Of a DNA stretch of 64,000 nucleotides, positions 1-64,000 are shown one piece after another. The stretch is from a virus. Its lineage: Duplodnaviria; Heunggongvirae; Uroviricota; Caudoviricetes. Within the stretch, counting starts at the first letter, position 1; each line of letters begins with the position of its first letter. The position numbers were made by a program, and so were the translations under genes. Below the pieces are notes generated by a model. That model did no database searches. It was not told the origin of the DNA and was given only the letters and a program-made list of their open reading frames with translations. Location: the IMG/VR virus record IMGVR_UViG_3300020048_000033, positions 21,156 to 85,155 of that record. One strand, given 5' to 3'.

Positions 1-28
1 CACCTCCGAAGAAATTACCCTCGATTCT

Positions 29-589
29 TTGAATCTTTCCGTAGAAGTTGCTTCTGCGGAAGATCGGGAACGGATTGCAAAAGAAACCGACTTCAAGGTT
101 GGTTCTCAGAAAATCTTTAAGGTTATCAACAAGGATACAGAAAAGGTTTTTGAATCAAAAGGTAAAACCAAGCTCCTGTATCATGGAAGCCGAAACGAAA
201 ACTATCTTTCCATCATGATGAATGGTTTGAAAGTTAATCCGGTCGGTGTCCAGATCAACGGTAAGATGTTTGGTTATGGAGTATACGCCGCAAACAAAGC
301 ACAGAAGTCCATTGGATATACCTCGCTGAGGGGTTCATGTTGGGCAACAGGTTCTTCCGACAAAGCCTATCTCGCAATTTTCGAGTTCAATCTAGGAAAA
401 ATGTGGGACATATTTGATGGTGGAAAACGCCATGATAGTTCCATGTGTTCTTTGAATGAGCAGAAGGTTAGCGCAAAAGGGTATGATTCGGTTTATGCAA
501 AAGGTGGTTATGATCTTCGTAACGATGAGTTCATTGTCTATCGTTCAACTCAATGTACTATCAAGTATCTTATAGAACTATCAAAATAA
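29..589 (+). CDS. PARP-like ADP-ribosyltransferase catalytic domain protein (N-terminus may lie upstream of the window)
   Basis: Protein carries the PARP catalytic signature in order: KLLYHGSRNENYLSIMMNGL (H-G-S), GKMFGYGVYAA (Y-G-x-G-x-Y-F-A), AYLAIFEFNLG, KGYDSVYAKGG and the C-terminal FIVYRSTQCTIKYLIEL, which resembles the PARP1 C-terminus. Confidence 0.55.
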   Translation: MNLSVEVASAEDRERIAKETDFKVGSQKIFKVINKDTEKVFESKGKTKLLYHGSRNENYLSIMMNGLKVNPVGVQINGKMFGYGVYAANKAQKSIGYTSLRGSCWATGSSDKAYLAIFEFNLGKMWDIFDGGKRHDSSMCSLNEQKVSAKGYDSVYAKGGYDLRNDEFIVYRSTQCTIKYLIELSK

Positions 590-756
590 ATTAAAGGGGG
601 AAAATATGTGGAGTGAAGTAGGTTATAACTGGTTTTCGCACAAACACAAACAAAGTAAATCCCGAGGCAAGAAATGCAAGGGATGCTTTGGTAACGGAAG
701 ACATTAAGTACACAATCTCTTCGGAGCTGTTTTTTTATTAGGATAGGAGAAATATT

Positions 757-1005
757 GTGGCAAAAGACAAAGATATGATTATGATCATAAAAGATGATGA
801 TGGTGATTGGCAGATTGCTGATGTAAAACAAAAGTTTGCAAGCTATGCTCTTGCCGAGTCTTATGCAGAAGGAATGATAGTTACCAGACGTGAATCTAAA
901 ATAAGTTTCAAGTTGGCAAAACTCACCTCAAACATTCTTTCAAATATTTCGAGAGAATCAAAATTTATCGAAGAAAAACTTCGTTCAAAAATGGAAGGAA
1001 TGTAG
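757..1005 (+). CDS. hypothetical protein
   Basis: ORF with start shortly after an AT-rich intergenic region. No recognisable motif. Confidence 0.3.
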   Translation: MAKDKDMIMIIKDDDGDWQIADVKQKFASYALAESYAEGMIVTRRESKISFKLAKLTSNILSNISRESKFIEEKLRSKMEGM

Positions 1006-1614
1006 ATGGTAAATCCTATAATACAAGATTACACAACAACTACCAAGTGGTATAAACTTCTTGGGATATTTTTTATTTTCTTCTTAGGATGGTTCATTAC
1101 CTGTTCAGTTATTATTACCGGTGCGTATTCTGGTCTATCAGGTGAAAGTCTCTCTATCGTCAATATGGACAGATTCGGTGGAATGCCCTTATGGGTTATC
1201 TTTGAAATTTATTTCTGTATTCCTTTTTCTCTTCTTGTAAGCCCTTTGTTTTATTTTTTGTATAAACCAAAGCCCTTTATTTTTGAGAAGTTTAAGATGG
1301 GGTATGTCCCTGTGAACTACCTTGACAAGGATTATGATTATCCAATAATTAATAATCTCCTTACTTTCAAGCCCAAGGACGTAAAGTGGATAAAAAACTT
1401 TTCTTTTGAAACAACCCTTAAATATTCCTCAACTAGGTATAACTACTTGCTGTTTCTTTCCGAGGATGGGGGAAAGTATCTATTTGATAAAACGTATTTT
1501 GCAGAAAATATTTTTCAAATAATGGAGCATGGTATAGTGAAGGAAACTTTCACATTTGATGTAAAGAGTAGTAGTCAGTATACTTTCACAATACTGCTCA
1601 AGGACTTGAAATAA
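1006..1614 (+). CDS. hypothetical membrane protein
   Basis: N-terminal half has two or three hydrophobic helices (LLGIFFIFFLGWFITCSVIITGAY; WVIFEIYFCIPFSLLVSPLFYFLY). Confidence 0.4.
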   Translation: MVNPIIQDYTTTTKWYKLLGIFFIFFLGWFITCSVIITGAYSGLSGESLSIVNMDRFGGMPLWVIFEIYFCIPFSLLVSPLFYFLYKPKPFIFEKFKMGYVPVNYLDKDYDYPIINNLLTFKPKDVKWIKNFSFETTLKYSSTRYNYLLFLSEDGGKYLFDKTYFAENIFQIMEHGIVKETFTFDVKSSSQYTFTILLKDLK

Positions 1615-1622
1615 GAGGACAT

Positions 1623-2042
1623 ATGGGAAACACTATTGTTAGAGAAAACTTGATGACAGAGAAAAACTACACCCCTTATTGTGGGTCTGAAACCTGTCGA
1701 TTAATGCCCAGAACAAACTTCAATGGAAGACAATTTGTGTGTCCTAATTGTGGATGGGTCTCAGAGTTCCCTTTGGAGTTTATTACTGAATATAAAAACA
1801 AATGGAATCTTTTAGATAAAAAAACATCCGAGCCTATAATCGTGAACGGAGGAGACTATACCCTTTATGTACGAGACCCAATTTCAGGTAAAGAGGTAAA
1901 GATTGTCCCTCGCCCCTGTTTAGTTCCTACAGGTACTCTCACAAGAACACTCACTCTTGAGTGTAGTCCTCCAGAGGATACTTTGGTAGAATTACCTAAG
2001 CCTTATACCAATGGTTCAAAATTTATGAGGAACAAAAAATGA
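1623..2042 (+). CDS. hypothetical zinc-ribbon protein
   Basis: CxxxC...CPNC cysteine pairs (CGSETC ... CPNCGW). Translationally coupled (ATGA overlap) to the downstream NMNAT gene. Confidence 0.4.
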   Translation: MGNTIVRENLMTEKNYTPYCGSETCRLMPRTNFNGRQFVCPNCGWVSEFPLEFITEYKNKWNLLDKKTSEPIIVNGGDYTLYVRDPISGKEVKIVPRPCLVPTGTLTRTLTLECSPPEDTLVELPKPYTNGSKFMRNKK

Positions 2043-2614
2043 AATTAGCTTTATTTGGTGGAACTTTTAATCCCATTCATAGGGGACATATCGAGATTGC
2101 AAAAAGGGTTCATGAAGAACTGGGATATGATAAAATAGTTTTCATGCCTAATAATAAGTCTCCCTTAAAGAATCCTTCCACAGGGTCAAGCAGTTTGGAT
2201 AGAATTGCTATGATAAATCTGGCAATAGGGGCTTATCCTTATATGAGTTTAAGTGAGTATGAGTCAAGGAAGAAAGGGGATTCCTTTACTATTGACACAA
2301 TTCAGTGGCTTCACCTAGTCTCGAATTTTGCAAGAATCCCTTACCAATTTGGTTTAATTATTGGAGAAGACCAAGCAAATGTTTTTGAACAGTGGAAAGA
2401 CTTCAAGGAAATCCTTGAACTTTCAGACATCATAATTGCAAATAGAGGTGAAAAAGAAATCACCTTCAAGTATCCGTATACCTCCTTGAAGAATGATTTT
2501 ATTAATATTTCTTCTACTGAGATTAGGCGTGATGTACTCGGACGTTCTGACGACCTAGATTTGAGTGTATTGAATTATATTTGTGATAACAGGCTTTATG
2601 GAGTTACTAAATGA
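2039..2614 (+). CDS. nadD: nicotinate/nicotinamide mononucleotide adenylyltransferase (NadD/NMNAT family)
   Basis: N-terminal LFGGTFNPIHRGH nucleotidyltransferase (H/T)xGH motif and ISSTEIR (ISST/SxT) motif typical of NMN adenylyltransferases. About 190 aa. Confidence 0.7.
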   Translation: MKLALFGGTFNPIHRGHIEIAKRVHEELGYDKIVFMPNNKSPLKNPSTGSSSLDRIAMINLAIGAYPYMSLSEYESRKKGDSFTIDTIQWLHLVSNFARIPYQFGLIIGEDQANVFEQWKDFKEILELSDIIIANRGEKEITFKYPYTSLKNDFINISSTEIRRDVLGRSDDLDLSVLNYICDNRLYGVTK

Positions 2615-2979
2615 AAATTACAATCCCGTTTTATATGTCCCAGTCCAGTAAAGAACGTGCTGAGTTTAAGCGACAAATGGTTGGACAGGGGATAAAGTTC
2701 CAGCTTCATGGGAAGGATGAGTTCCCTTATATTTGGAGCATGTATAATACTGAGGATTATGGTACAGAAGGGTCTGATATCTGCGTAATCACTTTTAATT
2801 CTGGTGTAAGAAAGGTAGATGCAAAAAAAAGGCTTCTTACTTTTCTTCAGGAAGAATGGCTTTGTATGAAACCAAGAAAATTTATGAATCTTATCAAAGA
2901 TCGGATTCTTTTGGAAGATCCTGAACAAGAGAATACTCTGTTTTTTAACTTTCATAGACTTGAAAAATTACTATACTAA
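2611..2979 (+). CDS. hypothetical protein
   Basis: ORF overlaps the upstream stop by 4 nt (operon-like). Confidence 0.4.
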   Translation: MKITIPFYMSQSSKERAEFKRQMVGQGIKFQLHGKDEFPYIWSMYNTEDYGTEGSDICVITFNSGVRKVDAKKRLLTFLQEEWLCMKPRKFMNLIKDRILLEDPEQENTLFFNFHRLEKLLY

Positions 2980-2985
2980 TTAATT

Positions 2986-3285
2986 ATGGAAAATAATTAT
3001 GAGAGAGATATTCGATTTTCTGAAATGATAGAAGATTTGGATGAACAGGACGAAAAAGATGCTCTCCTTAAAGTAGGAAAATATCTCTATACTGAATACC
3101 GTTATGTGTTTTCAGAGCTTGAAAAAGACTTAGCTATGGATTTTGAGGGTTTTATCGCAGATGCTTTAATGAAAGAGGATTCATTTGAACCTTTTGTTGA
3201 TGATGTTATGGTAGATATAAACTCAAATAAAAGAAGACACGCATCGTTAATTGCAACTATGCAAGTAGAAGAGATAGAGGAGTAG
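2986..3285 (+). CDS. hypothetical acidic protein
   Basis: ORF with Asp/Glu-rich composition. Confidence 0.35.
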   Translation: MENNYERDIRFSEMIEDLDEQDEKDALLKVGKYLYTEYRYVFSELEKDLAMDFEGFIADALMKEDSFEPFVDDVMVDINSNKRRHASLIATMQVEEIEE

Positions 3286-3290
3286 TAGTA

Positions 3291-3959
3291 ATGGACACAT
3301 TGAATGAGAGCGGGGAAGGTTCTATTAAGATTAAGAACTCCCTAAAAGGATTATCATTTTTCGCTGATTTGGATTTCTTTTTGAGAACCATAAGTGTTAA
3401 TGGGGATAAACGTGGATGTAGTGGATTCATTCAGAATATTGTGAATGGGAAAATTGCATATATCAGTACCGAACACAGTTACGTTTCAGGAAAGTCAGGA
3501 AAGTTTCTTATTCGAAGTGCAAAATCTTTGAAAGATTATACCGGTGGACAGAATATGTTTACTACATTGGAACAACTTCCTAAGTACATAACTGACCTTC
3601 TTTCCGACAAAGGTAAAGGAAGTTCCCTAGATTTTGATGGTGCTTTTGGTCAAGTGTATCGTGAAGCAGAAGAAAAACTTAAACCCCAGAGAGTTCAAAA
3701 GTCTTTCTATGGAAAGGCTCATGTGAACTCAAATGATGAAGCAGATGAAGGTAAATCAATAGTACTTAAATCTTACAGCACAAATGTTGCAGAAATTAAA
3801 GGTGACAAACTGTATGTGTATGGTTGGTATTCTTCTACAACCTGTCGTCATATAAATGAGTTTGCTTCCCAGAATGGTTTTTCTACTTTCTCCAAGAGAG
3901 ATATTGATGGAAAAACTACAGTATGGAATCACAGTGGCGAAGAAGTTTCTGATAATTAA
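3291..3959 (+). CDS. hypothetical protein
   Basis: 222-aa ORF, tightly packed with neighbours. Confidence 0.4.
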   Translation: MDTLNESGEGSIKIKNSLKGLSFFADLDFFLRTISVNGDKRGCSGFIQNIVNGKIAYISTEHSYVSGKSGKFLIRSAKSLKDYTGGQNMFTTLEQLPKYITDLLSDKGKGSSLDFDGAFGQVYREAEEKLKPQRVQKSFYGKAHVNSNDEADEGKSIVLKSYSTNVAEIKGDKLYVYGWYSSTTCRHINEFASQNGFSTFSKRDIDGKTTVWNHSGEEVSDN

Positions 3960-3970
3960 TTTTTCAGAAC

Positions 3971-4363
3971 TTGGAGGTTGTTTTTTTGGAACCCTTATAT
4001 ACCCCTAAACAAAGAACCTCTGTCGTAGTGGCAGGGGGTAGGGATTTTATACCCAACAGAAATCACATGAATTGGTTAATATCTATTATACAAAGTTTAA
4101 ATGCTGATGAGATTGTATCAGGTGGTGCCAAAGGCGCAGACCACTTCGGGGAACTTATCTGTGAAAAACTAAACTTAAAGTTAATAGTTTTTAAAGCTTA
4201 TTGGGACAAGTATGGAAAAAGAGCAGGTCATCTTCGCAATGAACAAATGGCTCGATATGGAACTCATGTCATTCTCTTTGAGGGTGGCAGAGGAACAGAC
4301 AATATGAGAATGAATGCTCATAAATATAAATTACCATTGTATGAATATAAGGACTCAAAATAA
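3971..4363 (+). CDS. SLOG/DUF2493-like Rossmann-fold protein (LOG/DprA-like superfamily)
   Basis: VVAGGRDF ... SGGAKGADHFGE motif pattern typical of phage DUF2493 / SLOG proteins. Confidence 0.45.
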   Translation: MEVVFLEPLYTPKQRTSVVVAGGRDFIPNRNHMNWLISIIQSLNADEIVSGGAKGADHFGELICEKLNLKLIVFKAYWDKYGKRAGHLRNEQMARYGTHVILFEGGRGTDNMRMNAHKYKLPLYEYKDSK

Positions 4364-4606
4364 ATGAACAATGAATACCGGACTTGTTATAACTATGCTA
4401 TTCAGGAAAAAGAATCTAAAGCAATGGGCAATATCCTCCAAAAATATGGGGAGATAGGTTTTAATTATCTAGTACTTTCCCAAGTAGCTGAAAGCGCATC
4501 TCAACTTACTGAGGAACAACTATCAACAAGTTCCTCAGATGTTCGAGCTATAATAGAAAAATTAATCGCAATTGATAAGTCGATAAAATGTGAAGGAAGA
4601 ATTTAA
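4364..4606 (+). CDS. hypothetical protein
   Basis: ORF. ATGA overlap to the next gene. Confidence 0.3.
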   Translation: MNNEYRTCYNYAIQEKESKAMGNILQKYGEIGFNYLVLSQVAESASQLTEEQLSTSSSDVRAIIEKLIAIDKSIKCEGRI

Positions 4607-4875
4607 TGATACCATCAAAAGAACTTTCAACAGAAACAAAAAACTATTTAGAATCAGTATTGAATGGAGTTCAGTCTTCAGAAGAAGACTATGACTTATC
4701 TGGATATAGTCCTAACACATTAATTACCTTCCTTGAATCCTTGGGAGCTGAACGTGGGGATATAGAAACAAATGGTTGGGATGTAGACTTCTGGATTCCT
4801 GTTAGTTATTTTGGAAGCTCATTTATGTTATCTGGTAGTTGGTACTATGGTACTTGTATCTTAACAAAGGGATAA
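4606..4875 (+). CDS. hypothetical protein
   Basis: ORF. Confidence 0.3.
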   Translation: MIPSKELSTETKNYLESVLNGVQSSEEDYDLSGYSPNTLITFLESLGAERGDIETNGWDVDFWIPVSYFGSSFMLSGSWYYGTCILTKG

Positions 4876-4888
4876 CAAAGGAATAAAA

Positions 4889-5437
4889 ATGGAAAAGAAT
4901 ACAAACACATATAAAATTATTCAATTTGGGGAAATTACTAAAAATAATATTCTCTATACAAAAGATTCACTAAAGGAACTGAATGAGTTGGTTCCAGTTA
5001 TTAGTAATTTATCTGAAACTAAAATTGTTGGAATGGCTTCAAATCTTAGAGTACTCGAAGACGGTTCTGTTTACATTGATATAGCCCTTACTAGCAAGGG
5101 TATTTCGGATAAAGATATTCGAAAGTATTTTAGGTTTTCTCCTTCTGGTACAGGAAATATGGAAGCTATTGATGGGTGCTACAAAATAACCAATTTTGAG
5201 CTTGACTCTGTAGAGATGTTTGAAAGAAACAATTTTGCTTTTAAGTTTGCATGTATTGTTGAATCCCTTGTTTCATTTATACCAAACATTTTTCAGTCCC
5301 TTAAGCATTGGATTGAAGTAGTAAAATACAGACGCTCAAAAGATGGAAGGGCATATCAGTCAGAACTTAGACGATTCCAGAATATCCCTACAATGAAGAA
5401 TGATTCAACCAATAGAAAAAGTGGAAAGGAGACTTAA
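4889..5437 (+). CDS. hypothetical protein
   Basis: 182-aa ORF. Confidence 0.4.
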   Translation: MEKNTNTYKIIQFGEITKNNILYTKDSLKELNELVPVISNLSETKIVGMASNLRVLEDGSVYIDIALTSKGISDKDIRKYFRFSPSGTGNMEAIDGCYKITNFELDSVEMFERNNFAFKFACIVESLVSFIPNIFQSLKHWIEVVKYRRSKDGRAYQSELRRFQNIPTMKNDSTNRKSGKET

Positions 5438-5836
5438 ATGGATACGTATGATGCTTATAGTGAGTTTGAGAGAAAACAAAGAAGGACAAGTTTCATAGTT
5501 AAAACTTGTGCATTGATAGGATTACTTTTAGTTGTTTGTTCAGCTATGGCAATCTATTTTAGTGTGAAATCAAAACCTGTTGATAAGCCTTATGAAAGAG
5601 GTCAATCCTTTGTTGAAAACGCAAAAAGCCTTGAGTCAGAGGATTCCCCTGCTAAAGAACTTCTTGACCTAATTAAGCTGAAAATGGAGTATGCCTATTT
5701 CGAGGGTCAGAAGGATGCTCTTAATGGTGATTTTAGAATTAAGAAGACCTATGAGGGCGTCTATGTTTGGGTGTCTTCCTGTTGGGATGAATCGTTAGAT
5801 CCAATGCTTTATGATCCCAGTGAAGAAGAAGAGTAA
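5438..5836 (+). CDS. hypothetical membrane-anchored protein
   Basis: One N-terminal TM helix (FIVKTCALIGLLLVVCSAMAIYF). Confidence 0.4.
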   Translation: MDTYDAYSEFERKQRRTSFIVKTCALIGLLLVVCSAMAIYFSVKSKPVDKPYERGQSFVENAKSLESEDSPAKELLDLIKLKMEYAYFEGQKDALNGDFRIKKTYEGVYVWVSSCWDESLDPMLYDPSEEEE

Positions 5837-6018
5837 TGGGTTCACAGGTATCAACCAGTATAGATTTTATTCGGGAGGATATTGAGGAAACTCAGAAGTT
5901 CCTTAATAGGAAATGTATGGGGAAAGAAGAAAACTACTTTCTGTCAAAGATGATTTCTGATGTAAATTATTTGCTTGGACTAACTGATATATTATTGGAG
6001 AACGCAAATGATAAATAG
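5836..6018 (+). CDS. hypothetical protein
   Basis: Short ORF coupled to the upstream gene. Confidence 0.3.
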   Translation: MGSQVSTSIDFIREDIEETQKFLNRKCMGKEENYFLSKMISDVNYLLGLTDILLENANDK

Positions 6019-6038
6019 AAAGGATTCATGCAATTAAA

Positions 6039-6251
6039 ATGATCTCTGCAACCTTGTCAGAAATCGAGACAAACTTTGTAGGTTTTTCGGATTCCTTGGT
6101 TAGTGTAATTAGGGAAGATAAGTCACCAGTTCTTATAGAAGTTACTGATAATGGTAAGTTCATAAGGTTTTTCGCTCAACCAGAGACTCAATCTCGGGAA
6201 GATATCTTGAAAATGCTAAAAGACCTGCTTTCCAAGCATCTGAAAAAATAG
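6039..6251 (+). CDS. hypothetical protein
   Basis: Short ORF. Confidence 0.3.
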   Translation: MISATLSEIETNFVGFSDSLVSVIREDKSPVLIEVTDNGKFIRFFAQPETQSREDILKMLKDLLSKHLKK

Positions 6252-6266
6252 TTAAAATAATGCAAA

Positions 6267-6313
6267 AAAGTTTTGAACTTTTCCTGAAAATCCTATATAT
6301 TATATATGTAGGG
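6267..6313 (+). promoter_or_regulatory. conserved phage promoter-like motif, class A (AAAAGTTTTGAACTTTTCCTGAAAATCCTATATATTATATA), copy 1
   Basis: Near-identical ~45-bp intergenic element present 7 times in the window. AT-rich TATATTATATA -10-like end. Here it precedes a roughly 400-nt non-coding tRNA-like region. Confidence 0.55.
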
Positions 6314-6613
6314 AAATACGGAACTACATTGGTAGTTTCAACTACAGAAGGGACAATCTGGTCTGCTACTTCCCTTCTGTGATAATAGACTTGATCAGCT
6401 TGAGATCACAGATTTCTGCCTGTTGCCTTTAATGGTATTGGTGGCACTTAGTCTGTCGGTTCCTTGCGGGTGGCTCCAGTGATCAAGTAGGTAAAGTTTG
6501 TCCTAGATACCCCAACTTATCTTCGGGTTATCCTGCTCTGGACAGTTAAAACCTCGTGGGTTTCCACATGGTCTTTACCAACCTACACCTCGCTCCTTTC
6601 TTTACCTTACTGG

Positions 6614-6689
6614 CAGGGTATTTATTCGAGATGGTCGAATAGTTTTCCGTATGGAGAACTCATAAAGGTTCGAATCCTTTTACCTTGAC
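6614..6689 (+). ncRNA. tRNA-like element (acceptor CAGGGTA/TACCTTG, T-arm AAAGG-TTCGAAT-CCTTT, atypical D and anticodon arms)
   Basis: Canonical T-loop and a pairing acceptor stem. D-arm is a 7-bp hairpin and the anticodon loop is non-standard (6 or 8 nt). Confidence 0.3.
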
Positions 6690-6715
6690 TAACTTAATTT
6701 ACGGGGAGGTTATCA

Positions 6716-7246
6716 ATGACTATATATACAGTGAAAGGGAAATTCTTTCAAGAAAAAGGATATTCTGATAATAACTTCTTCAAGGACTTTAAGTTGTTGA
6801 TTATGTTATATGATAGTATTGCTAAGGCAACAATACTTGAAACTTTACACGAAACTCACCCAGATGTAGGTAAGATAGATCCTGTTCTTAGAATACGAAA
6901 TGAACAGTCAATTGCTAGTGACCTGAAACATATGGATGTAATTAGTGAAAGACTTATTGAGTTCTTAGAATCTGCAAGAAAGAGCAATTACAATGATTTT
7001 GTTACAAACCAGAGCTTTAATACAAACGCTCAGGTTTCCCTTCATATTCATAATAATCTTGTTCGGGCTATAAAGTATCTTAAGGATGAAAAAGAAAAAG
7101 AGTTTTCCAAATCAACTGCAAAAGAGGCAGAAGATAAGATTATTGAAATAGTGGATTGGTTTAATGAGGAAGCATCTTCCTCCAAGCGAAGGTCTGAAAA
7201 GGATATCCGAGTTTTTATCAGTTTTAATTGGCCCGAGGAAACTTAA
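6716..7246 (+). CDS. hypothetical protein
   Basis: 176-aa ORF. Confidence 0.4.
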   Translation: MTIYTVKGKFFQEKGYSDNNFFKDFKLLIMLYDSIAKATILETLHETHPDVGKIDPVLRIRNEQSIASDLKHMDVISERLIEFLESARKSNYNDFVTNQSFNTNAQVSLHIHNNLVRAIKYLKDEKEKEFSKSTAKEAEDKIIEIVDWFNEEASSSKRRSEKDIRVFISFNWPEET

Positions 7247-8475
7247 GATTTTTCTGGTATAGTACCTGCTTTGGCTCAGGTGGAATAATATTGGGTTCGA
7301 ATCCCGAGTACCAGTTTAGAGTTATTATTTAATGTTAATATAACTCAAGGATTGAAATATTCAGTCAGTGAAAGCTGATAGTAATTGGAGTTGTTCACCA
7401 ATTATTGATTTGATAGCCTTCTTCCTTTGGCTAGACTAATCTGAAAATAATTTAAATCGAGTGTTGATTAGTTTCTTAGGGGGATACCCTTTGGATGGGA
7501 TGCAATTGCCCACAACGCTTTATACACGTACATGATAATGAAGTACTTGATGCTAACACATCCTTGATAAGCCTTCGACAGTGTAGAATGAAATCCTATG
7601 CCTCTAGTATGATGGGTGAGCATTGCAGATTAAAGAATTGGATGAGCAGTAATATCGTGATGATGCCAATTTTAGTCGGGAATAAAAGCAATGTATTAAA
7701 GGATGGAAATATAATAATAAATATACTTGACGACTAATCGGATGAGGGAAAGCCACCGCCTGAGACACCCCCAAGACTGATTTTTCCGTGACTAATAAAA
7801 TATTAAACTTAATCGGGTCGTATGATTTGTGTATGGAAACTATACAGAGGAAGTCCTTCGAGAGTCCCGCCCTTATAAAATTGCTAGGGTTAAGTAAAGT
7901 AAAATGGTACGCACGAATCTGGTAGTCACGTTAGAACCCTACCTTTAGTAAGAGTGTAAACAGCTCTGAAGTTTCGTAATGTCGAACATCTGAAATAGAG
8001 ATGGACAAGAAAACTTAAATATAGCTGAGATAAAGAAGGCTTAGAAAACTCCTCGTGTATTGTGGAGAATTGCCGGTTGAGTCTGACCGGATGAAAGTGT
8101 AACTGTTACGAGAGTGACGACGACTAGTATTTTGGTAGATACTAAAATAGTAGCGTAAGAGAAATACACGTACTAATCTTTCATTGGCTGACTGGTTAGT
8201 TTCCGATAATTGCATCTTCCACCCTCTTATAGATGTGATTGTGGTTGCCCTGCGAGAATAGGGTTTTCTTTTTTCTTAAAGTTCTAATATAAAACTTAAA
8301 TTATATTTTCTGAACTATACCCACTCAAAGCTACAAAACGATGAAGAGGGCCGGCTGTCTGTAGATGAAAATGACTGAAGGCTGGCGTAAGGGTATTGGA
8401 TTGCAAACATCGAAGTTCTGGTTTTCTCCGTATACACGGAGGTATTTCTGAGAAATAACCTGCATAATCCAAGTT

Positions 8476-8937
8476 TTGACATCGGGTAGCTCGTTGAGTC
8501 CGATGAGATTGTCGTACAAAGGAATTACAATGATATTAGCTTTTATCTTTTTACTCGTAGGTATTGTTCTTTTTGGTGTGGGTAGAGTTTTAGAAGTTTA
8601 TGCATCTTACTCTATTGTTTCCTTTTTAGGGCAAGTATTTGGAACAATTTCTTTTTTATTAATGCTTCTTTTCTTTTTAGTTTCTGCTGGTGTTAAATCT
8701 GAAAACAAAGAACTTTATACAAAGTATTTGGTACAGTATGAAACCTTTGATTTGATTCAATCAAACCTTGAAACGGTATCTATAAGGTTAAGAGCAGAAA
8801 CTTATGAAGCTTCCTTAAATAGTAATGAAGATATAGCTTTTGCTAGAAAGTTTAAGGGTACTGTTGTTCAAGACCTTTTTCATGATTATAAGTTTTATGA
8901 AAATGTATATCTCTTTGATCTTTCTAAATTAAACTAA
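8476..8937 (+). CDS. hypothetical membrane protein (paralog of 8948-9370)
   Basis: Two N-terminal TM helices. C-terminal ...HDYKFYENVYLFDLSKLN shared with the next ORF (...MHDAVLFDLTKIK). Confidence 0.4.
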   Translation: MTSGSSLSPMRLSYKGITMILAFIFLLVGIVLFGVGRVLEVYASYSIVSFLGQVFGTISFLLMLLFFLVSAGVKSENKELYTKYLVQYETFDLIQSNLETVSIRLRAETYEASLNSNEDIAFARKFKGTVVQDLFHDYKFYENVYLFDLSKLN

Positions 8938-8947
8938 AGGAATAAAA

Positions 8948-9370
8948 ATGAAACTGGTGATGTTATTTCTACAACTCGCAACAATTATTTTTTGTATGTC
9001 AGGTTTAATGTACCTTGTTTTTAAGGGTACAAGAAATTTCAACCTTGCAACTAAAGTAGGGATAAGTGGTGCTGTGTTAGGTTTTGTACTTCTTGTTATG
9101 AGTGGGTTTAGTCTCTTACTTTTGTATGTCAGTGAATCCGAGTTTAAGGGAGACTATGATACTTATGTTGCTAATACAGAAAACTATGAACTTATAGTTT
9201 CTAATCCTGAAGCGTCATTTGCTTTGAGGGCACAAATGTATAATATGGCAAGTTCTTACAATAAAACCATATTAGACTGTAGAGAGCATGAGTTCTCAAT
9301 TAATTCTGATTACTACAATCCCTATTTCATGCATGATGCAGTTTTGTTTGATCTTACTAAAATAAAATAA
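8948..9370 (+). CDS. hypothetical membrane protein (paralog of 8476-8937)
   Basis: Same architecture and C-terminal motif as the upstream ORF. Tandem duplication. Confidence 0.4.
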   Translation: MKLVMLFLQLATIIFCMSGLMYLVFKGTRNFNLATKVGISGAVLGFVLLVMSGFSLLLLYVSESEFKGDYDTYVANTENYELIVSNPEASFALRAQMYNMASSYNKTILDCREHEFSINSDYYNPYFMHDAVLFDLTKIK

Positions 9371-9409
9371 ATGTTAATATTACTAAGTAAAGACGTTAGA
9401 TAATTACTT

Positions 9410-9482
9410 GGCTCCGTAGCCCAAAGGCAGAGGCAAAGGACTTAAAATCCTTACAGTATGGGTTCGAGTCCCATGGGAGCTA
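9410..9482 (+). tRNA. tRNA, class I (short variable loop), anticodon UAA
   Basis: Acceptor GGCTCCG/GGGAGCT (one G-G mismatch at 7-66), T-arm ATGGG-TTCGAGT-CCCAT, anticodon stem AAGGA/TCCTT with loop CTTAAAA. Paralog of the tRNA at 16674. Confidence 0.45.
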
Positions 9483-9581
9483 TTAAAAATAATTGTGATA
9501 GAGTTTACTTTATTCGTTCTGGGAGATTCTTGTGTTTTTCTCTGTATACACAGAGGTGTTTCGGAAGAAAGTTCTGGTTGA

Positions 9582-9905
9582 GTGGCATTTGCGCCCATCC
9601 TTGTACATGTAGGTGGAAACCCTATCAATTATTTTTCTATTAATCAAAAAGGAATCCTCATGATTGACTCAGAAGACAAAGAATATCTTAATTCTTTAAG
9701 TTGTAATCTTATAGGAAAAACAAAGTCAGATTCTACTGCCGTACTTGATAAGGAAGTAGAACTTGGAAATATCAGCGAATATAGCCTTGACCATGGTGTA
9801 AGTACCTCCCTTAAAGTTAAGCTATCTCACACAATTGATTTTATAGAGGTTGTAATAAAAGGTAGAAGTGCCGTGATGAAAAGGACACCAGAAGATGCAA
9901 ACTAA
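9582..9905 (+). CDS. hypothetical protein
   Basis: ORF downstream of a conserved hairpin. Confidence 0.3.
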   Translation: MAFAPILVHVGGNPINYFSINQKGILMIDSEDKEYLNSLSCNLIGKTKSDSTAVLDKEVELGNISEYSLDHGVSTSLKVKLSHTIDFIEVVIKGRSAVMKRTPEDAN

Positions 9906-10089
9906 TTTAGAAAAGTTTAAATCCAATCAACTGAGAAAAACTTCTCAGGTTTTTGAGGACTGGAGTGTAAGCACTGTTGAGAAAAGTTTGTTTGATACCA
10001 TAAAAGCTCTTGTAAAGATTGTAGAAGACCAACAAAAAGAAATAAATACTATTAGGTCTATACTGGACAATAATACAGGTGGGTGTTGA
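9895..10089 (+). CDS. hypothetical protein
   Basis: Short ORF. Confidence 0.3.
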   Translation: MQTNLEKFKSNQLRKTSQVFEDWSVSTVEKSLFDTIKALVKIVEDQQKEINTIRSILDNNTGGC

Positions 10090-10331
10090 TGAGGGTTGAT
10101 AGAAATAAGGTACGGGATTTTCTTGCACTTGAATATGAAAAGGAAATCTCTGAGCTTGAATCTGATATTCTGGGATTATCAAATTTTATAGAAAAATATA
10201 TTCCACCTGATACAAATAGTCTTGATGGTAGTATGAATAGGTTTAATATGTATTGCGAAGAGGATTCAATGAGATTTTATTTAGAACTTAAAAAAAGTCG
10301 TCTTGCATATCTTAAAGAAAATTTATGTTAA
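10083..10331 (+). CDS. hypothetical protein
   Basis: Short ORF. Confidence 0.3.
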   Translation: MLMRVDRNKVRDFLALEYEKEISELESDILGLSNFIEKYIPPDTNSLDGSMNRFNMYCEEDSMRFYLELKKSRLAYLKENLC

Positions 10332-10354
10332 AGGTTTAGTGCAAAATTTTTTAT

Positions 10355-10437
10355 GCAGGTGTGGTGGAATGGTATACACAATAGTTTAAGAGGCTATCGC
10401 CCGTAAGGGCTTGGGAGTTCAAGTCTCCCCACCTGCA
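10355..10437 (+). tRNA. tRNA-Leu (class II, long variable arm; anticodon loop TTAAGAG, anticodon AAG)
   Basis: Acceptor GCAGGTG/CACCTGC perfect, T-arm GGGAG-TTCAAGT-CTCCC, variable-arm hairpin CGCCCGTAAGGGCT. 83 nt. Confidence 0.55.
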
Positions 10438-10457
10438 ATCTCTCGGAGGAATGTTAA

Positions 10458-10691
10458 TTGAAAAACTTTGGTTCACAAAATATCTTTAAGAAAATACTTA
10501 TAAAGATATGTCTTTCTATTCTTTGGAAACTGTCAGACGATGCTATAAGTAAAGTATCTAATCTAGGGGCTGAGTATGAAAACGTACCACTCCCATTAAT
10601 GTATGTTACCTCTTGGAAAGAAACCTTTTGGTTTTATAAATCAGAGGACTTTAAAGAAACTAAAAAATGGCTTAATGAAAAGGGGAATTGA
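10458..10691 (+). CDS. hypothetical protein
   Basis: Short ORF. Confidence 0.3.
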   Translation: MKNFGSQNIFKKILIKICLSILWKLSDDAISKVSNLGAEYENVPLPLMYVTSWKETFWFYKSEDFKETKKWLNEKGN

Positions 10692-11051
10692 ATGAAAAAT
10701 TTGATTGTTTTGATTGCGGTGTCTTTGTTGATGGTATCATGTGCTTATGTAACTTATTCTGATTTAGCTCCCGAAGATTATGGTAAGTATATTGAAACAG
10801 CAAGTTATTCTTTGGATAATGGTCCTTTAGCTTACAGTGTTATTAAGGGGGAGAACCCTGCTAATGAGTATAATTGGACTCAAGTAGTAGTTTCTTCTTC
10901 CTATAAACCAACCCCTTGGTTTACTATGTACTATAAAGGGGATAAAGCACTTCTTCTTAAGGGATACTTTCCTGATGCAGATTGTATCATGTCCTACCAA
11001 TTTAATTTCTACATTGGGTATAAAAGAGAAGTAAAGGATGAATTGAAATGA
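10692..11051 (+). CDS. putative lipoprotein
   Basis: Signal peptide with lipobox-like LMVSCAY. Confidence 0.45.
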   Translation: MKNLIVLIAVSLLMVSCAYVTYSDLAPEDYGKYIETASYSLDNGPLAYSVIKGENPANEYNWTQVVVSSSYKPTPWFTMYYKGDKALLLKGYFPDADCIMSYQFNFYIGYKREVKDELK

Positions 11052-11329
11052 TTCTTTCAAAAAGCGAAGCAGAAGATGTAATTTATGGAAACTCTGATAC
11101 TTTTACTGAAGCCTTAAAGGGGACAGTTCAGATAACTAACAACGGTAGATGGACTATTTCTAAAGAAGGGATTTTTCAGCACATCGAGTCTGGCAAGTTT
11201 TACAAGTTTGATTGGCATATAGGTGCAACTGAGTGTCAAGATCAAGAACCTTTTTATGAGGAAACTTATGAGCCAACTGAAGTTGAACTCAAAGAAGTAA
11301 CTGTTGAAAAATGGGTGGTAGTGAAATGA
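11048..11329 (+). CDS. hypothetical protein
   Basis: ORF coupled to the upstream gene. Confidence 0.35.
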   Translation: MILSKSEAEDVIYGNSDTFTEALKGTVQITNNGRWTISKEGIFQHIESGKFYKFDWHIGATECQDQEPFYEETYEPTEVELKEVTVEKWVVVK

Positions 11330-11625
11330 GTAGATTGCATCCGTGTGAAAATAGTCTCGCACATGGGGACGCATCCTTTGGTAAAGTTACCTATGAGTGC
11401 AAAATTGGCAATGAATGTAAAGGTTCTACCTTCCGGTGCAATAGCTTTCGTACCGCACCCGAACTTAAAGAACTTGAATTTCTTTGTGAACAAATGGATT
11501 CCTCTTTGTATTCAGGAGATTTATTTCTTGCAGAATCAGCAAGAGTGTTTCTTGAATGGTATATGGCTCGGTGGCAACGGAGCATGGAAGAAATGAGACT
11601 TGACCATCTGGAAGATTCAATCTAA
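11326..11625 (+). CDS. hypothetical Cys-rich protein
   Basis: In-frame ATG (MSRLHPCEN...) overlaps the upstream stop as ATGA. The alternative ORF 11345-11596 in another frame was rejected. Confidence 0.3.
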   Translation: MSRLHPCENSLAHGDASFGKVTYECKIGNECKGSTFRCNSFRTAPELKELEFLCEQMDSSLYSGDLFLAESARVFLEWYMARWQRSMEEMRLDHLEDSI

Positions 11626-11669
11626 TAAATCTCTTTTGAGATAAAACATACTAATTTAAGGGACATAAA

Positions 11670-12092
11670 ATGAAAGAGAAATTTGAATTGGGCGAATTTG
11701 TTAAATGTATTTCTACACCTAATATTGAAGGCGAAGTTAGAGGAATTAAGAGTTCTATAGATACGGAAACTATATATGACGTAGTATCAAGTGGAGTAAT
11801 TTTTAATATTCCTGTATGGGATCTTAAAAGTTATGACCACAGATATAAAGACAACAATATTGAAATTGTGGTTAAAGGTCGATTAGGTTCAGGAAAAACT
11901 ATCATTGAAGTATTGATTGCAGAATGTCTTTCTGAATACTACAATGTGGATATTAAACATCTTTCTGCTAAAGATTTTTATTTGACACAAGAGACTATCA
12001 ATTCTTATCTTGAAAAAAGACTTACAGAAAATTACAGTACAGTTAAGAAACAGAATGTAACTATTCGTTCTGAACAGCTTAACAGAAAATAA
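11670..12092 (+). CDS. hypothetical protein
   Basis: 140-aa ORF. Confidence 0.4.
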   Translation: MKEKFELGEFVKCISTPNIEGEVRGIKSSIDTETIYDVVSSGVIFNIPVWDLKSYDHRYKDNNIEIVVKGRLGSGKTIIEVLIAECLSEYYNVDIKHLSAKDFYLTQETINSYLEKRLTENYSTVKKQNVTIRSEQLNRK

Positions 12093-12154
12093 AGGGAAGT
12101 GAAAAATGAAGTACACATTCTATGGACATTAAGTAACCTTAAAGGGGGAACTTA

Positions 12155-12700
12155 ATGTACAGCACTTATGATACATCAAATGGAAATAGAATAACCTATG
12201 ATGGTTGGTGGGATTTAATCAGATGTATTAAATCCTATGGATATGAGCAATATATTGCTCATAATGAAAATGACTCTTTACCTTCTCGTGAGTCTACTTA
12301 TCTCCAAGACTATAATGTTTGGATTTCAAAAGCAGTCTACAAGAAACGAGATGTCTTTGTATATGATGACAATGTAATTGTTAATATATCAGAGATACGG
12401 GAAGCACTAAAGTCTTTTGATGAAAATCTCTCACCTGTAAAAAAATACAAGCACTCTTGGTCTAGAGACTGCTTATTTGAATACAGGAAAGAACCTGTCC
12501 CCTTTACTGGGAATGGAAGAAGAGCTAAGTACTATCGAAAGATACCCAAAAACAAGAACTATGTTCTCGGTGTTTTGAGTTATGTAAATGATGCAAGAAT
12601 TAGAGAAGCTTATGACCGAATTAATACTTGGTCTGACGACTTCCCTCCTCGATGCACACAAAGGTCTTGGAAAACTTTCCGAGATCACCAATATAAATAA
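12155..12700 (+). CDS. hypothetical protein
   Basis: 181-aa ORF. Confidence 0.4.
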   Translation: MYSTYDTSNGNRITYDGWWDLIRCIKSYGYEQYIAHNENDSLPSRESTYLQDYNVWISKAVYKKRDVFVYDDNVIVNISEIREALKSFDENLSPVKKYKHSWSRDCLFEYRKEPVPFTGNGRRAKYYRKIPKNKNYVLGVLSYVNDARIREAYDRINTWSDDFPPRCTQRSWKTFRDHQYK

Positions 12701-12705
12701 TTGGT

Positions 12706-12948
12706 ATGGAGGTCTTTATGTTTGCAGTATATGTTCTCGATTGGACTGAATCTGAAAGTGGTTGGGGTCAAAGACCTGATGGAACCACGTATCACAAAAC
12801 AAAACAGTTAGCACTTGATTACAAGAAAGAACATGATTTTAATGGGTGCCCTGAAATATATACTTTTTCTGGGCAACCCTACCTTCTCGAAGTCTCTAAA
12901 GAGATTTTTGATGAAGTTCAACTTAAGGATTTTATGTGGGCTAAATAG
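12706..12948 (+). CDS. hypothetical protein
   Basis: ORF. Confidence 0.35.
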   Translation: MEVFMFAVYVLDWTESESGWGQRPDGTTYHKTKQLALDYKKEHDFNGCPEIYTFSGQPYLLEVSKEIFDEVQLKDFMWAK

Positions 12949-12959
12949 GAGTAAATAAA

Positions 12960-13319
12960 ATGGATTCAGGAACTTTTGCGTCTATTAAGGATTACAAATC
13001 CTTAGCCTATGTTATGGATCAGATAAATAAAATGTTGGCATCAGATTCAGAAAAACATAACGCATATAAATTATCATTGTTTATTAATAAGTTTAATAAA
13101 GCTTGTATTCAGCTAGAAGTAATGAATGCTATCAATCACTTGGAAATAATTTTAAATGGTAGTTTTAATATACAACTTTTTGTTAACCTCATGTGGAAAG
13201 ACTATCAAGAAAAAATAGAAAAAGAACTAACATATATTAATGACCCAGTATTAATAAGTCACTTGAAAAATTTTATGTACACAAAATTAAAAGTTTCTGG
13301 TGGACTTATATCTTTGTGA
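12960..13319 (+). CDS. hypothetical protein
   Basis: ORF. Confidence 0.35.
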   Translation: MDSGTFASIKDYKSLAYVMDQINKMLASDSEKHNAYKLSLFINKFNKACIQLEVMNAINHLEIILNGSFNIQLFVNLMWKDYQEKIEKELTYINDPVLISHLKNFMYTKLKVSGGLISL

Positions 13320-13341
13320 AAATAAACCTTTGGAGGTTATT

Positions 13342-14340
13342 ATGAAAATTAAAGTGATTGGTTGCGGCGGAGCTTTCACCGAAGAACTTTATCATCAGTG
13401 TTTTATGCTTTCAGAAAATGGAAGAAACTTATTTATCGATTATGGACAACAGATTCAACCCTTTGCTCTTAAGAATGCAGGGTTAACTGTTAAAGATGTG
13501 GATGAAGTTATCATTACACATTGTCATGATGACCATGTTCTGTCCCTTGGAATGCTAGGGCTGAGACGGTATGACTTTATTAATAAACCTCAAAACTGTA
13601 AGGATACAAAGATTCCTTATGCGCCTAAATTGATTATTAATCATAACCTTTTATCGGAGATTAATGATATCACTAAGGGAAACTTTAGAACTATTGAAGG
13701 CTTTGTTTCTACACTTGATACTTTCTTTGATGTTAAGGTTCTCCAAGATAATGAGCCTTATTTTTTTGAGGGCTGGAAAGTAGATATGGTTCAACAGATT
13801 CATGTAATGACTGGATCAACCGTAATGTATTCCTATGGGGTATTTTTTGAAAAAGGGGATAAGTCCTTTTTAATTACCTCCGATACTCAATATTTTCAAC
13901 CTAGACAAGTACACTATTTTTATAAAAAAGCAAACTTAATTATCACAGATTGTGAAACAATTGGAACAAACTTTCAATTTCAAGAGGGTGAAAAGGTTTA
14001 CATTAAAGATGGAAAGCCCTATAGGTATCCTGTTCAAGCAGACGATCCCGATGGAATGAAATCTTTAGAAATTATGACTAAAGGATATGAAATAAAAGAT
14101 TGGGAATGTTTTAAGTTTATGTCTGGGGTTCATAGTTCCTATTGTGAGTTAGCTGGATATAAATCCGCTAATGCAATGATACTTTCCTCAGACATCAAAG
14201 ATAAGACCTGGTTATCCCATTATGGAGATCATGTTATTCATGGTGTTGATGCTTTCGGAAATAAAGTGGATTGGGACGCACAAGCTAAGAAAGATGGATT
14301 TGCAGGTTTTGTAAAACTTGGTCAGGTATTCGAAGTTTAA
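13342..14340 (+). CDS. metallo-beta-lactamase-fold hydrolase (RNase Z/PhnP-like)
   Basis: MKIKVIGCGGAF ... ITHCHDDH (HxHxDH zinc-binding motif) after the likely true start MKIKV at 13342. Confidence 0.55.
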   Translation: MKIKVIGCGGAFTEELYHQCFMLSENGRNLFIDYGQQIQPFALKNAGLTVKDVDEVIITHCHDDHVLSLGMLGLRRYDFINKPQNCKDTKIPYAPKLIINHNLLSEINDITKGNFRTIEGFVSTLDTFFDVKVLQDNEPYFFEGWKVDMVQQIHVMTGSTVMYSYGVFFEKGDKSFLITSDTQYFQPRQVHYFYKKANLIITDCETIGTNFQFQEGEKVYIKDGKPYRYPVQADDPDGMKSLEIMTKGYEIKDWECFKFMSGVHSSYCELAGYKSANAMILSSDIKDKTWLSHYGDHVIHGVDAFGNKVDWDAQAKKDGFAGFVKLGQVFEV

Positions 14341-14433
14341 TCCTTGTAAGTATCCCCCCCTATTCGTAGGGGTATTTTCTTTAAGATTTAAGATTTAAGT
14401 TTAAGTTAATATATCTATAGAGTTATTTCAATA

Positions 14434-15045
14434 TTGGATGTTAAAATGAAAAAAGATTTAGTAAAATATGAATGGATAGCACAACTCCCCTCAGACACTA
14501 CCTTTGTAGTTTTTGATACGGAGACAACAGGGTTATCTCCAAATGATAATCGAGTAATAGAAATCGGTGCAATACGTTTTCATTATAAGAAGGAATTGGA
14601 AGAGTTTGATTATCTGATTAATCCTGAGACAGTAATCCCTTATAATATTACTAAATTGACAAGCATTACAAATGATATGGTAAAGAATGCTCCGACCGCT
14701 AAGGATATCGTACCAAAGTTTTTAGAGTTTATTGGTGATGCAATATTGATTGCACATAATGCTTCTTTTGATATTAATTTTATTAATGCTGAGTTGGCAA
14801 GGTTATCCCTTCCTCCCCTGACTAATAAAGTAATTGATACCAGATACTTAGCACAAGCTTTATTCACAAAAGAAACTAATTATAAGTTACAGACTCTTGC
14901 TGAGAGTTTTAAGATCGAAGTACTTGCCGCACATAGAGCTAATGATGATTCTAGGGTATGTATGAAACTTTTTCTTATTTGTATTCGGGAATTATATAAA
15001 GAAATTAAACCTGTTCGCAAAGAGAAACTTAAGGAAGTTGTTTAA
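14434..15045 (+). CDS. DnaQ-like 3'-5' exonuclease (DEDDh family, Pol III epsilon-like)
   Basis: Exo I FVVFDTETTG, Exo II ILIAHNASFDINFI, Exo III HRANDDSRV motifs in correct order and spacing. Confidence 0.7.
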   Translation: MDVKMKKDLVKYEWIAQLPSDTTFVVFDTETTGLSPNDNRVIEIGAIRFHYKKELEEFDYLINPETVIPYNITKLTSITNDMVKNAPTAKDIVPKFLEFIGDAILIAHNASFDINFINAELARLSLPPLTNKVIDTRYLAQALFTKETNYKLQTLAESFKIEVLAAHRANDDSRVCMKLFLICIRELYKEIKPVRKEKLKEVV

Positions 15046-15059
15046 CAAAGGATTTTACT

Positions 15060-15332
15060 ATGGAAAAAGCATTAGATTTCGATTTTTTATTTGCAGAGCT
15101 TCAGTCGGATATTCTAATTGCTTTTTACTCAATTGAGTCACAAGCAGGGATGTTAAGAAAAGATCATCCTGAATTACGTAAGGGACAAGCAATCTACACA
15201 ATTGCAAGCGATCTTTTTCCCGCTACTACTAAACACTTAGATTCAGAGGTTGACTGTTTTTATGTTGACTCTAAAATAGAAATTTTCCTACACGCTTTAA
15301 GTGAACAACTAATTAAAGATAATAAGATGTAG
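15060..15332 (+). CDS. hypothetical protein
   Basis: ORF. Confidence 0.3.
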   Translation: MEKALDFDFLFAELQSDILIAFYSIESQAGMLRKDHPELRKGQAIYTIASDLFPATTKHLDSEVDCFYVDSKIEIFLHALSEQLIKDNKM

Positions 15333-15345
15333 GATTGGTTTTAAA

Positions 15346-16074
15346 TTGAGAAGATTAAATGAAGCTACTGATATTCAAAAGAAAAGAGACTCGGTACTTC
15401 AATCTATTCAGGATAAAGATGATTTAGTTGTTGCTTGGCATGGAACAACCCACTTTTGGTTGGTTTGGTTTTGTCTATATGGAATATCTGCTGATGTTGA
15501 ACCTCCCGCTAAATACTTGGGTAGAGGAAACATGACAACCGGATTTACCAAGATAAAAGATAATGGGTTGTATGTCTCTGCTAGGAAACTTTCTGGATTT
15601 GATTCCCATATTAAACTTGAAGTAGCCCCTTCTGAATTAGGAATTTCATTTGAAATGAAAGAGCGTGGTTATACTCAAGAGACTGTGTTAAAAACACTTC
15701 AAGCAGGTGATTGTATCATTGTGAAGAAACTTCCTGCAAAAAGAATTGTTAATATAGTATATATGGGTAAGGTGTATTCAAGAAAAACTTTCTTGGATAC
15801 AATTCCTGACCCCTATGAGTTTATAGATAAAAACTATAAAACACAGATGTATGATAATGGAAATCCTTTAAGATTAAATGCTGACTTAAACTCTTTATTT
15901 ATGGATATTAAGAAAGACTTTCTCCGTGGAAAGTCTCCTGAGGAAGAATTAGTAATTATTGAGGACTTTATTAAACATAAAGATTATCAGTATTCAGGTA
16001 TTTCCTTAGAAGATTCTATTAAGATTAGAGACTGGTTAATTACAAAAAGAGATAAAAGTGGAAGTAATCTGTAA
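15346..16074 (+). CDS. hypothetical protein
   Basis: 242-aa ORF. Confidence 0.4.
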   Translation: MRRLNEATDIQKKRDSVLQSIQDKDDLVVAWHGTTHFWLVWFCLYGISADVEPPAKYLGRGNMTTGFTKIKDNGLYVSARKLSGFDSHIKLEVAPSELGISFEMKERGYTQETVLKTLQAGDCIIVKKLPAKRIVNIVYMGKVYSRKTFLDTIPDPYEFIDKNYKTQMYDNGNPLRLNADLNSLFMDIKKDFLRGKSPEEELVIIEDFIKHKDYQYSGISLEDSIKIRDWLITKRDKSGSNL

Positions 16075-16124
16075 AAAGTGTGTAGCTAAAACACGATTTC
16101 AGTTTACCTACTAATTAATTAATA

Positions 16125-16165
16125 TGCGAGAGTGGTGGAAGTGGCAGACACGCTCGGAGAGTATA
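16125..16165 (+). pseudogene. tRNA 5'-half-like fragment (GCGAGAGTGGTGGAAGTGGCAGACAC...), no T-arm
   Basis: Matches the 5' acceptor and D-arm of the class II tRNA at 10355 (GCAGGTGTGGTGGAATGGTATACAC) but lacks anticodon and T arms. Lies immediately upstream of an HNH endonuclease gene. Confidence 0.3.
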
Positions 16166-16212
16166 CAATAAACTTTTCCATATGCTCCTACTAATTATAG
16201 TAGGAGTTTGGG

Positions 16213-16671
16213 ATGAAACTTAAATATACAAAAGAGTTACTGAGTAATGCTGTATTGGAGAGTACCACAGTATCTGAGGTTATTAGAAAACTTGGATTGA
16301 AAAGTGCGGGAGGAACACACTATCATATTGCTAATAAGATTAAGCTGTATGAAATTGACACCTCTCACTTCACAGGTAAAAGATCCAATTTGGGAAAATC
16401 ATCAGTAAACAAACATACTAAGGAGAGTTTTTTAGAGTCTTTAAAAAAAGACAACCCTCAGAATGGTTCAAGACTCCTTAAGAGATTAAAAGAATTTGGG
16501 ATAAAAGAGCATTGTTGTGAAAAGTGTAATAACAAATCTTGGATGGATGAAGACATTCCTCTTGAGGTTGATCATATTGATGGAGACCACCATAATAATG
16601 AAATTACTAACTTGAGAGTATTATGTCCCAATTGTCATGCACAGACTGAAAATTATTGTCGTAAAAATTAA
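16213..16671 (+). CDS. HNH homing endonuclease
   Basis: C-terminal CCEKCN...EVDHIDGDHHNNEITNLRVLCPNCHAQ HNH/zinc-finger motif. Flanked by a tRNA fragment and two tRNA genes. Confidence 0.75.
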   Translation: MKLKYTKELLSNAVLESTTVSEVIRKLGLKSAGGTHYHIANKIKLYEIDTSHFTGKRSNLGKSSVNKHTKESFLESLKKDNPQNGSRLLKRLKEFGIKEHCCEKCNNKSWMDEDIPLEVDHIDGDHHNNEITNLRVLCPNCHAQTENYCRKN

Positions 16672-16673
16672 AA

Positions 16674-16747
16674 GGCTCTGTAGCCCAACGGCAGGAGGCG
16701 AATGGCTTAGGACCATTACAGTGTCGGTTCGAATCCGACCCGAGCCA
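16674..16747 (+). tRNA. tRNA, class I, anticodon UAG (Leu-type anticodon; paralog of 9410)
   Basis: Acceptor GGCTCTG/CCGAGCC (one mismatch), T-arm GTCGG-TTCGAAT-CCGAC, anticodon stem AATGG/CCATT with loop CTTAGGA. Confidence 0.5.
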
Positions 16748-16754
16748 CAAACGT

Positions 16755-16827
16755 AGCAGGTTAGAGAAACGGCTAACTCACAAGCCTCATAAGCTTGAAA
16801 TAACTGGTTCGACTCCAGTATCTGCAT
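16755..16827 (+). tRNA. tRNA-Met/Ile2 (anticodon CAU)
   Basis: Anticodon stem CAAGC/GCTTG with loop CTCATAA, T-arm ACTGG-TTCGACT-CCAGT. Acceptor has one mismatch. Confidence 0.45.
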
Positions 16828-16830
16828 TAA

Positions 16831-17025
16831 ATGAGTAAAAGTAAATTAGAAATTTTAGAAGCTTTTAGGAATATTAACTTTAAGGAATTGGAAAATATTC
16901 CTTTATCTGAAGCCTATTGGAAAGCTGATGCAGAGCTTTGTAGAAAGCTTCATCAAAAAAGTAAAGAACTTCAAGACTCTCTTAAAATGAGTGATGAAAA
17001 ATTTCGCAAACCTTTTGACTTATAG
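16831..17025 (+). CDS. hypothetical protein
   Basis: Short ORF. Confidence 0.25.
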   Translation: MSKSKLEILEAFRNINFKELENIPLSEAYWKADAELCRKLHQKSKELQDSLKMSDEKFRKPFDL

Positions 17026-17104
17026 GGAGAAGGATATGAAGATTGACAGAGAAGCTATGCTTGTGTTTTTAGAGAAGTCCTTTGAAGAAAGAATAAATAT
17101 TGTG

Positions 17105-18490
17105 AACTAGTTCCACCTTAAAAGGTGGAATCTTCGTTTTTCGTTTCATCAAAACTGCTTTCAACTTTAGAAGATTCTAAAGCTAAAGAGGCAAGTTTCT
17201 CTACGGAGGCTTGTTCCAAGCACTCAGCTCTTTTAGTCGAGCCAAACAATTTCACATTCCTTGATGCATGAACATCCCGATCCTCGGTATATCCACAACT
17301 ACACTTATATGTCCTTTCACTTAACGGTATTGTATTCAACACTCCACAGCTTGGACAGTATTTCGTAGTTGGCATCCATTTACTGATTTTATAAGAACGA
17401 TCTGATTTCTCTAACTCAAGTAGCTTTGTTTTTACTCTTCCTAAATAGGAACTCTGAATAACTCTTGCAAACCCTTTGTTAGACTTCTTCCACTTTGACA
17501 ACTGCTCATCTTGAAAATATACTATATCATAGTCTTTCAGGAAATACGCAATCAGCTTGTTGGAATCATCTGTCTTCTTATTCGTTAAATGTTCGTACTC
17601 TTTCTTTATCTGTTTGAGACAATTATAGTATCGCTTTGACCCTTTTTCTTTCTTACTCAGCTTTCTTTGTAAGAACTTTAAATGGTCACTTTCTTGCACA
17701 CTACAATTGAATTTCTCTCCCTCAGATGTTGTTATGTTATCTTTAATTCCAAAGTCAAGTCCTACAGACTTACCTGTTTGTTCTCTCTTTTTAGAATCTT
17801 TTTCAATCATTATTGAAATGTTAATATATAATCCAGAAGCTTTTTTTATAAACTTGGCATTTGCTAATTCGTAGTTTGGATATTTCAGGAGCTGTTCCAG
17901 TCCGTACACTTTTAAATTTGCAAAGCCCGGTATTGTAATATGAGAGTTTCCACGAATTTTTAACCAAGGGCCAGTAATTATAGGAATACAATTAACTTCT
18001 TTTTTAAACTTAAGTCGTCCTACTTTGTTACCTTTCTTTTTAATTTTAGATAAAGTAACGATATCTTGTTTTTTTGATTGAACCAAAGCTCTGTGCATGA
18101 CAGAACTCAAAGTAATGTCTGAGATTACTTCATTTTTATCTTTATCGAAATGAGTTACTTTTTTATGTTCGAGATAATCATATTTGAAGATGTCAGTTGA
18201 ATTGAGCATATCATTTACAACCCACTTTGCTTGAGTGAAAGCGAAGTACATTTCAGATAATTTTTCTTTAGGGATTTGGTGAACATTGACTTTAAGTTCT
18301 AAGACTTTACAAGACTGATTTAGTCTACGGAGTTTAGTATTTTTAAGAGACTGTTTAATTTTATTGTTTGTATCTATTGATGACGGTCTCATATATTAAC
18401 TAACTCCTTATATTTAATTAGTTGTAGTTAATTAAAAGACTTATAGTTGGAAACTTCTTTATTCCACCTTAAAAGGATGGAATCTTACGA
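17105..18490 (-). mobile_element. IS200/IS605-family tnpB-only insertion element (IS1341-like)
   Basis: TnpB ORF is bracketed by near-identical subterminal hairpins in direct orientation (17109-17130 TTCCACCTTAAAAGGTGGAATC; 18462-18486 TTCCACCTTAAAAGGATGGAATC). No tnpA is present. Confidence 0.6.
17118..18392 (-). CDS. tnpB: TnpB (OrfB) RNA-guided endonuclease-like transposon protein
   Basis: C-terminal zinc finger CPSCG...CSCG followed by RuvC-III-like DRDVHASRNV. 424 aa. Confidence 0.75.
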   Translation of the reverse strand: MRPSSIDTNNKIKQSLKNTKLRRLNQSCKVLELKVNVHQIPKEKLSEMYFAFTQAKWVVNDMLNSTDIFKYDYLEHKKVTHFDKDKNEVISDITLSSVMHRALVQSKKQDIVTLSKIKKKGNKVGRLKFKKEVNCIPIITGPWLKIRGNSHITIPGFANLKVYGLEQLLKYPNYELANAKFIKKASGLYINISIMIEKDSKKREQTGKSVGLDFGIKDNITTSEGEKFNCSVQESDHLKFLQRKLSKKEKGSKRYYNCLKQIKKEYEHLTNKKTDDSNKLIAYFLKDYDIVYFQDEQLSKWKKSNKGFARVIQSSYLGRVKTKLLELEKSDRSYKISKWMPTTKYCPSCGVLNTIPLSERTYKCSCGYTEDRDVHASRNVKLFGSTKRAECLEQASVEKLASLALESSKVESSFDETKNEDSTF

Positions 18491-18765
18491 AGTTTCAAGA
18501 GTTTTTGTTAAAAAAGATATTGCTGATTCCATAGAAGAATGTATAGATTATCCTGAGGGATTGCCAATTGTGGAAGAACTTAAATTACGTTCTCAGGGAC
18601 TCCTTGCTTTAGAAATAAAGGAATAAACTTAGAGTCAATAAATAGAGAAAAATTGAGTTTAAGAAGATTTTAATTAAAATCGTCATTAATAGCTACTACA
18701 ACTAATTAAATATCAACAACTAATTAAAAGAATGTTAATATATAAAGGGTATAAAGGGTATAAAG

Positions 18766-19152
18766 ATGAAAAAGATATTTGTTAGTTCTGCAATCGCTAC
18801 AATTCATGAAGATTCCTATGAAGAGGGTGAAGGCAAATACTCAAATGAATTTGTAATGGATATTAAAGGAAAGACTTTTAGTTCCTATAAAGATTTTATA
18901 AAATCTTTATGTGATGAATTTTATTATGAAAATGGTTCTTCAACTTATGAAGATTTTCTTGAGATTGATGATCAAAATAATGAAGTTCTTTTTTATACAG
19001 ACTTCACATTAAACTCTGAAAATGTAATGCCAAGTGAAAATGAATTTGAGAGTTGGAAGAAAGGAAACTTAACTCTATATTCTGCAAGATGTTATTTTGA
19101 TCTTAAACTTGTGAGCGATATAAGTTCACTTGAAGAATTAAAGAACCTATAA
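18766..19152 (+). CDS. hypothetical acidic protein
   Basis: 128-aa ORF preceded by a GTTAATATA motif. Confidence 0.35.
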   Translation: MKKIFVSSAIATIHEDSYEEGEGKYSNEFVMDIKGKTFSSYKDFIKSLCDEFYYENGSSTYEDFLEIDDQNNEVLFYTDFTLNSENVMPSENEFESWKKGNLTLYSARCYFDLKLVSDISSLEELKNL

Positions 19153-19406
19153 ACAACAAAAAGTCTTTCTAAAAGACTCTAACTAATTAGATATCTTAAT
19201 AAAGGAAAAATACTATGGTAAAGAATACAGTTACGAAATCATTTAATGAATATTCTCATATTGAATCAGCATTTAATTATTCTGATTATAATACAGCCAG
19301 TATTGGGCCTAAAGGTTCCTTGAGCTGAATTAAGAAGATTGATGGGCGTTTTATACGGCTTCCAGATTCTTCTGGGAGCCTTTTTTATTTTACGAAATAA
19401 TTCGTA

Positions 19407-19453
19407 AAAAAGTTTTGAACTTTTCCTGAAAATCCTATATATTATATATGTAG
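19407..19453 (+). promoter_or_regulatory. class A promoter-like motif, copy 2 (upstream of the tRNA cluster)
   Basis: AATTCGTAAAAAAGTTTTGAACTTTTCCTGAAAATCCTATATATTATATA is identical to the other copies. Confidence 0.55.
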
Positions 19454-19740
19454 CGCAATCGGAAGAGGCACAAGACTCGGAAGATTCAGAAAAGGGTTGG
19501 ATATGAACCATAATAAAATATTCTAGTAGTGAAAGGGTTAGGTTACGCTTTTGCTAAAGTATATGTTATCCGTAGACATATGCGAATAACCTCCTTAGGC
19601 TAATACCTTTGGAAATTAAGGAACGGAAAAGCTTTTAGGTTTTAAATGTTTACCTACGTGTAAAGGTGAAAAACTGCCATTTTATTTCTTGTTGGGGTGG
19701 TACCCAACTTGAAGGATTTTGACAAGGGAAAGCGATTGGA

Positions 19741-19812
19741 TTTTCTATAAGCTCAGTGGATAGAGCTATGGTTTTTTAGCCGTGGTCGTTGGTTCGTGTC
19801 CAACTAGAAGAT
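19741..19812 (+). pseudogene. tRNA-like element with a degenerate anticodon arm (TTTTTT loop)
   Basis: Perfect D-arm GCTCAGTGGATAGAGC, T-arm GTTGG-TTCGTGT-CCAAC, acceptor TTTTCTA/TAGAAGA. No pairable anticodon stem. Confidence 0.3.
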
Positions 19813-20220
19813 TCCAGTGATGGTTTACAATTACCAATTGTGGCTATCTCCTTGTTATAAAGAACTTATTGCTAGGGTCAGGCTCCTCTATTGAGAGAGC
19901 GGAATAGTTGGTGTCGAAGCCAGCCTGACCAATAGAGGGGAAGTTCGAATGTCCCCTTGAATACGATATATTAAAGTATACGTTAATATATATTATCGAT
20001 ACCTATGAAGTTTTTTTGGAAAAACAGCGACTATAACGGTCGGAGACAGGGACGGTTCGATGCCCCCCTTAGGTAAAGGTTGATGACAAACCTTAAGTCA
20101 TTATAGAGAAATATTAAAAGGATGGATACAGATGAAACAGATCAAACGTATCCTCAAGAATACATAGCGGTTTTTAAGTCCGTGTATTTTTGAGGTAAAG
20201 CAAACACTTAAAAATATTAC

Positions 20221-20293
20221 GGACTTATAGCTCAATAAGTAGAGCAAGCGGCTTTTAACCGCTAGGTCGGCAGTGCAATTCTGCCTAGGTTCA
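20221..20293 (+). tRNA. tRNA-Lys (anticodon UUU)
   Basis: D-arm GCTCAATAAGTAGAGC, anticodon stem AGCGG/CCGCT with loop CTTTTAA, T-arm GGCAG-TGCAATT-CTGCC, acceptor GGACTTA/TAGGTTC (wobbles). Confidence 0.65.
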
Positions 20294-20337
20294 AATAAAT
20301 TAGTTTTTAATAAAAGCTATTTTTACTATATGTGTAT

Positions 20338-20410
20338 CGGGATGTTGCCTAGTGGCTAAGGCGTCTGGTTTGGGACCAGAAGATCGGAGGTTCAAATCCT
20401 CTCATCCCGA
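20338..20410 (+). tRNA. tRNA-Pro (anticodon UGG)
   Basis: Acceptor CGGGATG/CATCCCG perfect, anticodon stem TCTGG/CCAGA with loop TTTGGGA, T-arm GGAGG-TTCAAAT-CCTCT. Confidence 0.75.
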
Positions 20411-20511
20411 CTAAAGGTTTCGTTGAGACCTTCGAAGATGTGTGACAATTTAACGGGTTCATGGCTATAACAAGCGTTTGGAGGCGTCAACCATTTCACA
20501 TCTTCACTTTT

Positions 20512-20585
20512 GGAGTGTTAGCTCAGTTGGTTAGAGCGTCTGCCTGTTAAGCAGAATGTCCCAAGTTCGAATCTTGGACTCTCCG
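20512..20585 (+). tRNA. tRNA-Asn (anticodon GUU)
   Basis: D-arm AGCTCAGTTGGTTAGAGC, anticodon stem TCTGC/GCAGA with loop CTGTTAA, T-arm CCAAG-TTCGAAT-CTTGG. Confidence 0.75.
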
Positions 20586-20726
20586 TTCCCTCTTTTTTAG
20601 GGTGGATTGAAAGAAAATATAAGGAGAAAAGCTATGAGTAATTTTAAGTTTAGTATCCTCTCTAGTCTTGCTTAACTATTGAAGCTTGTACGTAGAGAGG
20701 TTAAAGAAAACCAATCAATAGTACAA

Positions 20727-20799
20727 GTGGCGGTAGCTCAAGAGGAAGTAGCGATGGACTGAAGATCCATTGATGGGATTTCGAGTATCCCCTGTCGCA
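20727..20799 (+). tRNA. tRNA-Phe (anticodon GAA)
   Basis: Anticodon stem ATGGA/TCCAT with loop CTGAAGA, T-arm GGGAT-TTCGAGT-ATCCC. Acceptor GTGGCGG/CTGTCGC has 3 G-U pairs. Confidence 0.55.
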
Positions 20800-20813
20800 C
20801 TAGAGGTAATTGT

Positions 20814-21068
20814 ATGAATATGAATATCAAAGACCATGTGTCTGATAACAAGAAAGTAAGGTTTGTGTATTTTAAGGAAGGTTCCTTATTTTATGAAACC
20901 GAACTTGGGCTAATTTTTGAGGTACCTTCCTCAGATACTGGAAATGGAACTTTTGGTTCTGTGGAAAAAGCCTTAAACTTTATGAGATGGATTCGTCCTC
21001 AAATAGAGAAAAATAGACTGGCTCAAGAACAAAGTGCCGAAGGATTATTACTTGCTTGTAAATGCTAA
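20814..21068 (+). CDS. hypothetical protein
   Basis: Short ORF between tRNA clusters. Confidence 0.25.
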   Translation: MNMNIKDHVSDNKKVRFVYFKEGSLFYETELGLIFEVPSSDTGNGTFGSVEKALNFMRWIRPQIEKNRLAQEQSAEGLLLACKC

Positions 21069-21309
21069 GAAGATTATAGGGAATATAAAGTATATGTATT
21101 ACAATGACGCAAAGTTTTGTAATAAATTATCTTCAAGTAATCTTACCTTAGAAGTATACATGGTAAGAGTTCTTAGTGATAAAAGTTGGTATAAGGTTTA
21201 TAAAGAAACTTTTAGGGAGTTTAAGAAAACCATGAAGGTTTCCATAAAACTTGCTTTGAGAAAAATTAAAGAGCTTAGTAAAGAAAATAATGTTATTTGC
21301 AGTTTGTAA
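21034..21309 (+). CDS. hypothetical protein
   Basis: Short basic ORF. Confidence 0.25.
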   Translation: MPKDYYLLVNAKKIIGNIKYMYYNDAKFCNKLSSSNLTLEVYMVRVLSDKSWYKVYKETFREFKKTMKVSIKLALRKIKELSKENNVICSL

Positions 21310-21476
21310 AAACTGTTAATATATAAAAGACCAGTCCAGACCCTCGTAAGAGGAAAATCACTAATGGAGTTTCGATTCTCCTAAACAAAAAAAAGGATTA
21401 GTGAGGGACAGACGAACTTCAACCCGTACAGTTGACAGGAGAGCATTATAATGTTCGATGCTCGGTCTTTATTTTT

Positions 21477-21547
21477 GGATGTATTGTATATGGGTATTAC
21501 ACCTGCCTGTCGAGCAGGATAACTGGGTTCGAGTCCCAGTATGTCCG
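21477..21547 (+). tRNA. tRNA-Asp (anticodon GUC)
   Basis: Anticodon stem CCTGC/GCAGG with loop CTGTCGA, T-arm CTGGG-TTCGAGT-CCCAG, acceptor GGATGTA/TATGTCC. Confidence 0.6.
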
Positions 21548-21691
21548 TGGGCTTTATATGAACACTGTGAATTGCTGACTCTGGAAATCTCGCTGATTAC
21601 AGAAAGACCGACATGTTTGTAAGCTAACTTATCAGTTGCCGATAGGTAAAAAAGTTGAGGAAAGTTAACAAGTACTCAGCTTTGTTTTTAA

Positions 21692-21778
21692 CGAAGTTTC
21701 GTCCAGTGGTAAAAATGATGCATCATTAGGACAACACCTTAGGTGGTGGAAACATGGGTTCGATTCCCGTAGCTTCGA
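21692..21778 (+). ncRNA. tRNA-like gene with a palindromic hairpin (AATGATGCATCATT) inserted in the D-loop; anticodon loop ambiguous (CTTAGGT)
   Basis: Acceptor CGAAGTT/AGCTTCG and T-arm ATGGG-TTCGATT-CCCGT are canonical. Body is 87 nt with the insertion. Confidence 0.35.
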
Positions 21779-21785
21779 GATTATT

Positions 21786-21887
21786 GGGAGGGCGACGACG
21801 ATGGCGGTGTCGTTACAGATTAGAAGTCATGACCTGTGAATCTGTACCTTTAGGGAAAACAAGTTGGTTCGAATCCAACTCCACCCA
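21786..21887 (+). ncRNA. long tRNA-like gene (102 nt) with extended anticodon-region hairpin containing palindrome GTCATGAC
   Basis: Acceptor GGGAGGG/TCCACCC, D-arm ACGAC..GTCGT, T-arm GTTGG-TTCGAAT-CCAAC. The anticodon could not be assigned. Confidence 0.3.
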
Positions 21888-22400
21888 CTAAGTTGTTAGG
21901 TCAACTAAAAAAGAATATGCGTCAGTAACCAAATCTAGCAATGGAGCGGTCTGTAAAACCGTGGACTTCGGTCATAGTAGGGGCAGCACCTATCTGGCGC
22001 AAAGGGTTAAAGATTAGTCTTTAACTTTTAATTAAGGAACAAAATATCTGGTAGGTATATTCCTTAATAAATAAATAAACTGGACATCTACCTGTACCAA
22101 AGTAGTATAACGTCTTACTTTGAATACACCAAAAATAATAAACCAAAACGTTTCTGATAGAGTAGGGCCTGATCAGTTTACTCTGTTTGCATAGTAAGGA
22201 ATTATGCCCCCTTAAACAAGGGAAAACTTAAAGAAAACTTCGTAGAGTAATGACGAAGACAAAAGTGCAAAGCATACTCGGCAAGCTTTGTGACTTCATT
22301 CGATTTGCGTAATGAAGCGGAAAACTAAAAGCAACATTACAGTAAGAGCTATTCCCTCTGGAAACATAGAATAGTTCAGGTCTTACTAAAAGAGATTCCT

Positions 22401-22473
22401 GCTTTGATAGACTAGTGGTAAGTCTCCCATCTTTTTTGATGGGAAAACAGAGGTTCGATTCCTCTTTAAGGCT
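22401..22473 (+). ncRNA. tRNA-like gene with poly-U anticodon loop (stem CCCATC/GATGGG, loop TTTTTT)
   Basis: D-arm GACTAGTGGTAAGTC, T-arm AGAGG-TTCGATT-CCTCT, acceptor GCTTTGA/TTAAGGC (2 wobbles). Possibly a UUU anticodon in a 6- or 8-nt loop. Confidence 0.35.
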
Positions 22474-22485
22474 TCTTAGATTTTT

Positions 22486-22557
22486 GGAGTATTCGTCCAG
22501 TGGTTAGGACAACGGCTTTTCATGCCGTTAACGAGGGTTCAATTCCCTCATACTCCT
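22486..22557 (+). tRNA. tRNA-Glu (anticodon UUC)
   Basis: Acceptor GGAGTAT/ATACTCC perfect, D-arm GTCCAGTGGTTAGGAC, anticodon stem ACGGC/GCCGT with loop TTTTCAT, T-arm GAGGG-TTCAATT-CCCTC. Confidence 0.7.
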
Positions 22558-23388
22558 TTTTTATTGCAGGTAAGGTGTTGATGGACACATGTGAGTTTTC
22601 CAAACTTGAGTACTGAGATCGTTACTCAGTACCTGCTTGAAAAGAAGGGTGGTTTAGAAAGTCTCTGGTAGGACTTCTGGATTGATCTTCGTTCGGGGTT
22701 TATGTTTACCAGAACATATATTTCTGAATAGACTTTATAGCTCAGGGGTAGAGCACCGATACACGGGGGGGCGCAGGTTCGAGTCCTGTTGGAGTTAGAT
22801 TTTTGTGGGTCGAAAGATTTGGTGATCCGTGGTTCCTCGATGGAGTTGCAACCAGAGAAGGTAGGACGGGTGGGTACTATGAAGACCCTATCCAAGGTAT
22901 GCAAAATGCAACCCTCATACCCCACAAATTTTAAGTGGTCAACACACTATGACACATCGGATAGACGATGGAAGAATATGTTTTTGTTAATATATTCTCT
23001 GGACACGGTGTTGTACGAACCTTAAGGGATTTAGGTGACTTAGTTTTTCAGAGCAAAAACATGTTTGGTAAGTCTAGCCGATACAAAGTATCGGAGGTGG
23101 GTGTAGAGATACAACCAAATAGAACGTTCAACTCGTTCATAGACTATGTTTTTGGGGTTTTGTTTGGTACCTTGTCTGGTATCGAGAAAAACTTCCCGTC
23201 TCAAGTAGCAATAGCTGTTTGAGCATCATAGGCACCTTGAATAAGTGAGTCAACCTTTGAACCTCCTAGGGACTATTCACCTTAGGAGTTTTTATGCCAT
23301 TATAGCCACACCTTTTATAGTGTGGATTAGAATATGTTTTAAATTGAACTTACCTCCAAGCTTTAATTAATAGCTCTACTAATTAATT

Positions 23389-24252
23389 ATGAGTAAAACA
23401 GAAGCTTGGTACTTAGCTATGGCTAAGAGAAAGGGTAATGGAACAAATCAATTTACTAAAGCAAAGAAATTAGGTTTAGATAAACCTGTAGTTTCAGAAA
23501 ATACTAGAAAAAAGCTTAGTATAGTAGCTACGGGAAGGATACACTCGGAAGACACTAAAAAAAGAATGTCTGAAACCCATAAAAAGAATGGATTGAGTGG
23601 TGGAATTAGACCTCATAAATCAGGATTTGGAATAAAAGGGTACTACGATAATATTTTTTTTGATTCATCTTGGGAATTAGCTTATTATTTGTACTGTAAA
23701 AATAATAATTCTAATATTATAAGAAATACTGACAAGTTCAGATATGAGTATAATGGGGTAAGTCATAATTATACTCCAGATTTTATTGTAGATGGGGTTT
23801 ATGTTGAAATTAAAGGCTATGAAAATGATCAAATGAGGGCTAAGTATTTATCCGTCCCTTCTTTAATTGTTCTTCATAAAAAAGAAATGATGCCAATTAT
23901 AGAACTTGTAAAGAAGGTTTTTGGTGAAAATTTTGTAGAGTTATTTAAAACTGACGTAACAGAAAACTTAAAAAATGTAAGATTGAAACATTTATCTGAG
24001 TTAGTTGAAGCTAAAGAACTTGGAAAACTAGATAAGAATGGAAATATAAGTTTTAAGAAATTGGGGGTTATGGATATATCTTATAGGATTAATCTAGTAT
24101 TATCTTCTAATATAGATTTTTCTAAGTTCGGTTGGGTGAGTAGAGTATCTGAGATACTTAATTTGTCCCACTCCCAAGTACGAAGATTTATGATAGAAAA
24201 TATGGAAAGTTTTTATAAAGAAAAATGTTTTCATAGAAGTTTGCCCGTTTAG
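23389..24252 (+). CDS. homing-endonuclease-like protein (NUMOD-type DNA-binding repeats + PD-(D/E)xK-like nuclease; shares a C-terminal domain with 60688-61752)
   Basis: Repeated SENTRKKLS / SEDTKKRMSETHK motifs, then YTPDFIVDGVYVEIKG (PD..E.K). C-terminal ...NIDFSKFGWVSRVSEILNLSHSQVRRFMIENMESFYKEKCFHRS parallels the C-terminus of ORF 60688. Confidence 0.5.
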   Translation: MSKTEAWYLAMAKRKGNGTNQFTKAKKLGLDKPVVSENTRKKLSIVATGRIHSEDTKKRMSETHKKNGLSGGIRPHKSGFGIKGYYDNIFFDSSWELAYYLYCKNNNSNIIRNTDKFRYEYNGVSHNYTPDFIVDGVYVEIKGYENDQMRAKYLSVPSLIVLHKKEMMPIIELVKKVFGENFVELFKTDVTENLKNVRLKHLSELVEAKELGKLDKNGNISFKKLGVMDISYRINLVLSSNIDFSKFGWVSRVSEILNLSHSQVRRFMIENMESFYKEKCFHRSLPV

Positions 24253-24313
24253 TATAATGGTATTATTCCTGTTTTGTAATCAGGAGACAGGGGTTCGATT
24301 CCTCTAATCGGCA
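24243..24313 (+). ncRNA. tRNA-like gene with 9-nt anticodon loop (TTTTGTAAT); overlaps the stop of the upstream CDS
   Basis: Acceptor GCCCGTT/AATCGGC (one mismatch), T-arm AGGGG-TTCGATT-CCTCT, anticodon stem TCCTG/CAGGA. Confidence 0.35.
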
Positions 24314-24319
24314 GTATTA

Positions 24320-24372
24320 AAGATGCACACAGCGAGTAAAATCAATTTTTGTTTGAAAAACCTTGCATCTTG
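24320..24372 (+). repeat. hairpin + ACAGCGAGTAA motif element (stand-alone copy between tRNAs)
   Basis: AAGATGCA-CACAGCGAGTAAAATCAA...-TGCATCTT. The same ACAGCGAGTAA core recurs at 25104, 26128, 30894 and (variant) 32650. Confidence 0.4.
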
Positions 24373-24378
24373 TTTTTT

Positions 24379-24452
24379 GGGGATATAGCTCAGTTGGTTA
24401 GAGCATCGGTTTTGCAAATCGAGGGTCAGGGGTTCGAATCCCCTTTTCTCCA
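24379..24452 (+). tRNA. tRNA-Ala (anticodon UGC)
   Basis: G3-U70 wobble in acceptor GGGGATA/TTTCTCC, D-arm GCTCAGTTGGTTAGAGC, anticodon stem TCGGT/ATCGA with loop TTTGCAA, T-arm AGGGG-TTCGAAT-CCCCT. Confidence 0.8.
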
Positions 24453-24460
24453 TCATTTTT

Positions 24461-24547
24461 GGAACGATGTTCGAGAGGTTTAAGAAAACAGTTTGCTAAA
24501 CTGTCGTATGTGAAAGCATACCGCTGGTTCAAATCCAGCTCGTTCCG
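24461..24547 (+). tRNA. tRNA-Ser (anticodon GCU), class II
   Basis: Acceptor GGAACGA/TCGTTCC perfect, anticodon stem ACAGT/ACTGT with loop TTGCTAA, long variable arm, T-arm CTGG-TTCAAAT-CCAG. Confidence 0.8.
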
Positions 24548-25043
24548 TAAGGTTGGATACACAATCTAAACCGTGTACCATGTTCTCTCTGGACAATGCA
24601 AGTCGTTGTTCCTTTGGAATGGGGTGGCTGTTGAACTCAGCTAGTGTATTCAATGTATTGATTAAGAAGAAGAACTTGGCTTATGATAGTGAAGCTATCA
24701 CTCTTCGCAACCGAGAGTGAAACGTTATCTTAAAAGGCATGGTTAGAAATCCAGTACGAGATATGGTACCTATCGTAGACTATTGGAGAGTTTCAGTTAA
24801 GTTTTTCTTTTTTATTATTGCGGGTGTATCCCCTCACTCTGATAAGGTGTAGAAAGGGTATCCGGTTACAGGGTGGTTCAAGTCCACCGACCCGCACTTC
24901 TTGTTTTAGCTTAGAGGTAGAGCGACTGGGATGACAGTGAGACGGTGTATCGAAACCGCCAAACAGGATTACAAAAATTGTTTCCCACCTTAAGGAAGAA
25001 GAGTTGTCCAGCTCTTGATTCTTATAAAACAATTTTATTTTTT

Positions 25044-25162
25044 GGGGCGGTAGCTTAGTTGGTAGAGCAACAGTATGTAACAAAAGAGGTTTGTAAAAAT
25101 CTCATACAGCGAGTAATAACAATTGGAACTGTGTGTCGGTGGTTCGAATCCACCCTGCCCCA
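25044..25162 (+). ncRNA. tRNA-like gene interrupted by a ~50-nt insertion carrying the ACAGCGAGTAA motif
   Basis: Acceptor GGGGCGG/CTGCCCC, D-arm GCTTAGTTGGTAGAGC, T-arm GGTGG-TTCGAAT-CCACC. Anticodon stem halves ACAG...CTGT are separated by CAAAAGAGGTTTGTAAAAATCTCATACAGCGAGTAATAACAATTGGAA. Confidence 0.4.
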
Positions 25163-25384
25163 TCTCATTAAGAATTTACAGGAGTAAGTTGAAATGCAAA
25201 TGTTTGACAAAGTTAAACTTAATTTTGACCACAATAGACTTTTAACTGATGATATGATTTCTTGGATGGAAGAACATAAAACTTCAATCTTTAAGATTGA
25301 AAAAATATCTGATGAATCTGTTAAACTTTTCAAGATAAACTTTTGGATTACCAAAGATTTGTTAATCTTACTGTAGAATTACTT

Positions 25385-25457
25385 GCCTTGTTATTTCAGT
25401 AGTTAGAATGAGATCCTTACACGGTCTAGGTCGTAGGTGCGAATCCTACACAAGGTA
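25385..25457 (+). tRNA. tRNA-Val (anticodon UAC)
   Basis: Acceptor GCCTTGT/ACAAGGT, anticodon stem AGATC/GGTCT with loop CTTACAC, T-arm GTAGG-TGCGAAT-CCTAC. Confidence 0.55.
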
Positions 25458-25611
25458 TTATGGAAAATGATAAAGAGATAAAATGTTCAGTATGTGAAGA
25501 TTCAGGTTGGGTTCTACATCAAGTATTCCAAGACCTTATACACGCAGATATGAGTGTATTCGTTCATAAGCTTTATGTTGAATGTGTTTGTAAGAAAGAG
25601 AAGAAGACTGC

Positions 25612-25938
25612 ATGAAGAAATTAATTGTTCTTGGTTTAGTATTAGCTATATGTTTTCAAACTTATGGTCAACAAGTAGAAAGTTCTGGAACTATTATTCT
25701 TACTTCTAAACGTCTTGATTGGACTGAATATGAACTTAAGATTATTACAGAAGTGCCGGTAATTGTTGACTATACAACGCTTTGTGAAACTTCCTTGAAC
25801 GAATTAAATTCTTCAGTGAAAAAATACATTGCTATGGGATGGCAACCCTACGGGGGAGTAACTTTTAGTTTGACTAATGGAAGCACCTATACAAATACCC
25901 ATTTGTATGTCCAAGTACTAGTAAAGTATAAGAAATAG
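25612..25938 (+). CDS. hypothetical secreted protein
   Basis: N-terminal signal peptide MKKLIVLGLVLAICFQTYG. Confidence 0.35.
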   Translation: MKKLIVLGLVLAICFQTYGQQVESSGTIILTSKRLDWTEYELKIITEVPVIVDYTTLCETSLNELNSSVKKYIAMGWQPYGGVTFSLTNGSTYTNTHLYVQVLVKYKK

Positions 25939-26064
25939 ACTTTCAAAGAGTTTTCAGACTTTTTAACACTGAATATTTGAGAGATAGAAACTCTTAAGAA
26001 GGGTGGACTTCAAATAGCTCATGAACTTTTACTAACGATTGAAAGCGTCAAGTAAAAGTTTCTT

Positions 26065-26186
26065 GCTCCTTTAACTCAGCGGTAGAGTCCGAAAAAACAA
26101 AATGAACTTTGAAAAAAGTTCACACAGCGAGTAACAAAAATACCCATTTAAGGTCGTGGTCGTAGGTTCGATTCCTACAGGGAGCT
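26065..26186 (+). ncRNA. tRNA-like gene interrupted by a ~45-nt insertion (hairpin GAACTTTGAAAAAAGTTC + ACACAGCGAGTAAC)
   Basis: Acceptor GCTCCTT/AGGGAGC, D-arm ACTCAGCGGTAGAGT, T-arm GTAGG-TTCGATT-CCTAC. 122 nt overall. Confidence 0.4.
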
Positions 26187-26566
26187 GAAAATAACTTTGT
26201 GTGATGGAAGGGAATCATCCGGCAGTGCGTAAGTCCGAAATGTACAAAGGTCGAGGTACTGAGAAGCCTAGGGGCGAAGCTTATGAAATAGGCTAATGTG
26301 AAGAGTTCGAGTCTCTTCGAAAGTTATTTTTCTTTTGTTTATCTAAGGTTGAAAAAGCCTTTTATAATATTTTATGTTCTGGCTAGAGTGGAAAAGGGGC
26401 AAGGCGATAGAGCTTTATTCTTAACTGGATAATAGTAGTCTTAGGTAATCCCAAACCTCTTAGTCAACATGGTGGATGTTGGGGAGTAGACAAACCCAGT
26501 TGCCTGTGGAGCAACTATTGTAATGATTTCGACAGTGCAAATCTGTTCATCCACCCTTTCTGTTAT

Positions 26567-26640
26567 GCTGAATTAGAAAAGAGGTTTAATTCAATCGGCT
26601 CATATCCGGTCATGCGTAGGTTCGATTCCTACATTCAGCA
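26567..26640 (+). tRNA. tRNA-Met/Ile2 (anticodon CAU)
   Basis: Acceptor GCTGAAT/ATTCAGC perfect, anticodon stem ATCGG/CCGGT with loop CTCATAT, T-arm GTAGG-TTCGATT-CCTAC. Confidence 0.75.
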
Positions 26641-26772
26641 AAGTTGTGAATAATTAAGGCTACAACTAATTATCTATAAAGGAGAACACATGAAGTAGAT
26701 TTTTACATTAGGACCTTGAAGTAAATTGTTTTATTTTCTAAAAACATTTTTACACAATTCAAGGAGCAATTT

Positions 26773-27267
26773 ATGAACGCACAAGCAACAGAGACTAAAA
26801 CATTCAATGAAGTAGTATACGCTACTGATCGTACAACCTTTCTTTCAATGAAAGCACAACAAAAAGAAATATTTTCCGAGAGAAGAACTCATTCTTTAGA
26901 ACAGGAAAATACACGTCTTTGGAATGATTGGGTTTCAAAGAAACCTGTAGAGGTTGATCAATTCATTCAACATAAATGTGATATGGGACACTATCACAGT
27001 ATAACGAACCCTGACTACAAAGATTATAAAGTTATTCATGATTCTTGGAGAGCTTTAAAACCTTGTATTACAAACGGTGAGATATATACAAAGTCCTATG
27101 CAAGAAACTTTAACATTGTATACAGTATGATTAGAGGTAGAACTTACAAGCAGGTTGAATCAAAGGTTAGAGAAAACAATAAACCTGATTTGTACGAGAT
27201 AAAAAGAATTATAAAGGCTTTTAACTTAGATGAAACATTCTTTTTTGAGAATGGCGGTCTTAAATAA
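26773..27267 (+). CDS. hypothetical protein
   Basis: 164-aa ORF. Confidence 0.35.
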   Translation: MNAQATETKTFNEVVYATDRTTFLSMKAQQKEIFSERRTHSLEQENTRLWNDWVSKKPVEVDQFIQHKCDMGHYHSITNPDYKDYKVIHDSWRALKPCITNGEIYTKSYARNFNIVYSMIRGRTYKQVESKVRENNKPDLYEIKRIIKAFNLDETFFFENGGLK

Positions 27268-28352
27268 TGGCTGATTTAATTTCACAAAAAATAATTGTTA
27301 ACCTTCAAGCAAATATGCCTCAAGGTATAAATTACTCTCTACTAATTAATAGAGAGGAACTTATGGATATTTATAAGTTAACTAGTCCTTCAGGAAAAGT
27401 TTATATTGGAAAAGCTAAAGATGCAAATAATAGATGGAAAGGTCATTTAGCTAATTCTAAAAAAGAGGCTTGTAAAAGTCATCTTTGTTTAGCAATAAAA
27501 AAGTATGGTTTTGATTCTTTTAAAAAAGAAATAATCGACTTTGCTGAAACCGCTGAAGACTTAAATATAAAGGAACAATTTTGGATATCTTTTTTTGAAA
27601 GTAATAATAAAGAAAAAGGTTATAATTGTACAAAAGGTGGTGATGGTGGAGATACTTGGTCATATCTTACACCAGAACAAAAAGCTTTAGCTATTGCAAA
27701 AAGACCTCCTATGTCTAATGAAACTAAATTGAAACTCTCGGTTATACTTACAGAAAAATATAAACAGGTTAGTCATCCTAGTTGTGGAAAACCTTCTTGG
27801 AACAGCGGCCTAAAATCTGAATCTATACCGTGGAATAAAGGACAAACTTATTCAACTGGACCTAGGAGTGAAGAAACTTGTAGAAATATAAGTGAAAGCT
27901 TAAAAGGAAAACAGCTTTCAGAAGAACATAAATTAAGAATAAGTAATACACTAAAAGGAAGAATAAGGACAACTGAATCAATTGAGAAATCAAGTAAAGC
28001 ACATTGTGGTATTCCATTATCTGAAAGTCATAAAAAATCAATAAGTATTTCGTGTACTGGACGTGTAGTTTCAGAAGAAACTAGAAAAAAACAAAGTGAA
28101 TCAGCAATAGGAAGAGAACCTTGGAATAAAGGACTTAAAACTAACAAACAGTCTTGGAATAAAGGATTAGTTGTTGGAAATAGTACTCATTTTAAGATTA
28201 AAATCAAGTGTTTAGAAACTGATGATATTTTTAATTCAATTAAAGAAGCCGCAGAAAAATTAGATTCAAGTAGTAGTATGATAAGTATGCAACTTAGTGG
28301 AAAAAGAAAAAGTGCAAATGGCTTTCATTTTATAAAAGTGGAGGACAATTAA
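27267..28352 (+). CDS. GIY-YIG homing endonuclease with NUMOD3 DNA-binding repeats; first ~13 codons duplicate the start of the downstream gene
   Basis: GIY-YIG core DIYKLTSPSGKVYIGKAKDANNRWKGH ... FWISFFESNN. Repeated SEEHKLRISNTLKG / SEETRKKQSES motifs. N-terminal MADLISQKIIVNL is near-identical to the start of ORF 28353 (MADLISQKIVLNL). The true start is probably MDIYKL at 27363. Confidence 0.7.
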   Translation: MADLISQKIIVNLQANMPQGINYSLLINREELMDIYKLTSPSGKVYIGKAKDANNRWKGHLANSKKEACKSHLCLAIKKYGFDSFKKEIIDFAETAEDLNIKEQFWISFFESNNKEKGYNCTKGGDGGDTWSYLTPEQKALAIAKRPPMSNETKLKLSVILTEKYKQVSHPSCGKPSWNSGLKSESIPWNKGQTYSTGPRSEETCRNISESLKGKQLSEEHKLRISNTLKGRIRTTESIEKSSKAHCGIPLSESHKKSISISCTGRVVSEETRKKQSESAIGREPWNKGLKTNKQSWNKGLVVGNSTHFKIKIKCLETDDIFNSIKEAAEKLDSSSSMISMQLSGKRKSANGFHFIKVEDN

Positions 28353-28724
28353 ATGGCTGATTTAATTTCACAGAAAATAGTGCTTAATCTAAATACAACT
28401 TTTTCATTGGGGAGGCTTTCAGCCCAAAGCGCACATGCCAGTTGGATATCAGTTCTTGATCAAGGATATTGGGATAGTAATGATAATTTTGTCATTCCTT
28501 GTAAAACCAAACCTGAATTAAAGAGTTGGCTTTCTGGACAGTTTACAAAAGTTATGTTAAGAGGTTGGGGTGATGATATGCTTTTATCTTTAAGAGATAA
28601 GGCAGAAGAGAATGGAATCCCCTTTGGTTTAATGTCGGAGGATGGTTTTCATACTGCCCTTTCGATAGGTCCGGCTCTTACTAAAGACATCGATTTAACC
28701 ATCGGTAAATTACTCTTGTTATAA
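28353..28724 (+). CDS. peptidyl-tRNA hydrolase, PTH2 family-like
   Basis: GRLSAQSAHAS resembles the PTH2 G-K-I-A-A-Q-C-S-H-A-A active-site motif. C-terminal TALSIGPALTKDIDLTIGKL matches the PTH2 ...LGIGPGP..LID..TG.L end. Confidence 0.5.
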   Translation: MADLISQKIVLNLNTTFSLGRLSAQSAHASWISVLDQGYWDSNDNFVIPCKTKPELKSWLSGQFTKVMLRGWGDDMLLSLRDKAEENGIPFGLMSEDGFHTALSIGPALTKDIDLTIGKLLLL

Positions 28725-28740
28725 AATAAAATCGGGCTGT

Positions 28741-28762
28741 ATATATTTTTATATACAGCTCA
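28741..28762 (+). terminator. stem-loop (GCTGTATATA-ttttt-TATATACAGC) immediately after the PTH2-like gene
   Basis: Perfect 10-bp inverted repeat with a T-rich loop. No downstream T-tract, so it may be a processing signal rather than an intrinsic terminator. Confidence 0.35.
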
Positions 28763-28767
28763 CATAA

Positions 28768-28839
28768 GCCCCTATGGTGAAGAGGTATCATTTCGGAATC
28801 TAAATCTGATAGTCGAAGGTTCGATTCCTTCTAGGGGCA
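28768..28839 (+). tRNA. suppressor-type tRNA, anticodon CUA (reads UAG amber)
   Basis: Acceptor GCCCCTA/TAGGGGC perfect, T-arm GAAGG-TTCGATT-CCTTC, anticodon stem TCGGA/TCTGA with 7-nt loop ATCTAAA (U33 and A37 present). Anticodon C-T-A at 28800-28802. Confidence 0.65.
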
Positions 28840-28999
28840 GATGGCTATGGACGCATAGAACGTAAAACAGTAACGCCTCTTAACAAAGCGTACCATACTG
28901 GTGCATTTAATTTGTTCGGAAGTATTGCATTTCCCAAAGAACTTATTATTAACGTAAGGCACAATCGTCTGCGGAGATTAACAGCAGAGAACATTAAGG

Positions 29000-29545
29000 G
29001 TGGTGATTCGAGGGCAAGGTTCCGACCACTCTGTTTTAAATAAAGAAACTTTTGAACTTATCTGGAAGTTTCTATATATTATATATGAATCTAAGGAATT
29101 GTTATTGGAACAAGAGATATCAATTGGGGAAGCTGAAATAATAAAGCAACTTGATTTGGAAAAAGTTGTTTATGAAACAGAAAAAACCTTCAAGAATTTT
29201 ACAGCACCAGATGGTCAACATTATACCTTTGATTTCTACTTACCGAATTCGGAAGTATTAATTGAATGTCAAGGACATCAGCACTATAAAGCGGCTACTA
29301 AAGACCCTAAAGAGGTTAAACGGTTTGATCGTACTGTTAAAAGAGATGACTTAAAAGTTCGTTGGTGTAAGGAACAAGGATACAAATTAATTTGTATAAA
29401 GTCTGGAAGATTAGCTCATTCAGAGATTTTGGGATTGCTTAAATACTATCCTGAGATGTTCTCAATTAAGAGATCCTCTGATTTTTATAGAAAATTAATT
29501 CGATTTATTCGACGGAAGTTTCCATTGTTTGTTAATATAATATGA
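29000..29545 (+). CDS. DUF559/Vsr-like PD-(D/E)xK endonuclease domain protein (true start probably internal)
   Basis: HYTFDFYLPNSEVLIECQGHQHY matches the DUF559 FDF...IE.DG..H motif. A class A promoter-like motif lies inside the annotated 5' end (29041-29090), so translation likely starts further downstream. Confidence 0.45.
   Translation: MVIRGQGSDHSVLNKETFELIWKFLYIIYESKELLLEQEISIGEAEIIKQLDLEKVVYETEKTFKNFTAPDGQHYTFDFYLPNSEVLIECQGHQHYKAATKDPKEVKRFDRTVKRDDLKVRWCKEQGYKLICIKSGRLAHSEILGLLKYYPEMFSIKRSSDFYRKLIRFIRRKFPLFVNII
29041..29090 (+). promoter_or_regulatory. class A promoter-like motif, divergent copy 3
   Basis: AAAGAAACTTTTGAACTTATCTGGAAGTTTCTATATATTATATATG. Confidence 0.4.
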
Positions 29546-29693
29546 GTACAGGTTGCTGTTGAACCATAAAATCATTTGAAGTTTTCCCCGTAAACATGGG
29601 GGTGTTTCTGTGACTCGATCTTCGAAGTTGAGTTAAATGAAAATAAATGGTGTCAACTTTCGGAGGTTCAAATCCTCCATTCCTGATTTTATT

Positions 29694-29778
29694 GGAGCGG
29701 TATGTTAGTGGCTATACAGGCGGCTTTGAATACCGTTTATACCGTGAGGTATCGTGAGTTCGAGTCTCACCCGCTCCG
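29694..29778 (+). tRNA. tRNA-Ser (anticodon UGA), class II
   Basis: Acceptor GGAGCGG/CCGCTCC perfect, anticodon loop TTTGAAT, variable-arm hairpin ATACC-GTGA-GGTAT, T-arm GTGAG-TTCGAGT-CTCAC. Confidence 0.6.
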
Positions 29779-29858
29779 TAGTTTATAACTAAAGGACATA
29801 ACTCTTTTAGAGTTACTTCTACTAATTAAGTATCTTTTTAATTGGTAGGTAGTCCGAA

Positions 29859-30548
29859 ATGGTATGTGAAAATTGTGAAAAAGAGTTTTTAGTAGAATTA
29901 GGTACTTCTAAAAGATTCTGTTCTATGTTTTGTTCAAGAGCTTATTCTAATAAGTTTGATAATAAAACTGAAACAAAATCTTGTGTTTGTATAGATTGTA
30001 AAACTACTTTTAATGTGAATAAAAGAGCAAATGCTAAAACGAGCCGGTGTGAAAAATGTAAAAACTTACATCTATCTCCCTCTAAGCTTAAAAGAAAAGA
30101 ACTTTGTAAACCCAAAGTTATAAAAGAAAGGAAAGTTTTATTTTGTCTATGTTGTGGAAAAGAGACAGGAATAACTAAGTATTGTGATTTACAATGCAAA
30201 AAAGAACTTTACCGTAAACTTAAATATGATTACTTTTTAAGTAATCCTAAGGAACTGCAAGTAGCCAGTTATATACCAAGAGTATTATTTTATAATATTT
30301 TTCTTAAAGAACAGCAGGGTTTATGTGATATTTGTGGATGTGGTACGATACATAATGAGAAACCTTTAGTATTTGTTTGTGATCATATTGATGGGGACGC
30401 AACACATAATACTAGGGATAATTTAAGGCTTATATGCTCTAACTGTGATAGTCAACTTCCTACTTTTAAGAGTAAGAATAAAAACTCTACACGCTCGGAT
30501 CTAAGAAAAAAGCAACTTATAAGTAAAATATTAAAAGATATTAAATAA
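29859..30548 (+). CDS. HNH endonuclease with N-terminal Cys-rich zinc-binding region
   Basis: VCDHIDGDATHNTRDNLRLICSNCDSQ is a paralog of the HNH motif of ORF 16213. Many CxxC pairs N-terminally. Confidence 0.6.
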   Translation: MVCENCEKEFLVELGTSKRFCSMFCSRAYSNKFDNKTETKSCVCIDCKTTFNVNKRANAKTSRCEKCKNLHLSPSKLKRKELCKPKVIKERKVLFCLCCGKETGITKYCDLQCKKELYRKLKYDYFLSNPKELQVASYIPRVLFYNIFLKEQQGLCDICGCGTIHNEKPLVFVCDHIDGDATHNTRDNLRLICSNCDSQLPTFKSKNKNSTRSDLRKKQLISKILKDIK

Positions 30549-30563
30549 TAATTAGGAGGCATA

Positions 30564-30800
30564 ATGAACTTTGTAGAAGCTTTAAAATTAGTAATGCAAG
30601 GAAAAAAAGTAATCTTGAAGAGCGTTCAGGATCAAGTAAATAAAATGGAGCTTAGAGGTCTATTATTTATTAGATTGTCTGACAATAAGGACTGCTTAGT
30701 TGCAGAATCTAAGCAAGGCTATATACAACCTTGGCCCTTTGAAGGTTGTACTAATCTTTTAAACTGGTATATAGCTGAAGATTGGATTGAAGTGGATTGA
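30564..30800 (+). CDS. hypothetical protein
   Basis: 78-aa ORF. Confidence 0.3.
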   Translation: MNFVEALKLVMQGKKVILKSVQDQVNKMELRGLLFIRLSDNKDCLVAESKQGYIQPWPFEGCTNLLNWYIAEDWIEVD

Positions 30801-30809
30801 AGTGGAGTG

Positions 30810-30843
30810 AAAGGTACCGTGGGTTCGAATCCCACCCGCTCCG
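30810..30843 (+). pseudogene. tRNA 3'-half fragment (T-arm GTGGG-TTCGAAT-CCCAC + acceptor strand CCGCTCC)
   Basis: Identical acceptor 3' strand to tRNA-Ser(UGA) at 29694. No 5' half is present. Confidence 0.35.
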
Positions 30844-31065
30844 TACATTAAAATGATATTTGATTCTTTAGTTTTATCTTAAAGACAAATACAGCGAGTA
30901 AAACACTATGAATTGGTGAATAGATTCGTCTATTTCCTTGGTTTTGACTTTACCTACAAACAAAAGTTGAGCGGTGGCTTTTCCATCGATGAGGTAAGAA
31001 CAACCAATAACAGAAATGTCGTGTTGGAATATCGGATACATTTTAAGTTGTCTTGTTTTCTTTGG

Positions 31066-31138
31066 GAAGTAGCTCATTGTGTAGAGTACCCTGCATTTGG
31101 TGGGGAGGTAGGTGGTTCAATTCCATCCTTTCCAATTT
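31066..31138 (+). ncRNA. tRNA-like element (T-arm GGTGG-TTCAATT-CCATC, acceptor TGGGAAG/CTTTCCA), anticodon arm not resolvable
   Basis: D-arm GCTC...GAGT and T-arm are canonical. The middle region does not fold into a standard anticodon stem. Confidence 0.3.
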
Positions 31139-31205
31139 CTTATTTCATTTTCAGTTTTCTCGACTAATTTAATAATCAGGTAATCTTGATTTAGGAGATT
31201 TATTT

Positions 31206-31484
31206 ATGGGAATTAATTTTGATGGTATGGAAGAGTTTGCCGATTCTTCTTGTTTTGGAGAAGCCAGACATCTTGCTTCTGAGTATCATGGCGGTCAGTG
31301 GTCTGACCTTTATAAGCTTTCCTGTGGAAAGTGGGATGCGTGGGAACGCTCAGATGTAGAAGGTATGATTCTTGAATTTGAAAAATGCAAAGAGTTTGCT
31401 TCTGCTGAGGATGAATCAAATATAGATGAAGCACTTGATTGCTTACTATCTGCACTTGAGTTTTATCCAGAGGAAGAAGAATAG
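31206..31484 (+). CDS. hypothetical acidic protein
   Basis: 92-aa ORF. Confidence 0.3.
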   Translation: MGINFDGMEEFADSSCFGEARHLASEYHGGQWSDLYKLSCGKWDAWERSDVEGMILEFEKCKEFASAEDESNIDEALDCLLSALEFYPEEEE

Positions 31485-31514
31485 TTTTTATTATAGTCAG
31501 AAGATTATATATTT

Positions 31515-32507
31515 TTGGAGGTGCTAATGCAAAATCGTTATGAAGAAACTTCGTCAATGGATACGAAGGCAATTGTGAAGTTGGTTAAGAAGGTAGCTAT
31601 TGGTTTGGGAATTATTCTCCTTGCCCTTATTCTTAATCCCGTTTCTTGTGTAGGAAAAAGTGAGAGAGGTATTAAACTTCGTCTCGGAGCAGTACAGGAT
31701 GGAGTTTTGTTGCCGGGTGTGGCACTTAAGATTCCGGTAATCGAGTCCATTGATACCTACAGCATTGTTCCTAACAAGGAGATAATTTCAATTCCTGTGG
31801 GAAACGAAGGGGCTATCACTACTGACAACCAAACAATTGGCGCAACCTTCGAGGTATACTGGAAATACAAAGATACTCGTATTGCAGAAATTGCTCGTGA
31901 ATACACGAACGCCCGTCTTACTGAACTTATCAGTACAAATACGAAAGCGGCAATTAAATCTACAATTGGTTCCTATACAATTTTTGATCTTGCCAGTAAG
32001 CAAACCATTATCACTTCTGGTGTACTTAATATTCTTAAAGAAAATACTGCTAAGTATCCTGTAGAAATCGTTGAAGTTCGTAATACAAACTATACATGGT
32101 CAGACGATTTTGATAAGGCAATTAAAGAAACCCAGAAGATGAAGCAGGAAGTATTGCAGAAGGAACAGGAAGTTTCAAAAGCAACCCTTGAGTTCTCCAA
32201 GCAGGTTGCAGAAGCAGATGCCAAGCGCAAGGTAACTGAAACCCAAGCAGAAGCAAAAATGAATGCAACTATTATTGAAGCTAGGGGAGCACTTGAATCT
32301 GCAAAGCTTAACAAGCAAGCGAAGATTGAAGAAGGTCTTGGTATTAAGTCATTCAATGAATCACTTGCCGCCAACCTTTCGACTGAACTTAAACTTCGTG
32401 AGTTGTCCAATGAACTTGCAAGGATTGAAAAGTGGGACGGAAAATATGTATCTGTTCAGAATTATACCCCTATCCCAATTCAACAGGGTTCACTTCTCGG
32501 AAAGTAA
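31515..32507 (+). CDS. SPFH/band-7 (prohibitin/HflK-like) domain protein with N-terminal TM helix and C-terminal coiled coil
   Basis: TM segment VAIGLGIILLALILNPV followed by an SPFH-like region (GIKLRLGAVQDGVLLPGVALKIPVIESIDTYSIVP...) and a long EQEV/AEAK coiled coil. Confidence 0.45.
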   Translation: MEVLMQNRYEETSSMDTKAIVKLVKKVAIGLGIILLALILNPVSCVGKSERGIKLRLGAVQDGVLLPGVALKIPVIESIDTYSIVPNKEIISIPVGNEGAITTDNQTIGATFEVYWKYKDTRIAEIAREYTNARLTELISTNTKAAIKSTIGSYTIFDLASKQTIITSGVLNILKENTAKYPVEIVEVRNTNYTWSDDFDKAIKETQKMKQEVLQKEQEVSKATLEFSKQVAEADAKRKVTETQAEAKMNATIIEARGALESAKLNKQAKIEEGLGIKSFNESLAANLSTELKLRELSNELARIEKWDGKYVSVQNYTPIPIQQGSLLGK

Positions 32508-32690
32508 ACACTTCTTAATTTAAGAAGATTAGGTTGATAAAGGTCAAATCTTTATCAACTTTTAGATTAAAGATTCTTACAGCAATTAAAATTACCCTTC
32601 AATGGATAACCATTTTTTAGAATCTTGTCTTCAAAAAGAATAAAAGGTCACACAGCAAACTAACAACACTTTAAATGTTAAAAACGAACT

Positions 32691-34214
32691 TTGTATTTTG
32701 GAGGAATTATTATGGAAACAGTAGCAAAATTTTTGAGGAACGTACCGGACTCAAAAACAGAAAATGGGGCAGATACTTTTAGTACGTCTCTTAATGCAAA
32801 TTTAGATTTATTTGCAATGGGTGGAGCACTTCGTTCACGTAGCGAAAGTGATGTAAAAGAACTTGTATTTAAAGCATTTATGGAAGATCCTAAATTGGCA
32901 ATAAAAAATCTTTTTCGAATTCGGGATGCTCGTGAGGGCTGTGGCGAGAGAAATACTTTCCGAATTGCTCTCAACAAACTCGGTAATGAGAAACTTTTTA
33001 AGACTTCGGTATTAGAAAACTTTCTTGGAAATACTGACAAGCTTCGTCTTATTGCAGAATACGGGCGTTGGGATGATCTATTTTCACTTTTTGGTACTCA
33101 GTATGAATCCAAAGTCTTCGCTCTGATTAAATCTCAATTGCTTGAAGATATAAGTGAAATGAATATCAAGGGTGAGAAAGCGAAGATTTCCCTTCTTGGT
33201 AAGTGGCTTCCTTCTATCAATGCTTCTAATGTGGAAACACGTAAGCTTGCATTTAAGATTGAAAAGGCTCTTGACTTAAATCATAAGACCTATCGTCAGA
33301 CACTTTCACGTCTTCGGGACCAGTTGAATGTTCTCGAAAGGAACATGTCAGCAAAAGACTATGACGCAATTGAATATCACAAGGTTCCTTCAATGGCTTT
33401 CTTAAAACACATGAAAGCATTCAAGACTCATGATGCCACAAAGTTTTCTAGCTTTATGGAAAAGGTAGCAAAGGGAGAAGCTAAGGTAAATACTGGTGTA
33501 CTTTTCCCTTCTGATATCGTCCACAAACTTACCGATGGAGACCCTTGGAATTGCAGAAGTACTCCAAGCTCAGAAGTTGCAGAACTCTCTTTGCTTTGGG
33601 ATAATCTTCCAAACTATTTGGGTGATGCCGGTGAGCAAGCCTTGGTAATCGCAGATACCTCTGGTTCTATGTCGGGTACACCGATTGAAGTAGCTCTATC
33701 TCTTGCAATGTATTATGCAGAACGTAATCTTGGCCCTTGGAAAGATTATTTCATCTCCTTCTCTGCAAGACCTACGTTGCAACACATCTCGGGTTCAAAC
33801 CTGCTTGAGAAGTTTAGAAATATGGCTAATACTGGATGGGACTCGAATACCAATGTTGAGTTGGCTTTCAAACTTATTCTTGATATCGCTATTAAGAATA
33901 AACTTACGCAGGATGAACTTCCTAAGAAGTTGTATATCGTTTCGGATATGGAATTTGATTCCTGCTGTGGTACCAACTATTCCAATGCAAAGGAATTGTT
34001 TGAAGCTCAGGGCTATAAACTTCCTACCGTTGTTTTCTGGAATGTAGATGCAAGAAGTGACCAAAGCCCTGTAAGGTTTGATGAACAGGGGACAATGTTG
34101 GTATCTGGGTATTCTGCATCCGTTTTCAGGAATCTTGTAGGTAAAGAGGAATGCACTCCGGTTTCTTTGATGCTTGAAGTTCTGAATGGACCTCGGTATA
34201 ACGATATTATTTAA
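32691..34214 (+). CDS. DUF2828 / TROVE-like + von Willebrand factor A (MIDAS) domain protein (Ro60-like architecture)
   Basis: C-terminal vWA MIDAS motif LVIADTSGSMSG. 507 aa. N-terminal region has a TROVE-like pattern. Overall architecture resembles Ro60/Rsr. Confidence 0.45.
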   Translation: MYFGGIIMETVAKFLRNVPDSKTENGADTFSTSLNANLDLFAMGGALRSRSESDVKELVFKAFMEDPKLAIKNLFRIRDAREGCGERNTFRIALNKLGNEKLFKTSVLENFLGNTDKLRLIAEYGRWDDLFSLFGTQYESKVFALIKSQLLEDISEMNIKGEKAKISLLGKWLPSINASNVETRKLAFKIEKALDLNHKTYRQTLSRLRDQLNVLERNMSAKDYDAIEYHKVPSMAFLKHMKAFKTHDATKFSSFMEKVAKGEAKVNTGVLFPSDIVHKLTDGDPWNCRSTPSSEVAELSLLWDNLPNYLGDAGEQALVIADTSGSMSGTPIEVALSLAMYYAERNLGPWKDYFISFSARPTLQHISGSNLLEKFRNMANTGWDSNTNVELAFKLILDIAIKNKLTQDELPKKLYIVSDMEFDSCCGTNYSNAKELFEAQGYKLPTVVFWNVDARSDQSPVRFDEQGTMLVSGYSASVFRNLVGKEECTPVSLMLEVLNGPRYNDII

Positions 34215-34279
34215 GAAATTAAATACAAGGACAGGCTGAAAAGCTTGTCCTTTTTATTTTAATGTGTTAATATAGTTGT

Positions 34280-36091
34280 ATGAGTAATTTAGAAAATAAA
34301 CAAAAAATAGAACAGCAATGTAAAGATTGGACAGCAAAGAATATAAGTCCTGAGTTTACCTTTAGGGAGCATCAACTGGAATACATCGTTGATGTTATCA
34401 TAGATATCCTTGAAGAGAATATAAAGACAAATGCTGTAGAAGCACCGACAGGTTCTGGTAAAAGTCTCATAGCAATAATCACTTGTGGTGTCCTTTGGAA
34501 TTACTATAATAAGCGTTCATATATTCTTGTATCAGATTTAGGTCTTATCGAACAATACACAAAAGATATAACAGATTATGGTTTGGACTGGGGAATAATT
34601 ATTGGGCAAGATAATTATAAGTGTACCAGAAATGATAATGTTTTTAGTCAAGGTGAATGTAAGCTGAACATGGTTCCGTATTATGTTTTACAAGACAATA
34701 AACTTTGCATAGGTGCAGGATATGATTGTGCATTTAATTGTAAATATATTCAAGCTAGAAAAAAAGCTATGAGTTCCCCTGTCACCTTAATGACCTATCA
34801 ATTCTTTTTAATCCAAAGAAATTATATTGCAAGTATTTCAGAAGAGGATAAAGAACCTTTTGGAAAACGAGATCTGGTAGTATGTGATGAAGCTCATAAG
34901 CTTAATGAAATAATTCAGTCCCAGTATTCTCCTGTCATAGATGACGAAAATGCTACCAAAATCGATATGCTATTAAAGTATGCGGAAGCATATGGGTTAT
35001 ATCCATCAGCAGAAACAATTGCTCAGTATAAGTTTAGAGATAAAGTATTTCCTGAACTTCATGATTTTGGAAAAGTTTCTAAACTTATTTCTACTCTAGA
35101 AGACACTCAGACAATTTATAATGCGCTTATAATTTATTTGAAACACTTAAATTATCTTGCAGATATAAATCAACAACTTCTTGATATAGTAAAAGAAAGC
35201 GACCCTGAGTTAAGGAAGACTTTCAAGAAACAATTATTTTTTGGGGCATGGGCAAATGAACTTCATAATAAGTTTAAAGATTATATTGAACTTATTGGGG
35301 AAGTTGGTCATAAGTATATCATAAAAAATGGAACACCAGAAAAGATAACCCTCAATTGTATTTATGAGGATAGAATGGTTGACAAGTATTTTCATAAAGT
35401 AAGTGGAAATGAATTATTGATGTCGGCAACTTTAGGTAATCCCGAGGTGTATAAGAGATCAATTGGTGCTTCAAACTTTAAGCATGTTAAGATTCCGAGT
35501 ACTTTTGATTTTACTAAGTCACCCATTTATTTTCTTAATAAATATAAGATGTCATATAAAGAGAAAGAAGCAAGTTTACCTCATGTTTGTAATCAGATAG
35601 AAAAGATTTGTAAAGGACATAAAAAACACAGAGGAATAATTCAAACAGGTTCGTATGATTTTATGCACAAGCTTTATAAGAGCTTATCTGTAGAAACAAA
35701 AAAACGTATCTTTATGTATTCTGAATCCTCAGAAAAAAATGATGTTCTTAAAAAGTTTAACAATAGTGAAAATGGTGTATTGATTGGACCTACCTTGCTT
35801 GAGGGCTTAAACTTTCCTGACAGTATGTGTAGATTTATCATTTGTATGAAACTTCCCTATGCCAGTTTAGGGGACAAATTAGTAAAAGCAAAGTTGAGTT
35901 ATCTTAAGGGCTGGTATGAAGCAAATGTTTGTTCTAAATTGGAGCAGGGTATTGGTAGAGGGGTTAGACATAAATCTGACTGGTGCATTACCTATATTTT
36001 GGATGCCTGTTTTAATGATATCCTAACCAGAAGTCGTACAAACCTTTCGAGTGAATCCCTTGCCAGAATAACTCTGATAGAAGAGTTGTGA
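34280..36091 (+). CDS. DinG/XPD (Rad3)-like superfamily 2 DNA helicase
   Basis: Walker A EAPTGSGKSL, DEAH box VVCDEAHKL, and C-terminal helicase motifs (GPTLLEGLNFPD ... GIGRGVRHKSDWC). Cys cluster in the N-lobe. Preceded by a GTTAATATA motif. Confidence 0.6.
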   Translation: MSNLENKQKIEQQCKDWTAKNISPEFTFREHQLEYIVDVIIDILEENIKTNAVEAPTGSGKSLIAIITCGVLWNYYNKRSYILVSDLGLIEQYTKDITDYGLDWGIIIGQDNYKCTRNDNVFSQGECKLNMVPYYVLQDNKLCIGAGYDCAFNCKYIQARKKAMSSPVTLMTYQFFLIQRNYIASISEEDKEPFGKRDLVVCDEAHKLNEIIQSQYSPVIDDENATKIDMLLKYAEAYGLYPSAETIAQYKFRDKVFPELHDFGKVSKLISTLEDTQTIYNALIIYLKHLNYLADINQQLLDIVKESDPELRKTFKKQLFFGAWANELHNKFKDYIELIGEVGHKYIIKNGTPEKITLNCIYEDRMVDKYFHKVSGNELLMSATLGNPEVYKRSIGASNFKHVKIPSTFDFTKSPIYFLNKYKMSYKEKEASLPHVCNQIEKICKGHKKHRGIIQTGSYDFMHKLYKSLSVETKKRIFMYSESSEKNDVLKKFNNSENGVLIGPTLLEGLNFPDSMCRFIICMKLPYASLGDKLVKAKLSYLKGWYEANVCSKLEQGIGRGVRHKSDWCITYILDACFNDILTRSRTNLSSESLARITLIEEL

Positions 36092-36132
36092 AATGTAGAA
36101 AGTTTTAAAATGTGACATACTAATTTAAGATT

Positions 36133-36537
36133 ATGGATGAATTAAAACAATTTCTAATCGACTCTGGATTCTATGGCTACATTAAACCCTCAATAATTAC
36201 CTTCACCCTTACAATGGGTGCTGTGTATGCGTCTGGGAGAATGTTGGATAAAGTTAAAACTAGACAAGGAAAAAACTCTGTAGCCTTATTGGTAATCATA
36301 GTTTTTGGACCACTCCTTACTATGGGTTTTATTCCTAAAGGAATAGAGGATAGCCTTATGATTGTCGGGATTGGTATTCTTTCTTATACACTTATTGGTA
36401 TGAGGTTGTTTAGTCGGGTAGATAAAATTCAGGATGCTAAGTTAGGGGAAGATGACCCTGATGAAGACCTTCCTGTGGTAGTTACAAAAGCTAAACCAAA
36501 AACTAGAAAGGTTCCGGTGAAAGCAAAAAAAACTTAA
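36133..36537 (+). CDS. hypothetical membrane protein with Lys-rich C-terminus
   Basis: Three predicted TM helices. Confidence 0.35.
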   Translation: MDELKQFLIDSGFYGYIKPSIITFTLTMGAVYASGRMLDKVKTRQGKNSVALLVIIVFGPLLTMGFIPKGIEDSLMIVGIGILSYTLIGMRLFSRVDKIQDAKLGEDDPDEDLPVVVTKAKPKTRKVPVKAKKT

Positions 36538-36564
36538 AGAATTAAGTTTAATTGGAGGTTAGTT

Positions 36565-36831
36565 ATGATTCGTGTCTCAAAAGTTATCAACATTAAAAAT
36601 GTTGCGGTTATTGCAAAATTCGAGAAGAAGTCTTTTGTGAAGATGTATTTTGGTCAAATGGGAATTAAGCTGTCAGGAACCGTCCCAAAAGAGATTTTTA
36701 ATGAGTTTTCTCAGGAATTTCATAAAGTGTATAATGTGTGGAAAGTACTTGATGCTTCTCGAAAAGCAACACCAGAAGACTTAGCAGTCAAAACTCTCGA
36801 AAGTTGGAAAAAATTATCAATAAAGTTTTGA
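36565..36831 (+). CDS. hypothetical protein (paralog of 36884-37141)
   Basis: Shared C-terminal ...VWKVLDASRKATPEDLAVKTLESWKKL vs ...VWEPTEEDYGVLSQKTLESWEKI. Confidence 0.35.
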   Translation: MIRVSKVINIKNVAVIAKFEKKSFVKMYFGQMGIKLSGTVPKEIFNEFSQEFHKVYNVWKVLDASRKATPEDLAVKTLESWKKLSIKF

Positions 36832-36866
36832 ACTTTTCCTGAATATCCTATATATTATATATGTTA
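36823..36866 (+). promoter_or_regulatory. class A promoter-like motif, copy 4
   Basis: AAAGTTTTGAACTTTTCCTGAATATCCTATATATTATATA between two paralogous genes. Confidence 0.5.
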
Positions 36867-36883
36867 TGATATAGGAGCACAAG

Positions 36884-37141
36884 ATGGTTAAAGTTACAAG
36901 AAAAGAGAATACTGCCTCAATCTGGACAAAAGCTCAATTCGATGATGGAACTTTTGTTAAAGTCACCATTAGCCCTCGTTCGGGAATAGTCATTTCTGGG
37001 ACATGTTCCGAAGAAACTTTTAAGACATATGCTAATTCCTTTACCAAGGTGCATGATGTATGGGAGCCTACCGAAGAGGATTATGGTGTTCTCTCTCAGA
37101 AAACTCTCGAAAGTTGGGAAAAAATAAAAATTCCTGCCTAA
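36884..37141 (+). CDS. hypothetical protein (paralog of 36565-36831)
   Basis: See the paralog. Confidence 0.35.
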   Translation: MVKVTRKENTASIWTKAQFDDGTFVKVTISPRSGIVISGTCSEETFKTYANSFTKVHDVWEPTEEDYGVLSQKTLESWEKIKIPA

Positions 37142-37263
37142 TCACTAATTCTCCTCAAATAAGACTTTCCTGTTAATCTATAATAGGAAGTCTTTTGTAA
37201 AGTCTCTGCTTCCACTAGTAAAGTGGATATAAATATCTGTGCATCAAAAAAAAGGGGAAACAT

Positions 37264-37461
37264 TTGCTACAAAACAAAACCGAATCAGCTCCCAAGCTAT
37301 TCCTTTCTTTCAATGATTCTTGTCCTTACTGTAAAAAACCAGTAACTCGGGCAACTACAACTTTTAAGAATTCTGATGGTGTCATGGTATATACCCATGA
37401 ATGCAATCAAACTTTCAATGAACTGGCAAATGGAAAACTTTGCACCAGTCTGGCACAGTGA
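37264..37461 (+). CDS. hypothetical small zinc-ribbon protein
   Basis: CPYC ... HECNQ pairs. Confidence 0.25.
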   Translation: MLQNKTESAPKLFLSFNDSCPYCKKPVTRATTTFKNSDGVMVYTHECNQTFNELANGKLCTSLAQ

Positions 37462-37511
37462 AAATCCCTCTTAGGAAGGGTTAACTATAATTCAAGTATT
37501 TCATAAAAAAC

Positions 37512-38051
37512 TTGAAAACAACATTTGGAGGTCTCACTATGAAGACTAAAATTGGAAAAGACACAGTGATTTTTGAGTATCTGCGCCGTGGAGCAGGGGA
37601 ACCCGATGATTTCGTTGACGAAAATGGAATTTCTTACTCCCGTGTTCGCTTTGCCACTGAACTCGATTCAACCGGAAAAATCGTACTCAAGTACGATGCA
37701 GACGGAAAACCCCTCACAGTTCGCAATCGTGGAAAAAAAGTCGGGGTAATCCTCGCTCTGAAAGACGGTCGCATTGGTTGGAGTCATCTCGATGATGAAG
37801 ACTATTTCATGACCTATCCCTTCGGTCTTATGTTCAACAAGACCTTCGCTATTGCCCTCGCATACAAGAACGCCTTCTTGAGCGAAGAGGAAAAAAAGGC
37901 TTCTCCTATTCCTACCAAGTTCCGGTACGATTACAAGTGCATGTTGGATCGTTCCTTCCGCTACTTCGGGAAGAATGAAGATAATGAAGACGGGGTTTAT
38001 CAGGAAGTAATTTCTGGAGTTATTTATAACGAACCCCAGACAAAGGCTTAA
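37512..38051 (+). CDS. hypothetical protein
   Basis: 179-aa ORF. Confidence 0.4.
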   Translation: MKTTFGGLTMKTKIGKDTVIFEYLRRGAGEPDDFVDENGISYSRVRFATELDSTGKIVLKYDADGKPLTVRNRGKKVGVILALKDGRIGWSHLDDEDYFMTYPFGLMFNKTFAIALAYKNAFLSEEEKKASPIPTKFRYDYKCMLDRSFRYFGKNEDNEDGVYQEVISGVIYNEPQTKA

Positions 38052-38307
38052 TTTCTAATGGGGCTGAGGGGGTAATTCCTCAGCTCCTACTATTACGATT
38101 GCTTGGTGGAATTGGTAGACACACCCCTATTAACTGGGGAGGTAGAAACGTGAAACGTAAAGAACTAAAATTTCTTTGGAGTAATTGACCATAGGAGGTT
38201 TTAGGTGATAACTAAAAACAGTTTCAAATATTTTATTAAGAACTATAGATAACTTAATGGGTATTCCATTTGAGGGTTCGATACCTTCAGCAGTCATTTT
38301 TTGTTTT

Positions 38308-38388
38308 GGCGAGATGGTGTAATTGGTAGCCACGGGGGTCTTAAAAACCCCTCCTTTTAGGGTGGGGGTTCGAGTCCCCTTCTTGCCA
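38308..38388 (+). tRNA. tRNA-Leu (anticodon UAA), class II
   Basis: Acceptor GGCGAGA/TCTTGCC, D-arm GTGTAATTGGTAGCCAC, anticodon stem GGGGT/ACCCC with loop CTTAAAA, variable arm, T-arm GGGGG-TTCGAGT-CCCCT. Confidence 0.7.
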
Positions 38389-38507
38389 TGTTTAATACTT
38401 GGGGCTTTGCTGAAATTGGAAAACAGGTTTGGAGTTTTATCCAGATGGGTGGCACGACTTTCTTTGAATGTCAGTCCAGCTTTACGGTTTCAAATCCCGT
38501 AAGTTTC

Positions 38508-38554
38508 CAAGTATTAATCTTTTGGTCTTCCAGATTTTGGAAGTGGATTGAAAC
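38508..38554 (+). repeat. solitary variant CRISPR repeat unit (GGTCTTCCAGATTTTGGAAGTGGATTGAAAC) with AT-rich promoter-like lead-in
   Basis: Shares the 11-nt type I-C 5'-handle TGGATTGAAAC with the array repeat. The hairpin is replaced by CTTCCA/TGGAAG, preceded by GTATTAATCTTT. Confidence 0.55.
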
Positions 38555-38683
38555 GGCTGAATAAGTCCTGTCCTAATTCTAGGTCAAACCAGAAAAGGTC
38601 GCTATGAAATTAAATCCTAATGATTAGGTAATAGGTTTTTAACAAGTTAAAAGACTCTTAACTAATTTAAAAAGGATAATAAA

Positions 38684-39337
38684 ATGATATATAATTTTGG
38701 TAGAGTGTATGAGAGGGCAATTAGAGAAAGATATTCAGAAGGATTCGATTTAAAAGATTTGGAAGGTTTATCCTCGTTCACCAAAAGATTAGACTATGTT
38801 TCTTCTAAGTTGGCACGTATTGCCGCTGGTAGTAGTAGAATTGTATATGCAGTAGATGAAGAGAAAGTTCTCAAGGTTGCTAAAAACTCAAAAGGGTTAG
38901 CTCAGAACCTTGAGGAAATATCAGTAGGTTCGGATTATATTTCCCCTGATATCTTAGCAAAGGTTTTTGATTCATCTGAGGACGGAAAGTTTCTTGAGAT
39001 GGAAAGGGCAGATAAGATTACAGCAAAAGATTTTGAGAGACTTGTTGGAGTATCCTTAGAAAAAACTACTGAGTATCTCAGATATATTTCTTATGAGGTT
39101 CTTGGTCAACAGAAGAATAGAGGATTCCGTATTTCTAAACCTGAAAATATTGAAGAACTTGATAATAATGAGTTCCTTTGTGATTTAGTAGAGTTGGGTG
39201 GTAGCTGGAACTTCCCTTTGCCGGGCGATTTTTCAAGACTCTCTACCTATGGAAAAGTAATAAGAGATGGAATAGAACAAGTTGTAGTAATTGATTATGG
39301 TTATCGTGGGGATGTAGTTTCTCTATATGGACACTAA
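38684..39337 (+). CDS. hypothetical protein
   Basis: 217-aa ORF. Confidence 0.4.
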   Translation: MIYNFGRVYERAIRERYSEGFDLKDLEGLSSFTKRLDYVSSKLARIAAGSSRIVYAVDEEKVLKVAKNSKGLAQNLEEISVGSDYISPDILAKVFDSSEDGKFLEMERADKITAKDFERLVGVSLEKTTEYLRYISYEVLGQQKNRGFRISKPENIEELDNNEFLCDLVELGGSWNFPLPGDFSRLSTYGKVIRDGIEQVVVIDYGYRGDVVSLYGH

Positions 39338-39354
39338 ACAAGGAAAAGGTCGCT

Positions 39355-39582
39355 ATGAAATTAAAAGAATATTTGTCTGAGCTTAATGCTATGGTAGCAA
39401 ACGACTCTTCCATTCTTGAAATGGAAGTGGTAATGTCTAGTGATTCTGAGGGAAACTCTTTTCATAAAGTTGGATATACCCCAACTATAGGACATTTTTC
39501 CCGAGGGGATTTCCTCCCAAGTTCTCAATTTGAGGAAGAGGAAAGACCTATGACAGATGTTAATTCTATCTGCCTAAACTAA
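39355..39582 (+). CDS. hypothetical protein
   Basis: Start region AAAAGGTCGCTATGAAATTAAA is duplicated at 38586-38608, where a truncated MKLNPND* copy occurs. Confidence 0.3.
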   Translation: MKLKEYLSELNAMVANDSSILEMEVVMSSDSEGNSFHKVGYTPTIGHFSRGDFLPSSQFEEEERPMTDVNSICLN

Positions 39583-39597
39583 AAGAGGATTGTATAA

Positions 39598-40275
39598 ATG
39601 GGAAAACCTTTGGAACACGCAGGTCAATTTGAGATTTCAGAAATAATTCCTCTTATACTCAACAAGCCCTCAAGGGCTATCTTAAACGGATATAGTGTTG
39701 GTGTGAACTCAGTGAGACTTCGTACTTTTGCAAACAAGGGATGTACCTGTATTCGATGCGGATTAAAGGCTTCTTATTTTCAATTAGACTATATGGATAC
39801 CTTTTCTGATAAACCTCACTTAAATCTGTATGGTATCTCTAATGGAAAACCTGTCCTCTTCACAAAAGACCACATTATCCCTGCCTCAAAAGGTGGGTCA
39901 ACAACTTTGAAAAATCTTCAAACAATGTGTGAGGACTGTAATCAGATGAAAGGAAATAAGAGGGAGTATTTTTTCACTCCCCTGTATTACCGTATTAAAG
40001 CACAACTTAGACTACTCGATGATTTTTTTGTACGAACATGGTTCACTATAATTACCACTAAAATAAGGGGTTATGTATGTATGAAAAGGAAAGTCTACAA
40101 TACAATTGAGCATACTTGCGAAGTCTGCAAAAAAAGAACCTCCCTTCCTACCGAAAAAAATAATCCCGTAATACTTACAACTATTCCTGCCATGCTTGAT
40201 GAAGGAGAGGAACCCGATTTGTCAAAACACTGGATTTGTGAAAATTGTTTAAATACTATTAGAGAAGAGTTTTGA
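39598..40275 (+). CDS. HNH endonuclease
   Basis: FTKDHIIPASKGGSTTLKNLQTMCEDCNQMKGN (H-N-N with CxxC). Additional CxxC pairs. Confidence 0.6.
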   Translation: MGKPLEHAGQFEISEIIPLILNKPSRAILNGYSVGVNSVRLRTFANKGCTCIRCGLKASYFQLDYMDTFSDKPHLNLYGISNGKPVLFTKDHIIPASKGGSTTLKNLQTMCEDCNQMKGNKREYFFTPLYYRIKAQLRLLDDFFVRTWFTIITTKIRGYVCMKRKVYNTIEHTCEVCKKRTSLPTEKNNPVILTTIPAMLDEGEEPDLSKHWICENCLNTIREEF

Positions 40276-40299
40276 CTAATTATTTTGGTGGTAACATAA

Positions 40300-41682
40300 A
40301 TGAAATATATAAAGATTAAAGAACAAACCGAGAATGAAATACCTATTGATGAAGTAATGGTTTTGTATAGTGAATTCAACCAAAAGTATTTTAACAATGA
40401 ACTTCCAGAAAATATTAAAGTTTATTACAATAAGCTTGCACAGCATAGCTTGGGTCGTGCTAAGATAGTTTTTGATAAAGAAATCTATTCCATAATGTTG
40501 TCCTACAGTATCAGTAATAACCTCAATACTATTAGAGATGTACTCGCCCATGAGATGATTCATATCTGGCAATACATGATGGATATTAAAGAAGGTTGCA
40601 GGAAATATTCTGCCCCTAATTTGATTGAGATTATGCTTAGATCAGAGGATAAAGGTCATAATAAATATTTTAAAAATTGGATGGCAGAACTTAATACCAA
40701 GGGATTTCATATCACTGTTACAGTAGATGATTTCCTTGATATCGAAATGGATAGTCCCATGTACGCAATCTATATGGTATCAGGTTCTAATGAAACAGTT
40801 CTATGGAATAACAAGCCTTTAGACGTACAACTTATCCTGTCACAATTCAGAGAAAGATTCTTTGAGGATATTGATAGTTATGAATATTTTGAAACCTTCA
40901 ATGAGAACATTCTATTATGTACCAGACTCGCAGGTACTGGCATAAGAAAAAACTCCAAGAATATTTGGTTGGATAAACATTTTATCCTTAGCCTTTTTGA
41001 TAAGATTGGAAAGGTTTATGCCAAAGAAACACTTGAAAAAACAGAAGACACAAATAGTGAACTGAAACATAAGATTGAATCAGTTTTACTTGGATTTCAT
41101 AAGTATGCAGGAAAGCTTTCATTTGATAGGGACTCTTATGGGTATCTTTCTCAGGTTATGATAAACGTAGATGGTTCTTATGGACGCATGAAGTCTAAAG
41201 ATATTATTCCTGCAATAAAAGAAAAAACCCCAAAGGCTTTGATAGACCTTATTCGCAGAGACTGGTTACAGGTAACAGAAAAAGATATTATAAAAACTAA
41301 AACCCTTGAGAGTGATTGTATGTATCTCATGGGTGAAGCTCTGGAACATAAACTAAATACAAACACTATCGGAAACTTAGGGTATAGTTTTTTACGCTCA
41401 GGAATAATAGAAAGATATGATACCCCTGAGGATGTATACAGTATCCTTGTTAGTTCCATGGCAAAATATATTAAGGATTATGTAAAAAAACATAAAGTTG
41501 ATATTGGTGCATTTGGTGTACCAGATTCCAGTGCTATAGATAATAATGAAGAAAAAATAGCTATCAAACTTTTGAGTCAATTTAAGCCTGAGATTATTGC
41601 TGAGATAGAAAAACGCTTTCAAGGAGTTCCGGTTAAGGAAGTTCCTATAGATGACATAGACGAAGAGGAATATTATAAATGA
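40300..41682 (+). CDS. SprT-like zinc metalloprotease domain protein
   Basis: VLAHEMIHIWQ HExxH motif in an N-terminal SprT-like context. 460 aa. Confidence 0.45.
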   Translation: MKYIKIKEQTENEIPIDEVMVLYSEFNQKYFNNELPENIKVYYNKLAQHSLGRAKIVFDKEIYSIMLSYSISNNLNTIRDVLAHEMIHIWQYMMDIKEGCRKYSAPNLIEIMLRSEDKGHNKYFKNWMAELNTKGFHITVTVDDFLDIEMDSPMYAIYMVSGSNETVLWNNKPLDVQLILSQFRERFFEDIDSYEYFETFNENILLCTRLAGTGIRKNSKNIWLDKHFILSLFDKIGKVYAKETLEKTEDTNSELKHKIESVLLGFHKYAGKLSFDRDSYGYLSQVMINVDGSYGRMKSKDIIPAIKEKTPKALIDLIRRDWLQVTEKDIIKTKTLESDCMYLMGEALEHKLNTNTIGNLGYSFLRSGIIERYDTPEDVYSILVSSMAKYIKDYVKKHKVDIGAFGVPDSSAIDNNEEKIAIKLLSQFKPEIIAEIEKRFQGVPVKEVPIDDIDEEEYYK

Positions 41683-42074
41683 ACAAAGTTCCTACCGAAG
41701 CAGAAATTGAAATATATAAAGGAAATAACTTTCAAATCTACTGTGTAAACTTTCAGTGTCCTAATTGGGAATTGGTTGATCGATATGGGTGTAAAAAGTT
41801 TGGTCATGGAATCATAGCCTGTAAGGATTACATCCCTCATGTTAGTACTAAGGTTTATCCTCCTATTGAAGAGATTATAAAAGACGCTGAAAAAACTTAT
41901 CCGTTCTATGGAAAGGTGTTCTTTTCAAATGAACCTCATGAAGAACTTCCTGAGTATTTTACTTATGCAAAAACAAGTGAAGAAGCTGAGGAAATATTCA
42001 AGGCATGGGCTTTCAAGAAATACTCGAAAATGTATTTTGAGTTTTCTGAAGCGTATCTTGTAGAAAAGGAATAG
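41679..42074 (+). CDS. hypothetical protein
   Basis: ORF coupled to the upstream gene. Confidence 0.35.
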   Translation: MNKVPTEAEIEIYKGNNFQIYCVNFQCPNWELVDRYGCKKFGHGIIACKDYIPHVSTKVYPPIEEIIKDAEKTYPFYGKVFFSNEPHEELPEYFTYAKTSEEAEEIFKAWAFKKYSKMYFEFSEAYLVEKE

Positions 42075-42238
42075 TTTATTGGAGGTTGTATGTTTGTGAT
42101 TAAAAGAAAGGGTGAATACCTTTGTTACTTCACCTTTCGTCAAGGTTTTGATTATCGCCCCAAATCGGCTTTAACTGCTTTTTCTCACATCTATGGAGAA
42201 CAAACTATTACTCCAGAGATGCAAGAACTTGAAAAAAC

Positions 42239-42457
42239 TTGGGACGGAAAAATCGTACAAATCTAAGGAATGAAAATATGAATGCATGTAGAAGTGAAGT
42301 GAAAGACCCCGAGAACAGATGCTCTACAAAAGGTTGCTGTTGCGGTGGACATAACCTTAATAATGTTAAAAAGAATAAACACCATCACTCAACTATGGTA
42401 CGGCTTGCCCGAAAGCTTATCAGAAGAAGAAACAAGCTTCTTAATAGTGAGGAATGA
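42239..42457 (+). CDS. hypothetical basic protein
   Basis: Short Arg/Lys-rich ORF. Confidence 0.25.
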   Translation: MGRKNRTNLRNENMNACRSEVKDPENRCSTKGCCCGGHNLNNVKKNKHHHSTMVRLARKLIRRRNKLLNSEE

Positions 42458-42460
42458 GCT

Positions 42461-42646
42461 ATGAAAAAATTTTTTATATTTGGAGAAAATCCTACCTGTC
42501 ATACTCCTGAGCAGGTCGTGGTTATCACCAGTGAATATGTTTTTGGAGAGGAAGCCGCTAATAGACTGCTTGAAGTCTATGAAGAAAAGTATTGTGAAAC
42601 CATGGTAAGCTTTTATATTGCGGAAGTTCATTCAGGAAAAGTTTGA
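42461..42646 (+). CDS. hypothetical protein
   Basis: Short ORF. Confidence 0.25.
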   Translation: MKKFFIFGENPTCHTPEQVVVITSEYVFGEEAANRLLEVYEEKYCETMVSFYIAEVHSGKV

Positions 42647-42853
42647 ATTGTGTACTCTCTTGATAAGAGTTTAAACTTTAAGTTTTAAAACCCTAAAGGG
42701 GTGTAACTAACATATAACTAGAACTTTTTGTCCCCTCCCTACTTTAGGGAGGGTTTTATTTTAAACTTATCTTTGAATATTAATTAAGGTGTTTCTTAGA
42801 AGGTAGCTAATTTATTTTCAATACAACATATATATTTTGTTAATATAGTATCT

Positions 42854-45283
42854 ATGAATTCTATTAAACCTACTTATTTATTTCCTGAGTTAGTGGCACA
42901 CCCTCCATCAAATGACAATCCTGTTAGTCAGTCTTTAGAAGAACACTTACAAGGGACTAATGAATATGCTTTATCCTTTTGTCAAAGTGAAACAGACAAG
43001 GCTTTAGTGTCTCCAATAGCTCTTGGACATGACATTGCAAAAACAACAACTTGGGTTAAAGAACATTTATGTCCTAGCTGTTGGTCTAAAAATAAAGACT
43101 TAAACCGATGTAAAGGGTGTGGATTAAAAAACCCTACTGGAAAGGATAGCCGACAAATATATCATTCACCTTATGGGGTTTTATATATGTTACTTAATTC
43201 TGTAACATCAGAGGGAAAAAAAATATTTGATATAAATCGTCTCAGAACGGAAGAGTGGGTATATTATAATATTGTGGGAGGACACCATGGAGGTTTAATG
43301 GATACTGACACTATTCAACAGAGAGTTCTTGAGATGATGTCAGATCCTAACACCCCAAATATTTTGAAAGAGATAGATTCTTTTGTAAAGTCTACAAATA
43401 TTTCTACTTCTCCAACAATTAAGTTTCCTTATAATAGGGATGATACCTTCTTTGATTTCTTTATAAAAATTAAAGAGGTATTTTCAATTCTTTGTGATGC
43501 TGACTCTTTAGATACTGAGGGACACAGTTCTCCTTCTAAAAAAGATTTTAGAAAACCCCCTAAAATTGAATGGACAAACCTTTTACAATGCTTAGATGAA
43601 TATTATTTAACTCTTTCTTTGGATGAAAACGGTAAACAAAAAAAGAGTAAGTGGAAACAAAAAAAACTTAATAAGCTTAGAAATGAATTAAGAGTGTATT
43701 CCGATAAAATTGCTTCTGCTTTTTCAAGAGGATATTTTTCAATGGAGTTTCCTACAGGGTTTGGTAAAACACTGGCAAGTATTTCTTTTGCTCTTAATCA
43801 TGCAATAAATATTGAAAAGAGAGGTGAAAGACCCATTAAAAGAATTATTTATGTCCTCCCCTTTTTGACAATAACTGCACAGACCACAAATGTACTTAAA
43901 GAGGTTTTTGGTGACGATATTAACATTTTAGAGCATCACACAGGGGCAGAATATGCTCTTAATGGTGATGATAGGAAATCTGAATATGAGCAAGCAACTT
44001 CTGATAAGGATAAAAGAAAAATACTGGCAACAGAGAATTGGGATTACCCTATAATTGTTACCACGGATGTTCAATTTTTTGAATCCGTTATGTCTGCTAA
44101 TAGAGGTTCTTCTCGTAAGATTCATAACATAGCTGATTCTATTGTTATCCTAGATGAAATACAAGTTATCTCTAACTCACTTTGGGCACCCACAATTGAA
44201 ATTCTTAAATCACTTAACAAAGTTTTAAATACTTCTATACTTTTTACTTCTGCTACTATGCCAGCATTTTCTTGGGAAAACCAGAAGTTAAAGTTTGATG
44301 GAGTTACCTCTTTAGTTGAAGATAAACAAACTCTTTATAGAAACAGCGTTCGAGTAAAATACCATGTACTTAACAATCTAAAGCCTCTTACCATTAATGA
44401 ATTAAGTACAAGGATTTTTAAGGAAAAGGGTTCCACTTTATTGGTGCTTAATACTAGGAGAACAGCTTTTGGGGCATATAGAGAACTGTGTAAGTTAAAC
44501 TCTAATAATAAATGGGATAAAATAATTTATTTAAATACCGTATTAAACTCTAAGCATCGTATGAACCTTATTAATTCTATTAAAAAAATACTGAAAGATG
44601 ATAAGTTAAAAATATTGGTTGTATCTACTCAACTGATTGAAGCCGGTGTAGATTTAGATTTTTATAATGTTTTTCGTAAAATAGCCCCATTAGAATCCCT
44701 TATTCAAAGCTCAGGAAGATGCAATAGAGAGTGGAAATATCCTTATGGGAATGTTTACATTTTTGATATTATTGATACTTTTAAGTGTGATCCTTGGTCA
44801 GACAGCTACATAGAGAGAATAGCAATAGTAGTTAATTTACTAAGAAGAACAAACTTTCTTAAATATTTTAGCCCCTTTGATTTAGGTAAATTACATAAGA
44901 GTGATATCTATGAGGAATATCATAAAAAATGCTTTTCTATTATGAGTTCTGATAAAAATAAGGTTCTAACTTCCATAAAAGCTTGCAACTTTAAAACAGC
45001 ATCTAATAATTATAAAATAATAGATTCTGAGACATCAGGGGTTGTAGTACCTTATGGAGACCTAACTTTAGATGAATATGAATATTATAGAAATAAAGAA
45101 ACAATCACAAGGGCAGACCTTAGACGACTTCAACCATATATGGTTTCTTTATTTGAGGGTGACTTAAAGAAGGTAGAAGGGATACAAATTGTAAGGACTG
45201 TAGGGAATTTATTAATGCTCAGTAAAAACCATTTGAATTGTTATAGTGAGGAAACAGGCTTATCTAATTTAATTTTTAATTAG
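42854..45283 (+). CDS. cas3: Cas3 (HD nuclease + SF2 helicase), type I
   Basis: N-terminal HD domain (HPPS...LEEHL...ALGHDIAKTT...GGHHGG), helicase motif I FPTGFGKT, motif II VILDEIQ, motif III TSATMP, C-terminal helicase lobe. 809 aa. Preceded by TTGTTAATATAGT. Confidence 0.85.
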   Translation: MNSIKPTYLFPELVAHPPSNDNPVSQSLEEHLQGTNEYALSFCQSETDKALVSPIALGHDIAKTTTWVKEHLCPSCWSKNKDLNRCKGCGLKNPTGKDSRQIYHSPYGVLYMLLNSVTSEGKKIFDINRLRTEEWVYYNIVGGHHGGLMDTDTIQQRVLEMMSDPNTPNILKEIDSFVKSTNISTSPTIKFPYNRDDTFFDFFIKIKEVFSILCDADSLDTEGHSSPSKKDFRKPPKIEWTNLLQCLDEYYLTLSLDENGKQKKSKWKQKKLNKLRNELRVYSDKIASAFSRGYFSMEFPTGFGKTLASISFALNHAINIEKRGERPIKRIIYVLPFLTITAQTTNVLKEVFGDDINILEHHTGAEYALNGDDRKSEYEQATSDKDKRKILATENWDYPIIVTTDVQFFESVMSANRGSSRKIHNIADSIVILDEIQVISNSLWAPTIEILKSLNKVLNTSILFTSATMPAFSWENQKLKFDGVTSLVEDKQTLYRNSVRVKYHVLNNLKPLTINELSTRIFKEKGSTLLVLNTRRTAFGAYRELCKLNSNNKWDKIIYLNTVLNSKHRMNLINSIKKILKDDKLKILVVSTQLIEAGVDLDFYNVFRKIAPLESLIQSSGRCNREWKYPYGNVYIFDIIDTFKCDPWSDSYIERIAIVVNLLRRTNFLKYFSPFDLGKLHKSDIYEEYHKKCFSIMSSDKNKVLTSIKACNFKTASNNYKIIDSETSGVVVPYGDLTLDEYEYYRNKETITRADLRRLQPYMVSLFEGDLKKVEGIQIVRTVGNLLMLSKNHLNCYSEETGLSNLIFN

Positions 45284-45335
45284 CCCCTTATTTATCTATA
45301 TTTCTTGTTCCAGAAACTGCTAAAATAATTAGTGA

Positions 45336-45382
45336 AAAAGTTTTGAACTTTTCCTGAATATCCTATATATTATATAGGTAGA
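45336..45382 (+). promoter_or_regulatory. class A promoter-like motif, copy 5 (between cas3 and cas5c)
   Basis: AAAAAGTTTTGAACTTTTCCTGAATATCCTATATATTATATAGG. Confidence 0.5.
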
Positions 45383-45481
45383 GTTCTATTGAATATTAAA
45401 CCTCAATACACTTAATTAAACAAATGTACTTGTCAAAAATATGTCAAGTACATTATACACTCTAAAAAGGATTAAACTTAA

Positions 45482-46156
45482 ATGAATGCAATATCCTCAA
45501 AATATGGTGCTCTTAAATCAAGGGTAGAGCTTGTGGCTTATGGAGAAAACGCTTGCTTTAAGGACCCAGTATGGAAAACAGAGGGTCTTACCTACCCATG
45601 TATCACCCCATCGGCTTCAAGAGCTATACTAGAGTCGGTGTTTTGGCATCCTCCGATGTATTATGATATTGTGTCAATAGAGGTTTTAAAGCCTATAATA
45701 AAAACACTGACCTGTGTAGTTGAACCCAATACCTATGGTATAGACGGAGTTTTGAGACACTATATGTATCTAAGAGATGTATCCTATCATATTGTTGCTG
45801 ATATAGTTATGAAGAATGGTGTCACAATAGATGAAAATAAAAATGCAATAAAGTATATGAGTATTTTTAATAGGAGACTACAGAAAGGTCAAACTTTTAA
45901 GGCTCCTTTCCTCGGAATAAGTCAATGCTTATGTGATGTTAGGGAATATGTTCCTCTTGAGGATATCCCTACAAAAGAAAATTATTATATAGGAAATATG
46001 CTATTAGAGATGAATCATAAAAAATCTGGGGTAGAGCCAATATTTATGGATGAGGCTCAAATAAAAAATGGCGTACTTTGTAATGGGGAACAGTCCCTTG
46101 AAGACGCCATACTAGAAAAAACATCTTATAGAAAAGAGGAAGTGTATATTGCGTGA
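45482..46156 (+). CDS. cas5c: Cas5c (Cas5d) crRNA-processing subunit, type I-C
   Basis: Family-conserved blocks VELVAYGENACFKDP, ASRAILESVFWHP, HYMYLRDVSYHIVADI, FKAPFLGISQC align with Cas5d. Confidence 0.8.
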   Translation: MNAISSKYGALKSRVELVAYGENACFKDPVWKTEGLTYPCITPSASRAILESVFWHPPMYYDIVSIEVLKPIIKTLTCVVEPNTYGIDGVLRHYMYLRDVSYHIVADIVMKNGVTIDENKNAIKYMSIFNRRLQKGQTFKAPFLGISQCLCDVREYVPLEDIPTKENYYIGNMLLEMNHKKSGVEPIFMDEAQIKNGVLCNGEQSLEDAILEKTSYRKEEVYIA

Positions 46157-48128
46157 ACTTTATGATTTTTACAAGGTGTATTCCACTACTGAAACTTTCA
46201 AGGAAAATTACGACAGTAGTATTTGGTTTGATAGAGGTACGCCCTCAGCAATTATTGATATTGATAAGAACCATAAGACTACCTTCCTACCACTTGGAGG
46301 AGACTCAGCTAAACTTCATCGTAGAGAATTCTTCCCGGGGAAAGGTACAAGATTTTCATTAGATGCTACTAAAAGGGTTTTAGGTGGTATTGAGGTTAAT
46401 GACAAGGACGGTTCTTTTACTTTTGAAGAAAACTTTGGGTCGGAAGTTTTATCTCAGGTAACAGCTATATTAAAGTATAAAAATTATTTCTTAGATAATC
46501 TTTCTCTTTTTACAAAAAAAGAAGTTTTAGTAGCACAGGAAATTTTTGATGCAATACTTTCAATATATGTAAGTCCTAAGTGTAAAGATTTTTCTGATAT
46601 TAAGGTTTCAAAAACCTTAAAGAAACTAAGAAAAGATTTCTGCACCCATTTTAAGGATGATAAAAATGTTGAAGGTAAACTTATAGGTATCTCTTATCAA
46701 GGAGAGCTAATTCTTGAAAATAAAGTAATTTCCAAGATTGTAGAGAGTTTTAAAGAGTATGAGTTGGGTCTTATAAATAAGAAAACTCCTTTTAGAAATT
46801 GTCCCATTTGTAAAAAAAACACAAACCTTTATAATATTAATTCCTATGGGGCTATAAGAAAAAGTTTACTAGGTGGAAGTATTAATGGGTGTTTTCCCAT
46901 TAGTTACAATGAACCACAATTTGAGTCTTATGGAATGAAAGGTAACTTAAACTCATCAATTTGTTATGATTGTGGAAAAAAAATTGTAAGGTCTTTAGAA
47001 ATACTTTGTGGGATAGACAAAATATATGTCCCCTTCAAGAACTCTAAAGGTGAAGACAAGTTAAAGCCCTCATTTAAGGAGACTCGTTTCAGATTGGATG
47101 TCCGTGGCGCAAATGAATATGCTATTCTGGTATATGCGACAGATGCTAATGGGAGAGTCTTGGATATGACTAAAGAAATATCCTTAGATACTGTTAGAGA
47201 AGTTGATTTGAAATTAGATGAGTCCTCTATTATTTCTTCCTATAAAAGTTTAAATGATAGTAGTTCTTCCAGTGAAGCAATAATCCCACTTAATATTACA
47301 GCCAATATTCTTGTGGTAGCATCAAATAGTGCAAGAATGGTAATAAGAGATCATTGTTGTATTAATCTTAATAGCTTAAGGAGTTCCATTTCTCGTTGGA
47401 GGGAAGCTACCCAAGGACAAACCTTTGAGGGATATGTTGATGCTAAAGGAAACCAAAAATGGAGGGCTATAAAATATTATCCTTCACTTAATACTATCTT
47501 AGAAAACTTAGGTGCTTTTGGTAAAAATGATAAAGTTTATTATTCTGTAATAGATACAGTTCAACAAATGGTGTTTCGTGGAATAACTGAAAATATTTCT
47601 TTTAAGGATACAATACTTAATAACATTCAATCCTCTTTCTTTACAAGAGGGGATAGACAGTATGAAATATCTAAGGATTCATTCTGTGTTGTACGTTTGG
47701 TTTATAATGCGGGTAAGAATAAGGAGAGTTTGATGAGTCCGAGTCTTGATGAGACTAATGAAAAAATGGGGTATCTTTTTGGGAGAGCTTTTTCTATAGC
47801 ATCTTCTATTATGTATCATGTAAATGATAAAGATACTTATGGTATTGATTCTCTTTATGATCAATGTTTGTCACAACCTAAATTGGCTATAGAAAACATA
47901 ACCAGTTCTTTAATGTATTATGTATCTAAGGGTAAAAAAGACCCTGATATAGGATTTTTTATTGTATCCCTTCACAATAAGTATATGGAACTTATTTCTA
48001 AAGCATTGCAGGTGGGAGTTCCTATCATAATGAAACAGGACGATAAACTACTTTTTATTGGTGGAATGTGTTCACAAAATATGTATAATAAAACTGGTGG
48101 AAAAACCACTAAAGTAAAGGAAGACTAA
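46149..48128 (+). CDS. cas8c: Cas8c (Csd1) large subunit, type I-C
   Basis: 659-aa ORF overlapping the cas5c stop by 8 nt, in the position and with the size expected for Cas8c. Internal CxxC...CxxC zinc-finger-like pairs. Confidence 0.65.
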   Translation: MRELYDFYKVYSTTETFKENYDSSIWFDRGTPSAIIDIDKNHKTTFLPLGGDSAKLHRREFFPGKGTRFSLDATKRVLGGIEVNDKDGSFTFEENFGSEVLSQVTAILKYKNYFLDNLSLFTKKEVLVAQEIFDAILSIYVSPKCKDFSDIKVSKTLKKLRKDFCTHFKDDKNVEGKLIGISYQGELILENKVISKIVESFKEYELGLINKKTPFRNCPICKKNTNLYNINSYGAIRKSLLGGSINGCFPISYNEPQFESYGMKGNLNSSICYDCGKKIVRSLEILCGIDKIYVPFKNSKGEDKLKPSFKETRFRLDVRGANEYAILVYATDANGRVLDMTKEISLDTVREVDLKLDESSIISSYKSLNDSSSSSEAIIPLNITANILVVASNSARMVIRDHCCINLNSLRSSISRWREATQGQTFEGYVDAKGNQKWRAIKYYPSLNTILENLGAFGKNDKVYYSVIDTVQQMVFRGITENISFKDTILNNIQSSFFTRGDRQYEISKDSFCVVRLVYNAGKNKESLMSPSLDETNEKMGYLFGRAFSIASSIMYHVNDKDTYGIDSLYDQCLSQPKLAIENITSSLMYYVSKGKKDPDIGFFIVSLHNKYMELISKALQVGVPIIMKQDDKLLFIGGMCSQNMYNKTGGKTTKVKED

Positions 48129-48129
48129 A

Positions 48130-49191
48130 ATGGCAAAAGCAAAAGCAAAAGAACCTGAACAGGAAGTTGAAATACTTAAAGATGAAGAGTTTTTCGCCAC
48201 CAATGGAGAACTTGTAAACAACCGGTATGATATTATGATTTTAGTGGAAGCTATTAACTCAAATCCAAGTGGTGACCCCGGTAATGGAGGGAAACCTCGT
48301 ATAGACCATAACGGTCGTGGAGAATGGGAGAATACTTCTTTAATTTATAAAATAAAGACAAGGATAGAAATCCTTGCAGAACAGAAAGGTTGGAAAGGTT
48401 TTAATCGCCTTGTAAAAAAAGGTAGTATTATTTCTGAGGGTTTGAAGCAATTCTCAAAATATGGCTCAGATATAAATCTTCAACAGCGCAAAGTGGTAGA
48501 TACCTTTTTTGATATAAGGATGTTCGGAGGTATGCTCAGAACAAAGGATGGAAAATCTTCTACTCCAGAGGACAAAACTTCCGAAATTAAAAAAGAAGAT
48601 TCTGGTAAAAAAACTGTAGAAAAGGGTGGACAGGGTTGCGGTACCTTAACTGGTTCAATCCATTTCTGCAAAGGTGTTTCTATTGATCCAGTGATTGTAA
48701 AAACTACCCGTATTACTCGGGTATGTGCTTCAAATCCTGAAAGGCTAAGAGGAATCAGAAAAGAGGATTATACTGAGATGGGTGAAAACTCTGTAGTTCA
48801 TTATGGTCTTTATCAATTTAAGGGTAGTATCGATCCTATTCAGTCCCAAAAAAGCTTTTTTACTAAAAAAGATTGCAAAATCTTTTTTAGAAGTTGTGCC
48901 TCTTTTACAAAGCACGATGCAAGTTCTATTAGAGGGGAGCTTAATATTCGTAGAGTTATTATCTGGAAACATGATAGTATCTTAGGTAGTACTCCTAAAA
49001 ATCAGAACTTTAATAGACTTAAAATTGCCCTCAAGGATGGAATTGATTCTCCTGAAAAGTATGAGGACTATAATATAGCTCTCGATCTTGAGAACCTTAG
49101 CCCCCATCTTAGTGTCATTGATATCAATGATAAAGAGATTGCGGAAGCTTGGGATGATGAAACTCTTGACTTTGATAAAAACTTTATGTAA
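48130..49191 (+). CDS. cas7c: Cas7c (Csd2) backbone subunit, type I-C
   Basis: NRYDIMILVEAINSNPSGDPGNGGKPRIDH matches the Cas7/Csd2 N-terminal glycine-rich signature. 353 aa. Confidence 0.85.
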   Translation: MAKAKAKEPEQEVEILKDEEFFATNGELVNNRYDIMILVEAINSNPSGDPGNGGKPRIDHNGRGEWENTSLIYKIKTRIEILAEQKGWKGFNRLVKKGSIISEGLKQFSKYGSDINLQQRKVVDTFFDIRMFGGMLRTKDGKSSTPEDKTSEIKKEDSGKKTVEKGGQGCGTLTGSIHFCKGVSIDPVIVKTTRITRVCASNPERLRGIRKEDYTEMGENSVVHYGLYQFKGSIDPIQSQKSFFTKKDCKIFFRSCASFTKHDASSIRGELNIRRVIIWKHDSILGSTPKNQNFNRLKIALKDGIDSPEKYEDYNIALDLENLSPHLSVIDINDKEIAEAWDDETLDFDKNFM

Positions 49192-49203
49192 CTTTTTGAG
49201 TAA

Positions 49204-49256
49204 ATTGGAGTTATTTTTATTAAGTGCGAACCTACTGTTACCAGAAAATCCCTTGG
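49204..49256 (+). promoter_or_regulatory. leader-region stem-loop (GTGCGAACC...GGTTCGCAC) between cas7c and the array
   Basis: 9-bp inverted repeat. A second GAGGTTCGCACTAAG copy lies 70 nt downstream. Could be the cas-operon terminator/attenuator or a leader structure. Confidence 0.3.
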
Positions 49257-49367
49257 AGGTTCGCACTCCTTGCCCTGTATAGACTTAGGTGATTTTATAT
49301 TAAAAAACTTGGTTACAAACTATCATAATTCTGAGGTTCGCACTAAGTATAGGGTAAGTCTATATCA

Positions 49368-49389
49368 TGTAAGGGTTTATATATTAGTA
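49368..49389 (+). promoter_or_regulatory. array promoter-like element (AAGGGTTTATATATTAGTA) abutting repeat 1
   Basis: Same GGTT(A/T)ATATA..TTAGTA motif that precedes every variant-repeat unit. Confidence 0.4.
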
Positions 49390-50956
49390 GTCACTCCCCG
49401 TGCGGGGGTGTGGATTGAAACTTTTGAGGTAGCACTGACAGAACCAATTAGAGATGTCACTCCCCGTGCGGGGGTGTGGATTGAAACCTTGCTAATACAT
49501 TCAACTTTTCAACATCAAGTGTGTCACTCCCCGTGCGGGGGTGTGGATTGAAACAAGCTGTCCAACTTTGCCCTCATCCTTTGTTGGTCGTCACTCCCCG
49601 TGCGGGGGTGTGGATTGAAACTTGGGTGGTATTGGTTCAGCAATCGGCGCTTTGTGTCACTCCCCGTGCGGGGTGTGGATTGAAACTAAAAAGAAATGGA
49701 AAACCCGTTGACACCACAGAGTCACTCCCCGTGCGGGGGTGTGGATTGAAACTTTCAGGAACAAGACCCACAAGGTACGATTGGAAAAGTCACTCCCCGT
49801 GCGGGGGTGTGGATTGAAACTAACTCTCACCTTTTTTCAGCCGGTTTCACAATTGGTCACTCCCCGTGCGGGGTGTGGATTGAAACTCATACAGTGTTGC
49901 TCTGGTTGCACCTCTACACACAGTCACTCCCCGTGCGGGGGTGTGGATTGAAACAAGGAACTGAAAAATGACTTTCGAGATTTGAGGGCGTCACTCCCCG
50001 TGCGGGGGTGTGGATTGAAACCTTGGGGCAAAGTATTTCCCTTGTAGCGATTGAAAGTCACTCCCCGTGCGGGGGTGTGGATTGAAACGTGTATCACTCG
50101 AAAGTACAACATGGTTGTGTAAGTCACTCCCCGTGCGGGGGTGTGGATTGAAACTGAAATGGGTGGACTCGGGGAAATACTCACTAAAGTCACTCCCCGT
50201 GCGGGGGTGTGGATTGAAACGAGTAAGTAGCAGGACAGGGGTTTTCTTTTGTGTAAGTCACTCCCCGTGCGGGGGGTGTGGATTGAAACGAGTTTGACAC
50301 CGACCTAGTTACCCTTGAACTCACGTCACTCCCCGTGCGGGGGTGTGGATTGAAACAACTCGAATCCCCGTTTGTATTTGGATTTTAGCAAGTCACTCCC
50401 CGTGCGGGAGTGTGGATTGAAACTACTCAGTTGATGGACTCTATTGGCAAGGTACTCGTCACTCCCCGTGCGGGAGTGTGAGAGCTGAGTAATAAAACTA
50501 AGTGTTAATATAATATTAGTACTGGTCTTCCTAATTTTGGAAGTGGATTGAAACCCTTTAAGTTCCCCATGCATCATACAAATAAACATGTCACTCCCCG
50601 TGCGGGGGTGTGGATTGAAACCACTACAAAGACGGGCGAGTCAGACAGAATCCGGTGTCACTCCCCGTGCGGGGGTGTGGATTGAAACTAAGTAGTTATT
50701 GGATTCCGCTTAGAATCATTAATGTCACTCTCCGTGCGGGAGTGTGGATTGAAACCGAATATCAGGTATGGATATCATCGAGGCATTAGTGTCACTCCCC
50801 GTGCGGGGGTGGGGATTGAAACCAAGCCGTTGTTCAAGCTTTGCAGGATTCCAAGGTGTCACTCCCCGTGCGGGAGGTGTGGATTGAAACATGACTGGTT
50901 TAGCTGTAATTAATGGGTCGAAGAGTCACTCCCCGTGCGGGAGTGTGGATTGAAAT
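49390..50956 (+). CRISPR. type I-C CRISPR array, 23 repeats (GTCACTCCCCGTGCGGGGGTGTGGATTGAAAC, 31-33 nt) and 22 spacers of 33-36 nt; repeat 17 (50448-50554) interrupted by a 73-bp promoter + variant-repeat insertion
   Basis: Repeat starts at 49390, 49456, 49523, 49590, 49656, 49721, 49789, 49856, 49923, 49990, 50057, 50123, 50189, 50257, 50325, 50392, 50448 (split), 50590, 50657, 50724, 50791, 50858, 50925. Terminal ATTGAAAC is typical of I-C repeats. Distal repeats accumulate variants (GGGAGTG, CTCCG, TGGGG, terminal GAAAT). Confidence 0.9.
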
Positions 50957-50992
50957 GTAATATCAGAGGATAGTCTGTAATATTTTCTTAAT

Positions 50993-51020
50993 CACCACAA
51001 TCCTCTTGGGATTGTGGTGA
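50993..51020 (+). terminator. perfect 10-bp stem-loop (CACCACAATC-ctcttgg-GATTGTGGTG) after the last array repeat
   Basis: Inverted repeat seen directly in the sequence. No strong T-tract follows. Confidence 0.3.
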
Positions 51021-51054
51021 AGATGTGTAAGTGAAATTAAAATTAGGGTTAATA

Positions 51055-51420
51055 TAATATCAGTATTGGTCTTCTAGAAATTAGAAGTGGATTGAAACAG
51101 TACACAAGTCTACAAGAGTCTATTCTTCATTGTCACTTCCCGTGCGGAAGTGTGGAATTAAAATTAGTATTAATATAATATTAGTACTGGTCTTCCAGAA
51201 TTTGGAAGTGGATTGAAACGAGGCAAATACTCAACTTATATCTGGGACTGTGCGTCACTCCCAGTGGTGGAGTGTGGATTGAAACGATGCCATGGTCAAC
51301 AAAATGGATTTAGACCTGAGTCACTCCCCCCGTGAGGGAGTGTGGATTTTAATACGATATAATGAATCAGATAGGGTGCTAATGATAAGTCACTCCCGTG
51401 CGGGAGTGACGTTAATCAAA
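51055..51420 (+). CRISPR. two degenerate mini-arrays, each starting with a promoter-like element and a variant repeat, followed by spacers and decayed canonical repeats
   Basis: Unit A: promoter TTAGGGTTAATATAATATCAGTA, variant repeat at 51078-51108, spacer, degenerate repeat GTCACTTCCCGTGCGGAAGTGTGGAATTAAAAT at 51142-51174. Unit B: promoter TTAGTATTAATATAATATTAGTA, variant repeat at 51189-51219, then degenerate repeats at 51254, 51320 and 51389. Confidence 0.65.
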
Positions 51421-51462
51421 GCAATTCACATTAGGGTTAATATAGTTTTATAGGAGTACATA

Positions 51463-51789
51463 ATGGAAGGTTACTTAGGTGATAAATTAATTCCGGTCGC
51501 ACAGACCCCCTATGCAGGATATTCAAAAGAAGACTGGATATTATACTGGATAGGAAGTTATGGTCAAATAGATGGAAGTCACCACAAACAGTGGTTGATA
51601 GACCAAGTGGCTCAAATTTGTAATGGCGTAGAAATAATTATTAAGCAAGCATCTTGGTCGAATGGGCAAACCGAATGGAGAATTTCATTGGGTGATGAAA
51701 ATGACCCCTATAAAAAATGGGTTCATCAGATGAAGGTTAATGAAGACGGTGAAGAAGAATATGATTATGATACAGGGGTAGCACCATAA
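51463..51789 (+). CDS. hypothetical protein
   Basis: 108-aa ORF preceded by a TTAGGGTTAATATAG motif. Confidence 0.35.
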   Translation: MEGYLGDKLIPVAQTPYAGYSKEDWILYWIGSYGQIDGSHHKQWLIDQVAQICNGVEIIIKQASWSNGQTEWRISLGDENDPYKKWVHQMKVNEDGEEEYDYDTGVAP

Positions 51790-51978
51790 ATGGAACAATT
51801 ATCAATTGATGTAAGATATGATTTGGAACATATGGAAGTCACCCTAAGTATTTCAGATTGGCAGAAGTTATTAAAGGCTTTTGAAACTCATAATCCTGTG
51901 ATACAGAATTGGGAAAATAACTCTCCACAAATTCTAGAAGAGTTTAAACAAAAAGTAACTCTTAATTCCACTTGTTAG
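51790..51978 (+). CDS. hypothetical protein
   Basis: Short ORF coupled to the upstream gene. Confidence 0.3.
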   Translation: MEQLSIDVRYDLEHMEVTLSISDWQKLLKAFETHNPVIQNWENNSPQILEEFKQKVTLNSTC

Positions 51979-51989
51979 AAGGATGAGAC

Positions 51990-52169
51990 ATGGCAAAAAT
52001 AGGAATAATTGAAAATTGCGATTGCTGTAATAATTTTGATAATTCATATTGGGGTTATGAGGAAAAATGTAAATTACTTAACCGAAGAATACCTCAGAAA
52101 AATTTAGGTAATCCTCATGATATTCCAAGCGACTGTCCACTTGAAGATGCTCCAAAAGTAAAGGAATAG
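51990..52169 (+). CDS. small zinc-ribbon protein (paralog of 52173-52340; both end in DAPKVKE)
   Basis: Not in the supplied ORF track (59 aa). MAKIGIIENCDCCNNF...SDCPLEDAPKVKE. Confidence 0.3.
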   Translation: MAKIGIIENCDCCNNFDNSYWGYEEKCKLLNRRIPQKNLGNPHDIPSDCPLEDAPKVKE

Positions 52170-52172
52170 AAA

Positions 52173-52340
52173 ATGTCAAGTTATAGAAAACCTACAGAAT
52201 ATGTATGCCCTGAATGTGGCATCAAAAATATGGATGATACTTGTGATGGATTTTTCGAGTGTGATGAATGTGGAAATATTATTTCTGCACCAGACAATTT
52301 CCAACTACAAGTTCAAGATGCCCCAAAAGTAAAGGAATAA
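52173..52340 (+). CDS. small zinc-ribbon protein (paralog of 51990-52169)
   Basis: 55 aa. MSSYRKPTEYVCPECG...CDECGN...QDAPKVKE. Confidence 0.3.
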   Translation: MSSYRKPTEYVCPECGIKNMDDTCDGFFECDECGNIISAPDNFQLQVQDAPKVKE

Positions 52341-52343
52341 TAG

Positions 52344-52664
52344 ATGAAAGGTTTTGTGAGTTTAACCCAATTAGCAATTGCATTTGGAAAGTATATTATA
52401 GGATACAGACCGGATGATGATGGTTGGAGTCCTGAAGATCAAGAAGCACATGATTTTGTTTTGTACGATAGAGTATATGATTTTGAGGAAAAACCTTCTG
52501 TAGAAAAACGTCTTAGAGATTATCAAATTGACAGTATAAGAATTAGTGAGGATGGTTTTAATCTGAATGGTCCGTACACCTGCTCATTTTTTGGAAAAAC
52601 TATTGAGGATGCATTAGAGACTGTTGATAGGGAATTGAAAAATGCGAAAAATAAAAAAGCCTAA
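52344..52664 (+). CDS. hypothetical protein
   Basis: 106-aa ORF. Confidence 0.35.
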   Translation: MKGFVSLTQLAIAFGKYIIGYRPDDDGWSPEDQEAHDFVLYDRVYDFEEKPSVEKRLRDYQIDSIRISEDGFNLNGPYTCSFFGKTIEDALETVDRELKNAKNKKA

Positions 52665-52887
52665 AATTGGTGAGTATGTACTTGTTACAAAATACTCTGA
52701 CAAAGACCCAAATGACAGATGGTACGTATCGACGATAGAGTCTATTACTACAACCATTTCTGGGACTACCTGCCGAGTAGATGGTTCCAAACTCGATTGG
52801 AAACATATTTATCGAATCTCAAAAGAAGAGGGTGAAGCATGGTTGAAACTCAATGGATATATACAGCTTAGAAGTGAAGCTTATTGA
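52642..52887 (+). CDS. hypothetical protein
   Basis: 81-aa ORF overlapping the upstream gene end. Confidence 0.3.
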   Translation: MRKIKKPKIGEYVLVTKYSDKDPNDRWYVSTIESITTTISGTTCRVDGSKLDWKHIYRISKEEGEAWLKLNGYIQLRSEAY

Positions 52888-53097
52888 GGACGCATTGGAC
52901 ACAGCAGATAGGGAGTTAAATAATGGCAAAGTTTAAGGTTGATGTAGAAAAGATGACTGAATCACAAGTTAGGGAGACGCTTCAAGAGATTATCAAGGAA
53001 CTTGATACACTCGACGGAGAAGATTTTTTTGGAACCGAGGGATGGAAACATTTCATGGGTTTTGAGGACTAGGAATTGTTGAAACTCTGGGGGATAT

Positions 53098-53373
53098 ATG
53101 CTTGAGTTTTTAAAAAAGAAAAAGAAAATTATACCTGTGAGAAGTGGAGCCTATTGTAGATGTAGTATATGCACTCATGTAGGATATGCGTATGGCATTG
53201 CTTCAAGTGAAGTAGGGGTGAGTCATCCAAGTTGCGCTGTATGTGGATTTAACATGGGACTTGTTCAAATTCAACCCTTTCAAGAGTGTACATGCAAATC
53301 CTGCAAGTTGAAAAAGAAACTTAGGGTTAATATAAGTATCTGTCTTCCAGAAATTGGAAGTGGATTGAAATGA
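53098..53373 (+). CDS. hypothetical Cys-rich protein (3' end runs into a solitary repeat unit; boundary uncertain)
   Basis: Multiple CxxC pairs. The ORF stop lies inside the variant repeat at 53343-53371. Confidence 0.2.
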   Translation: MLEFLKKKKKIIPVRSGAYCRCSICTHVGYAYGIASSEVGVSHPSCAVCGFNMGLVQIQPFQECTCKSCKLKKKLRVNISICLPEIGSGLK

Positions 53374-53476
53374 TAGAGCAAGAAGAACTTGGGCAGAAGA
53401 ATTAATGAACAAGGATATTGTGGTTGCACATTATTAATGAACGTGAGTCACTCCTGTGCGGGAGTGAGGGTTGAAA
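53322..53476 (+). repeat. solitary mini-array: promoter-like TTAGGGTTAATATAAGTATCT + variant repeat (53343-53371) + 74-nt spacer-like segment + degenerate canonical repeat (53446-53476, GTCACTCCTGTGCGGGAGTGAGGGTTGAAAT)
   Basis: Direct sequence match to the array repeat 5'-handle and hairpin. Confidence 0.55.
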
Positions 53477-53588
53477 TAGCACAGCGACTGGACAGTAAAG
53501 AAACTGGACCGGCACAAACCAATCTGATGCTCCTTACAAAAAATGTAACCGTCTGTCCCGAGTATGTTAGATTAAAAGGAATTACCGT

Positions 53589-54056
53589 ATGAGTAAAGGA
53601 AGTAGTAGAGAATCTACACTAGAGCATAAGCGTATTGTTGTAGAGTTGATGACATCAGTTGTTACAGAATTGTTGCAACGTGCCTTGGTACATGACAATA
53701 CAAAAATGGAAGATCCAGAACTATCTTTGTTTGATGAGTTCACTCCGAAACTGGCGAATTGTACATATGGGTCAGACACTTACAATTCCTTTCTTGAAGG
53801 ATTAAAACCTGCGTTAGACCATCATTATGCAAGGTATCGTCATCATCCAAATCATTTTAAACGTGGATGCAAAGATATGAACTTAATTGATATCATGGAA
53901 ATGCTGGTGGATTGGAAAGCGGCTACCCTTCGTCACAATGATGGGAATCTTCTAAAGAGTCTTGAGTTCAATAGAACAAGATTTGAGTTAGAGGAAGTAA
54001 CTCTTTATGATATTTTATGTAATACTTCGGAATTATTTGAAAAACACAATACTTGA
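53589..54056 (+). CDS. hypothetical protein (His-rich, possible metal-dependent hydrolase)
   Basis: HDNTKMEDPE ... DHHYARYRHHPNHF. Family not confidently recognised. Confidence 0.35.
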   Translation: MSKGSSRESTLEHKRIVVELMTSVVTELLQRALVHDNTKMEDPELSLFDEFTPKLANCTYGSDTYNSFLEGLKPALDHHYARYRHHPNHFKRGCKDMNLIDIMEMLVDWKAATLRHNDGNLLKSLEFNRTRFELEEVTLYDILCNTSELFEKHNT

Positions 54057-54090
54057 AAAAAGTTTGTTAATATAATAGTGAGGAGACAAC

Positions 54091-54309
54091 ATGAAAGAAA
54101 CTTTGACAACCATTGATAATTTTAAGTCTAAGCATATTGGAAATCTTGAAGTAAGTTTTTTAGTTACCAAGGAAAATACAAGTATACGAATTGTGCACTT
54201 GGCTACTGGTGATATAGTAAATAAAAGTTTCACCAAAGAATCTATCAATACAGGAAGTATAAACGTTATTCAAGTATGGTTTGATGAGATTGAAAAAAAG
54301 TTGGAATAG
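54091..54309 (+). CDS. hypothetical protein
   Basis: 72-aa ORF preceded by a GTTAATATAAT motif. Confidence 0.3.
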   Translation: MKETLTTIDNFKSKHIGNLEVSFLVTKENTSIRIVHLATGDIVNKSFTKESINTGSINVIQVWFDEIEKKLE

Positions 54310-54508
54310 ATTAATGGGGATGACGTAGGGTTCGATCTTAAGTGAAGTAACAGGATGCAAATGCACTAGAAAAAACGTCTTGAGTAGCTTAAGAGACTCG
54401 GGGGCAGTTCCCGACATCTCCAAATAGGGTATGATGAAAATTGTCAGATAAAAACTGATGTGGTAAACATGGAACGCAAAACGTGCTCCGTCATTAATAA
54501 TAAAACTT

Positions 54509-54556
54509 AAGGTAATATTAGTACGGGTCTTCCAAAAATTGGAAGTGGATTGAAAT
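54509..54556 (+). repeat. solitary variant CRISPR repeat unit with promoter-like lead-in (TAAGGTAATATTAGTA + GGTCTTCCAAAAATTGGAAGTGGATTGAAAT)
   Basis: Same hairpin/handle architecture as the variant repeats in the mini-arrays. No downstream repeat. Confidence 0.5.
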
Positions 54557-54658
54557 AATGATAATAATACCCATGAAATTGAATGGTATAGACATCACAA
54601 ACTGTATCTTGAAAATTTAAAACTTAAGATGACAAATACTAAAGAAGAGGAATGACAA

Positions 54659-55150
54659 ATGACCCGAGATGAAATACTTGCTAAAAAGTGTGATGAGAAG
54701 TATGAAGATTTGATAAAGGTAAACTCAGCAACCTGCTGGGTAGTAGATACAAATAGAATAGAAATTAAAGAATATGCAGTAATGGGGTATGGAAGAACCT
54801 GTGTAGGAATAACCACCTCAACTAGTTCTGTTTCCAATAAGGTAACAGAGTCAAAAGTGTATGAATATCTTTTTACTGTTATTTCACTGGAAGAAGAAAC
54901 CTTTGGTCTTGAGAGTTTTGTTAGCTACGATAAAATTTTTCTCAATAAGAAATTTGCACTTATTCAATTACTGAATTCAATGATAGCAAATCTTACGTAT
55001 GAATCAAACTCAGATAAATTGTCAATTCTAACTAAGATAGGACATAGTAAACTTAACGTACTTGATGAACTTAGAGAGATTGACGACTTTGATAAAGAAG
55101 GGTTTGATACCTATTTTTATGAAAAATTAAATATAATAGAAACTGTATAA
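54659..55150 (+). CDS. hypothetical protein
   Basis: 163-aa ORF. Confidence 0.4.
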   Translation: MTRDEILAKKCDEKYEDLIKVNSATCWVVDTNRIEIKEYAVMGYGRTCVGITTSTSSVSNKVTESKVYEYLFTVISLEEETFGLESFVSYDKIFLNKKFALIQLLNSMIANLTYESNSDKLSILTKIGHSKLNVLDELREIDDFDKEGFDTYFYEKLNIIETV

Positions 55151-55168
55151 CATACAAGGAATAAAAAA

Positions 55169-55480
55169 ATGAAACAAATAAGCTATTCACAGTTCGAGAG
55201 TTATTTTCAGGTAATATTTGATTATCGTCAGAGGTCTACTGAAATTTCTGATGCAGTACATATTCTTTTTGGGAATACGAGTACAGGGTTTAATGAGAGT
55301 GCTGACAAACTCTGTGATGCACACGTGGATCTTATACAGGATTACCTTGATATTAAAACTCCAGAAATACTTTCATGGTTCATCTATGAAAATGACATTG
55401 GGTATAATGAGCTTTCTCTGAATGATATTGAGATAACTTGCCTTGAAGACCTTTATAATTATTTGGTAAAAAATGACTAA
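55169..55480 (+). CDS. hypothetical protein
   Basis: 103-aa ORF. Confidence 0.35.
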   Translation: MKQISYSQFESYFQVIFDYRQRSTEISDAVHILFGNTSTGFNESADKLCDAHVDLIQDYLDIKTPEILSWFIYENDIGYNELSLNDIEITCLEDLYNYLVKND

Positions 55481-55907
55481 CAAGCCTCTACCCCCTTATG
55501 GAACTATTCATGTAGAATCTGTCTTCGGAGACTATATTCTTTCCCCTCCACCGTGTGATAGGGATTCACCTTTTAATAAAAAGTTATCTTCCATTAAAAG
55601 TGCAGTTAGGAAGAAACTTTATATAGAAGAAGTCATGTTATTGTCAGAAGAAGATAGGTATAAGCTATGTTCCTCCTCAAAGCGAGACTTGTGTGAAAAC
55701 TCAGTAGTTATCTTTGAGGAAAACGGTAAGAAGATACTTGGAAGAATTATGACTGATACAGAGGTGGGAATAATATTTCCCGATTTTGATAATACTGCTC
55801 TTTTAAATTATGAGTATGTAGAAAGTCTTTTATGTAATCAGCATCGTTTTATGATTGAGAGTAAGTTGGTAACTAAGTTGGGAGATTATGATGAGTTCTT
55901 CAAATGA
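55473..55907 (+). CDS. hypothetical protein
   Basis: 144-aa ORF. Confidence 0.4.
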   Translation: MTNKPLPPYGTIHVESVFGDYILSPPPCDRDSPFNKKLSSIKSAVRKKLYIEEVMLLSEEDRYKLCSSSKRDLCENSVVIFEENGKKILGRIMTDTEVGIIFPDFDNTALLNYEYVESLLCNQHRFMIESKLVTKLGDYDEFFK

Positions 55908-56217
55908 GTTTTCTGTAGGAAGTACCTGCCATTTTTTTAAGAATGATGAAATACATATTTCTGTTGGGTTTTATTCTGGAACTATATTTTCAATAAAAAC
56001 TTTAAGTTTTGAGATAAAGTTGGAAGATGGAACTATAGTTGAGGAGTATCAGGAATATTGCTTTCACTCGTTTGATGAAGCTAAAGAGGGTTTGAAAAAA
56101 GCCTACACTGAGATTCATTCTGGTTATATCGAGAGTGCAAGAAAAAATTATGAGTCTGAAATAAATGATTTGAAAAGAGTCTTAGCCATTGTTGAAAATG
56201 TGAAAGACCTTGCTTAA
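55888..56217 (+). CDS. hypothetical protein
   Basis: 109-aa ORF. Confidence 0.35.
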   Translation: MMSSSNEFSVGSTCHFFKNDEIHISVGFYSGTIFSIKTLSFEIKLEDGTIVEEYQEYCFHSFDEAKEGLKKAYTEIHSGYIESARKNYESEINDLKRVLAIVENVKDLA

Positions 56218-56230
56218 AATAATTCGTTAG

Positions 56231-56272
56231 AAAGTTTTGAACTTTTCCTGAAAATCCTATATATTATATAAG
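56231..56272 (+). promoter_or_regulatory. class A promoter-like motif, copy 6
   Basis: AATTCGTTAGAAAGTTTTGAACTTTTCCTGAAAATCCTATATATTATATA. Confidence 0.5.
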
Positions 56273-56340
56273 TAAGATAATGCATGTAGTTGTATCAATT
56301 TTACAAAATCAAATTATAGTACAAATAGGAAGGTCTCAGG

Positions 56341-56973
56341 ATGGCAAAACGGGAAGTTAGTTTAATTGGTATGAAAGAGTATATTGATAATGGTGCATTC
56401 AACTCCCAGATGACCCGAGTAATAAAAGCTCTCTCACCGGAGTTTAATAAAGTGTTGAAAGGAAGTCTCCATTCTAGGGGGAAATCCGGTGCGATATATT
56501 TTCACAATTACGCATCTGGAATTCTATTAAAAACTTTTTCCAACCTTTCTCTTAAACAAAAAAAGAAAACCTCAAAAACTGAATTGTTCCTCAATGATGG
56601 AAATAAACAGTATTTGATTCGATTTCATTTTTCAGATAATTGTGTAGGCAGTCCTAATGTAGGCTCTCCTAATGAGGTTATAGGAAATATGGATACGGGA
56701 TTCTGTGATGATTATTTTCATATTTTCATGAATGGATTTGAAAATGATAAAATACTGGAATGCGCTGGTACCACCCTAACCGCCTTGGCGAAAAGCGGAT
56801 TAATTCGATATCCAAATAGCTTGACATCAAATCAATATCAGTTAATTAAATCCAAAGATATAGACAATGTTCGTAAGGTAAAAGCACAGGTTTCTAAAAA
56901 TAAAGTTAATATGTTATTAGGTCTTCTTCCTGATAGAAAAGTTCTTGAAATCAGGGAAAACATGGGGATTTAA
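56341..56973 (+). CDS. hypothetical protein
   Basis: 210-aa ORF. Confidence 0.4.
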   Translation: MAKREVSLIGMKEYIDNGAFNSQMTRVIKALSPEFNKVLKGSLHSRGKSGAIYFHNYASGILLKTFSNLSLKQKKKTSKTELFLNDGNKQYLIRFHFSDNCVGSPNVGSPNEVIGNMDTGFCDDYFHIFMNGFENDKILECAGTTLTALAKSGLIRYPNSLTSNQYQLIKSKDIDNVRKVKAQVSKNKVNMLLGLLPDRKVLEIRENMGI

Positions 56974-56989
56974 AGGTTCGTGGATGTGA

Positions 56990-58528
56990 ATGAGAAGTAA
57001 GAGAGACAGGAGTTCTAAACAGCAATTAGGGCAGTTTATGACTCCTGATGTCTTAGCTACAAGTTTGATAGCTTCAATAGACATAAAGAAATACCAGAAA
57101 ATATTAGAGCCTAGCTTTGGAGAAGGCTCTTTTATTTTTGCCCTTATTGAAAAATTGTGTCCTTCTGTTTATTCAAGTGTCGATGAACTATTTGAGTATC
57201 TGTATGGAGTAGAACTTGACACGGAACTTTACAACAAGTTTTGTGCAAAGATTATTGATAAATATGGAAAGCTTCCTAAAGTTTTTAATTTTTTCAATTC
57301 AGACTTTTTTGATGTAGAGTTTTCCGACATAGACTTGGTTATAGGAAATCCTCCTTTCGGCGGTACAGTAAGTCCCGATATCAATAAAGAAGATCAACTG
57401 GATAATAAATATGGAAAAAGACATGGGCTTAAAATAAAAAAAGAGACTTACAGTTTTTTTTGTCTAAAGTGCATTGAGTCTTTAACTCCTACAGGTAAAT
57501 TATTTTTTATCTGTTCTGATACCTTCCTAACCGTAGCAACCCACAAGGGTTTACGTAATTATTTTATGGTGGAAGGGTTCATAGACATTAAACAATTGTC
57601 TTACTTTTCAACTGAAACTGATTATGGAATGGTTTGGTTAAACTTTAATCGAGGCGAACAAAAAGACTCAGTAATAATTAATGAGATTTCCGTTTCACTT
57701 AAAAGCATTTATTCTACTCCCAACTTGAGCTATTCAACCTCAGATTTAATAAAGTATTTTAATTCTGATTTGTTATCAAAATATCTTATATGTTCCAGTG
57801 GAATGACTATCGGAGATAACGCACTTTTTCTAAAACATAATGTTGATGGAAAGATAAACGAACAATATGAGTATGAGGTTGTGTTAGAACCTACTACCTT
57901 AGATGAAGAGATGTATAAATCAAGAACGGGTAAACTCAGTTCTGGAATTCTAAAGTCTATCTCTGACCAAGTTCCTGTCAAAAAACTTAAAGTTCTTGGG
58001 ACTGAAAAGATAATTACTTTACCACATCCTGATTATTTCCCCTATAATAAAATGGGTAAAGAATCTGGTGTAGTTGTAAACCCTACTACCTACATCTATT
58101 GGAAGGATGATGGTGATGCCGTTAAGACTTTTAAGAGAAATGGTAAATGGTATCTTCATGGCATTGGTGGAGAAAAGTTTTTCAAACGAGAGGGTTTGAC
58201 TTGGAATCTTATTTCAAGTAAGTTTGAGATTAAATATTTACCTGAGGGATTTATTTTGGATTCTGGTAGACCTTGTGCTTTCTTGAAAAGTGGTGTACCT
58301 AAGGATGAAATCTATTATATTTTTGCTTGGCTTAGTTCTGATTTGTGTAGGAAAATACTCAAAGAGGTTATAAACCATACAAGAAATATTCAGTCAAAAG
58401 ATATAGAAAGACTTCCCTATATTGTAAGTCCTTCTAAGCAAGAAATTATTGATAAAACCAAACAATTGTTTTCTGGATTACTTGAACAAAAAGATTATTT
58501 CATATACATTAATGAAACCTTTTACTGA
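56990..58528 (+). CDS. N6-adenine DNA methyltransferase (gamma-class, Eco57I/TaqI-like), no partner endonuclease evident
   Basis: LGQFMTP (FxTP), motif I PSFGEGSF, motif IV VIGNPPFGG (NPPF). 512 aa. Confidence 0.65.
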   Translation: MRSKRDRSSKQQLGQFMTPDVLATSLIASIDIKKYQKILEPSFGEGSFIFALIEKLCPSVYSSVDELFEYLYGVELDTELYNKFCAKIIDKYGKLPKVFNFFNSDFFDVEFSDIDLVIGNPPFGGTVSPDINKEDQLDNKYGKRHGLKIKKETYSFFCLKCIESLTPTGKLFFICSDTFLTVATHKGLRNYFMVEGFIDIKQLSYFSTETDYGMVWLNFNRGEQKDSVIINEISVSLKSIYSTPNLSYSTSDLIKYFNSDLLSKYLICSSGMTIGDNALFLKHNVDGKINEQYEYEVVLEPTTLDEEMYKSRTGKLSSGILKSISDQVPVKKLKVLGTEKIITLPHPDYFPYNKMGKESGVVVNPTTYIYWKDDGDAVKTFKRNGKWYLHGIGGEKFFKREGLTWNLISSKFEIKYLPEGFILDSGRPCAFLKSGVPKDEIYYIFAWLSSDLCRKILKEVINHTRNIQSKDIERLPYIVSPSKQEIIDKTKQLFSGLLEQKDYFIYINETFY

Positions 58529-58576
58529 CCGTTTTAACGCCTTTTATTCTAGACTTAGATAAAAATAATTCGTATA

Positions 58577-58620
58577 AAAGTTTTGAACTTTTCCTGAAAA
58601 TCCTATATATTATATAGGTA
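58577..58620 (+). promoter_or_regulatory. class A promoter-like motif, copy 7
   Basis: AATTCGTATAAAAGTTTTGAACTTTTCCTGAAAATCCTATATATTATATA. Confidence 0.5.
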
Positions 58621-58634
58621 AACAGGAAAACACT

Positions 58635-59231
58635 TTGGGGAGATTACAAATGTATGCAGTCTATGAACTTAAAATAAGGTCCATTGCTTTTGAAAAGTCG
58701 CAAACTACCTACCATAACTCAAAAGAGCTTATGGACAAGTATATAGCCTACTTTTGTAAACAGATAAAGGTAATTTCGTTTGATATCATTGAAGTAAGCA
58801 AAGAACTTATGGAGTTGGTATCTCAGGAAGGCTCGATAACTCTTGAGCAGTTAAATGAAATTCAATCAAAGAGGTATTCCTATTTGGTTGGAACTCTGAT
58901 GAATAAGGAACTCCTTGGACTTCCAATTATCTATGCAGGGGAGTTAAAAGCCCCAAACATTTTTCTGGCAGTAAAGTCATATTATTCTCCATCAAAAGAG
59001 GGAGAAGAGGCTTATCTAAGTTATACTCCTTTTGATATTGAACCCATCACGTTAAATCTAGGGGGTTTACTTAATAAAGCTTATAATCGGATATTTTGTC
59101 CTTTTTCAGACTTCGAATATATGATTGACTATTGCAAGAATGACTGGGATACGAGAATAGCTTTTCAACAGGCTAGAGGAAATATATTTGATAAACTTAA
59201 TCCTTGGGTTTTCCCTTTGACTACTAAATAA
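58635..59231 (+). CDS. hypothetical protein
   Basis: 198-aa ORF. Followed by inverted repeat TTGATGATGAT...ATCATCATCAA at 59250-59297. Confidence 0.4.
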   Translation: MGRLQMYAVYELKIRSIAFEKSQTTYHNSKELMDKYIAYFCKQIKVISFDIIEVSKELMELVSQEGSITLEQLNEIQSKRYSYLVGTLMNKELLGLPIIYAGELKAPNIFLAVKSYYSPSKEGEEAYLSYTPFDIEPITLNLGGLLNKAYNRIFCPFSDFEYMIDYCKNDWDTRIAFQQARGNIFDKLNPWVFPLTTK

Positions 59232-59702
59232 GCAAGTTCACTCTCTACAGTTGATGATGATGGTATCCCCTCCCTCCCATATTGTCATCATCAACTGTTT
59301 TTTAAGAAACCTTTATTCAAAAACCTAACTGGAGCTGTAAATGAAAATGTATCTATTTTTTATTATCCTATCTGTAGGATTCCTGTTTATCGAAGATATT
59401 ACCAAGATATCACCAATCGAATTCACCTCAGAATATGTTCTCTTTGTTGAAAGAAAATACGTTCTAATCTAAAAGTATTGTTAATATAATTGTATATCAT
59501 TCCAATGTAATGTTGGGTTGAAATAGTGTTCGCAATTCTCGCCCAGTTAAGTTTGGACGATTGAGCACAAAATAATACTACACCAGTCCTAGGAAACCTG
59601 TAGTTGCTTGTGGAAAGAGACAAATACGTTCGGAGTAATTGCCAAACTAATAGTTTCAAGAAGGATGTTAAAATCCGACCTCAGCGTAGTTGCGAATTAT
59701 TG

Positions 59703-59775
59703 CGAGGGTAGCTCAGTTGGTTAGAGCAGAAATCTTATAAGTTTAAGGTCGATGGTTCAATTCCATCCTCTCGCA
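59703..59775 (+). tRNA. tRNA with anticodon UAU (Ile-type), anticodon region contains palindrome CTTATAAG
   Basis: Acceptor GCGAGGG/CTCTCGC, D-arm GCTCAGTTGGTTAGAGC, loop CTTATAA, T-arm GATGG-TTCAATT-CCATC. Anticodon stem has only 4 of 5 pairs. Confidence 0.5.
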
Positions 59776-59964
59776 TCAGGTGTTTTGCAGTATCAAATAA
59801 CTGCACGAGTTTCCCTGCGAAGTTGGACGGGTTCTTTAAGATGTTTTCGTTGTCGTTAGGAAGGAAAACTCACTAAGCCGATTATTCAGAGTCTTTGCAA
59901 GGACTAGCTTAAAAGAGTTTAGGATATTGGTAGCAGTAGATACTGAGTCGAGACTATCACTGAT

Positions 59965-60036
59965 GCGCTTATCATATAGCGGATATTATGTCGGTTTACG
60001 AAACCGATCACGTTGGTTCGATTCCAGCTAGGCGCA
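59965..60036 (+). tRNA. tRNA-Arg (anticodon ACG)
   Basis: Acceptor GCGCTTA/TAGGCGC, anticodon stem TCGGT/ACCGA with loop TTACGAA, T-arm GTTGG-TTCGATT-CCAGC. Confidence 0.6.
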
Positions 60037-60060
60037 ATTTCAAAAAGGAGTTTCTTGAAC

Positions 60061-60465
60061 ATGATCAAACAGGTACTAATTGTAAACAAGAAATTGGGTA
60101 TGGGGCGTGGAAAAGTTGGGTCACAATGCGGTCACGGAGCAACAAAAGTTTTTTTCGACCGAGGAACTATCACAGAAGTAAAGGATAATGTAGAAGCACC
60201 TTACATGATGCACATTCCTCTTACCAAAGAAATGCACGAATGGGTTAAGGGTATTTTTACCAAAATTGTTTTGTATGTAAACTCCGATGAAGAACTTCGT
60301 GAATTGAAAAGACGGGCTGATGAAATGGGGATTGTAAATGCTATCATTGAGGATTGTGGTCTTACTGCATTTCATGGTATACCTACAAGAACTGTTCTTG
60401 CAATTGGCCCAGACAATGCAACTAGGATTGATTCGTTGACCAGTGGACTTCCACTTCTCAACTAA
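60061..60465 (+). CDS. peptidyl-tRNA hydrolase, PTH2 family
   Basis: GMGRGKVGSQCGHGA matches the PTH2 G-M-G-K-G-K-I-A-A-Q-C-S-H-A active-site motif. C-terminal TVLAIGPDNATRIDSLTSGLPL matches the PTH2 end. Start placed at MIKQVLIV, because the longer ORF overlaps the tRNA-Arg. Confidence 0.6.
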   Translation: MIKQVLIVNKKLGMGRGKVGSQCGHGATKVFFDRGTITEVKDNVEAPYMMHIPLTKEMHEWVKGIFTKIVLYVNSDEELRELKRRADEMGIVNAIIEDCGLTAFHGIPTRTVLAIGPDNATRIDSLTSGLPLLN

Positions 60466-60482
60466 TTATATTTAAGTAAGAT

Positions 60483-60554
60483 GGGTTTATAATTTAACGG
60501 ATAGAATATCTGTCTTCTAAACAGAGTATCTGGGTTCGATTCCCGGTAGACCCA
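60483..60554 (+). tRNA. tRNA-Arg (anticodon UCU)
   Basis: Acceptor GGGTTTA/TAGACCC, anticodon stem TCTGT/ACAGA with loop CTTCTAA, T-arm CTGGG-TTCGATT-CCCGG. Confidence 0.75.
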
Positions 60555-60687
60555 ATAGTATTTGTAGGACATATGGTTGATGCCATTTGATTAGAAAAAT
60601 AACCTTTCTATTCTAACTACTTATACTAATTATTTATCTTTCGTTGCATCAACAACGAAGTAAATCTAAAGGTAAAAGAAGGTTATT

Positions 60688-61752
60688 ATGGAAAAGTTTA
60701 AGGAATGGAAATGTATTCAATGTAATGAAATTTTTAAAACAAGACTCCTATTACAAAATCATAAGAGAGTAATTCATAATGTATCAAGGTCTAAAAAGGG
60801 TGGATGGAAATGTAGTAAGTGTAATGAGATTCTTAAAACAAGAGTTTCCTTAAAAACCCATAAGAGACTATCACATGGCATAATTACAACTATTGGATAT
60901 CAGGAACAAGAAACGAAATTGTATAAGTGTAAGTTTTGTAATAGGGAAAAGCTTACCAAAATAAGTGGAAATACCTTCCATGAAAACTCCTGTAAATTAA
61001 ATATAAATAGAGAAGAAAGAATAGGAAGAAAACATTTAATAGAGACTAAACAAAAGATTTCTAATGGCATGATACTAGCTCATAAAGAGGGTAGGGCTTG
61101 TGAATGGACAAGAAGTATATCTCATTTTAATAAAAGCTATGCAGAACAGATGTTTGAAAAAATAATTTTAAATGAGTTTACTGACAAAGACTATAAGACT
61201 GAACTTCATTGTGGAAGATATTGGATTGATTTTGCGTGGACTCACAAAATGTTTGCCATAGAAATAGATGGAAAACAGCATTTAGAGAGCAAAGCTAAGG
61301 AACATGACCTTGAACGTGATCTTTTTTTAACTGAACAAGGTTGGACGATTATTAGAATTTTGTGGACAGACTTTTTTAATAATACTGCTTTTTATATAAG
61401 TAGTTTAAATGATGCTATTAATAAAGCAGAAATCAGTTCTCAACTTAAAGTTTCATTAGAAAGTGCATATAGAATAAAAGAAGAAAACCTTCTAAGAAGG
61501 GAAGAAATGATTAAAAAGGGGCAAATAGATTCTATAGGAAGGGTAAGTAAGTCAATATTGTCAAGTTCTACTATTGAGTCCAAAATAAAGGCTTTGTTAG
61601 ATTCTGATATAGATTTTACTAAGTGGGGTTGGGTAGTAAAAACCTCTAGAATATTAGGCGTTTCCAGTACTCAAGTAACTAAATTTATGAAGAAAAATAT
61701 GAAAGATTTTTATGAAAATAAATGTTTCCACAGAAGACGTGAAATAAGGTAA
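60688..61752 (+). CDS. homing-endonuclease-like protein: N-terminal C2H2 zinc fingers + DUF559/PD-(D/E)xK nuclease + C-terminal domain shared with ORF 23389
   Basis: WKCIQCNEIFKTRLLLQNHKRVIH and WKCSKCNEILKTRVSLKTHKRLSH (C2H2). RYWIDFAWTHKMFAIEIDGKQH (DUF559-like). C-terminal DIDFTKWGWVVKTSRILGVSSTQVTKFMKKNMKDFYENKCFHRR parallels ORF 23389. Confidence 0.5.
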   Translation: MEKFKEWKCIQCNEIFKTRLLLQNHKRVIHNVSRSKKGGWKCSKCNEILKTRVSLKTHKRLSHGIITTIGYQEQETKLYKCKFCNREKLTKISGNTFHENSCKLNINREERIGRKHLIETKQKISNGMILAHKEGRACEWTRSISHFNKSYAEQMFEKIILNEFTDKDYKTELHCGRYWIDFAWTHKMFAIEIDGKQHLESKAKEHDLERDLFLTEQGWTIIRILWTDFFNNTAFYISSLNDAINKAEISSQLKVSLESAYRIKEENLLRREEMIKKGQIDSIGRVSKSILSSSTIESKIKALLDSDIDFTKWGWVVKTSRILGVSSTQVTKFMKKNMKDFYENKCFHRRREIR

Positions 61753-61946
61753 AGTATGTACAATAAAAGAATTGTTGACGATCTTAAAAGGGTTTTTCCT
61801 AGGATGACTTTTAGGAATGAAGGTTTTCAAGATGATAATCTGAATGACTATTATCCCCCTGAGGATTTTGATTGGGAGAGTTTTATAACTCTTATGGATA
61901 AACAAGGTTTTGAAATAAAACGAAATTAGTTTAGGAGATTAACTGA

Positions 61947-62309
61947 ATGAGCTTATATGAAGAATTAACCTTAGCTCGAACTAAGGAAACTGCTAGTTAC
62001 AGTGAAAATTTACTTTCATATACGGCTTCAATAATGAAAGACTTATTTGAGAAGTCCCTTAAGAAAACTATTAGTGAAGTAAACCATACTAAATCAAGGT
62101 TTGCAACATGTGAAGTTATGATTACAAAAGACATAATGAGGGACATTAGAAAGTATAGAAATGTTGCTACAACAAATCAGGATTTTTCGGATATTATTTT
62201 ACTGGCAAGTACACGATTGATTGTTTCTTTTGGATTTGTCCCTGAGTCCTATTATATTTATGTATCATTAAATAGTAGAGACTCTGCCAGAGTAACAATA
62301 ACAATTTAA
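61947..62309 (+). CDS. hypothetical protein
   Basis: 120-aa ORF. Confidence 0.35.
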   Translation: MSLYEELTLARTKETASYSENLLSYTASIMKDLFEKSLKKTISEVNHTKSRFATCEVMITKDIMRDIRKYRNVATTNQDFSDIILLASTRLIVSFGFVPESYYIYVSLNSRDSARVTITI

Positions 62310-62493
62310 GGAAGATGAGATGGAACATGTTTTTGAGTATCATGAGAAGTCCTTAGTTGGATTACTAACGAGATACAATAGAATGAGTAATGAAGAATAT
62401 GAGAGAATATTTAATAATGCCTTGGATTATCATCCAACAAAATCTATTGTCCAGAATAAAGAAAAAAGAAAGGTTGTGAAAACAAAATAACTT

Positions 62494-62576
62494 TGCGGTG
62501 TCGTCTAGGGGTTATGACAGCGGTTTTTGAAACCGTGGAACGAAAGTTCTCGAAGGTTCAAATCCTTCCACCGCAT
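62494..62576 (+). tRNA. class II tRNA (long variable arm GGAACGAAAGTTCTC) with anticodon UUG
   Basis: Acceptor TGCGGTG/CACCGCA perfect, anticodon stem GCGGT/ACCGT with loop TTTTGAA, T-arm GAAGG-TTCAAAT-CCTTC. UUG is normally a class I tRNA-Gln anticodon. Confidence 0.5.
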
Positions 62577-62627
62577 TAAATCTCTTTAGTGAACTAATTG
62601 TTTTATTAGAAAAAAGACTTAATACTT

Positions 62628-62698
62628 TCGGATGTATTTTAACGGTAGAAAAGTGGGTTTTGATCCCACCAGTGAGGGTTCGATTCCTTCCATCCGAG
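62628..62698 (+). tRNA. tRNA-Gln (anticodon UUG), class I
   Basis: Acceptor TCGGATG/CATCCGA perfect, D-arm TTTTAACGGTAGAAAA, anticodon stem GTGGG/CCCAC with loop TTTTGAT, T-arm GAGGG-TTCGATT-CCTTC. Confidence 0.7.
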
Positions 62699-62749
62699 TA
62701 CAAAAATTCCTTATATCCCTTTATAAGGTGGAAAGAAATAGGAGATAGG

Positions 62750-63223
62750 ATGTGGGTAAAAAGATTATTTTTATTTTTTGTATGTGTATGCTGTTTTTTT
62801 CCTGTAAGACCACAGGAAAACCTACAGAAAGCAGTAACACTATTGGACAGAGCGGAGAAGCTATCACTCCAATTGAAGTTCGAGTTGCAGAACCTCAAGT
62901 GGAAAGTGAAGGATCTGGAATTGAAATTGAAGCAACAGATAGAATTGAGGTCACAAGAAAGGAATCAACACCTTTTGGAAATGGAACAAGTGAAGAATCA
63001 ATTGACGAACTCATCAGACTTATCAGAGAAGCTAGAGACGAAATCTCAGCAAGTATTTCTGGAACTTCAGATAGCTAACAAAGAAAAATTGAATGCAGAA
63101 GTCATAAGTAACTTGTACCTTCAGCTTCTACTTATAAGTGTTGTTGTGACAATAATTTCTATCCTATTAGGAATAGTTTTAATAAGACAAAAAAATAATT
63201 TGAAAATAAATCCCCAGTTTTAA
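62750..63223 (+). CDS. hypothetical secreted/membrane coiled-coil protein
   Basis: ATG at 62750 gives signal-like MWVKRLFLFFVCVCCFFPV, a long coiled coil and a C-terminal TM helix. Followed by hairpin CCCCAGTTTTAAACTGGGG (63215-63237). Chosen over the overlapping GTG-initiated alternative frame 62752-63078. Confidence 0.35.
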   Translation: MWVKRLFLFFVCVCCFFPVRPQENLQKAVTLLDRAEKLSLQLKFELQNLKWKVKDLELKLKQQIELRSQERNQHLLEMEQVKNQLTNSSDLSEKLETKSQQVFLELQIANKEKLNAEVISNLYLQLLLISVVVTIISILLGIVLIRQKNNLKINPQF

Positions 63224-63249
63224 ACTGGGGTTCTTCATAAGGTATCTAC

Positions 63250-63756
63250 ATGAATACAACCCCAGTTAAGTCTAAAAAAGCAACTAAGCCTAAATATGAG
63301 TTTAAGGTTAAATTAGACCACTATGAAAGCTATTTTAATGTATACATATATGAGAATCGTCAATCTATTGCAAAAGGTATTATCAACTATTGTAGAAATA
63401 TATTAGGTGAGAAAAGTTTTAACTTAGAGGGCGAAATATATGGAATTGTTTTAGGTATTCCTGCGGTTAAGGGGAAGGATGATTTTGGTCTTTATCGGTC
63501 TGATTGTTTTGCCTCAATGTTTCTGAATGAGGAAGACCTTGATGTATATACCATATTTCATGAATGTTTACATACAGCACTTATGAATGAGAGTAAGATT
63601 TTAAGATTTGATTGTCAGTATATTGATGAGAATAATTCCTTTTTTGGCGAGAATGATGAAGAGAGACTCACCTATAAACAGAATGATTATGCAATGAAAA
63701 TTATTGATTTTCTTTTAGATAAGGGGATTAATGTCTCTCTGAAACGAAACTACTAA
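63250..63756 (+). CDS. hypothetical protein with HExxH motif (possible zinc metallopeptidase)
   Basis: FHECLHTALMNE. Confidence 0.35.
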   Translation: MNTTPVKSKKATKPKYEFKVKLDHYESYFNVYIYENRQSIAKGIINYCRNILGEKSFNLEGEIYGIVLGIPAVKGKDDFGLYRSDCFASMFLNEEDLDVYTIFHECLHTALMNESKILRFDCQYIDENNSFFGENDEERLTYKQNDYAMKIIDFLLDKGINVSLKRNY

Positions 63757-64000
63757 TTGTATTGAGTAGAAGCATGTAACATTCATGTCGGGTTTCCTCA
63801 CATAGATTAGAGCATACTGTAGGTGAAACTCCTGCACCATAAGCCGTTCTAACTGCTATAGGCATAGGCTGAGTTGGTCACTATGGTCCGTTAGCAATTG
63901 AAGGTATCCAATCCTTCCTACTCATTTATTAAAAAATTTCAGAATTAAGTTTAATTATTTTTCTATTTAAAATTTCAATTTTCTCATAAACTTTTTTTAA

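Follow-up and report, generated by a model that had tools for sequence, protein, structure and literature searches.

A phage of ∼164 kb, whose host is probably Treponema, encodes a PARP1/2/3-type ADP-ribosyltransferase and, 1.45 kb farther on, a NadD-type adenylyltransferase. The explanation that we favor, at a probability of roughly 0.6, is that a nucleic acid-activated PARP lies within a repair and replication block and that the nadD gene was captured separately, possibly aiding NAD+ supply, without the two forming a dedicated two-gene system. Both genes belong to known families: lists of PARP homologues in phages go back to 2014, the literature documents both phage PARPs and active bacterial WGR-PARPs (PMC4245714, PMC7824862, PMC8120803, PMC5966428), and genes for NAD synthesis in phages have been described in detail. 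The window is the whole 64,000-nt stretch that was analyzed, positions 21,156 to 85,155 of IMG/VR record IMGVR_UViG_3300020048_000033. The source contig, ena:ERZ27262925:k141_287602, is 163,769 bp long; ∼96 kb of it was inspected (record positions ∼20.9–116.7 kb), including 21 kb upstream of the PARP gene. Two exact-DNA scans of JGI metagenome contigs for further parts of it had no match. At the nucleotide level, the phage resembled no deposited phage.

The first gene encodes a three-domain PARP

The window opens within the PARP gene. Positions 1 to 589 (+ strand) correspond to its 3′ half, encoding residues ∼198–393 of a 393-aa protein, P0001; the start of the gene is 593 nt before the window. 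The TTG at position 29, from which an ORF of 29–589 had been called, is a window-edge artefact, as the reading frame is already open at base 2. The complete gene was seen on two identical contigs, L001 and L004, with 100% identity across the overlap.

The original prediction had placed a PARP catalytic domain in this ORF, and the profile searches bore this out. The window fragment matched the Pfam PARP family PF00644 with an E-value of 8.7e-24 (84.6 bits; cutoff 26.7) and the sequences of PARP2/PARP1 crystal structures with an E-value of 2e-12; full-length P0001 matched PF00644 with an E-value of 7.4e-23 (81.5 bits; same cutoff). In P0001, a WGR domain (PF05406, 28.8 bits; cutoff 22) is followed by a helical domain and then the catalytic (ART) domain. 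The HGS motif is present. The glycine-rich motif expected as YGxGxYFA is also present, as FGYGVYAA, in which the predicted ‘YFA’ reads YAA. A third motif, NDEFIVY, aligns with YNEYIVY of PARP2, which holds the catalytic Glu. The H-Y-E triad, proposed as a check, was found as H259, Y293 and E374 and was invariant in an alignment of 47 family members. K300, S301 and Y304 were likewise invariant, as were G33 and R34 in the WGR motif, NWGRVG.

Although full-length P0001 did not match Pfam PARP_reg, an AF2 model (pLDDT 87.2) contained a four-to-five-helix bundle at residues 87–197 (helices 87–107, 117–134, 141–154 and 172–197). In the same model, a β-sheet of residues 4–45 superposed on WGR-bearing PARP1/2 chains. 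The best Foldseek matches were structures of PARP2 and PARP1 on a DNA double-strand break, and they extended over all three domains (E-value 1e-22; TMq 0.65–0.69), and full-length alignments to PARP1/PARP2 chains with WGR and catalytic regions spanned ∼465 columns. Judged by its sequence and modelled fold, P0001 is a genuine PARP1/2/3-type ADP-ribosyltransferase with an intact triad. The triad is no guarantee of polymer synthesis: human PARP3 and PARP4 possess it, yet add only single units. Our search of the literature found no enzyme assay of any phage PARP.

The adenylyltransferase belongs to the bacterial NadD family

The second gene (2039–2614, + strand) encodes a 191-aa nicotinate/nicotinamide-mononucleotide adenylyltransferase of the NadD type. 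The protein scored 145 bits against TIGR00482 (NCBIfam equivalog cutoff 112.45) and aligned with the NaMN adenylyltransferase of Bacillus subtilis, 1KAM, with an E-value of 2.4e-20. As predicted, the (H/T)xGH motif is kept (H14-R-G-H17), as is the ISSTxxR motif (I157–R163). The conserved positions are H14, G16, H17, R55, E75, G109, D111, W119, R136, I157, S158, S159, T160 and R163, and no family-invariant residue has been lost. The combined label ‘NadD/NMNAT’ survives in its first half: PHROG 3462 (NMNAT) covered residues 1–27 only (E-value 0.0045), and the best-matching families were bacterial NadD. From these sequence features, the enzyme is assigned to the bacterial NadDs, which usually favor NaMN, and not to the NadR/NatV-type NMNATs of described phage pathways.

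In a search of an indexed collection of 5.8 billion sequences, the phage NadD was at most 38% identical to any protein found. These closest relatives were chromosomal, housekeeping bacterial nadD genes, one set of which lay in the usual nadD-rsfS context. The GC content of the phage gene, 0.354, equals the phage average. In the favored explanation, the gene was captured long ago and its base composition has since become phage-like. NadD-type genes were very rare among phage records: the sole other credible case, from a 735-kb megaphage, was a MazG-like-NadD fusion that had no PARP gene in its vicinity. Most other NadD-like matches in ‘phage’ records were short or ‘UNVERIFIED_ORG’ entries, probably bacterial DNA, and were set aside.

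Three called ORFs separate the PARP from NadD

NadD had been described as lying two genes downstream of the PARP, but three called ORFs occupy the gap between the PARP stop and the NadD start, plus a possible ORF of 33 codons. The latter (606–707, + strand) reads MWSEVGYNWFSHKHKQSKSRGKKCKGCFGNGRH and is preceded by AAAGGGGG; no gene was called there in L004. The first called ORF (757–1005, + strand; a called gene in L004) encodes 82 aa without a family match. The second (1006–1614, + strand) encodes an apparent membrane protein of 202 aa with a hydrophobic N-terminal half; it is not PnuC-like and had no Pfam or PHROG match. Neither of these two ORFs had a homologue at the other PARP loci. The third (1623–2042, + strand) encodes a 139-aa protein whose N-terminal ∼60 aa form a four-Cys zinc-ribbon domain of unknown function, recognized through weak Pfam zinc-ribbon matches.

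The stop codon of the zinc-ribbon ORF overlaps the NadD start (ATGA), and the NadD stop similarly overlaps the start of a 122-aa ORF (2611–2979, + strand) without a Pfam or PHROG match. Despite this translational coupling, we rejected the zinc-ribbon protein as a partner of NadD. The domain occurs widely in phages on its own, with 284 representatives at E ≤ 1e-3, mostly proteins of 60–100 aa, and its closest full-length relative (59% identity) is followed by an unrelated gene and not by NadD.

The 82-aa ORF ends in TAG, directly followed in frame by ORF 1006–1614, and the phage has a suppressor tRNA(CUA). We therefore considered recoding of TAG. Reading TAG as sense lengthened ORFs no more than did reading TGA or TAA as sense, and ORF 1006 has its own ribosome-binding site, GGAAGGA; we therefore kept the standard code. 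In a scan of positions 1–7000, promoters and terminators were not in excess of those in shuffled sequence, and the stretch from the PARP gene to the NadD gene had no terminator.

The PARP–NadD pairing is confined to one phage

The two genes had been proposed to form an NAD-linked module. Both enzymes do handle NAD+ or its precursors; the linkage itself was found in only one of 61 dereplicated PARP clusters by tblastn. When a NadD HMM was run over the 5,560 ORFs of 112 PARP loci, a true NadD was recovered at a single locus, that of the present phage, and the nearest PARP relatives (50–57% identity) had no NadD nearby. PPAT-like-HD fusions near the PARP genes of huge phages (L002, L018, L019, L046 and L102) were considered as hidden NMNATs, but NCBIfam assigned them to CoaD (82–129 bits) and not to NadD/NMNAT. 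A conserved PARP–NadD module is thus not supported.

The uniqueness of the pairing raises the question of pure coincidence, in which a hyperplastic accessory region would carry both genes as unrelated passengers without any metabolic link. The three unrelated ORFs between them fit this explanation, as do the coupling of NadD to two flanking ORFs without a family match, and not to the PARP, and the lack of NadD beside the closest relative of the zinc-ribbon neighbour. However, a PARP is a heavy NAD+ consumer, and its surroundings hold other NAD-linked genes. A YAcAr-family SLOG-domain protein (3971–4363, + strand; PF10686, 32.7 bits, cutoff 28.2; PHROG 289, E-value 2e-22) is encoded in the same gene row, 1.4 kb downstream of NadD. 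Proteins of this family are predicted to act on NAD+/ADP-ribose derivatives (PMC7824862). An ART-PolyVal transferase gene (55 bits) lies 4.6 kb upstream, and these two genes and a NUDIX hydrolase gene fall within the same ∼20 kb. Four NAD-linked genes lie within 9.5 kb of the ∼96 kb inspected, for which the nominal p of ∼0.004 is post hoc. This cluster hints at some local NAD theme that a description as independent genes underplays, and selection may plausibly have linked some of these genes through the NAD+ pool. We consider coincidence possible but doubtful. The surroundings of the PARP gene also include GGDEF, CRISPR-Cas and tRNA genes.

The opposite explanation, implied by the original prediction, is an NAD+ counter-defence module. 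NadD would supply the NMNAT step of NARP2-like salvage, with NAMPT elsewhere in the genome, restoring NAD+ lost to Thoeris, DSR and SIR2-type defences, while the PARP would modify host or defence proteins. The handling of NAD+ or its precursors by both enzymes and the presence of a second ART (ART-PolyVal), the YAcAr SLOG protein and the NUDIX hydrolase in the same ∼20 kb agree with this proposal. The upstream NAMPT/NadV or ADPR-pyrophosphokinase that had been anticipated was not found in the 21 kb upstream of the PARP gene, the 64-kb window or the 10 kb beyond. More broadly, no domain of NAMPT/NadV, PRPS-like Adps, Namat, PnuC or NadR/RNK was found at record positions ∼20.9–116.7 kb. NARP2 genes need not adjoin, having been scored per genome in the defining paper (10.1101/2024.02.11.579819), and the NAMPT search covered ∼58% of the contig. 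Beyond the missing partner, the enzyme is of the NadD type and not the NatV/NadR type of KVP40, no other locus among the 112 had NadD near the PARP, and NadD-type genes are very rare in phage records, the one other credible case lying near no PARP. A counter-defence module is, in our assessment, improbable.

PARP genes recur beside ligases

The phage PARP belongs to a large family: relatives occurred on 298 IMG/VR contigs, and 2,383 proteins in the indexed database matched the PARP at E ≤ 1e-5, with related sequences from Microscillaceae, Cytophagales and Oscillospiraceae. The recurrent theme beside this family is nucleic-acid repair. In the present phage, an Rnl2-family RNA ligase gene lies 132 nt upstream of the PARP gene (L004 9216–9872; PF09414, 96.9 bits; PHROG ‘RNA ligase’, E-value 3e-68); neither this ligase nor the YAcAr protein had a sequence match in the PDB. 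Among relatives, at least four PARP clades, with identities of ≤46% between them, have an ATP-dependent DNA ligase gene 11–2,036 nt downstream of the PARP gene and on its strand. Overall, 25 of the 61 clusters had some ligase within 10 kb of the PARP; the neighbours included T4-type Rnl1 (12 clusters), RlaP (10), CCA-adding enzyme (6) and a PNK-like kinase (4).

Ligase distances were skewed toward the PARP, with a median of 2.2 kb and a KS p of 0.0014 versus a uniform distribution, a test biased by truncated contigs and shared ancestry. A binomial test of ligase neighbours within 1.5 kb of the PARP gave p-values of 0.08–0.34, depending on the assumptions. The PARP–ligase association is only moderately significant.

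Proximity to ligases could also reflect shared early expression if the PARP were a host-takeover or anti-defence modifier. Like T4 Alt/ModA/ModB or AcrIF11, it would ADP-ribosylate RNA polymerase, translation factors or defence complexes, the WGR domain merely localizing it to nucleic acid-bound targets. Such a role was proposed by Iyer et al. 2021 for PARPs of jumbo phages, with reference to the homologue in XacN1 (PMC7824862). The PARP gene does lie among accessory or conflict genes (ART-PolyVal, GGDEF, CRISPR-Cas, tRNAs), and no eraser (PARG, macrodomain or ARH) was found among the ORFs of the ∼96 kb inspected, which fits irreversible modification of host targets. The invariant Gly-Arg of the WGR domain and the retained helical domain point instead to nucleic acid-dependent allosteric activation, not constitutive toxin-like activity. 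Moreover, an order of PARP then DNA ligase across clades ≤46% identical is hard to obtain from co-expression alone. We regard a role as host-takeover modifier as unlikely.

A proposed role for the PARP and NadD

The identities, domain layout, catalytic residues and genomic distributions given above are shown directly; we infer the activation of the PARP by breaks, its targets and any metabolic coupling to NadD as follows. In the favored explanation, the two genes would be separate acquisitions in an early DNA/RNA-metabolism block of the ∼164-kb phage. By analogy with human PARP1–3, HaPARP and CdPARP, a break or end in a nucleic acid should be recognized by the WGR domain, and this binding would release autoinhibition by the helical domain. 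Once active, the enzyme would use NAD+ to ADP-ribosylate itself, nearby proteins or the nucleic-acid end, most likely in partnership with the ligases and end-repair enzymes repeatedly encoded next to PARP genes. NadD would convert NaMN or NMN, with ATP, to NaAD or NAD+. A plausible benefit is that flux into the NAD+ pool would be kept up during infection, covering the demand of phage users (the PARP, the ART-PolyVal transferase and the YAcAr SLOG protein) and possibly host NAD+ depletion. This contribution would depend on host enzymes, as NadD alone cannot turn nicotinamide into NAD+.

A bolder version, which we offer tentatively and rate as unlikely, is a virus-encoded break-response pathway. 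When host nucleases such as restriction enzymes, CRISPR or anticodon nucleases cut phage DNA or RNA, the WGR-PARP would detect the resulting nicks or ends. It would ADP-ribosylate itself or phosphorylated ends, protecting them or recruiting the neighbouring DNA or RNA ligase, and the captured NadD would feed the NAD+ demand in the present phage alone. If true, this pathway would be a prokaryotic-virus counterpart of eukaryotic PARP–ligase strand-break repair. A large PARP family that repeatedly adjoins DNA and RNA ligases is in any case a testable lead toward break-sensing or end-modification in phages. For its part, a NadD apparently outside NARP1, 2 and 3 suggests that phages may boost NAD+ supply at the NadD step too; if the enzyme accepts NMN, a single gene could be enough to link NMN made by the host to the resynthesis of NAD+.

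Comparison with known systems

P0001 resembles the bacterial and phage WGR-PARPs, including HaPARP of Herpetosiphon aurantiacus, CdPARP of Clostridioides difficile CD160 and phage homologues, in combining WGR, helical and catalytic domains with H-Y-E. As in P0001, the ‘Clade 1’ bacterial PARPs of Cytophagales and Clostridiales (PMC5966428) have a helical bundle although Pfam PARP_reg is undetected. Deposited phage homologues were 28–41% identical to P0001, the best being from an uncultured 462-kb phage (LR756500.1, 41%); ORF414/BBA65562.1 of Xanthomonas phage XacN1 and the homologues of Cellulophaga phages phi4:1 and phi17:2 were 31–33% identical. The HaPARP and CdPARP systems have a PARG partner, whereas none was found in the ∼96 kb inspected here, and this lineage pairs with ligases instead.

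Compared with the WGR-HD-ART portions of human PARP2 and PARP1 (PDB 6X0L and 4DQY), P0001 has the same predicted three-domain fold and H-Y-E triad at about 20% sequence identity. The Lys, Ser and Tyr of the PARP2 donor-site motif KSxxY are kept. By contrast, the first Tyr of the PARP2 YNEY, two residues ahead of the catalytic Glu, is replaced by an invariant Asn in the P0001 family. Unlike the human enzymes, P0001 has no zinc-finger or BRCT domains and no N-terminal tail, and no HPF1-type partner is known.

The phage NadD aligned over its full length with the ∼190-aa bacterial NadDs (B. subtilis YqeJ, PDB 1KAM; Staphylococcus aureus, 2H29) with E-values of 1e-19 to 2e-20. It has SPLK in place of the usual PPHK, as do some bacterial NadDs. 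As far as the ∼96 kb inspected shows, its locus differs from each described phage pathway. NARP1 consists of PRPS-like Adps and NAMPT-like Namat, and neither Pribosyl_synth nor NAPRTase had a match in the ∼96 kb. NARP2, as in Vibrio phage KVP40, consists of NAMPT and NMNAT; here NAMPT is absent from record positions ∼20.9–116.7 kb of the 163.8 kb, and the enzyme is not of the NatV type. NARP3 consists of PnuC and a NadR-like NMNAT-RNK (PMC13464706), whereas the 191-aa phage NadD has no kinase domain and the 202-aa membrane ORF has no PnuC match. What the locus shares with NARP1, NARP2 and NARP3 is a phage-encoded enzyme predicted to form the adenylyl–pyridine nucleotide bond of NAD+, presumably raising its supply.

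A complete PARP gene at the edge of the window

Look-ups in public assemblies, with the NadD protein first and the PARP protein second, led to two contigs, L001 and L004, that are identical to the window at every base of the overlap. In the metagenomic contig ena:ERZ27262925:k141_287602, which is 163,769 bp long, the window spans approximately positions 42,275-106,274. Because the frame of the first ORF (29-589) is already open at window base 2, the apparent TTG start at position 29 is created by the window edge. On the two identical contigs, the gene starts 593 nt ahead of the first window base and encodes a 393-aa protein, P0001.

The PARP fragment inside the window matched the Pfam PARP family (E 8.7e-24) and, at about 1e-12, the crystallised PARP2 and PARP1 sequences. 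Full-length P0001 has in addition a WGR domain (28.8 bits against a cutoff of 22), which contains the motif NWGRVG verbatim. The original prediction proposed a PARP catalytic domain with an H-Y-E triad, and this was borne out: H259, Y293 and E374 were invariant in an alignment of 47 relatives, and structure prediction yielded an ART fold. Also invariant were two WGR-motif residues, G33 and R34, as well as K300, S301 and Y304, which align with KSxxY in the donor-site region of PARP2. The residue matching the Tyr two positions ahead of the catalytic Glu was an invariant Asn. An AlphaFold2 model built from the same alignment (mean pLDDT 87.2, pTM 0.83) comprised an N-terminal β-sheet domain, a helical bundle (residues ~87-197) and the ART fold. 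Its top Foldseek matches in the PDB were chains of PARP2 and PARP1, with WGR and catalytic regions, solved on DNA double-strand breaks (E ~1e-22; query-normalised TM-score 0.65-0.69; ~465 alignment columns). Judged by its domains, invariant residues and modelled fold, P0001 is predicted to be a full PARP1/2/3-type enzyme, more than "PARP-like". In this respect it fits the bacterial "Clade 1" PARPs, whose regulatory domain is missed by Pfam and visible in models (PMC5966428).

The 167-nt gap after PARP holds a possible 33-codon ORF (606-707) that would encode a very basic peptide (MWSEVGYNWFSHKHKQSKSRGKKCKGCFGNGRH) and is preceded by a strong Shine-Dalgarno-like sequence, AAAGGGGG.

NadD is a long-resident gene

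The predicted NMNAT activity motifs were likewise present. The 191-aa product of ORF 2039-2614 retained all columns invariant in 13 aligned NadDs, HxGH and ISSTxxR among them. It scored 145 bits against the NadD equivalog TIGR00482 (curated cutoff 112.45) and aligned over its full length with NaMN adenylyltransferases of known structure (1KAM, E 2.4e-20). The gene shares an ATGA overlap with each neighbour, its start with the stop of the 139-aa zinc-ribbon ORF upstream and its stop with the start of a 122-aa ORF downstream, and its GC content (0.354) equals the window mean. These features mark it as long resident and not as an assembly chimera.

In an indexed search of 5.8 billion proteins, the best relatives of NadD shared ≤38% identity. 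The nearest occupied ordinary bacterial chromosomal settings, one set adjoining rsfS. A survey of 50,697 phage records yielded one further credible NadD-type gene; it belongs to a 735-kb megaphage, encodes a MazG-like-NadD fusion and has no PARP in its vicinity.

The zinc-ribbon ORF is translationally coupled to NadD. As a candidate NadD partner it was rejected, its closest relative preceding an unrelated gene instead. Its N-terminal ~60 aa (1623-1810) form a strongly conserved four-Cys zinc-ribbon domain, which matched no Pfam family above threshold and shares 50-70% identity with 284 cluster representatives. This domain occurs mostly in standalone proteins of 60-100 aa and sometimes at the C-terminus of longer proteins.

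The PARP-NadD pairing is private to the present phage

The original prediction joined PARP and NMNAT in one NAD-linked module. Three called ORFs without a family match lie between the two genes. For comparison of neighbourhoods, we assembled 112 loci of PARP relatives: 83 IMG/VR viral contigs, taken from 298 that matched, the contigs carrying the closest relatives (50-57% identity), two GenBank phages and 22 contigs of GTDB genomes. A tblastn search with the phage NadD placed NadD near PARP in one of 61 dereplicated clusters, the present phage alone. A NadD profile HMM built from 103 sequences and run against 5,560 ORFs of the 112 loci gave the same result, a true NadD being matched solely in this phage. 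The remaining matches (26-27 bits) were PPAT-like-HD fusion proteins, which NCBIfam assigns to CoaD. The pairing is thus private to the present phage, and the comparison did not support the proposed module.

Fusions of a CoaD-like nucleotidyltransferase to an apparent HD domain, whose motifs were read from the sequences, are frequent in huge phages with a P0001-family PARP (L002 4139-5299; L018 7221-8255; also L019, L046 and L102). They lie 1.8-4 kb upstream of PARP, and the order of their domains varies among lineages.

We scanned all window ORFs of ≥60 aa for NAD-pathway and eraser families. Precomputed Pfam annotation and direct scans of most upstream ORFs extended the search by 21 kb on the upstream side of PARP and by 10 kb past the 3' end of the window, covering in all about 96 of the 163.8 kb of the source contig. 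Within this span we found no NAMPT/NAPRTase, PRPS-like Adps, PnuC, NadR kinase domain or NadE, and no PARG, macrodomain or ARH. The NAMPT/NadV partner suspected upstream was absent from the 21 kb preceding PARP and from the rest of the sequence covered.

Other NAD-linked genes were present. An ART-PolyVal ADP-ribosyltransferase (L004 5431-6099; 55 bits) lies 4.6 kb upstream of PARP, and a YAcAr SLOG-domain protein (3971-4363; 32.7 bits, above 28.2) belongs to a family predicted to process NAD+/ADP-ribose-derived signals (PMC7824862). A DUF8033 gene (3291-3959) precedes the latter, and a NUDIX hydrolase is encoded about 15 kb upstream of PARP. The four NAD-linked genes ART-PolyVal, PARP, NadD and YAcAr fall within 9.5 kb, a clustering with a nominal chance of about 0.004, calculated post hoc for a genome built of functional blocks. 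It is a weak hint of a common dependence on the NAD+ pool and not evidence for a system.

The ART-PolyVal gene overlaps the end of a gene for a GGDEF-domain protein (L004 4359-5447; 148 bits), and PARP lies 4.6-5.6 kb downstream of the pair. A VCH_CASS14 gene adjoins them on the opposite strand.

Ligase genes recur beside PARP

Just outside the window, an Rnl2-family RNA ligase gene (L004 9216-9872; PF09414, 96.9 bits; PHROG "RNA ligase", E 3e-68) terminates 132 nt before PARP begins. In PARP relatives of 50-54% identity, an ATP-dependent DNA ligase gene begins 11-926 nt downstream and is followed by a T4-type RNA ligase 1 and a PNK-like kinase; upstream are a CCA-adding enzyme, an RlaP nucleotidyltransferase and NrdD/NrdG. 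A DNA or RNA ligase was encoded within 10 kb of PARP in 25 of 61 clusters, and within 1.5 kb in eight. The order PARP then DNA ligase, on the same strand and within about 2 kb, occurred in four or more PARP clades with ≤46% mutual identity and ≤30% identity between their DNA ligases (loci L088, L089, L091, L029, L016, L048, L020 and L036). Ligase distances were skewed towards PARP (median 2.2 kb; KS p 0.0014) and a simple binomial test for ligases within 1.5 kb was not significant (p 0.08-0.34), both tests being affected by contig truncation and shared ancestry and uncorrected for phylogeny. The PARP-ligase link is suggestive, and much better supported than the PARP-NadD link; it may reflect a repair association of phage PARPs.

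Bacterial PARP homologues were found on contigs of Microscillaceae/Cytophagales genomes (L103, L107, L109 and L110, the last from an 882-kb contig). Scanning of the L110 ORFs revealed a PolyA_pol/HD-type CCA-adding enzyme about 430 nt downstream of PARP; in the other three, tblastn with the phage CCA-adding enzyme gave a match in the same position. Since the taxa are related, this order may be one inherited arrangement.

Source genome and other cargo

The source genome is that of a large phage. The window has a GC content of ~35%, and 85 of its 103 ORFs, by simple longest-ORF selection, are on the + strand. The top bacterial matches of the neighbouring phage NrdD were from Treponema and other Spirochaetia, and the nearest PARP relatives in GTDB genomes (47-49% identity) were on contigs binned into Treponema MAGs. 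These similarities (L097 10001-13054, L099 and L101) hint that the host is probably a Treponema.

A phage-borne type I-C CRISPR-Cas locus (42854-51350) comprises cas3 (42854-45283), cas5 (45482-46156), cas8c/Csd1 (46149-48128) and cas7 (48130-49191), followed by an array in which a 32-nt repeat (GTCACTCCCCGTGCGGGGGTGTGGATTGAAAC) recurs about 28 times with a period of 66-67, the copies at the far end being degenerate. The scanned window ORFs included no cas1, cas2 or cas4.

Every one of the tRNA genes, of which there are at least 28 between 9409 and 62699, is on the + strand. One is of the amber-suppressor type, its anticodon being CTA (28768-28839; Rfam 59.9 bits); two have odd anticodon loops (19740-19816 and 22401-22473, the latter with a 4-base anticodon); and a 119-nt tRNA detected by Rfam only (25044-25162) probably contains an intron. 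Two TAG-ended ORFs run in frame into the next gene: 757-1005 into ORF 1006-1614, and 31206-31484 into an SPFH gene (31515-32507). A window-wide test did not support TAG recoding, and the suppressor tRNA may therefore serve genes elsewhere in the genome. In a batch scan of 50 small window ORFs, two matched peptidyl-tRNA hydrolase PTH2 (best E 2.6e-25), in keeping with the tRNAs as translation-related cargo. A TnpB/Cas12f-like gene with OrfB_IS605 and TNB domains (17118-18392), one of the few on the minus strand, lies inside the tRNA-rich stretch. A metallo-β-lactamase-fold protein (13300-14340) matched the anti-Pycsar nuclease Apyc1 below threshold (41.4 bits; cutoff 50); its possible functions are those of a cyclic-nucleotide phosphodiesterase or of an enzyme that processes tRNA. 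It is followed by a gene for a DEDDh exonuclease (14434-15045).

Proposed roles and comparison with known systems

DNA-dependent activity has been reported for HaPARP, and CdPARP is active in vitro (PMC8120803). By analogy with these enzymes and with the biochemistry of PARP1-3, the WGR domain of P0001 would bind a nucleic-acid break, binding would lift autoinhibition by the helical domain, and the ART domain would move ADP-ribose from NAD+ onto P0001 itself, neighbouring proteins or phosphorylated nucleic-acid ends. The product may be a polymer or a single unit, between which sequence does not discriminate. NadD should yield NaAD or NAD+ from NaMN or NMN and ATP; without host enzymes, it does not rebuild NAD+ from nicotinamide. 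It would most economically be explained as an auxiliary metabolic gene sustaining NAD+ synthesis during infection, with any service to PARP incidental.

In the ~96 kb covered, the present phage fits no described pathway of phage NAD+ reconstitution, matching neither the definitions of NARP1 (Adps and Namat) and NARP2 (NAMPT and NMNAT) (10.1101/2024.02.11.579819) nor that of NARP3 (PnuC and NadR-like) (PMC13464706). Phage PARP homologues have been catalogued before, including those of Cellulophaga phi4:1 and Aeromonas phage Aeh1 (PMC4245714), and the XacN1 homologue has been discussed as a possible host-modifying enzyme (PMC7824862). The gene is annotated as poly(ADP-ribose) polymerase in several GenBank phages, and our literature searches found no functional study of any phage PARP. 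With phage PARPs catalogued and NadD a textbook enzyme, both genes therefore belong to known kinds. Of modest interest are the recurrent association of PARP with ligases, a suggestive lead, and the phage-borne NadD, which is very rare and stands outside NARP1-3.

What the first reader, a model, noticed from the sequence alone, without database searches (positions are those of the whole stretch)
19512..26650. Very large, unusual tRNA complement: canonical tRNAs interleaved with non-canonical tRNA-like genes (odd anticodon loops, palindromic insertions)
Between 19.5 and 26.7 kb, and again at 9.4, 10.3, 16.7, 28.8, 29.7, 31.1, 38.3, 59.7-60.5 and 62.5 kb, there are at least 20 canonical tRNAs: Lys, Pro, Asn, Phe, Asp, Glu, Ala, Ser(GCU), Ser(UGA), Val, two Met(CAU), Leu(AAG), Leu(UAA), Ile(UAU), Arg(ACG), Arg(UCU), Gln(UUG). 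There is a comparable number of tRNA-like genes with perfect acceptor and T-arms but aberrant middles. These have 6-, 8- or 9-nt anticodon loops, poly-U loops, and palindromes (AATGATGCATCATT, GTCATGAC, CTTATAAG) inserted in D or anticodon regions. Other oddities are class I tRNAs with Leu-type anticodons UAA/UAG (9410, 16674), a class II tRNA with anticodon UUG (62494), and tRNA half fragments (16125, 38107, 30810). This goes beyond a normal phage tRNA island. It suggests tRNA-derived regulatory RNAs, decoys against tRNA-targeting host defences, or frameshift/suppressor tRNAs.
Basis: seen in the sequence. Interest (0 to 1): 0.7.

Follow-up and report, generated by a model that had tools for sequence, protein, structure and literature searches.

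The report
Phage tRNA island hiding tRNA-shaped RNAs
A large phage carries about 26 usable tRNA genes mixed with tRNA look-alikes, and three of those belong to two widespread, unannotated phage RNA families: partner RNAs of a Ro60-like protein built on a normal tRNA frame, and a tRNA for isoleucine or arginine that lacks the normal cloverleaf.

Summary
ARAGORN and Rfam together tRNA-like genes in the window, all on the + strand. Manual and comparative work adds about 10 more tRNA-shaped elements and three fragments. About 20 are canonical and about 6 are atypical but look able to decode. The rest cannot decode normally.

The aberrant set is mixed, and two parts of it can be explained.

1. 25044-25162 and 26065-26186 are full tRNA frames whose anticodon loop is replaced by a covarying hairpin followed by UAACAGCRA. 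This stem-plus-motif module also occurs in three non-tRNA small RNAs and as one leader motif copy in the window. It marks the neighbourhood of a Ro60-like gene (window 32712-34214): 63 of 82 protein-selected loci carry it on the gene's strand, against 12 of 82 on the opposite strand. These RNAs are Y-RNA/YrlA-like partners in an unpermuted, open-acceptor topology. They are not intron-bearing tRNAs.

It has an acceptor stem, a T arm and one long arm that ends in a perfect anticodon loop. ARAGORN misses 117 of 121 sites.

Several other oddities are conserved divergent tRNAs, or fragments lying beside homing-endonuclease genes. About ten elements remain unexplained. Binding, processing and decoding are all inferred, not shown.

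The parts
6614..6688 (+). tRNA-like element. It has a 7-bp acceptor and a perfect T arm. The D arm is replaced by a 7-bp hairpin and the anticodon arm ends in a tetraloop. It cannot decode.
   Evidence: Rfam tRNA 21.9 bits, below the gathering score. Acceptor and T arm. Fold.
7255..7316 (+). Three-arm mini tRNA-like element: acceptor, one hairpin and a T arm. Unexplained.
   Evidence: T arm. Sequence read. No relatives among the fetched loci.
9409..9483 (+). Class I (short variable loop) tRNA with anticodon UAA and a 3-bp D stem. Probably a Leu-codon decoder.
   Evidence: Homologous class I UAA/UAG tRNAs occur in other phage contigs, L201 and L108.
10354..10438 (+). Canonical class II tRNA-Leu(AAG).
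16125..16158 (+). 5' fragment of a class II Leu-like tRNA (acceptor 5' strand plus D arm), just upstream of an HNH endonuclease ORF (16213-16671).
   Evidence: Sequence. Weak, sub-threshold HNH domain match (HNH_3 22.1 bits vs cutoff 24.8).
16674..16827 (+). Class I tRNA with anticodon UAG (16674-16748), followed by canonical tRNA-Met(CAU) (16755-16827).
19740..19816 (+). tRNA-like element with a 6-nt U-rich anticodon loop (UUUUUA) and an AU-rich 8-bp acceptor. Unexplained.
   Evidence: ARAGORN calls it 'tRNA-???'. Rfam 36.9 bits. L003 has a class II element with a similar 6-nt U-run loop.
20221..20800 (+). Four canonical tRNAs: Lys(UUU), Pro(UGG), Asn(GUU), Phe(GAA).
21476..21548 (+). Canonical tRNA-Asp(GUC).
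21692..21778 (+). tRNA-Glu-like frame with a 15-18 nt palindromic hairpin inserted in the D loop and a 4-bp/6-nt anticodon arm. Unexplained.
   Evidence: Rfam tRNA 35.9 bits, with an 18-nt insert in the D loop. Fold.
21786..21890 (+). Long tRNA-like element with a tRNA-Sec-like shape, a 7-bp anticodon stem and a 17-19 nt loop that contains GTCATGAC. Unexplained.
   Evidence: Fold. tRNA-Sec model only 18.8 bits against a gathering score of 47.
21918..22004 (+). Class II tRNA-Tyr(GUA) with an atypical D arm and a GGCAGCA T loop. Missed by both tools. Probably the phage's functional tRNA-Tyr.
   Evidence: Fold. Its ends and position match the tRNA-Tyr(GTA) of relative L002 at 1180-1264.
22401..22473 (+). 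Well-formed tRNA with an 8-nt anticodon loop, CUUUUUUG. Unexplained; a +1 frameshift reader is possible.
   Evidence: (50 bits). No relatives found.
22486..22637 (+). Canonical tRNA-Glu(UUC) (22486-22557) and atypical tRNA-Gly(UCC) (22566-22637).
   Evidence: L002 has a similarly low-scoring Gly(UCC).
22731..22797 (+). tRNA-like element with normal acceptor, D and T arms but a truncated anticodon region of 18 nt. Cannot decode. Unexplained, possibly degenerate.
   Evidence: Rfam 44.2 bits; not called by ARAGORN.
24242..24314 (+). Canonical tRNA-Thr(UGU).
24320..24371 (+). Mini Y-like RNA. An 8-bp terminal stem (24320-24327 with 24364-24371) encloses CACAGCGAGUAA, and a U run follows.
   Evidence: Motif. 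Fold. The same architecture sits at the syntenic spot in L002 (3011-3072).
24378..24548 (+). Canonical tRNA-Ala(UGC) and tRNA-Ser(GCU).
24820..24897 (+). Three-way-junction tRNA. It has an acceptor stem (6 bp plus a G-G mismatch), a short helix (CCC/GGG) that encloses a 4-bp stem with loop CUGAUAA (anticodon GAU, Ile), a GG-containing connector and a canonical T arm. It has no D arm.
   Evidence: Missed by ARAGORN and Rfam. Homologues. Family of at least 120 viral contigs. Covariation.
24900..24968 (+). tRNA-like element with a canonical D arm, a 4-bp/6-nt anticodon arm and a degenerate T loop. Unexplained, possibly degenerate.
   Evidence: No relatives.
25044..25162 (+). tRNA-topology Y-like RNA 'N'. 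It has a 7-bp acceptor, canonical D and T arms and a 5-bp anticodon stem. The loop is replaced by a hairpin (25086-25103) followed by AU-ACAGCGA (25106-25112).
   Evidence: Rfam tRNA 53.8 bits over 119 nt. Model R1 94.3 bits. The ortholog at L003:433-548 shows compensatory changes in the anticodon stem.
25384..25458 (+). Canonical tRNA-Val(UAC).
26065..26186 (+). tRNA-topology Y-like RNA 'O'. Same design as N, with hairpin TGAACTTT/AAAGTTCA followed by C-ACAGCGA (26124-26130) and only a 3-bp anticodon-stem remnant.
   Evidence: Not called by ARAGORN or Rfam. Model R1 92.8 bits. Acceptor, D and T arms.
26190..26330 (+). 141-nt structured element with a 9-bp terminal stem and a T-arm-like hairpin at its 3' side. 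Unexplained.
   Evidence: No relatives.
26472..26641 (+). tRNA-His(GUG) with G-1:C73, an extra variable arm and an atypical T loop (26472-26556), followed by canonical tRNA-Met(CAU) (26566-26641).
   Evidence: L002 and L003 have canonical His at the syntenic position.
28768..28839 (+). Amber-suppressor-type tRNA (anticodon CUA), canonical in structure.
   Evidence: Conserved at L003:3210.
29693..29779 (+). Canonical tRNA-Ser(UGA).
30810..30843 (+). 3' fragment (T arm plus acceptor 3' strand) duplicating the end of tRNA-Ser(UGA). It lies after the cysteine-rich ORF 29859-30548, which matched no Pfam family.
   Evidence: Sequence. T arm. No Pfam match for the ORF.
30882..31054 (+). Larger Y-like RNA, about 173 nt. 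A terminal stem AAGACAA/UUGUCUU has UACAGCGAG directly after its 5' arm.
   Evidence: Motif. The stem is conserved with two compensatory changes at syntenic positions in L003 and L002.
31062..31136 (+). tRNA-like element with loop CAUUUGG (A at position 33). ARAGORN calls it Lys(UUU). Unexplained.
   Evidence: (42.2 bits). L002 and L003 carry a 125-nt mini tmRNA-like element at this position instead.
32570..32626 (+). Mini Y-like RNA directly upstream of the Ro60-like gene. An 8-bp terminal stem (32570-32577 with 32619-32626) has UACAGCAA after its 5' arm.
32651..32662 (+). Further copy of the motif (CACAGCAA), in the leader about 50 nt before the Ro60-like start codon. No clear stem partner.
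32712..34214 (+). Ro60-like protein (Pfam DUF2828 plus DUF7788; HEAT-repeat ring plus vWA domain). Proposed partner of the module-bearing RNAs.
   Evidence: Pfam and PHROG. AF2 model pLDDT 89.4. Full-length Foldseek hits to Ro60 structures, TM 0.5-0.58, E 1e-8.
38097..38389 (+). Class II Leu-like frame with an insertion of about 107-128 nt after the anticodon region (38097-38296; unexplained), followed by tRNA-Leu(UAA) (38307-38389).
59701..60555 (+). Canonical tRNA-Ile(UAU), tRNA-Arg(ACG) and tRNA-Arg(UCU).
62494..62699 (+). Class II (long variable arm) tRNA with anticodon UUG (62494-62576) and canonical tRNA-Gln(UUG) (62627-62699).
   Evidence: L002:18770 is a Gln-like tRNA (U1:A72, G73) with a long variable arm.

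Best explanation
The window comes from a phage of about 164 kb. Its closest cultured relatives by the Ro60-like protein are Bacillus siphophages of about 165 kb. It carries a genuine tRNA island of about 26 genes that look able to decode.

The 'aberrant' tRNA-like genes are not one thing. Two conserved RNA families account for the clearest cases.

(a) 25044-25162 and 26065-26186 are non-decoding RNAs built on a complete tRNA frame. They have an open 7-bp acceptor stem with a discriminator base, and normal D and T arms. A hairpin followed by single-stranded UAACAGCRA replaces the anticodon loop. The same stem-plus-motif module forms the terminal stem of three non-tRNA small RNAs in the window (24320-24371, 30882-31054, 32570-32626). 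It appears once more in the leader of the Ro60-like gene.

I infer that this module is the binding site of the Ro60-like protein (32712-34214). On that reading these RNAs are its Y RNAs. They correspond to bacterial YrlA, but are not circularly permuted. They would therefore be cut by RNase P and RNase Z and receive CCA like a tRNA. The tRNA body would be the effector or recognition end, as proposed for YrlA.

(b) 24820-24897 is the local member of a widespread phage family of tRNAs with a three-way junction. The D arm is missing. A short helix forms between the positions where the D stem would start and the variable region, and it encloses the anticodon arm. I infer that in this phage it is the tRNA-Ile(GAU) and complements the canonical Ile(UAU).

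Other oddities are divergent but conserved tRNAs (Tyr, Gly, His, the class I UAA/UAG tRNAs, the class II UUG tRNA) or fragments next to homing-endonuclease-type ORFs. About ten elements remain unexplained and may be decaying copies.

Shown: sequence, structure conservation, covariation, genomic association and the protein fold. Inferred: RNA-protein binding, processing, aminoacylation and decoding.
For: Family (a):
- The motif ACAGCGAGTAA occurs 4 times in the window against 0.5 expected by chance.
- A structure-aware scan of loci fetched only by Ro-like protein similarity found the same tRNA+hairpin+ACAGC design next to the gene, often in 2-4 tandem copies.
- On 47 distinct sequences, 96.2% of cells are paired. 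All 7 pairs of the inserted hairpin change on both sides. 0 of 500 shuffles reach the observed covariation score or percentage paired, and slid controls give about 40% paired.
- Model R1 separates members (64-100 bits; window copies 94.3 and 92.8) from ordinary tRNAs (60 bits or less).
- In 82 protein-selected loci, 63 carry the stem+motif module within 1.5 kb on the gene's strand, against 12 on the opposite strand. That is 153 modules against 12.
- The reverse test used DNA only. 54 of 120 viral loci hit by the pattern contain the Ro-like gene, as do 20 of 25 loci with a strong R1 hit.
- Permuted relatives have the order T arm, closed acceptor stem-loop, D arm, with their ends in the module stem. 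They share the module and give weak YrlA hits of 24-40 bits.
- The protein model matches Ro60 over its full length.
- The cultured phage PBC2 has three unannotated modules between its tRNA cluster and its DUF2828 gene. A TTGACA-17-TATAAT promoter precedes the first.

Family (b):
- BLAST homologues occur in two unrelated contigs.
- With the loop left free, 116 of 121 sites have NAU anticodons and 5 have Arg anticodons (ACG, UCU, CCU). All have C32, U33 and A37.
- 96.7% of cells are paired, and the one unconstrained helix-X pair shows all four Watson-Crick types.
- ARAGORN misses 117 of 121 sites.
- Where a canonical tRNA-Ile lies in the same locus, its anticodon is the complementary one in 10 of 12 loci.
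- In the cultured crAss-like phage Kehishuvirus tikkala, the element fills an unannotated 90-nt gap in a tRNA array. It carries GAU there, beside an annotated Ile(UAU).
Against: - No expression, end-mapping, binding or charging data exist for any of these RNAs.
- In the window, N and O lie 6.5-7.6 kb from the Ro-like gene, not adjacent to it. Synteny with L002 and L003 shows the same spacing.
- The O-equivalent in L003 (1905-1994) has an extended anticodon arm but no ACAGC motif.
- The motif differs from the GNCGAA Ro60-binding motif of YrlA, and the protein is only a remote structural relative of Ro60. 'Y RNA' is therefore an analogy.
- The 'open' module criterion is loose, with 12 opposite-strand hits.
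- For family (b), the sequences were collected with a pattern that fixes many positions, which inflates apparent conservation.
- The window copy is a divergent member of family (b): G1-C72 rather than U1-A72, and a G-G mismatch at pair 7:66.
- A three-way junction may not fit the ribosome or IleRS.
- About ten elements are not explained at all.
Confidence: 0.65

Rival explanations
1. 25044-25162 and 26065-26186 are ordinary tRNA genes, for example tRNA-Tyr(GUA), interrupted by short introns that are spliced out to give decoding tRNAs.
For: ARAGORN in intron mode calls 25043-25164 as tRNA-Tyr(gta) with a 46-nt intron at position 37/38. The anticodon stem is kept by compensatory changes between the window and L003.
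Against: - No anticodon is conserved between orthologs. The window reads AUGUAAC at the 5' edge of the loop and L003 reads ACCAAAA, without U33.
- The 'intron' carries a hairpin and motif that are conserved and covary across very distant phages.
- In permuted relatives, the same module holds the RNA termini and there is no anticodon loop.
- The module also occurs without any tRNA frame.
- It tracks the Ro-like gene.
- 45-55 nt is far too short for a group I intron, and Rfam reports no intron family there.
- A class II tRNA-Tyr candidate already exists at 21918.
Confidence: 0.06
2. The AAAG-N5-6-YACAGCGAG motif is a DNA-level signal, such as a phage-specific promoter or operator, that happens to lie inside or between tRNA genes.
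For: All strong copies are intergenic, lie on the gene strand and often sit upstream of genes or tRNAs. The sequence loosely recalls single-subunit RNA polymerase promoters. This resemblance is from my own knowledge and was not tested.
Against: - The flanking arm always has a complementary partner that covaries.
- The motif is conserved between phages whose Ro-like proteins share only 38-46% identity and whose GC content is very different.
- In PBC2 a normal sigma-70-type promoter lies upstream of the first module rather than overlapping it.
- The motif is tied to one particular gene family rather than to operon starts in general.
Confidence: 0.05
3. Most of the aberrant tRNA-like genes are decaying duplicates and debris. 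They would be produced by the many homing endonucleases in the island and have no function. Candidates are 19740, 21692, 21786, 22731, 24900, 26190, 31062, 38097, 6614 and 7255.
For: The tRNAs are interleaved with HNH, GIY-YIG and DUF559-type endonuclease ORFs and a TnpB. Clear 5' and 3' tRNA fragments lie beside two ORFs, one a weak (sub-threshold) HNH match and one of unknown family. None of these ten elements has a detectable relative among about 330 fetched loci.
Against: Their acceptor and T arms are intact, with full pairing. That would be unexpected for neutral decay. Relatives L002 and L003 also carry tRNA frames with expansions in the D loop, anticodon arm or variable region, so expansions are a lineage habit. 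This rival does not conflict with the main explanation. It covers the unexplained remainder.
Confidence: 0.35
4. The three Lys-like variants with abnormal loops are decoys or nuclease-resistant substitutes for tRNA-Lys(UUU), which host anticodon nucleases target. Alternatively, the 8-nt-loop gene is a +1 frameshift or quadruplet decoder. The loops are 6 nt at 19740, 8 nt at 22401, and A33 at 31062.
For: Three U-run loops sit beside one canonical Lys(UUU). Relative L003 also has a U-run 6-nt loop. The window encodes tRNA-related enzymes: PTH2, an RNase T-like exonuclease and an MBL-fold protein. That phage tRNAs evade anticodon nucleases through loop changes is a published hypothesis (van den Berg et al. 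2023, eLife), which I cite from memory and did not read here.
Against: No relatives of these genes were found, and no nuclease or target is identified. Loops of 6 nt are not known to decode. The window shows no recoding or frameshift signal.
Confidence: 0.12

Closest known systems
YrlA (Y RNA-like A; Rfam RF02553). Bacterial and phage Y RNAs that bind Ro60/Rsr and mimic tRNA (Chen et al. 2014, PMC4201824; Wang et al. 2018 preprint, 10.1101/312249).
   Same: It is encoded near a Ro60-type ring protein on the same strand, often in several copies. It has tRNA-like D, T and acceptor helices, and the protein-binding module sits where the anticodon stem would continue. Permuted relatives of the window's RNAs give weak YrlA hits.
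   Different: Published YrlAs are circularly permuted. The T arm comes before the D arm, the acceptor is a closed loop and there is no free CCA end. The window's RNAs keep the tRNA order, with an open 7-bp acceptor and a closed module hairpin. The conserved motif is UAACAGCRA rather than GNCGAA. The partner protein is DUF2828/DUF7788, which is related to Ro60 only by fold. No window element reaches any YrlA score.
Ro60-Y RNA particles of phages, e.g. Thermus phage phiLo Ro60 with Yrl1 and Yrl2 (PMC12135203).
   Same: A phage-encoded Ro60-fold protein with small RNAs encoded directly upstream. 9kop and 9l5y are among the best structural matches.
   Different: The phiLo Yrls are stem-bulge-stem RNAs with a CGAA motif and are not tRNA-shaped. 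Sequence identity of the proteins is 15%.
Canonical bacterial and phage tRNAs (Rfam RF00005).
   Same: Acceptor stem, T arm with a UUCRANY loop, discriminator base and position inside tRNA arrays. For 24820-24897, a 7-nt loop with C32, U33 and A37 and a sense anticodon.
   Different: N and O have no anticodon loop. 24820-24897 has no D arm: a three-way junction replaces the cloverleaf. Standard finders miss or mislabel all three.
D-armless mitochondrial tRNAs, e.g. metazoan mt-tRNA-Ser(AGY) (reviewed in PMC4013460 and PMC7609411).
   Same: A functional tRNA without a D arm. The elbow contact is presumably supplied by other nucleotides.
   Different: The phage family has a helix that pairs the D-replacement nucleotides with an enlarged variable region and so encloses the anticodon arm. 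It keeps a fully canonical T arm. It is found in phages of bacteria, where, according to PMC11551756, all known tRNAs are cloverleaves. Function is untested.
Large tRNA islands of jumbo and large phages, with homing endonucleases.
   Same: Tens of tRNAs on one strand, interleaved with HNH and GIY-YIG genes and small ORFs. A suppressor tRNA is present.
   Different: This alone does not explain the conserved non-decoding or non-cloverleaf members.

Membership tests
tRNA (RF00005), for 25044-25162 and 26065-26186 | Acceptor stem, D arm and T arm of a cloverleaf | tested here: met
   A 7-bp acceptor, canonical D arm and T arm. Rfam scores N at 53.8 bits.
tRNA (RF00005), for 25044-25162 and 26065-26186 | 7-nt anticodon loop with U33 and a conserved anticodon | tested here: not met
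   The loop is replaced by 49-55 nt. Orthologs share no anticodon.
YrlA (RF02553) | Encoded next to a Ro60-type gene on the same strand | tested here: met
   For the family. In the window, N and O are 6.5-7.6 kb upstream, and the mini RNA at 32570 is adjacent.
YrlA (RF02553) | tRNA-like D, T and acceptor helices joined to a protein-binding stem at the anticodon position | tested here: met
YrlA (RF02553) | Circularly permuted order: T arm, closed acceptor stem-loop, D arm, with the RNA ends in the Ro-binding stem | tested here: not met
   The window RNAs have the normal tRNA order. A scan for the permuted order finds none in the window but finds it in about 70 other loci.
YrlA (RF02553) | Conserved GNCGAA(N)G motif in the 5' strand, and a score at or above the gathering score (69 bits) | tested here: not met
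   The motif is UAACAGCRA. No YrlA hit in the window at E<=10. Permuted relatives score 24-40 bits.
Ro60 / TROVE proteins, for 32712-34214 | HEAT-repeat ring plus vWA domain fold | tested here: met
   AF2 pLDDT 89.4. Full-length Foldseek matches to 1yvr, 9kop, 9l5y and 2i91.
Ro60 / TROVE proteins, for 32712-34214 | Sequence-level membership (TROVE domain) | tested here: not met
   Pfam assigns DUF2828 plus DUF7788. phmmer finds no PDB chain at E<=1.
Ro60 / TROVE proteins, for 32712-34214 | Binds Y RNA or misfolded RNA | not testable with these tools
   Only co-occurrence is shown.
Intron-containing tRNA (group I or bulge-helix-bulge introns) | Group I catalytic core of at least 200 nt, or an intron whose removal restores a 7-nt anticodon loop | tested here: not met
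   The inserts are 45-55 nt. No intron family was reported by Rfam. No restorable conserved anticodon. A bulge-helix-bulge fold was not formally modelled.
Functional tRNA, for 24820-24897 and its family | Anticodon loop with U33 and a purine at 37, a sense anticodon, a 7-bp acceptor with discriminator, and a T arm | tested here: met
   In the window copy, acceptor pair 7:66 is a G-G mismatch.
Functional tRNA, for 24820-24897 and its family | Four-arm cloverleaf with a D arm | tested here: not met
   Only about 8 nt lie between the acceptor and the anticodon stem. Helix X encloses the anticodon arm.
Functional tRNA, for 24820-24897 and its family | Aminoacylation and decoding on the ribosome | not testable with these tools
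   Indirect support only: complementary isoacceptors in 10 of 12 loci and placement inside tRNA arrays.
tRNA-Sec (RF01852), for 21786-21890 | Score at or above the gathering score; UCA anticodon in a 7-nt loop | tested here: not met
   18.8 bits against 47, and a 19-nt loop.

The most novel reading that the evidence does not exclude
The three-way-junction family represented by 24820-24897 is a real, charged, ribosome-active tRNA for Ile or Arg. It would be the first non-cloverleaf tRNA class known outside organelles. It is common in phages and invisible to standard tRNA finders. In parallel, 25044-25162 and 26065-26186 would be CCA-ended, tRNA-topology Y RNAs that bring a Ro60-like ring to tRNA-handling machinery.
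Probability: 0.4. Interest if true: 0.85.

Novelty: new variant of a known kind. Interest (0 to 1): 0.7.

Why it matters
1. tRNA finders mislabel the tRNA-topology Y-like RNAs as intron-bearing tRNAs, or miss them. They miss the three-way-junction family almost entirely. Phage tRNA inventories and codon-usage arguments are therefore biased, especially for the rare AUA codon.

2. An unpermuted YrlA-like RNA with an open acceptor stem bears on how tRNA-like Y RNAs arose. It suggests insertion of a protein-binding module into an anticodon loop, rather than origin from a tRNA dimer. It also makes it possible to test whether such RNAs receive CCA or are charged.

3. The Ro60-like protein is encoded in 702 cultured phage records, infecting Escherichia, Mycobacterium, Listeria, Staphylococcus, Bacillus and other hosts. 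Its RNA partners are unannotated, so a widespread phage ribonucleoprotein has gone unnoticed. It can be studied in tractable phages such as Bacillus phage PBC2.

4. A natural non-cloverleaf tRNA working in bacterial translation would contradict the current statement that all bacterial tRNAs are cloverleaves.

Tried and rejected
- Near-identity DNA search of the island against cultured phages found only a 56-nt tRNA match.
- A search for relatives of the Ro-like protein in viral contigs using single-sequence patterns found nothing.
- A homolog search with the small ORF 26773-27267 gave only the source contig and one fragment, so that search was wasted.
- An exact-protein lookup returned only the same sequence.
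- ARAGORN intron mode was noisy. It produced implausible calls, such as introns spanning two genes, and I did not use it beyond the Tyr call.
- I considered an IS200/IS605 end, a MITE or a self-cleaving ribozyme for the hairpin+ACAGCGAG motif. I dropped these because Rfam has no hit. The motif also proved to be tied to the Ro-like gene and to a covarying stem.
- I considered a promoter reading and rejected it (see the rival explanations).
- TAG recoding was tested because of the CUA suppressor. There is no signal in this window.
- An exact search for the 8-nt-loop anticodon arm in viral contigs returned only terminator hairpins.
- One viral scan was lost to a mis-counted pattern, with 15 Ns instead of 13.
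- Two review papers on bacterial Y RNAs could not be retrieved.
- BLAST of 21 odd elements against all fetched loci found relatives only for 24820-24897 and the class I UAA/UAG tRNAs. The other hits were T-arm fragments.

Full report
**What is there.** The window has 35% GC, and nearly all genes lie on the + strand. It carries phage-type genes:
- a type I-C cas3/cas8c/cas7 set
- a TnpB
- GIY-YIG, HNH and DUF559 endonucleases
- a DinG-like helicase
- PTH2
- an RNase T-like exonuclease
- an MBL-fold protein

The source contig is 163,769 bp. By the Ro-like protein, the closest cultured relatives are Bacillus siphophages of about 165 kb, such as PBC2, at 41-43% identity.

ARAGORN finds 28 tRNA genes. 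Rfam RF00005 finds 28 at the gathering score and 30 with laxer filters. The union is 31, all on the + strand. A scan for T arms with a matching acceptor stem, followed by folding, adds about ten more tRNA-shaped elements and three fragments. The corrections are listed in the observation check.

**Sorting the set.** About 20 genes are canonical.

Six are atypical but have a normal 7-nt anticodon loop:
- class I tRNAs with UAA and UAG anticodons (9409, 16674), which have homologues in other phage contigs
- a class II tRNA with UUG (62494). Its counterpart in relative L002 is a Gln-like tRNA (U1:A72, G73) with a long variable arm.
- Gly(UCC) at 22566 and His(GUG) at 26472
- a class II Tyr(GUA) at 21918, which both tools miss but which matches the tRNA-Tyr of L002 in ends and position

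The remaining elements cannot decode in the ordinary way.

**Family (a): tRNA-topology Y-like RNAs.** The 11-mer ACAGCGAGTAA occurs four times in the window, against 0.5 expected. Two copies lie inside tRNA frames, at 25044-25162 ('N') and 26065-26186 ('O'). In each, 49-55 nt replace the anticodon loop: a hairpin, then 1-2 nt, then ACAGCGA.

The nearest syntenic relatives have Ro-like proteins 55-57% identical to the window's and a much higher GC content. They keep the N-type gene, with compensatory changes in the anticodon stem and the same motif, but with no shared anticodon.

I fetched 80 loci by similarity to the Ro-like protein alone. A structure-aware scan of them found the same design right next to that gene in many contigs, often as 2-4 tandem copies with different tRNA bodies.

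I built covariance model R1 from 22 sequences. It scores members at 64-100 bits (N 94.3, O 92.8) and ordinary tRNAs at 60 bits or less. On 47 distinct members, 96.2% of cells are paired. All seven pairs of the inserted hairpin change on both sides. None of 500 shuffles reaches the observed covariation score or percentage paired, and slid controls give about 40% paired. The single-stranded UAACAGCAA directly 3' of the hairpin is nearly invariant.

**The module and the Ro60-like gene.** The same stem+motif also occurs 'open', where the arm before the motif pairs with a partner downstream. Among the fetched loci this gives two kinds of RNA:
- mini or larger RNAs, also found in the window (24320-24371, 32570-32626, 30882-31054)
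- in other phages only, circularly permuted tRNA-like RNAs with the order T arm, closed acceptor stem-loop, D arm. This is the published YrlA architecture (PMC4201824; 10.1101/312249).

Rfam's YrlA model gives these permuted relatives only 24-40 bits against a gathering score of 69. It gives nothing in the window.

The association was tested in both directions:
- In the 82 protein-selected loci, 63 carry a module within 1.5 kb on the gene's strand and 12 on the opposite strand (153 modules against 12).
54 of these contain the Ro-like gene within the short locus. So do 20 of the 25 loci with a strong R1 hit.

The window protein (32712-34214) is DUF2828+DUF7788 by Pfam and has no PDB relative by sequence. 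Its AlphaFold model (pLDDT 89.4) nevertheless matches Ro60 structures over its full length, including the Thermus phage phiLo Ro60 (TM 0.5-0.58, E 1e-8).

In cultured phage PBC2, three unannotated modules lie between the tRNA cluster and the DUF2828 gene. A sigma-70-type promoter precedes the first.

I conclude that N and O are Y RNA-like partners of this Ro60-like protein. They correspond to YrlA but are not permuted. The acceptor stem is open, as in a tRNA, and the protein-binding stem is closed. Binding and processing are inferred. [quoted passage not shown]

**Family (b): a three-way-junction tRNA.** BLAST of the odd elements against all fetched loci gave full-length matches for 24820-24897 in two unrelated contigs. 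With the 13 loop and stem positions left free, almost the same loci came back. Of 121 sites, 116 have loops reading CU-NAU-A (UAU 98, GAU 16, CAU 2). The other five read CU-ACG/UCU/CCU-AA. All are well-formed anticodon loops for Ile or Arg.

The fold is as follows:
- an acceptor stem of 7 bp, often with an extra -1:73 pair
- UA
- a short helix that encloses a 4-bp stem and a 7-nt loop
- a GG-containing connector of about 12-14 nt
- a canonical T arm

96.7% of cells are paired. The one helix-X position that the pattern did not fix shows CG, UA, AU and GC, with no unpaired case. Many 'invariant' pairs are fixed by the search pattern and say nothing.

ARAGORN misses 117 of 121 sites. In five loci checked, Rfam reaches its threshold at one site only. 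The elements sit inside tRNA arrays.

Where a canonical tRNA-Ile is present in the same locus, it carries the other Ile anticodon in 10 of 12 loci. In many loci the UAU form accompanies a canonical Arg(UCU). From general knowledge, AUA and AGA are classic rare codons in bacteria.

In the cultured crAss-like phage Kehishuvirus tikkala, the element (anticodon GAU) exactly fills an unannotated 90-nt gap between tRNA-Trp and tRNA-Met. An annotated Ile(UAU) lies nearby. The window shows the same pairing: GAU at 24820 and a canonical UAU at 59701.

I did not find this architecture in a review of non-canonical tRNAs. A 2024 paper states that all known bacterial tRNAs are cloverleaves (abstract of PMC11551756). 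Decoding is inferred only.

**The remainder.** The following have intact acceptor and T arms but no detectable relatives:
- 19740 (6-nt loop)
- 21692 (D-loop hairpin in a Glu-like frame)
- 21786 (Sec-like shape with a 19-nt loop; 18.8 bits)
- 22401 (8-nt loop)
- 22731 (truncated anticodon arm)
- 24900
- 26190-26330
- 31062 (A at position 33)
- 38097-38296 (very large insertion)
- 6614 and 7255

Relatives L002 and L003 also carry tRNA frames expanded in the D loop, anticodon arm or variable region. Expansion is therefore a habit of this lineage, but function cannot be judged.

Two tRNA fragments lie beside ORFs. The 5' fragment at 16125 sits just before an ORF with a weak, sub-threshold HNH match. 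The 3' fragment at 30810 follows the cysteine-rich ORF 29859-30548, which matched no Pfam family.

**Alternatives.** The intron reading (ARAGORN's 'tRNA-Tyr with a 46-nt intron') fails for four reasons:
- no anticodon is conserved
- the insert is itself conserved and covaries
- the module exists without a tRNA frame and at RNA termini
- it tracks one gene family

The promoter reading fails on the covarying stem partners and on conservation across very distant phages. Decay probably explains part of the remainder. Decoy and frameshift ideas for the U-run loops could not be tested.

**Verdict.** The finding is real and more interesting than a large tRNA island. Its interest lies in two conserved, unannotated RNA families rather than in a single exotic mechanism. 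Both are new variants of known kinds: Y RNA/YrlA and tRNA. All functional statements await RNA end-mapping, binding and charging experiments. These are feasible in cultured phages that carry the same elements.

Noticed in passing
window 42854-49191 and 49387-51358 (also near 53450): A phage-encoded type I-C CRISPR-Cas set (cas3, cas8c/Csd1, cas7). An array of about 21 repeats of GTCACTCCCCGTGCGGGGGTGTGGATTGAAAC follows, with further degenerate repeats downstream.
   Followed up: partly
L003:4257-4381 and L002:~8358-8485: A conserved element of about 125 nt with tmRNA-like 5' and 3' ends (GGGGAUGUUUUGAAUCGAC ... GGACGGGG..CCCCCAUCUCCA) lies upstream of the Band_7/Ro-like genes in both relatives. 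Rfam tmRNA gives 28.8 bits, below threshold. No reading frame is conserved between the two. The window has the tRNA-like 31062-31136 at this position instead.
   Followed up: partly
window 28768-28839; L003:3210-3280: An amber-suppressor-type tRNA (anticodon CUA) is conserved between the phage and a relative. The window shows no sign of TAG recoding, and TAG ends only 3 of 50 long ORFs. Late genes outside the window were not examined.
   Followed up: partly
window 13300-15045 and 28353-28724: Three genes could serve tRNA end-processing or rescue: an MBL-fold protein (weak Apyc1/RNase Z-like match), an RNase T-like DEDD exonuclease and a PTH2-type peptidyl-tRNA hydrolase.
   Followed up: no
window 17118-18392 (- strand): A TnpB/Cas12f-like ORF, the only long gene on the minus strand, inside the tRNA-rich region.
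   Followed up: no
L208 (Bacillus phage PBC2, NC_071040.1) 8503-8916: Three tandem stem+ACAGCAA small RNAs, none annotated, lie between the 17-tRNA cluster and the DUF2828 gene of a cultured phage. TTGACA-17-TATAAT precedes the first. tblastn finds the protein in 702 cultured phage records.
   Followed up: partly
L003:15146-15220 and L002:15237-15315: D-armless tRNA-like genes in the two relatives. The L003 copy has a CUUCUAA (UCU, Arg) loop and a helix that encloses the anticodon arm. They look like divergent members of the three-way-junction family.
   Followed up: partly
L002:3326-3454, L002:2382-2482, L003:1905-1994, L003:3790-3925: The relatives carry tRNA frames with large insertions. 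One has about 58 nt in the D loop, two have an extended anticodon arm without the ACAGC motif, and one is a class II frame of about 135 nt upstream of tRNA-Ser(UGA). They are unexplained.
   Followed up: no
window 23389-24252, 27267-28352, 29000-29545, 39598-40275, 60688-61752: At least five endonuclease-type ORFs (PHROG endonuclease, GIY-YIG/NUMOD, a weak endonuclease I/DUF559 match, HNH, DUF559/MTES_1575) are interleaved with the tRNA genes.
   Followed up: no
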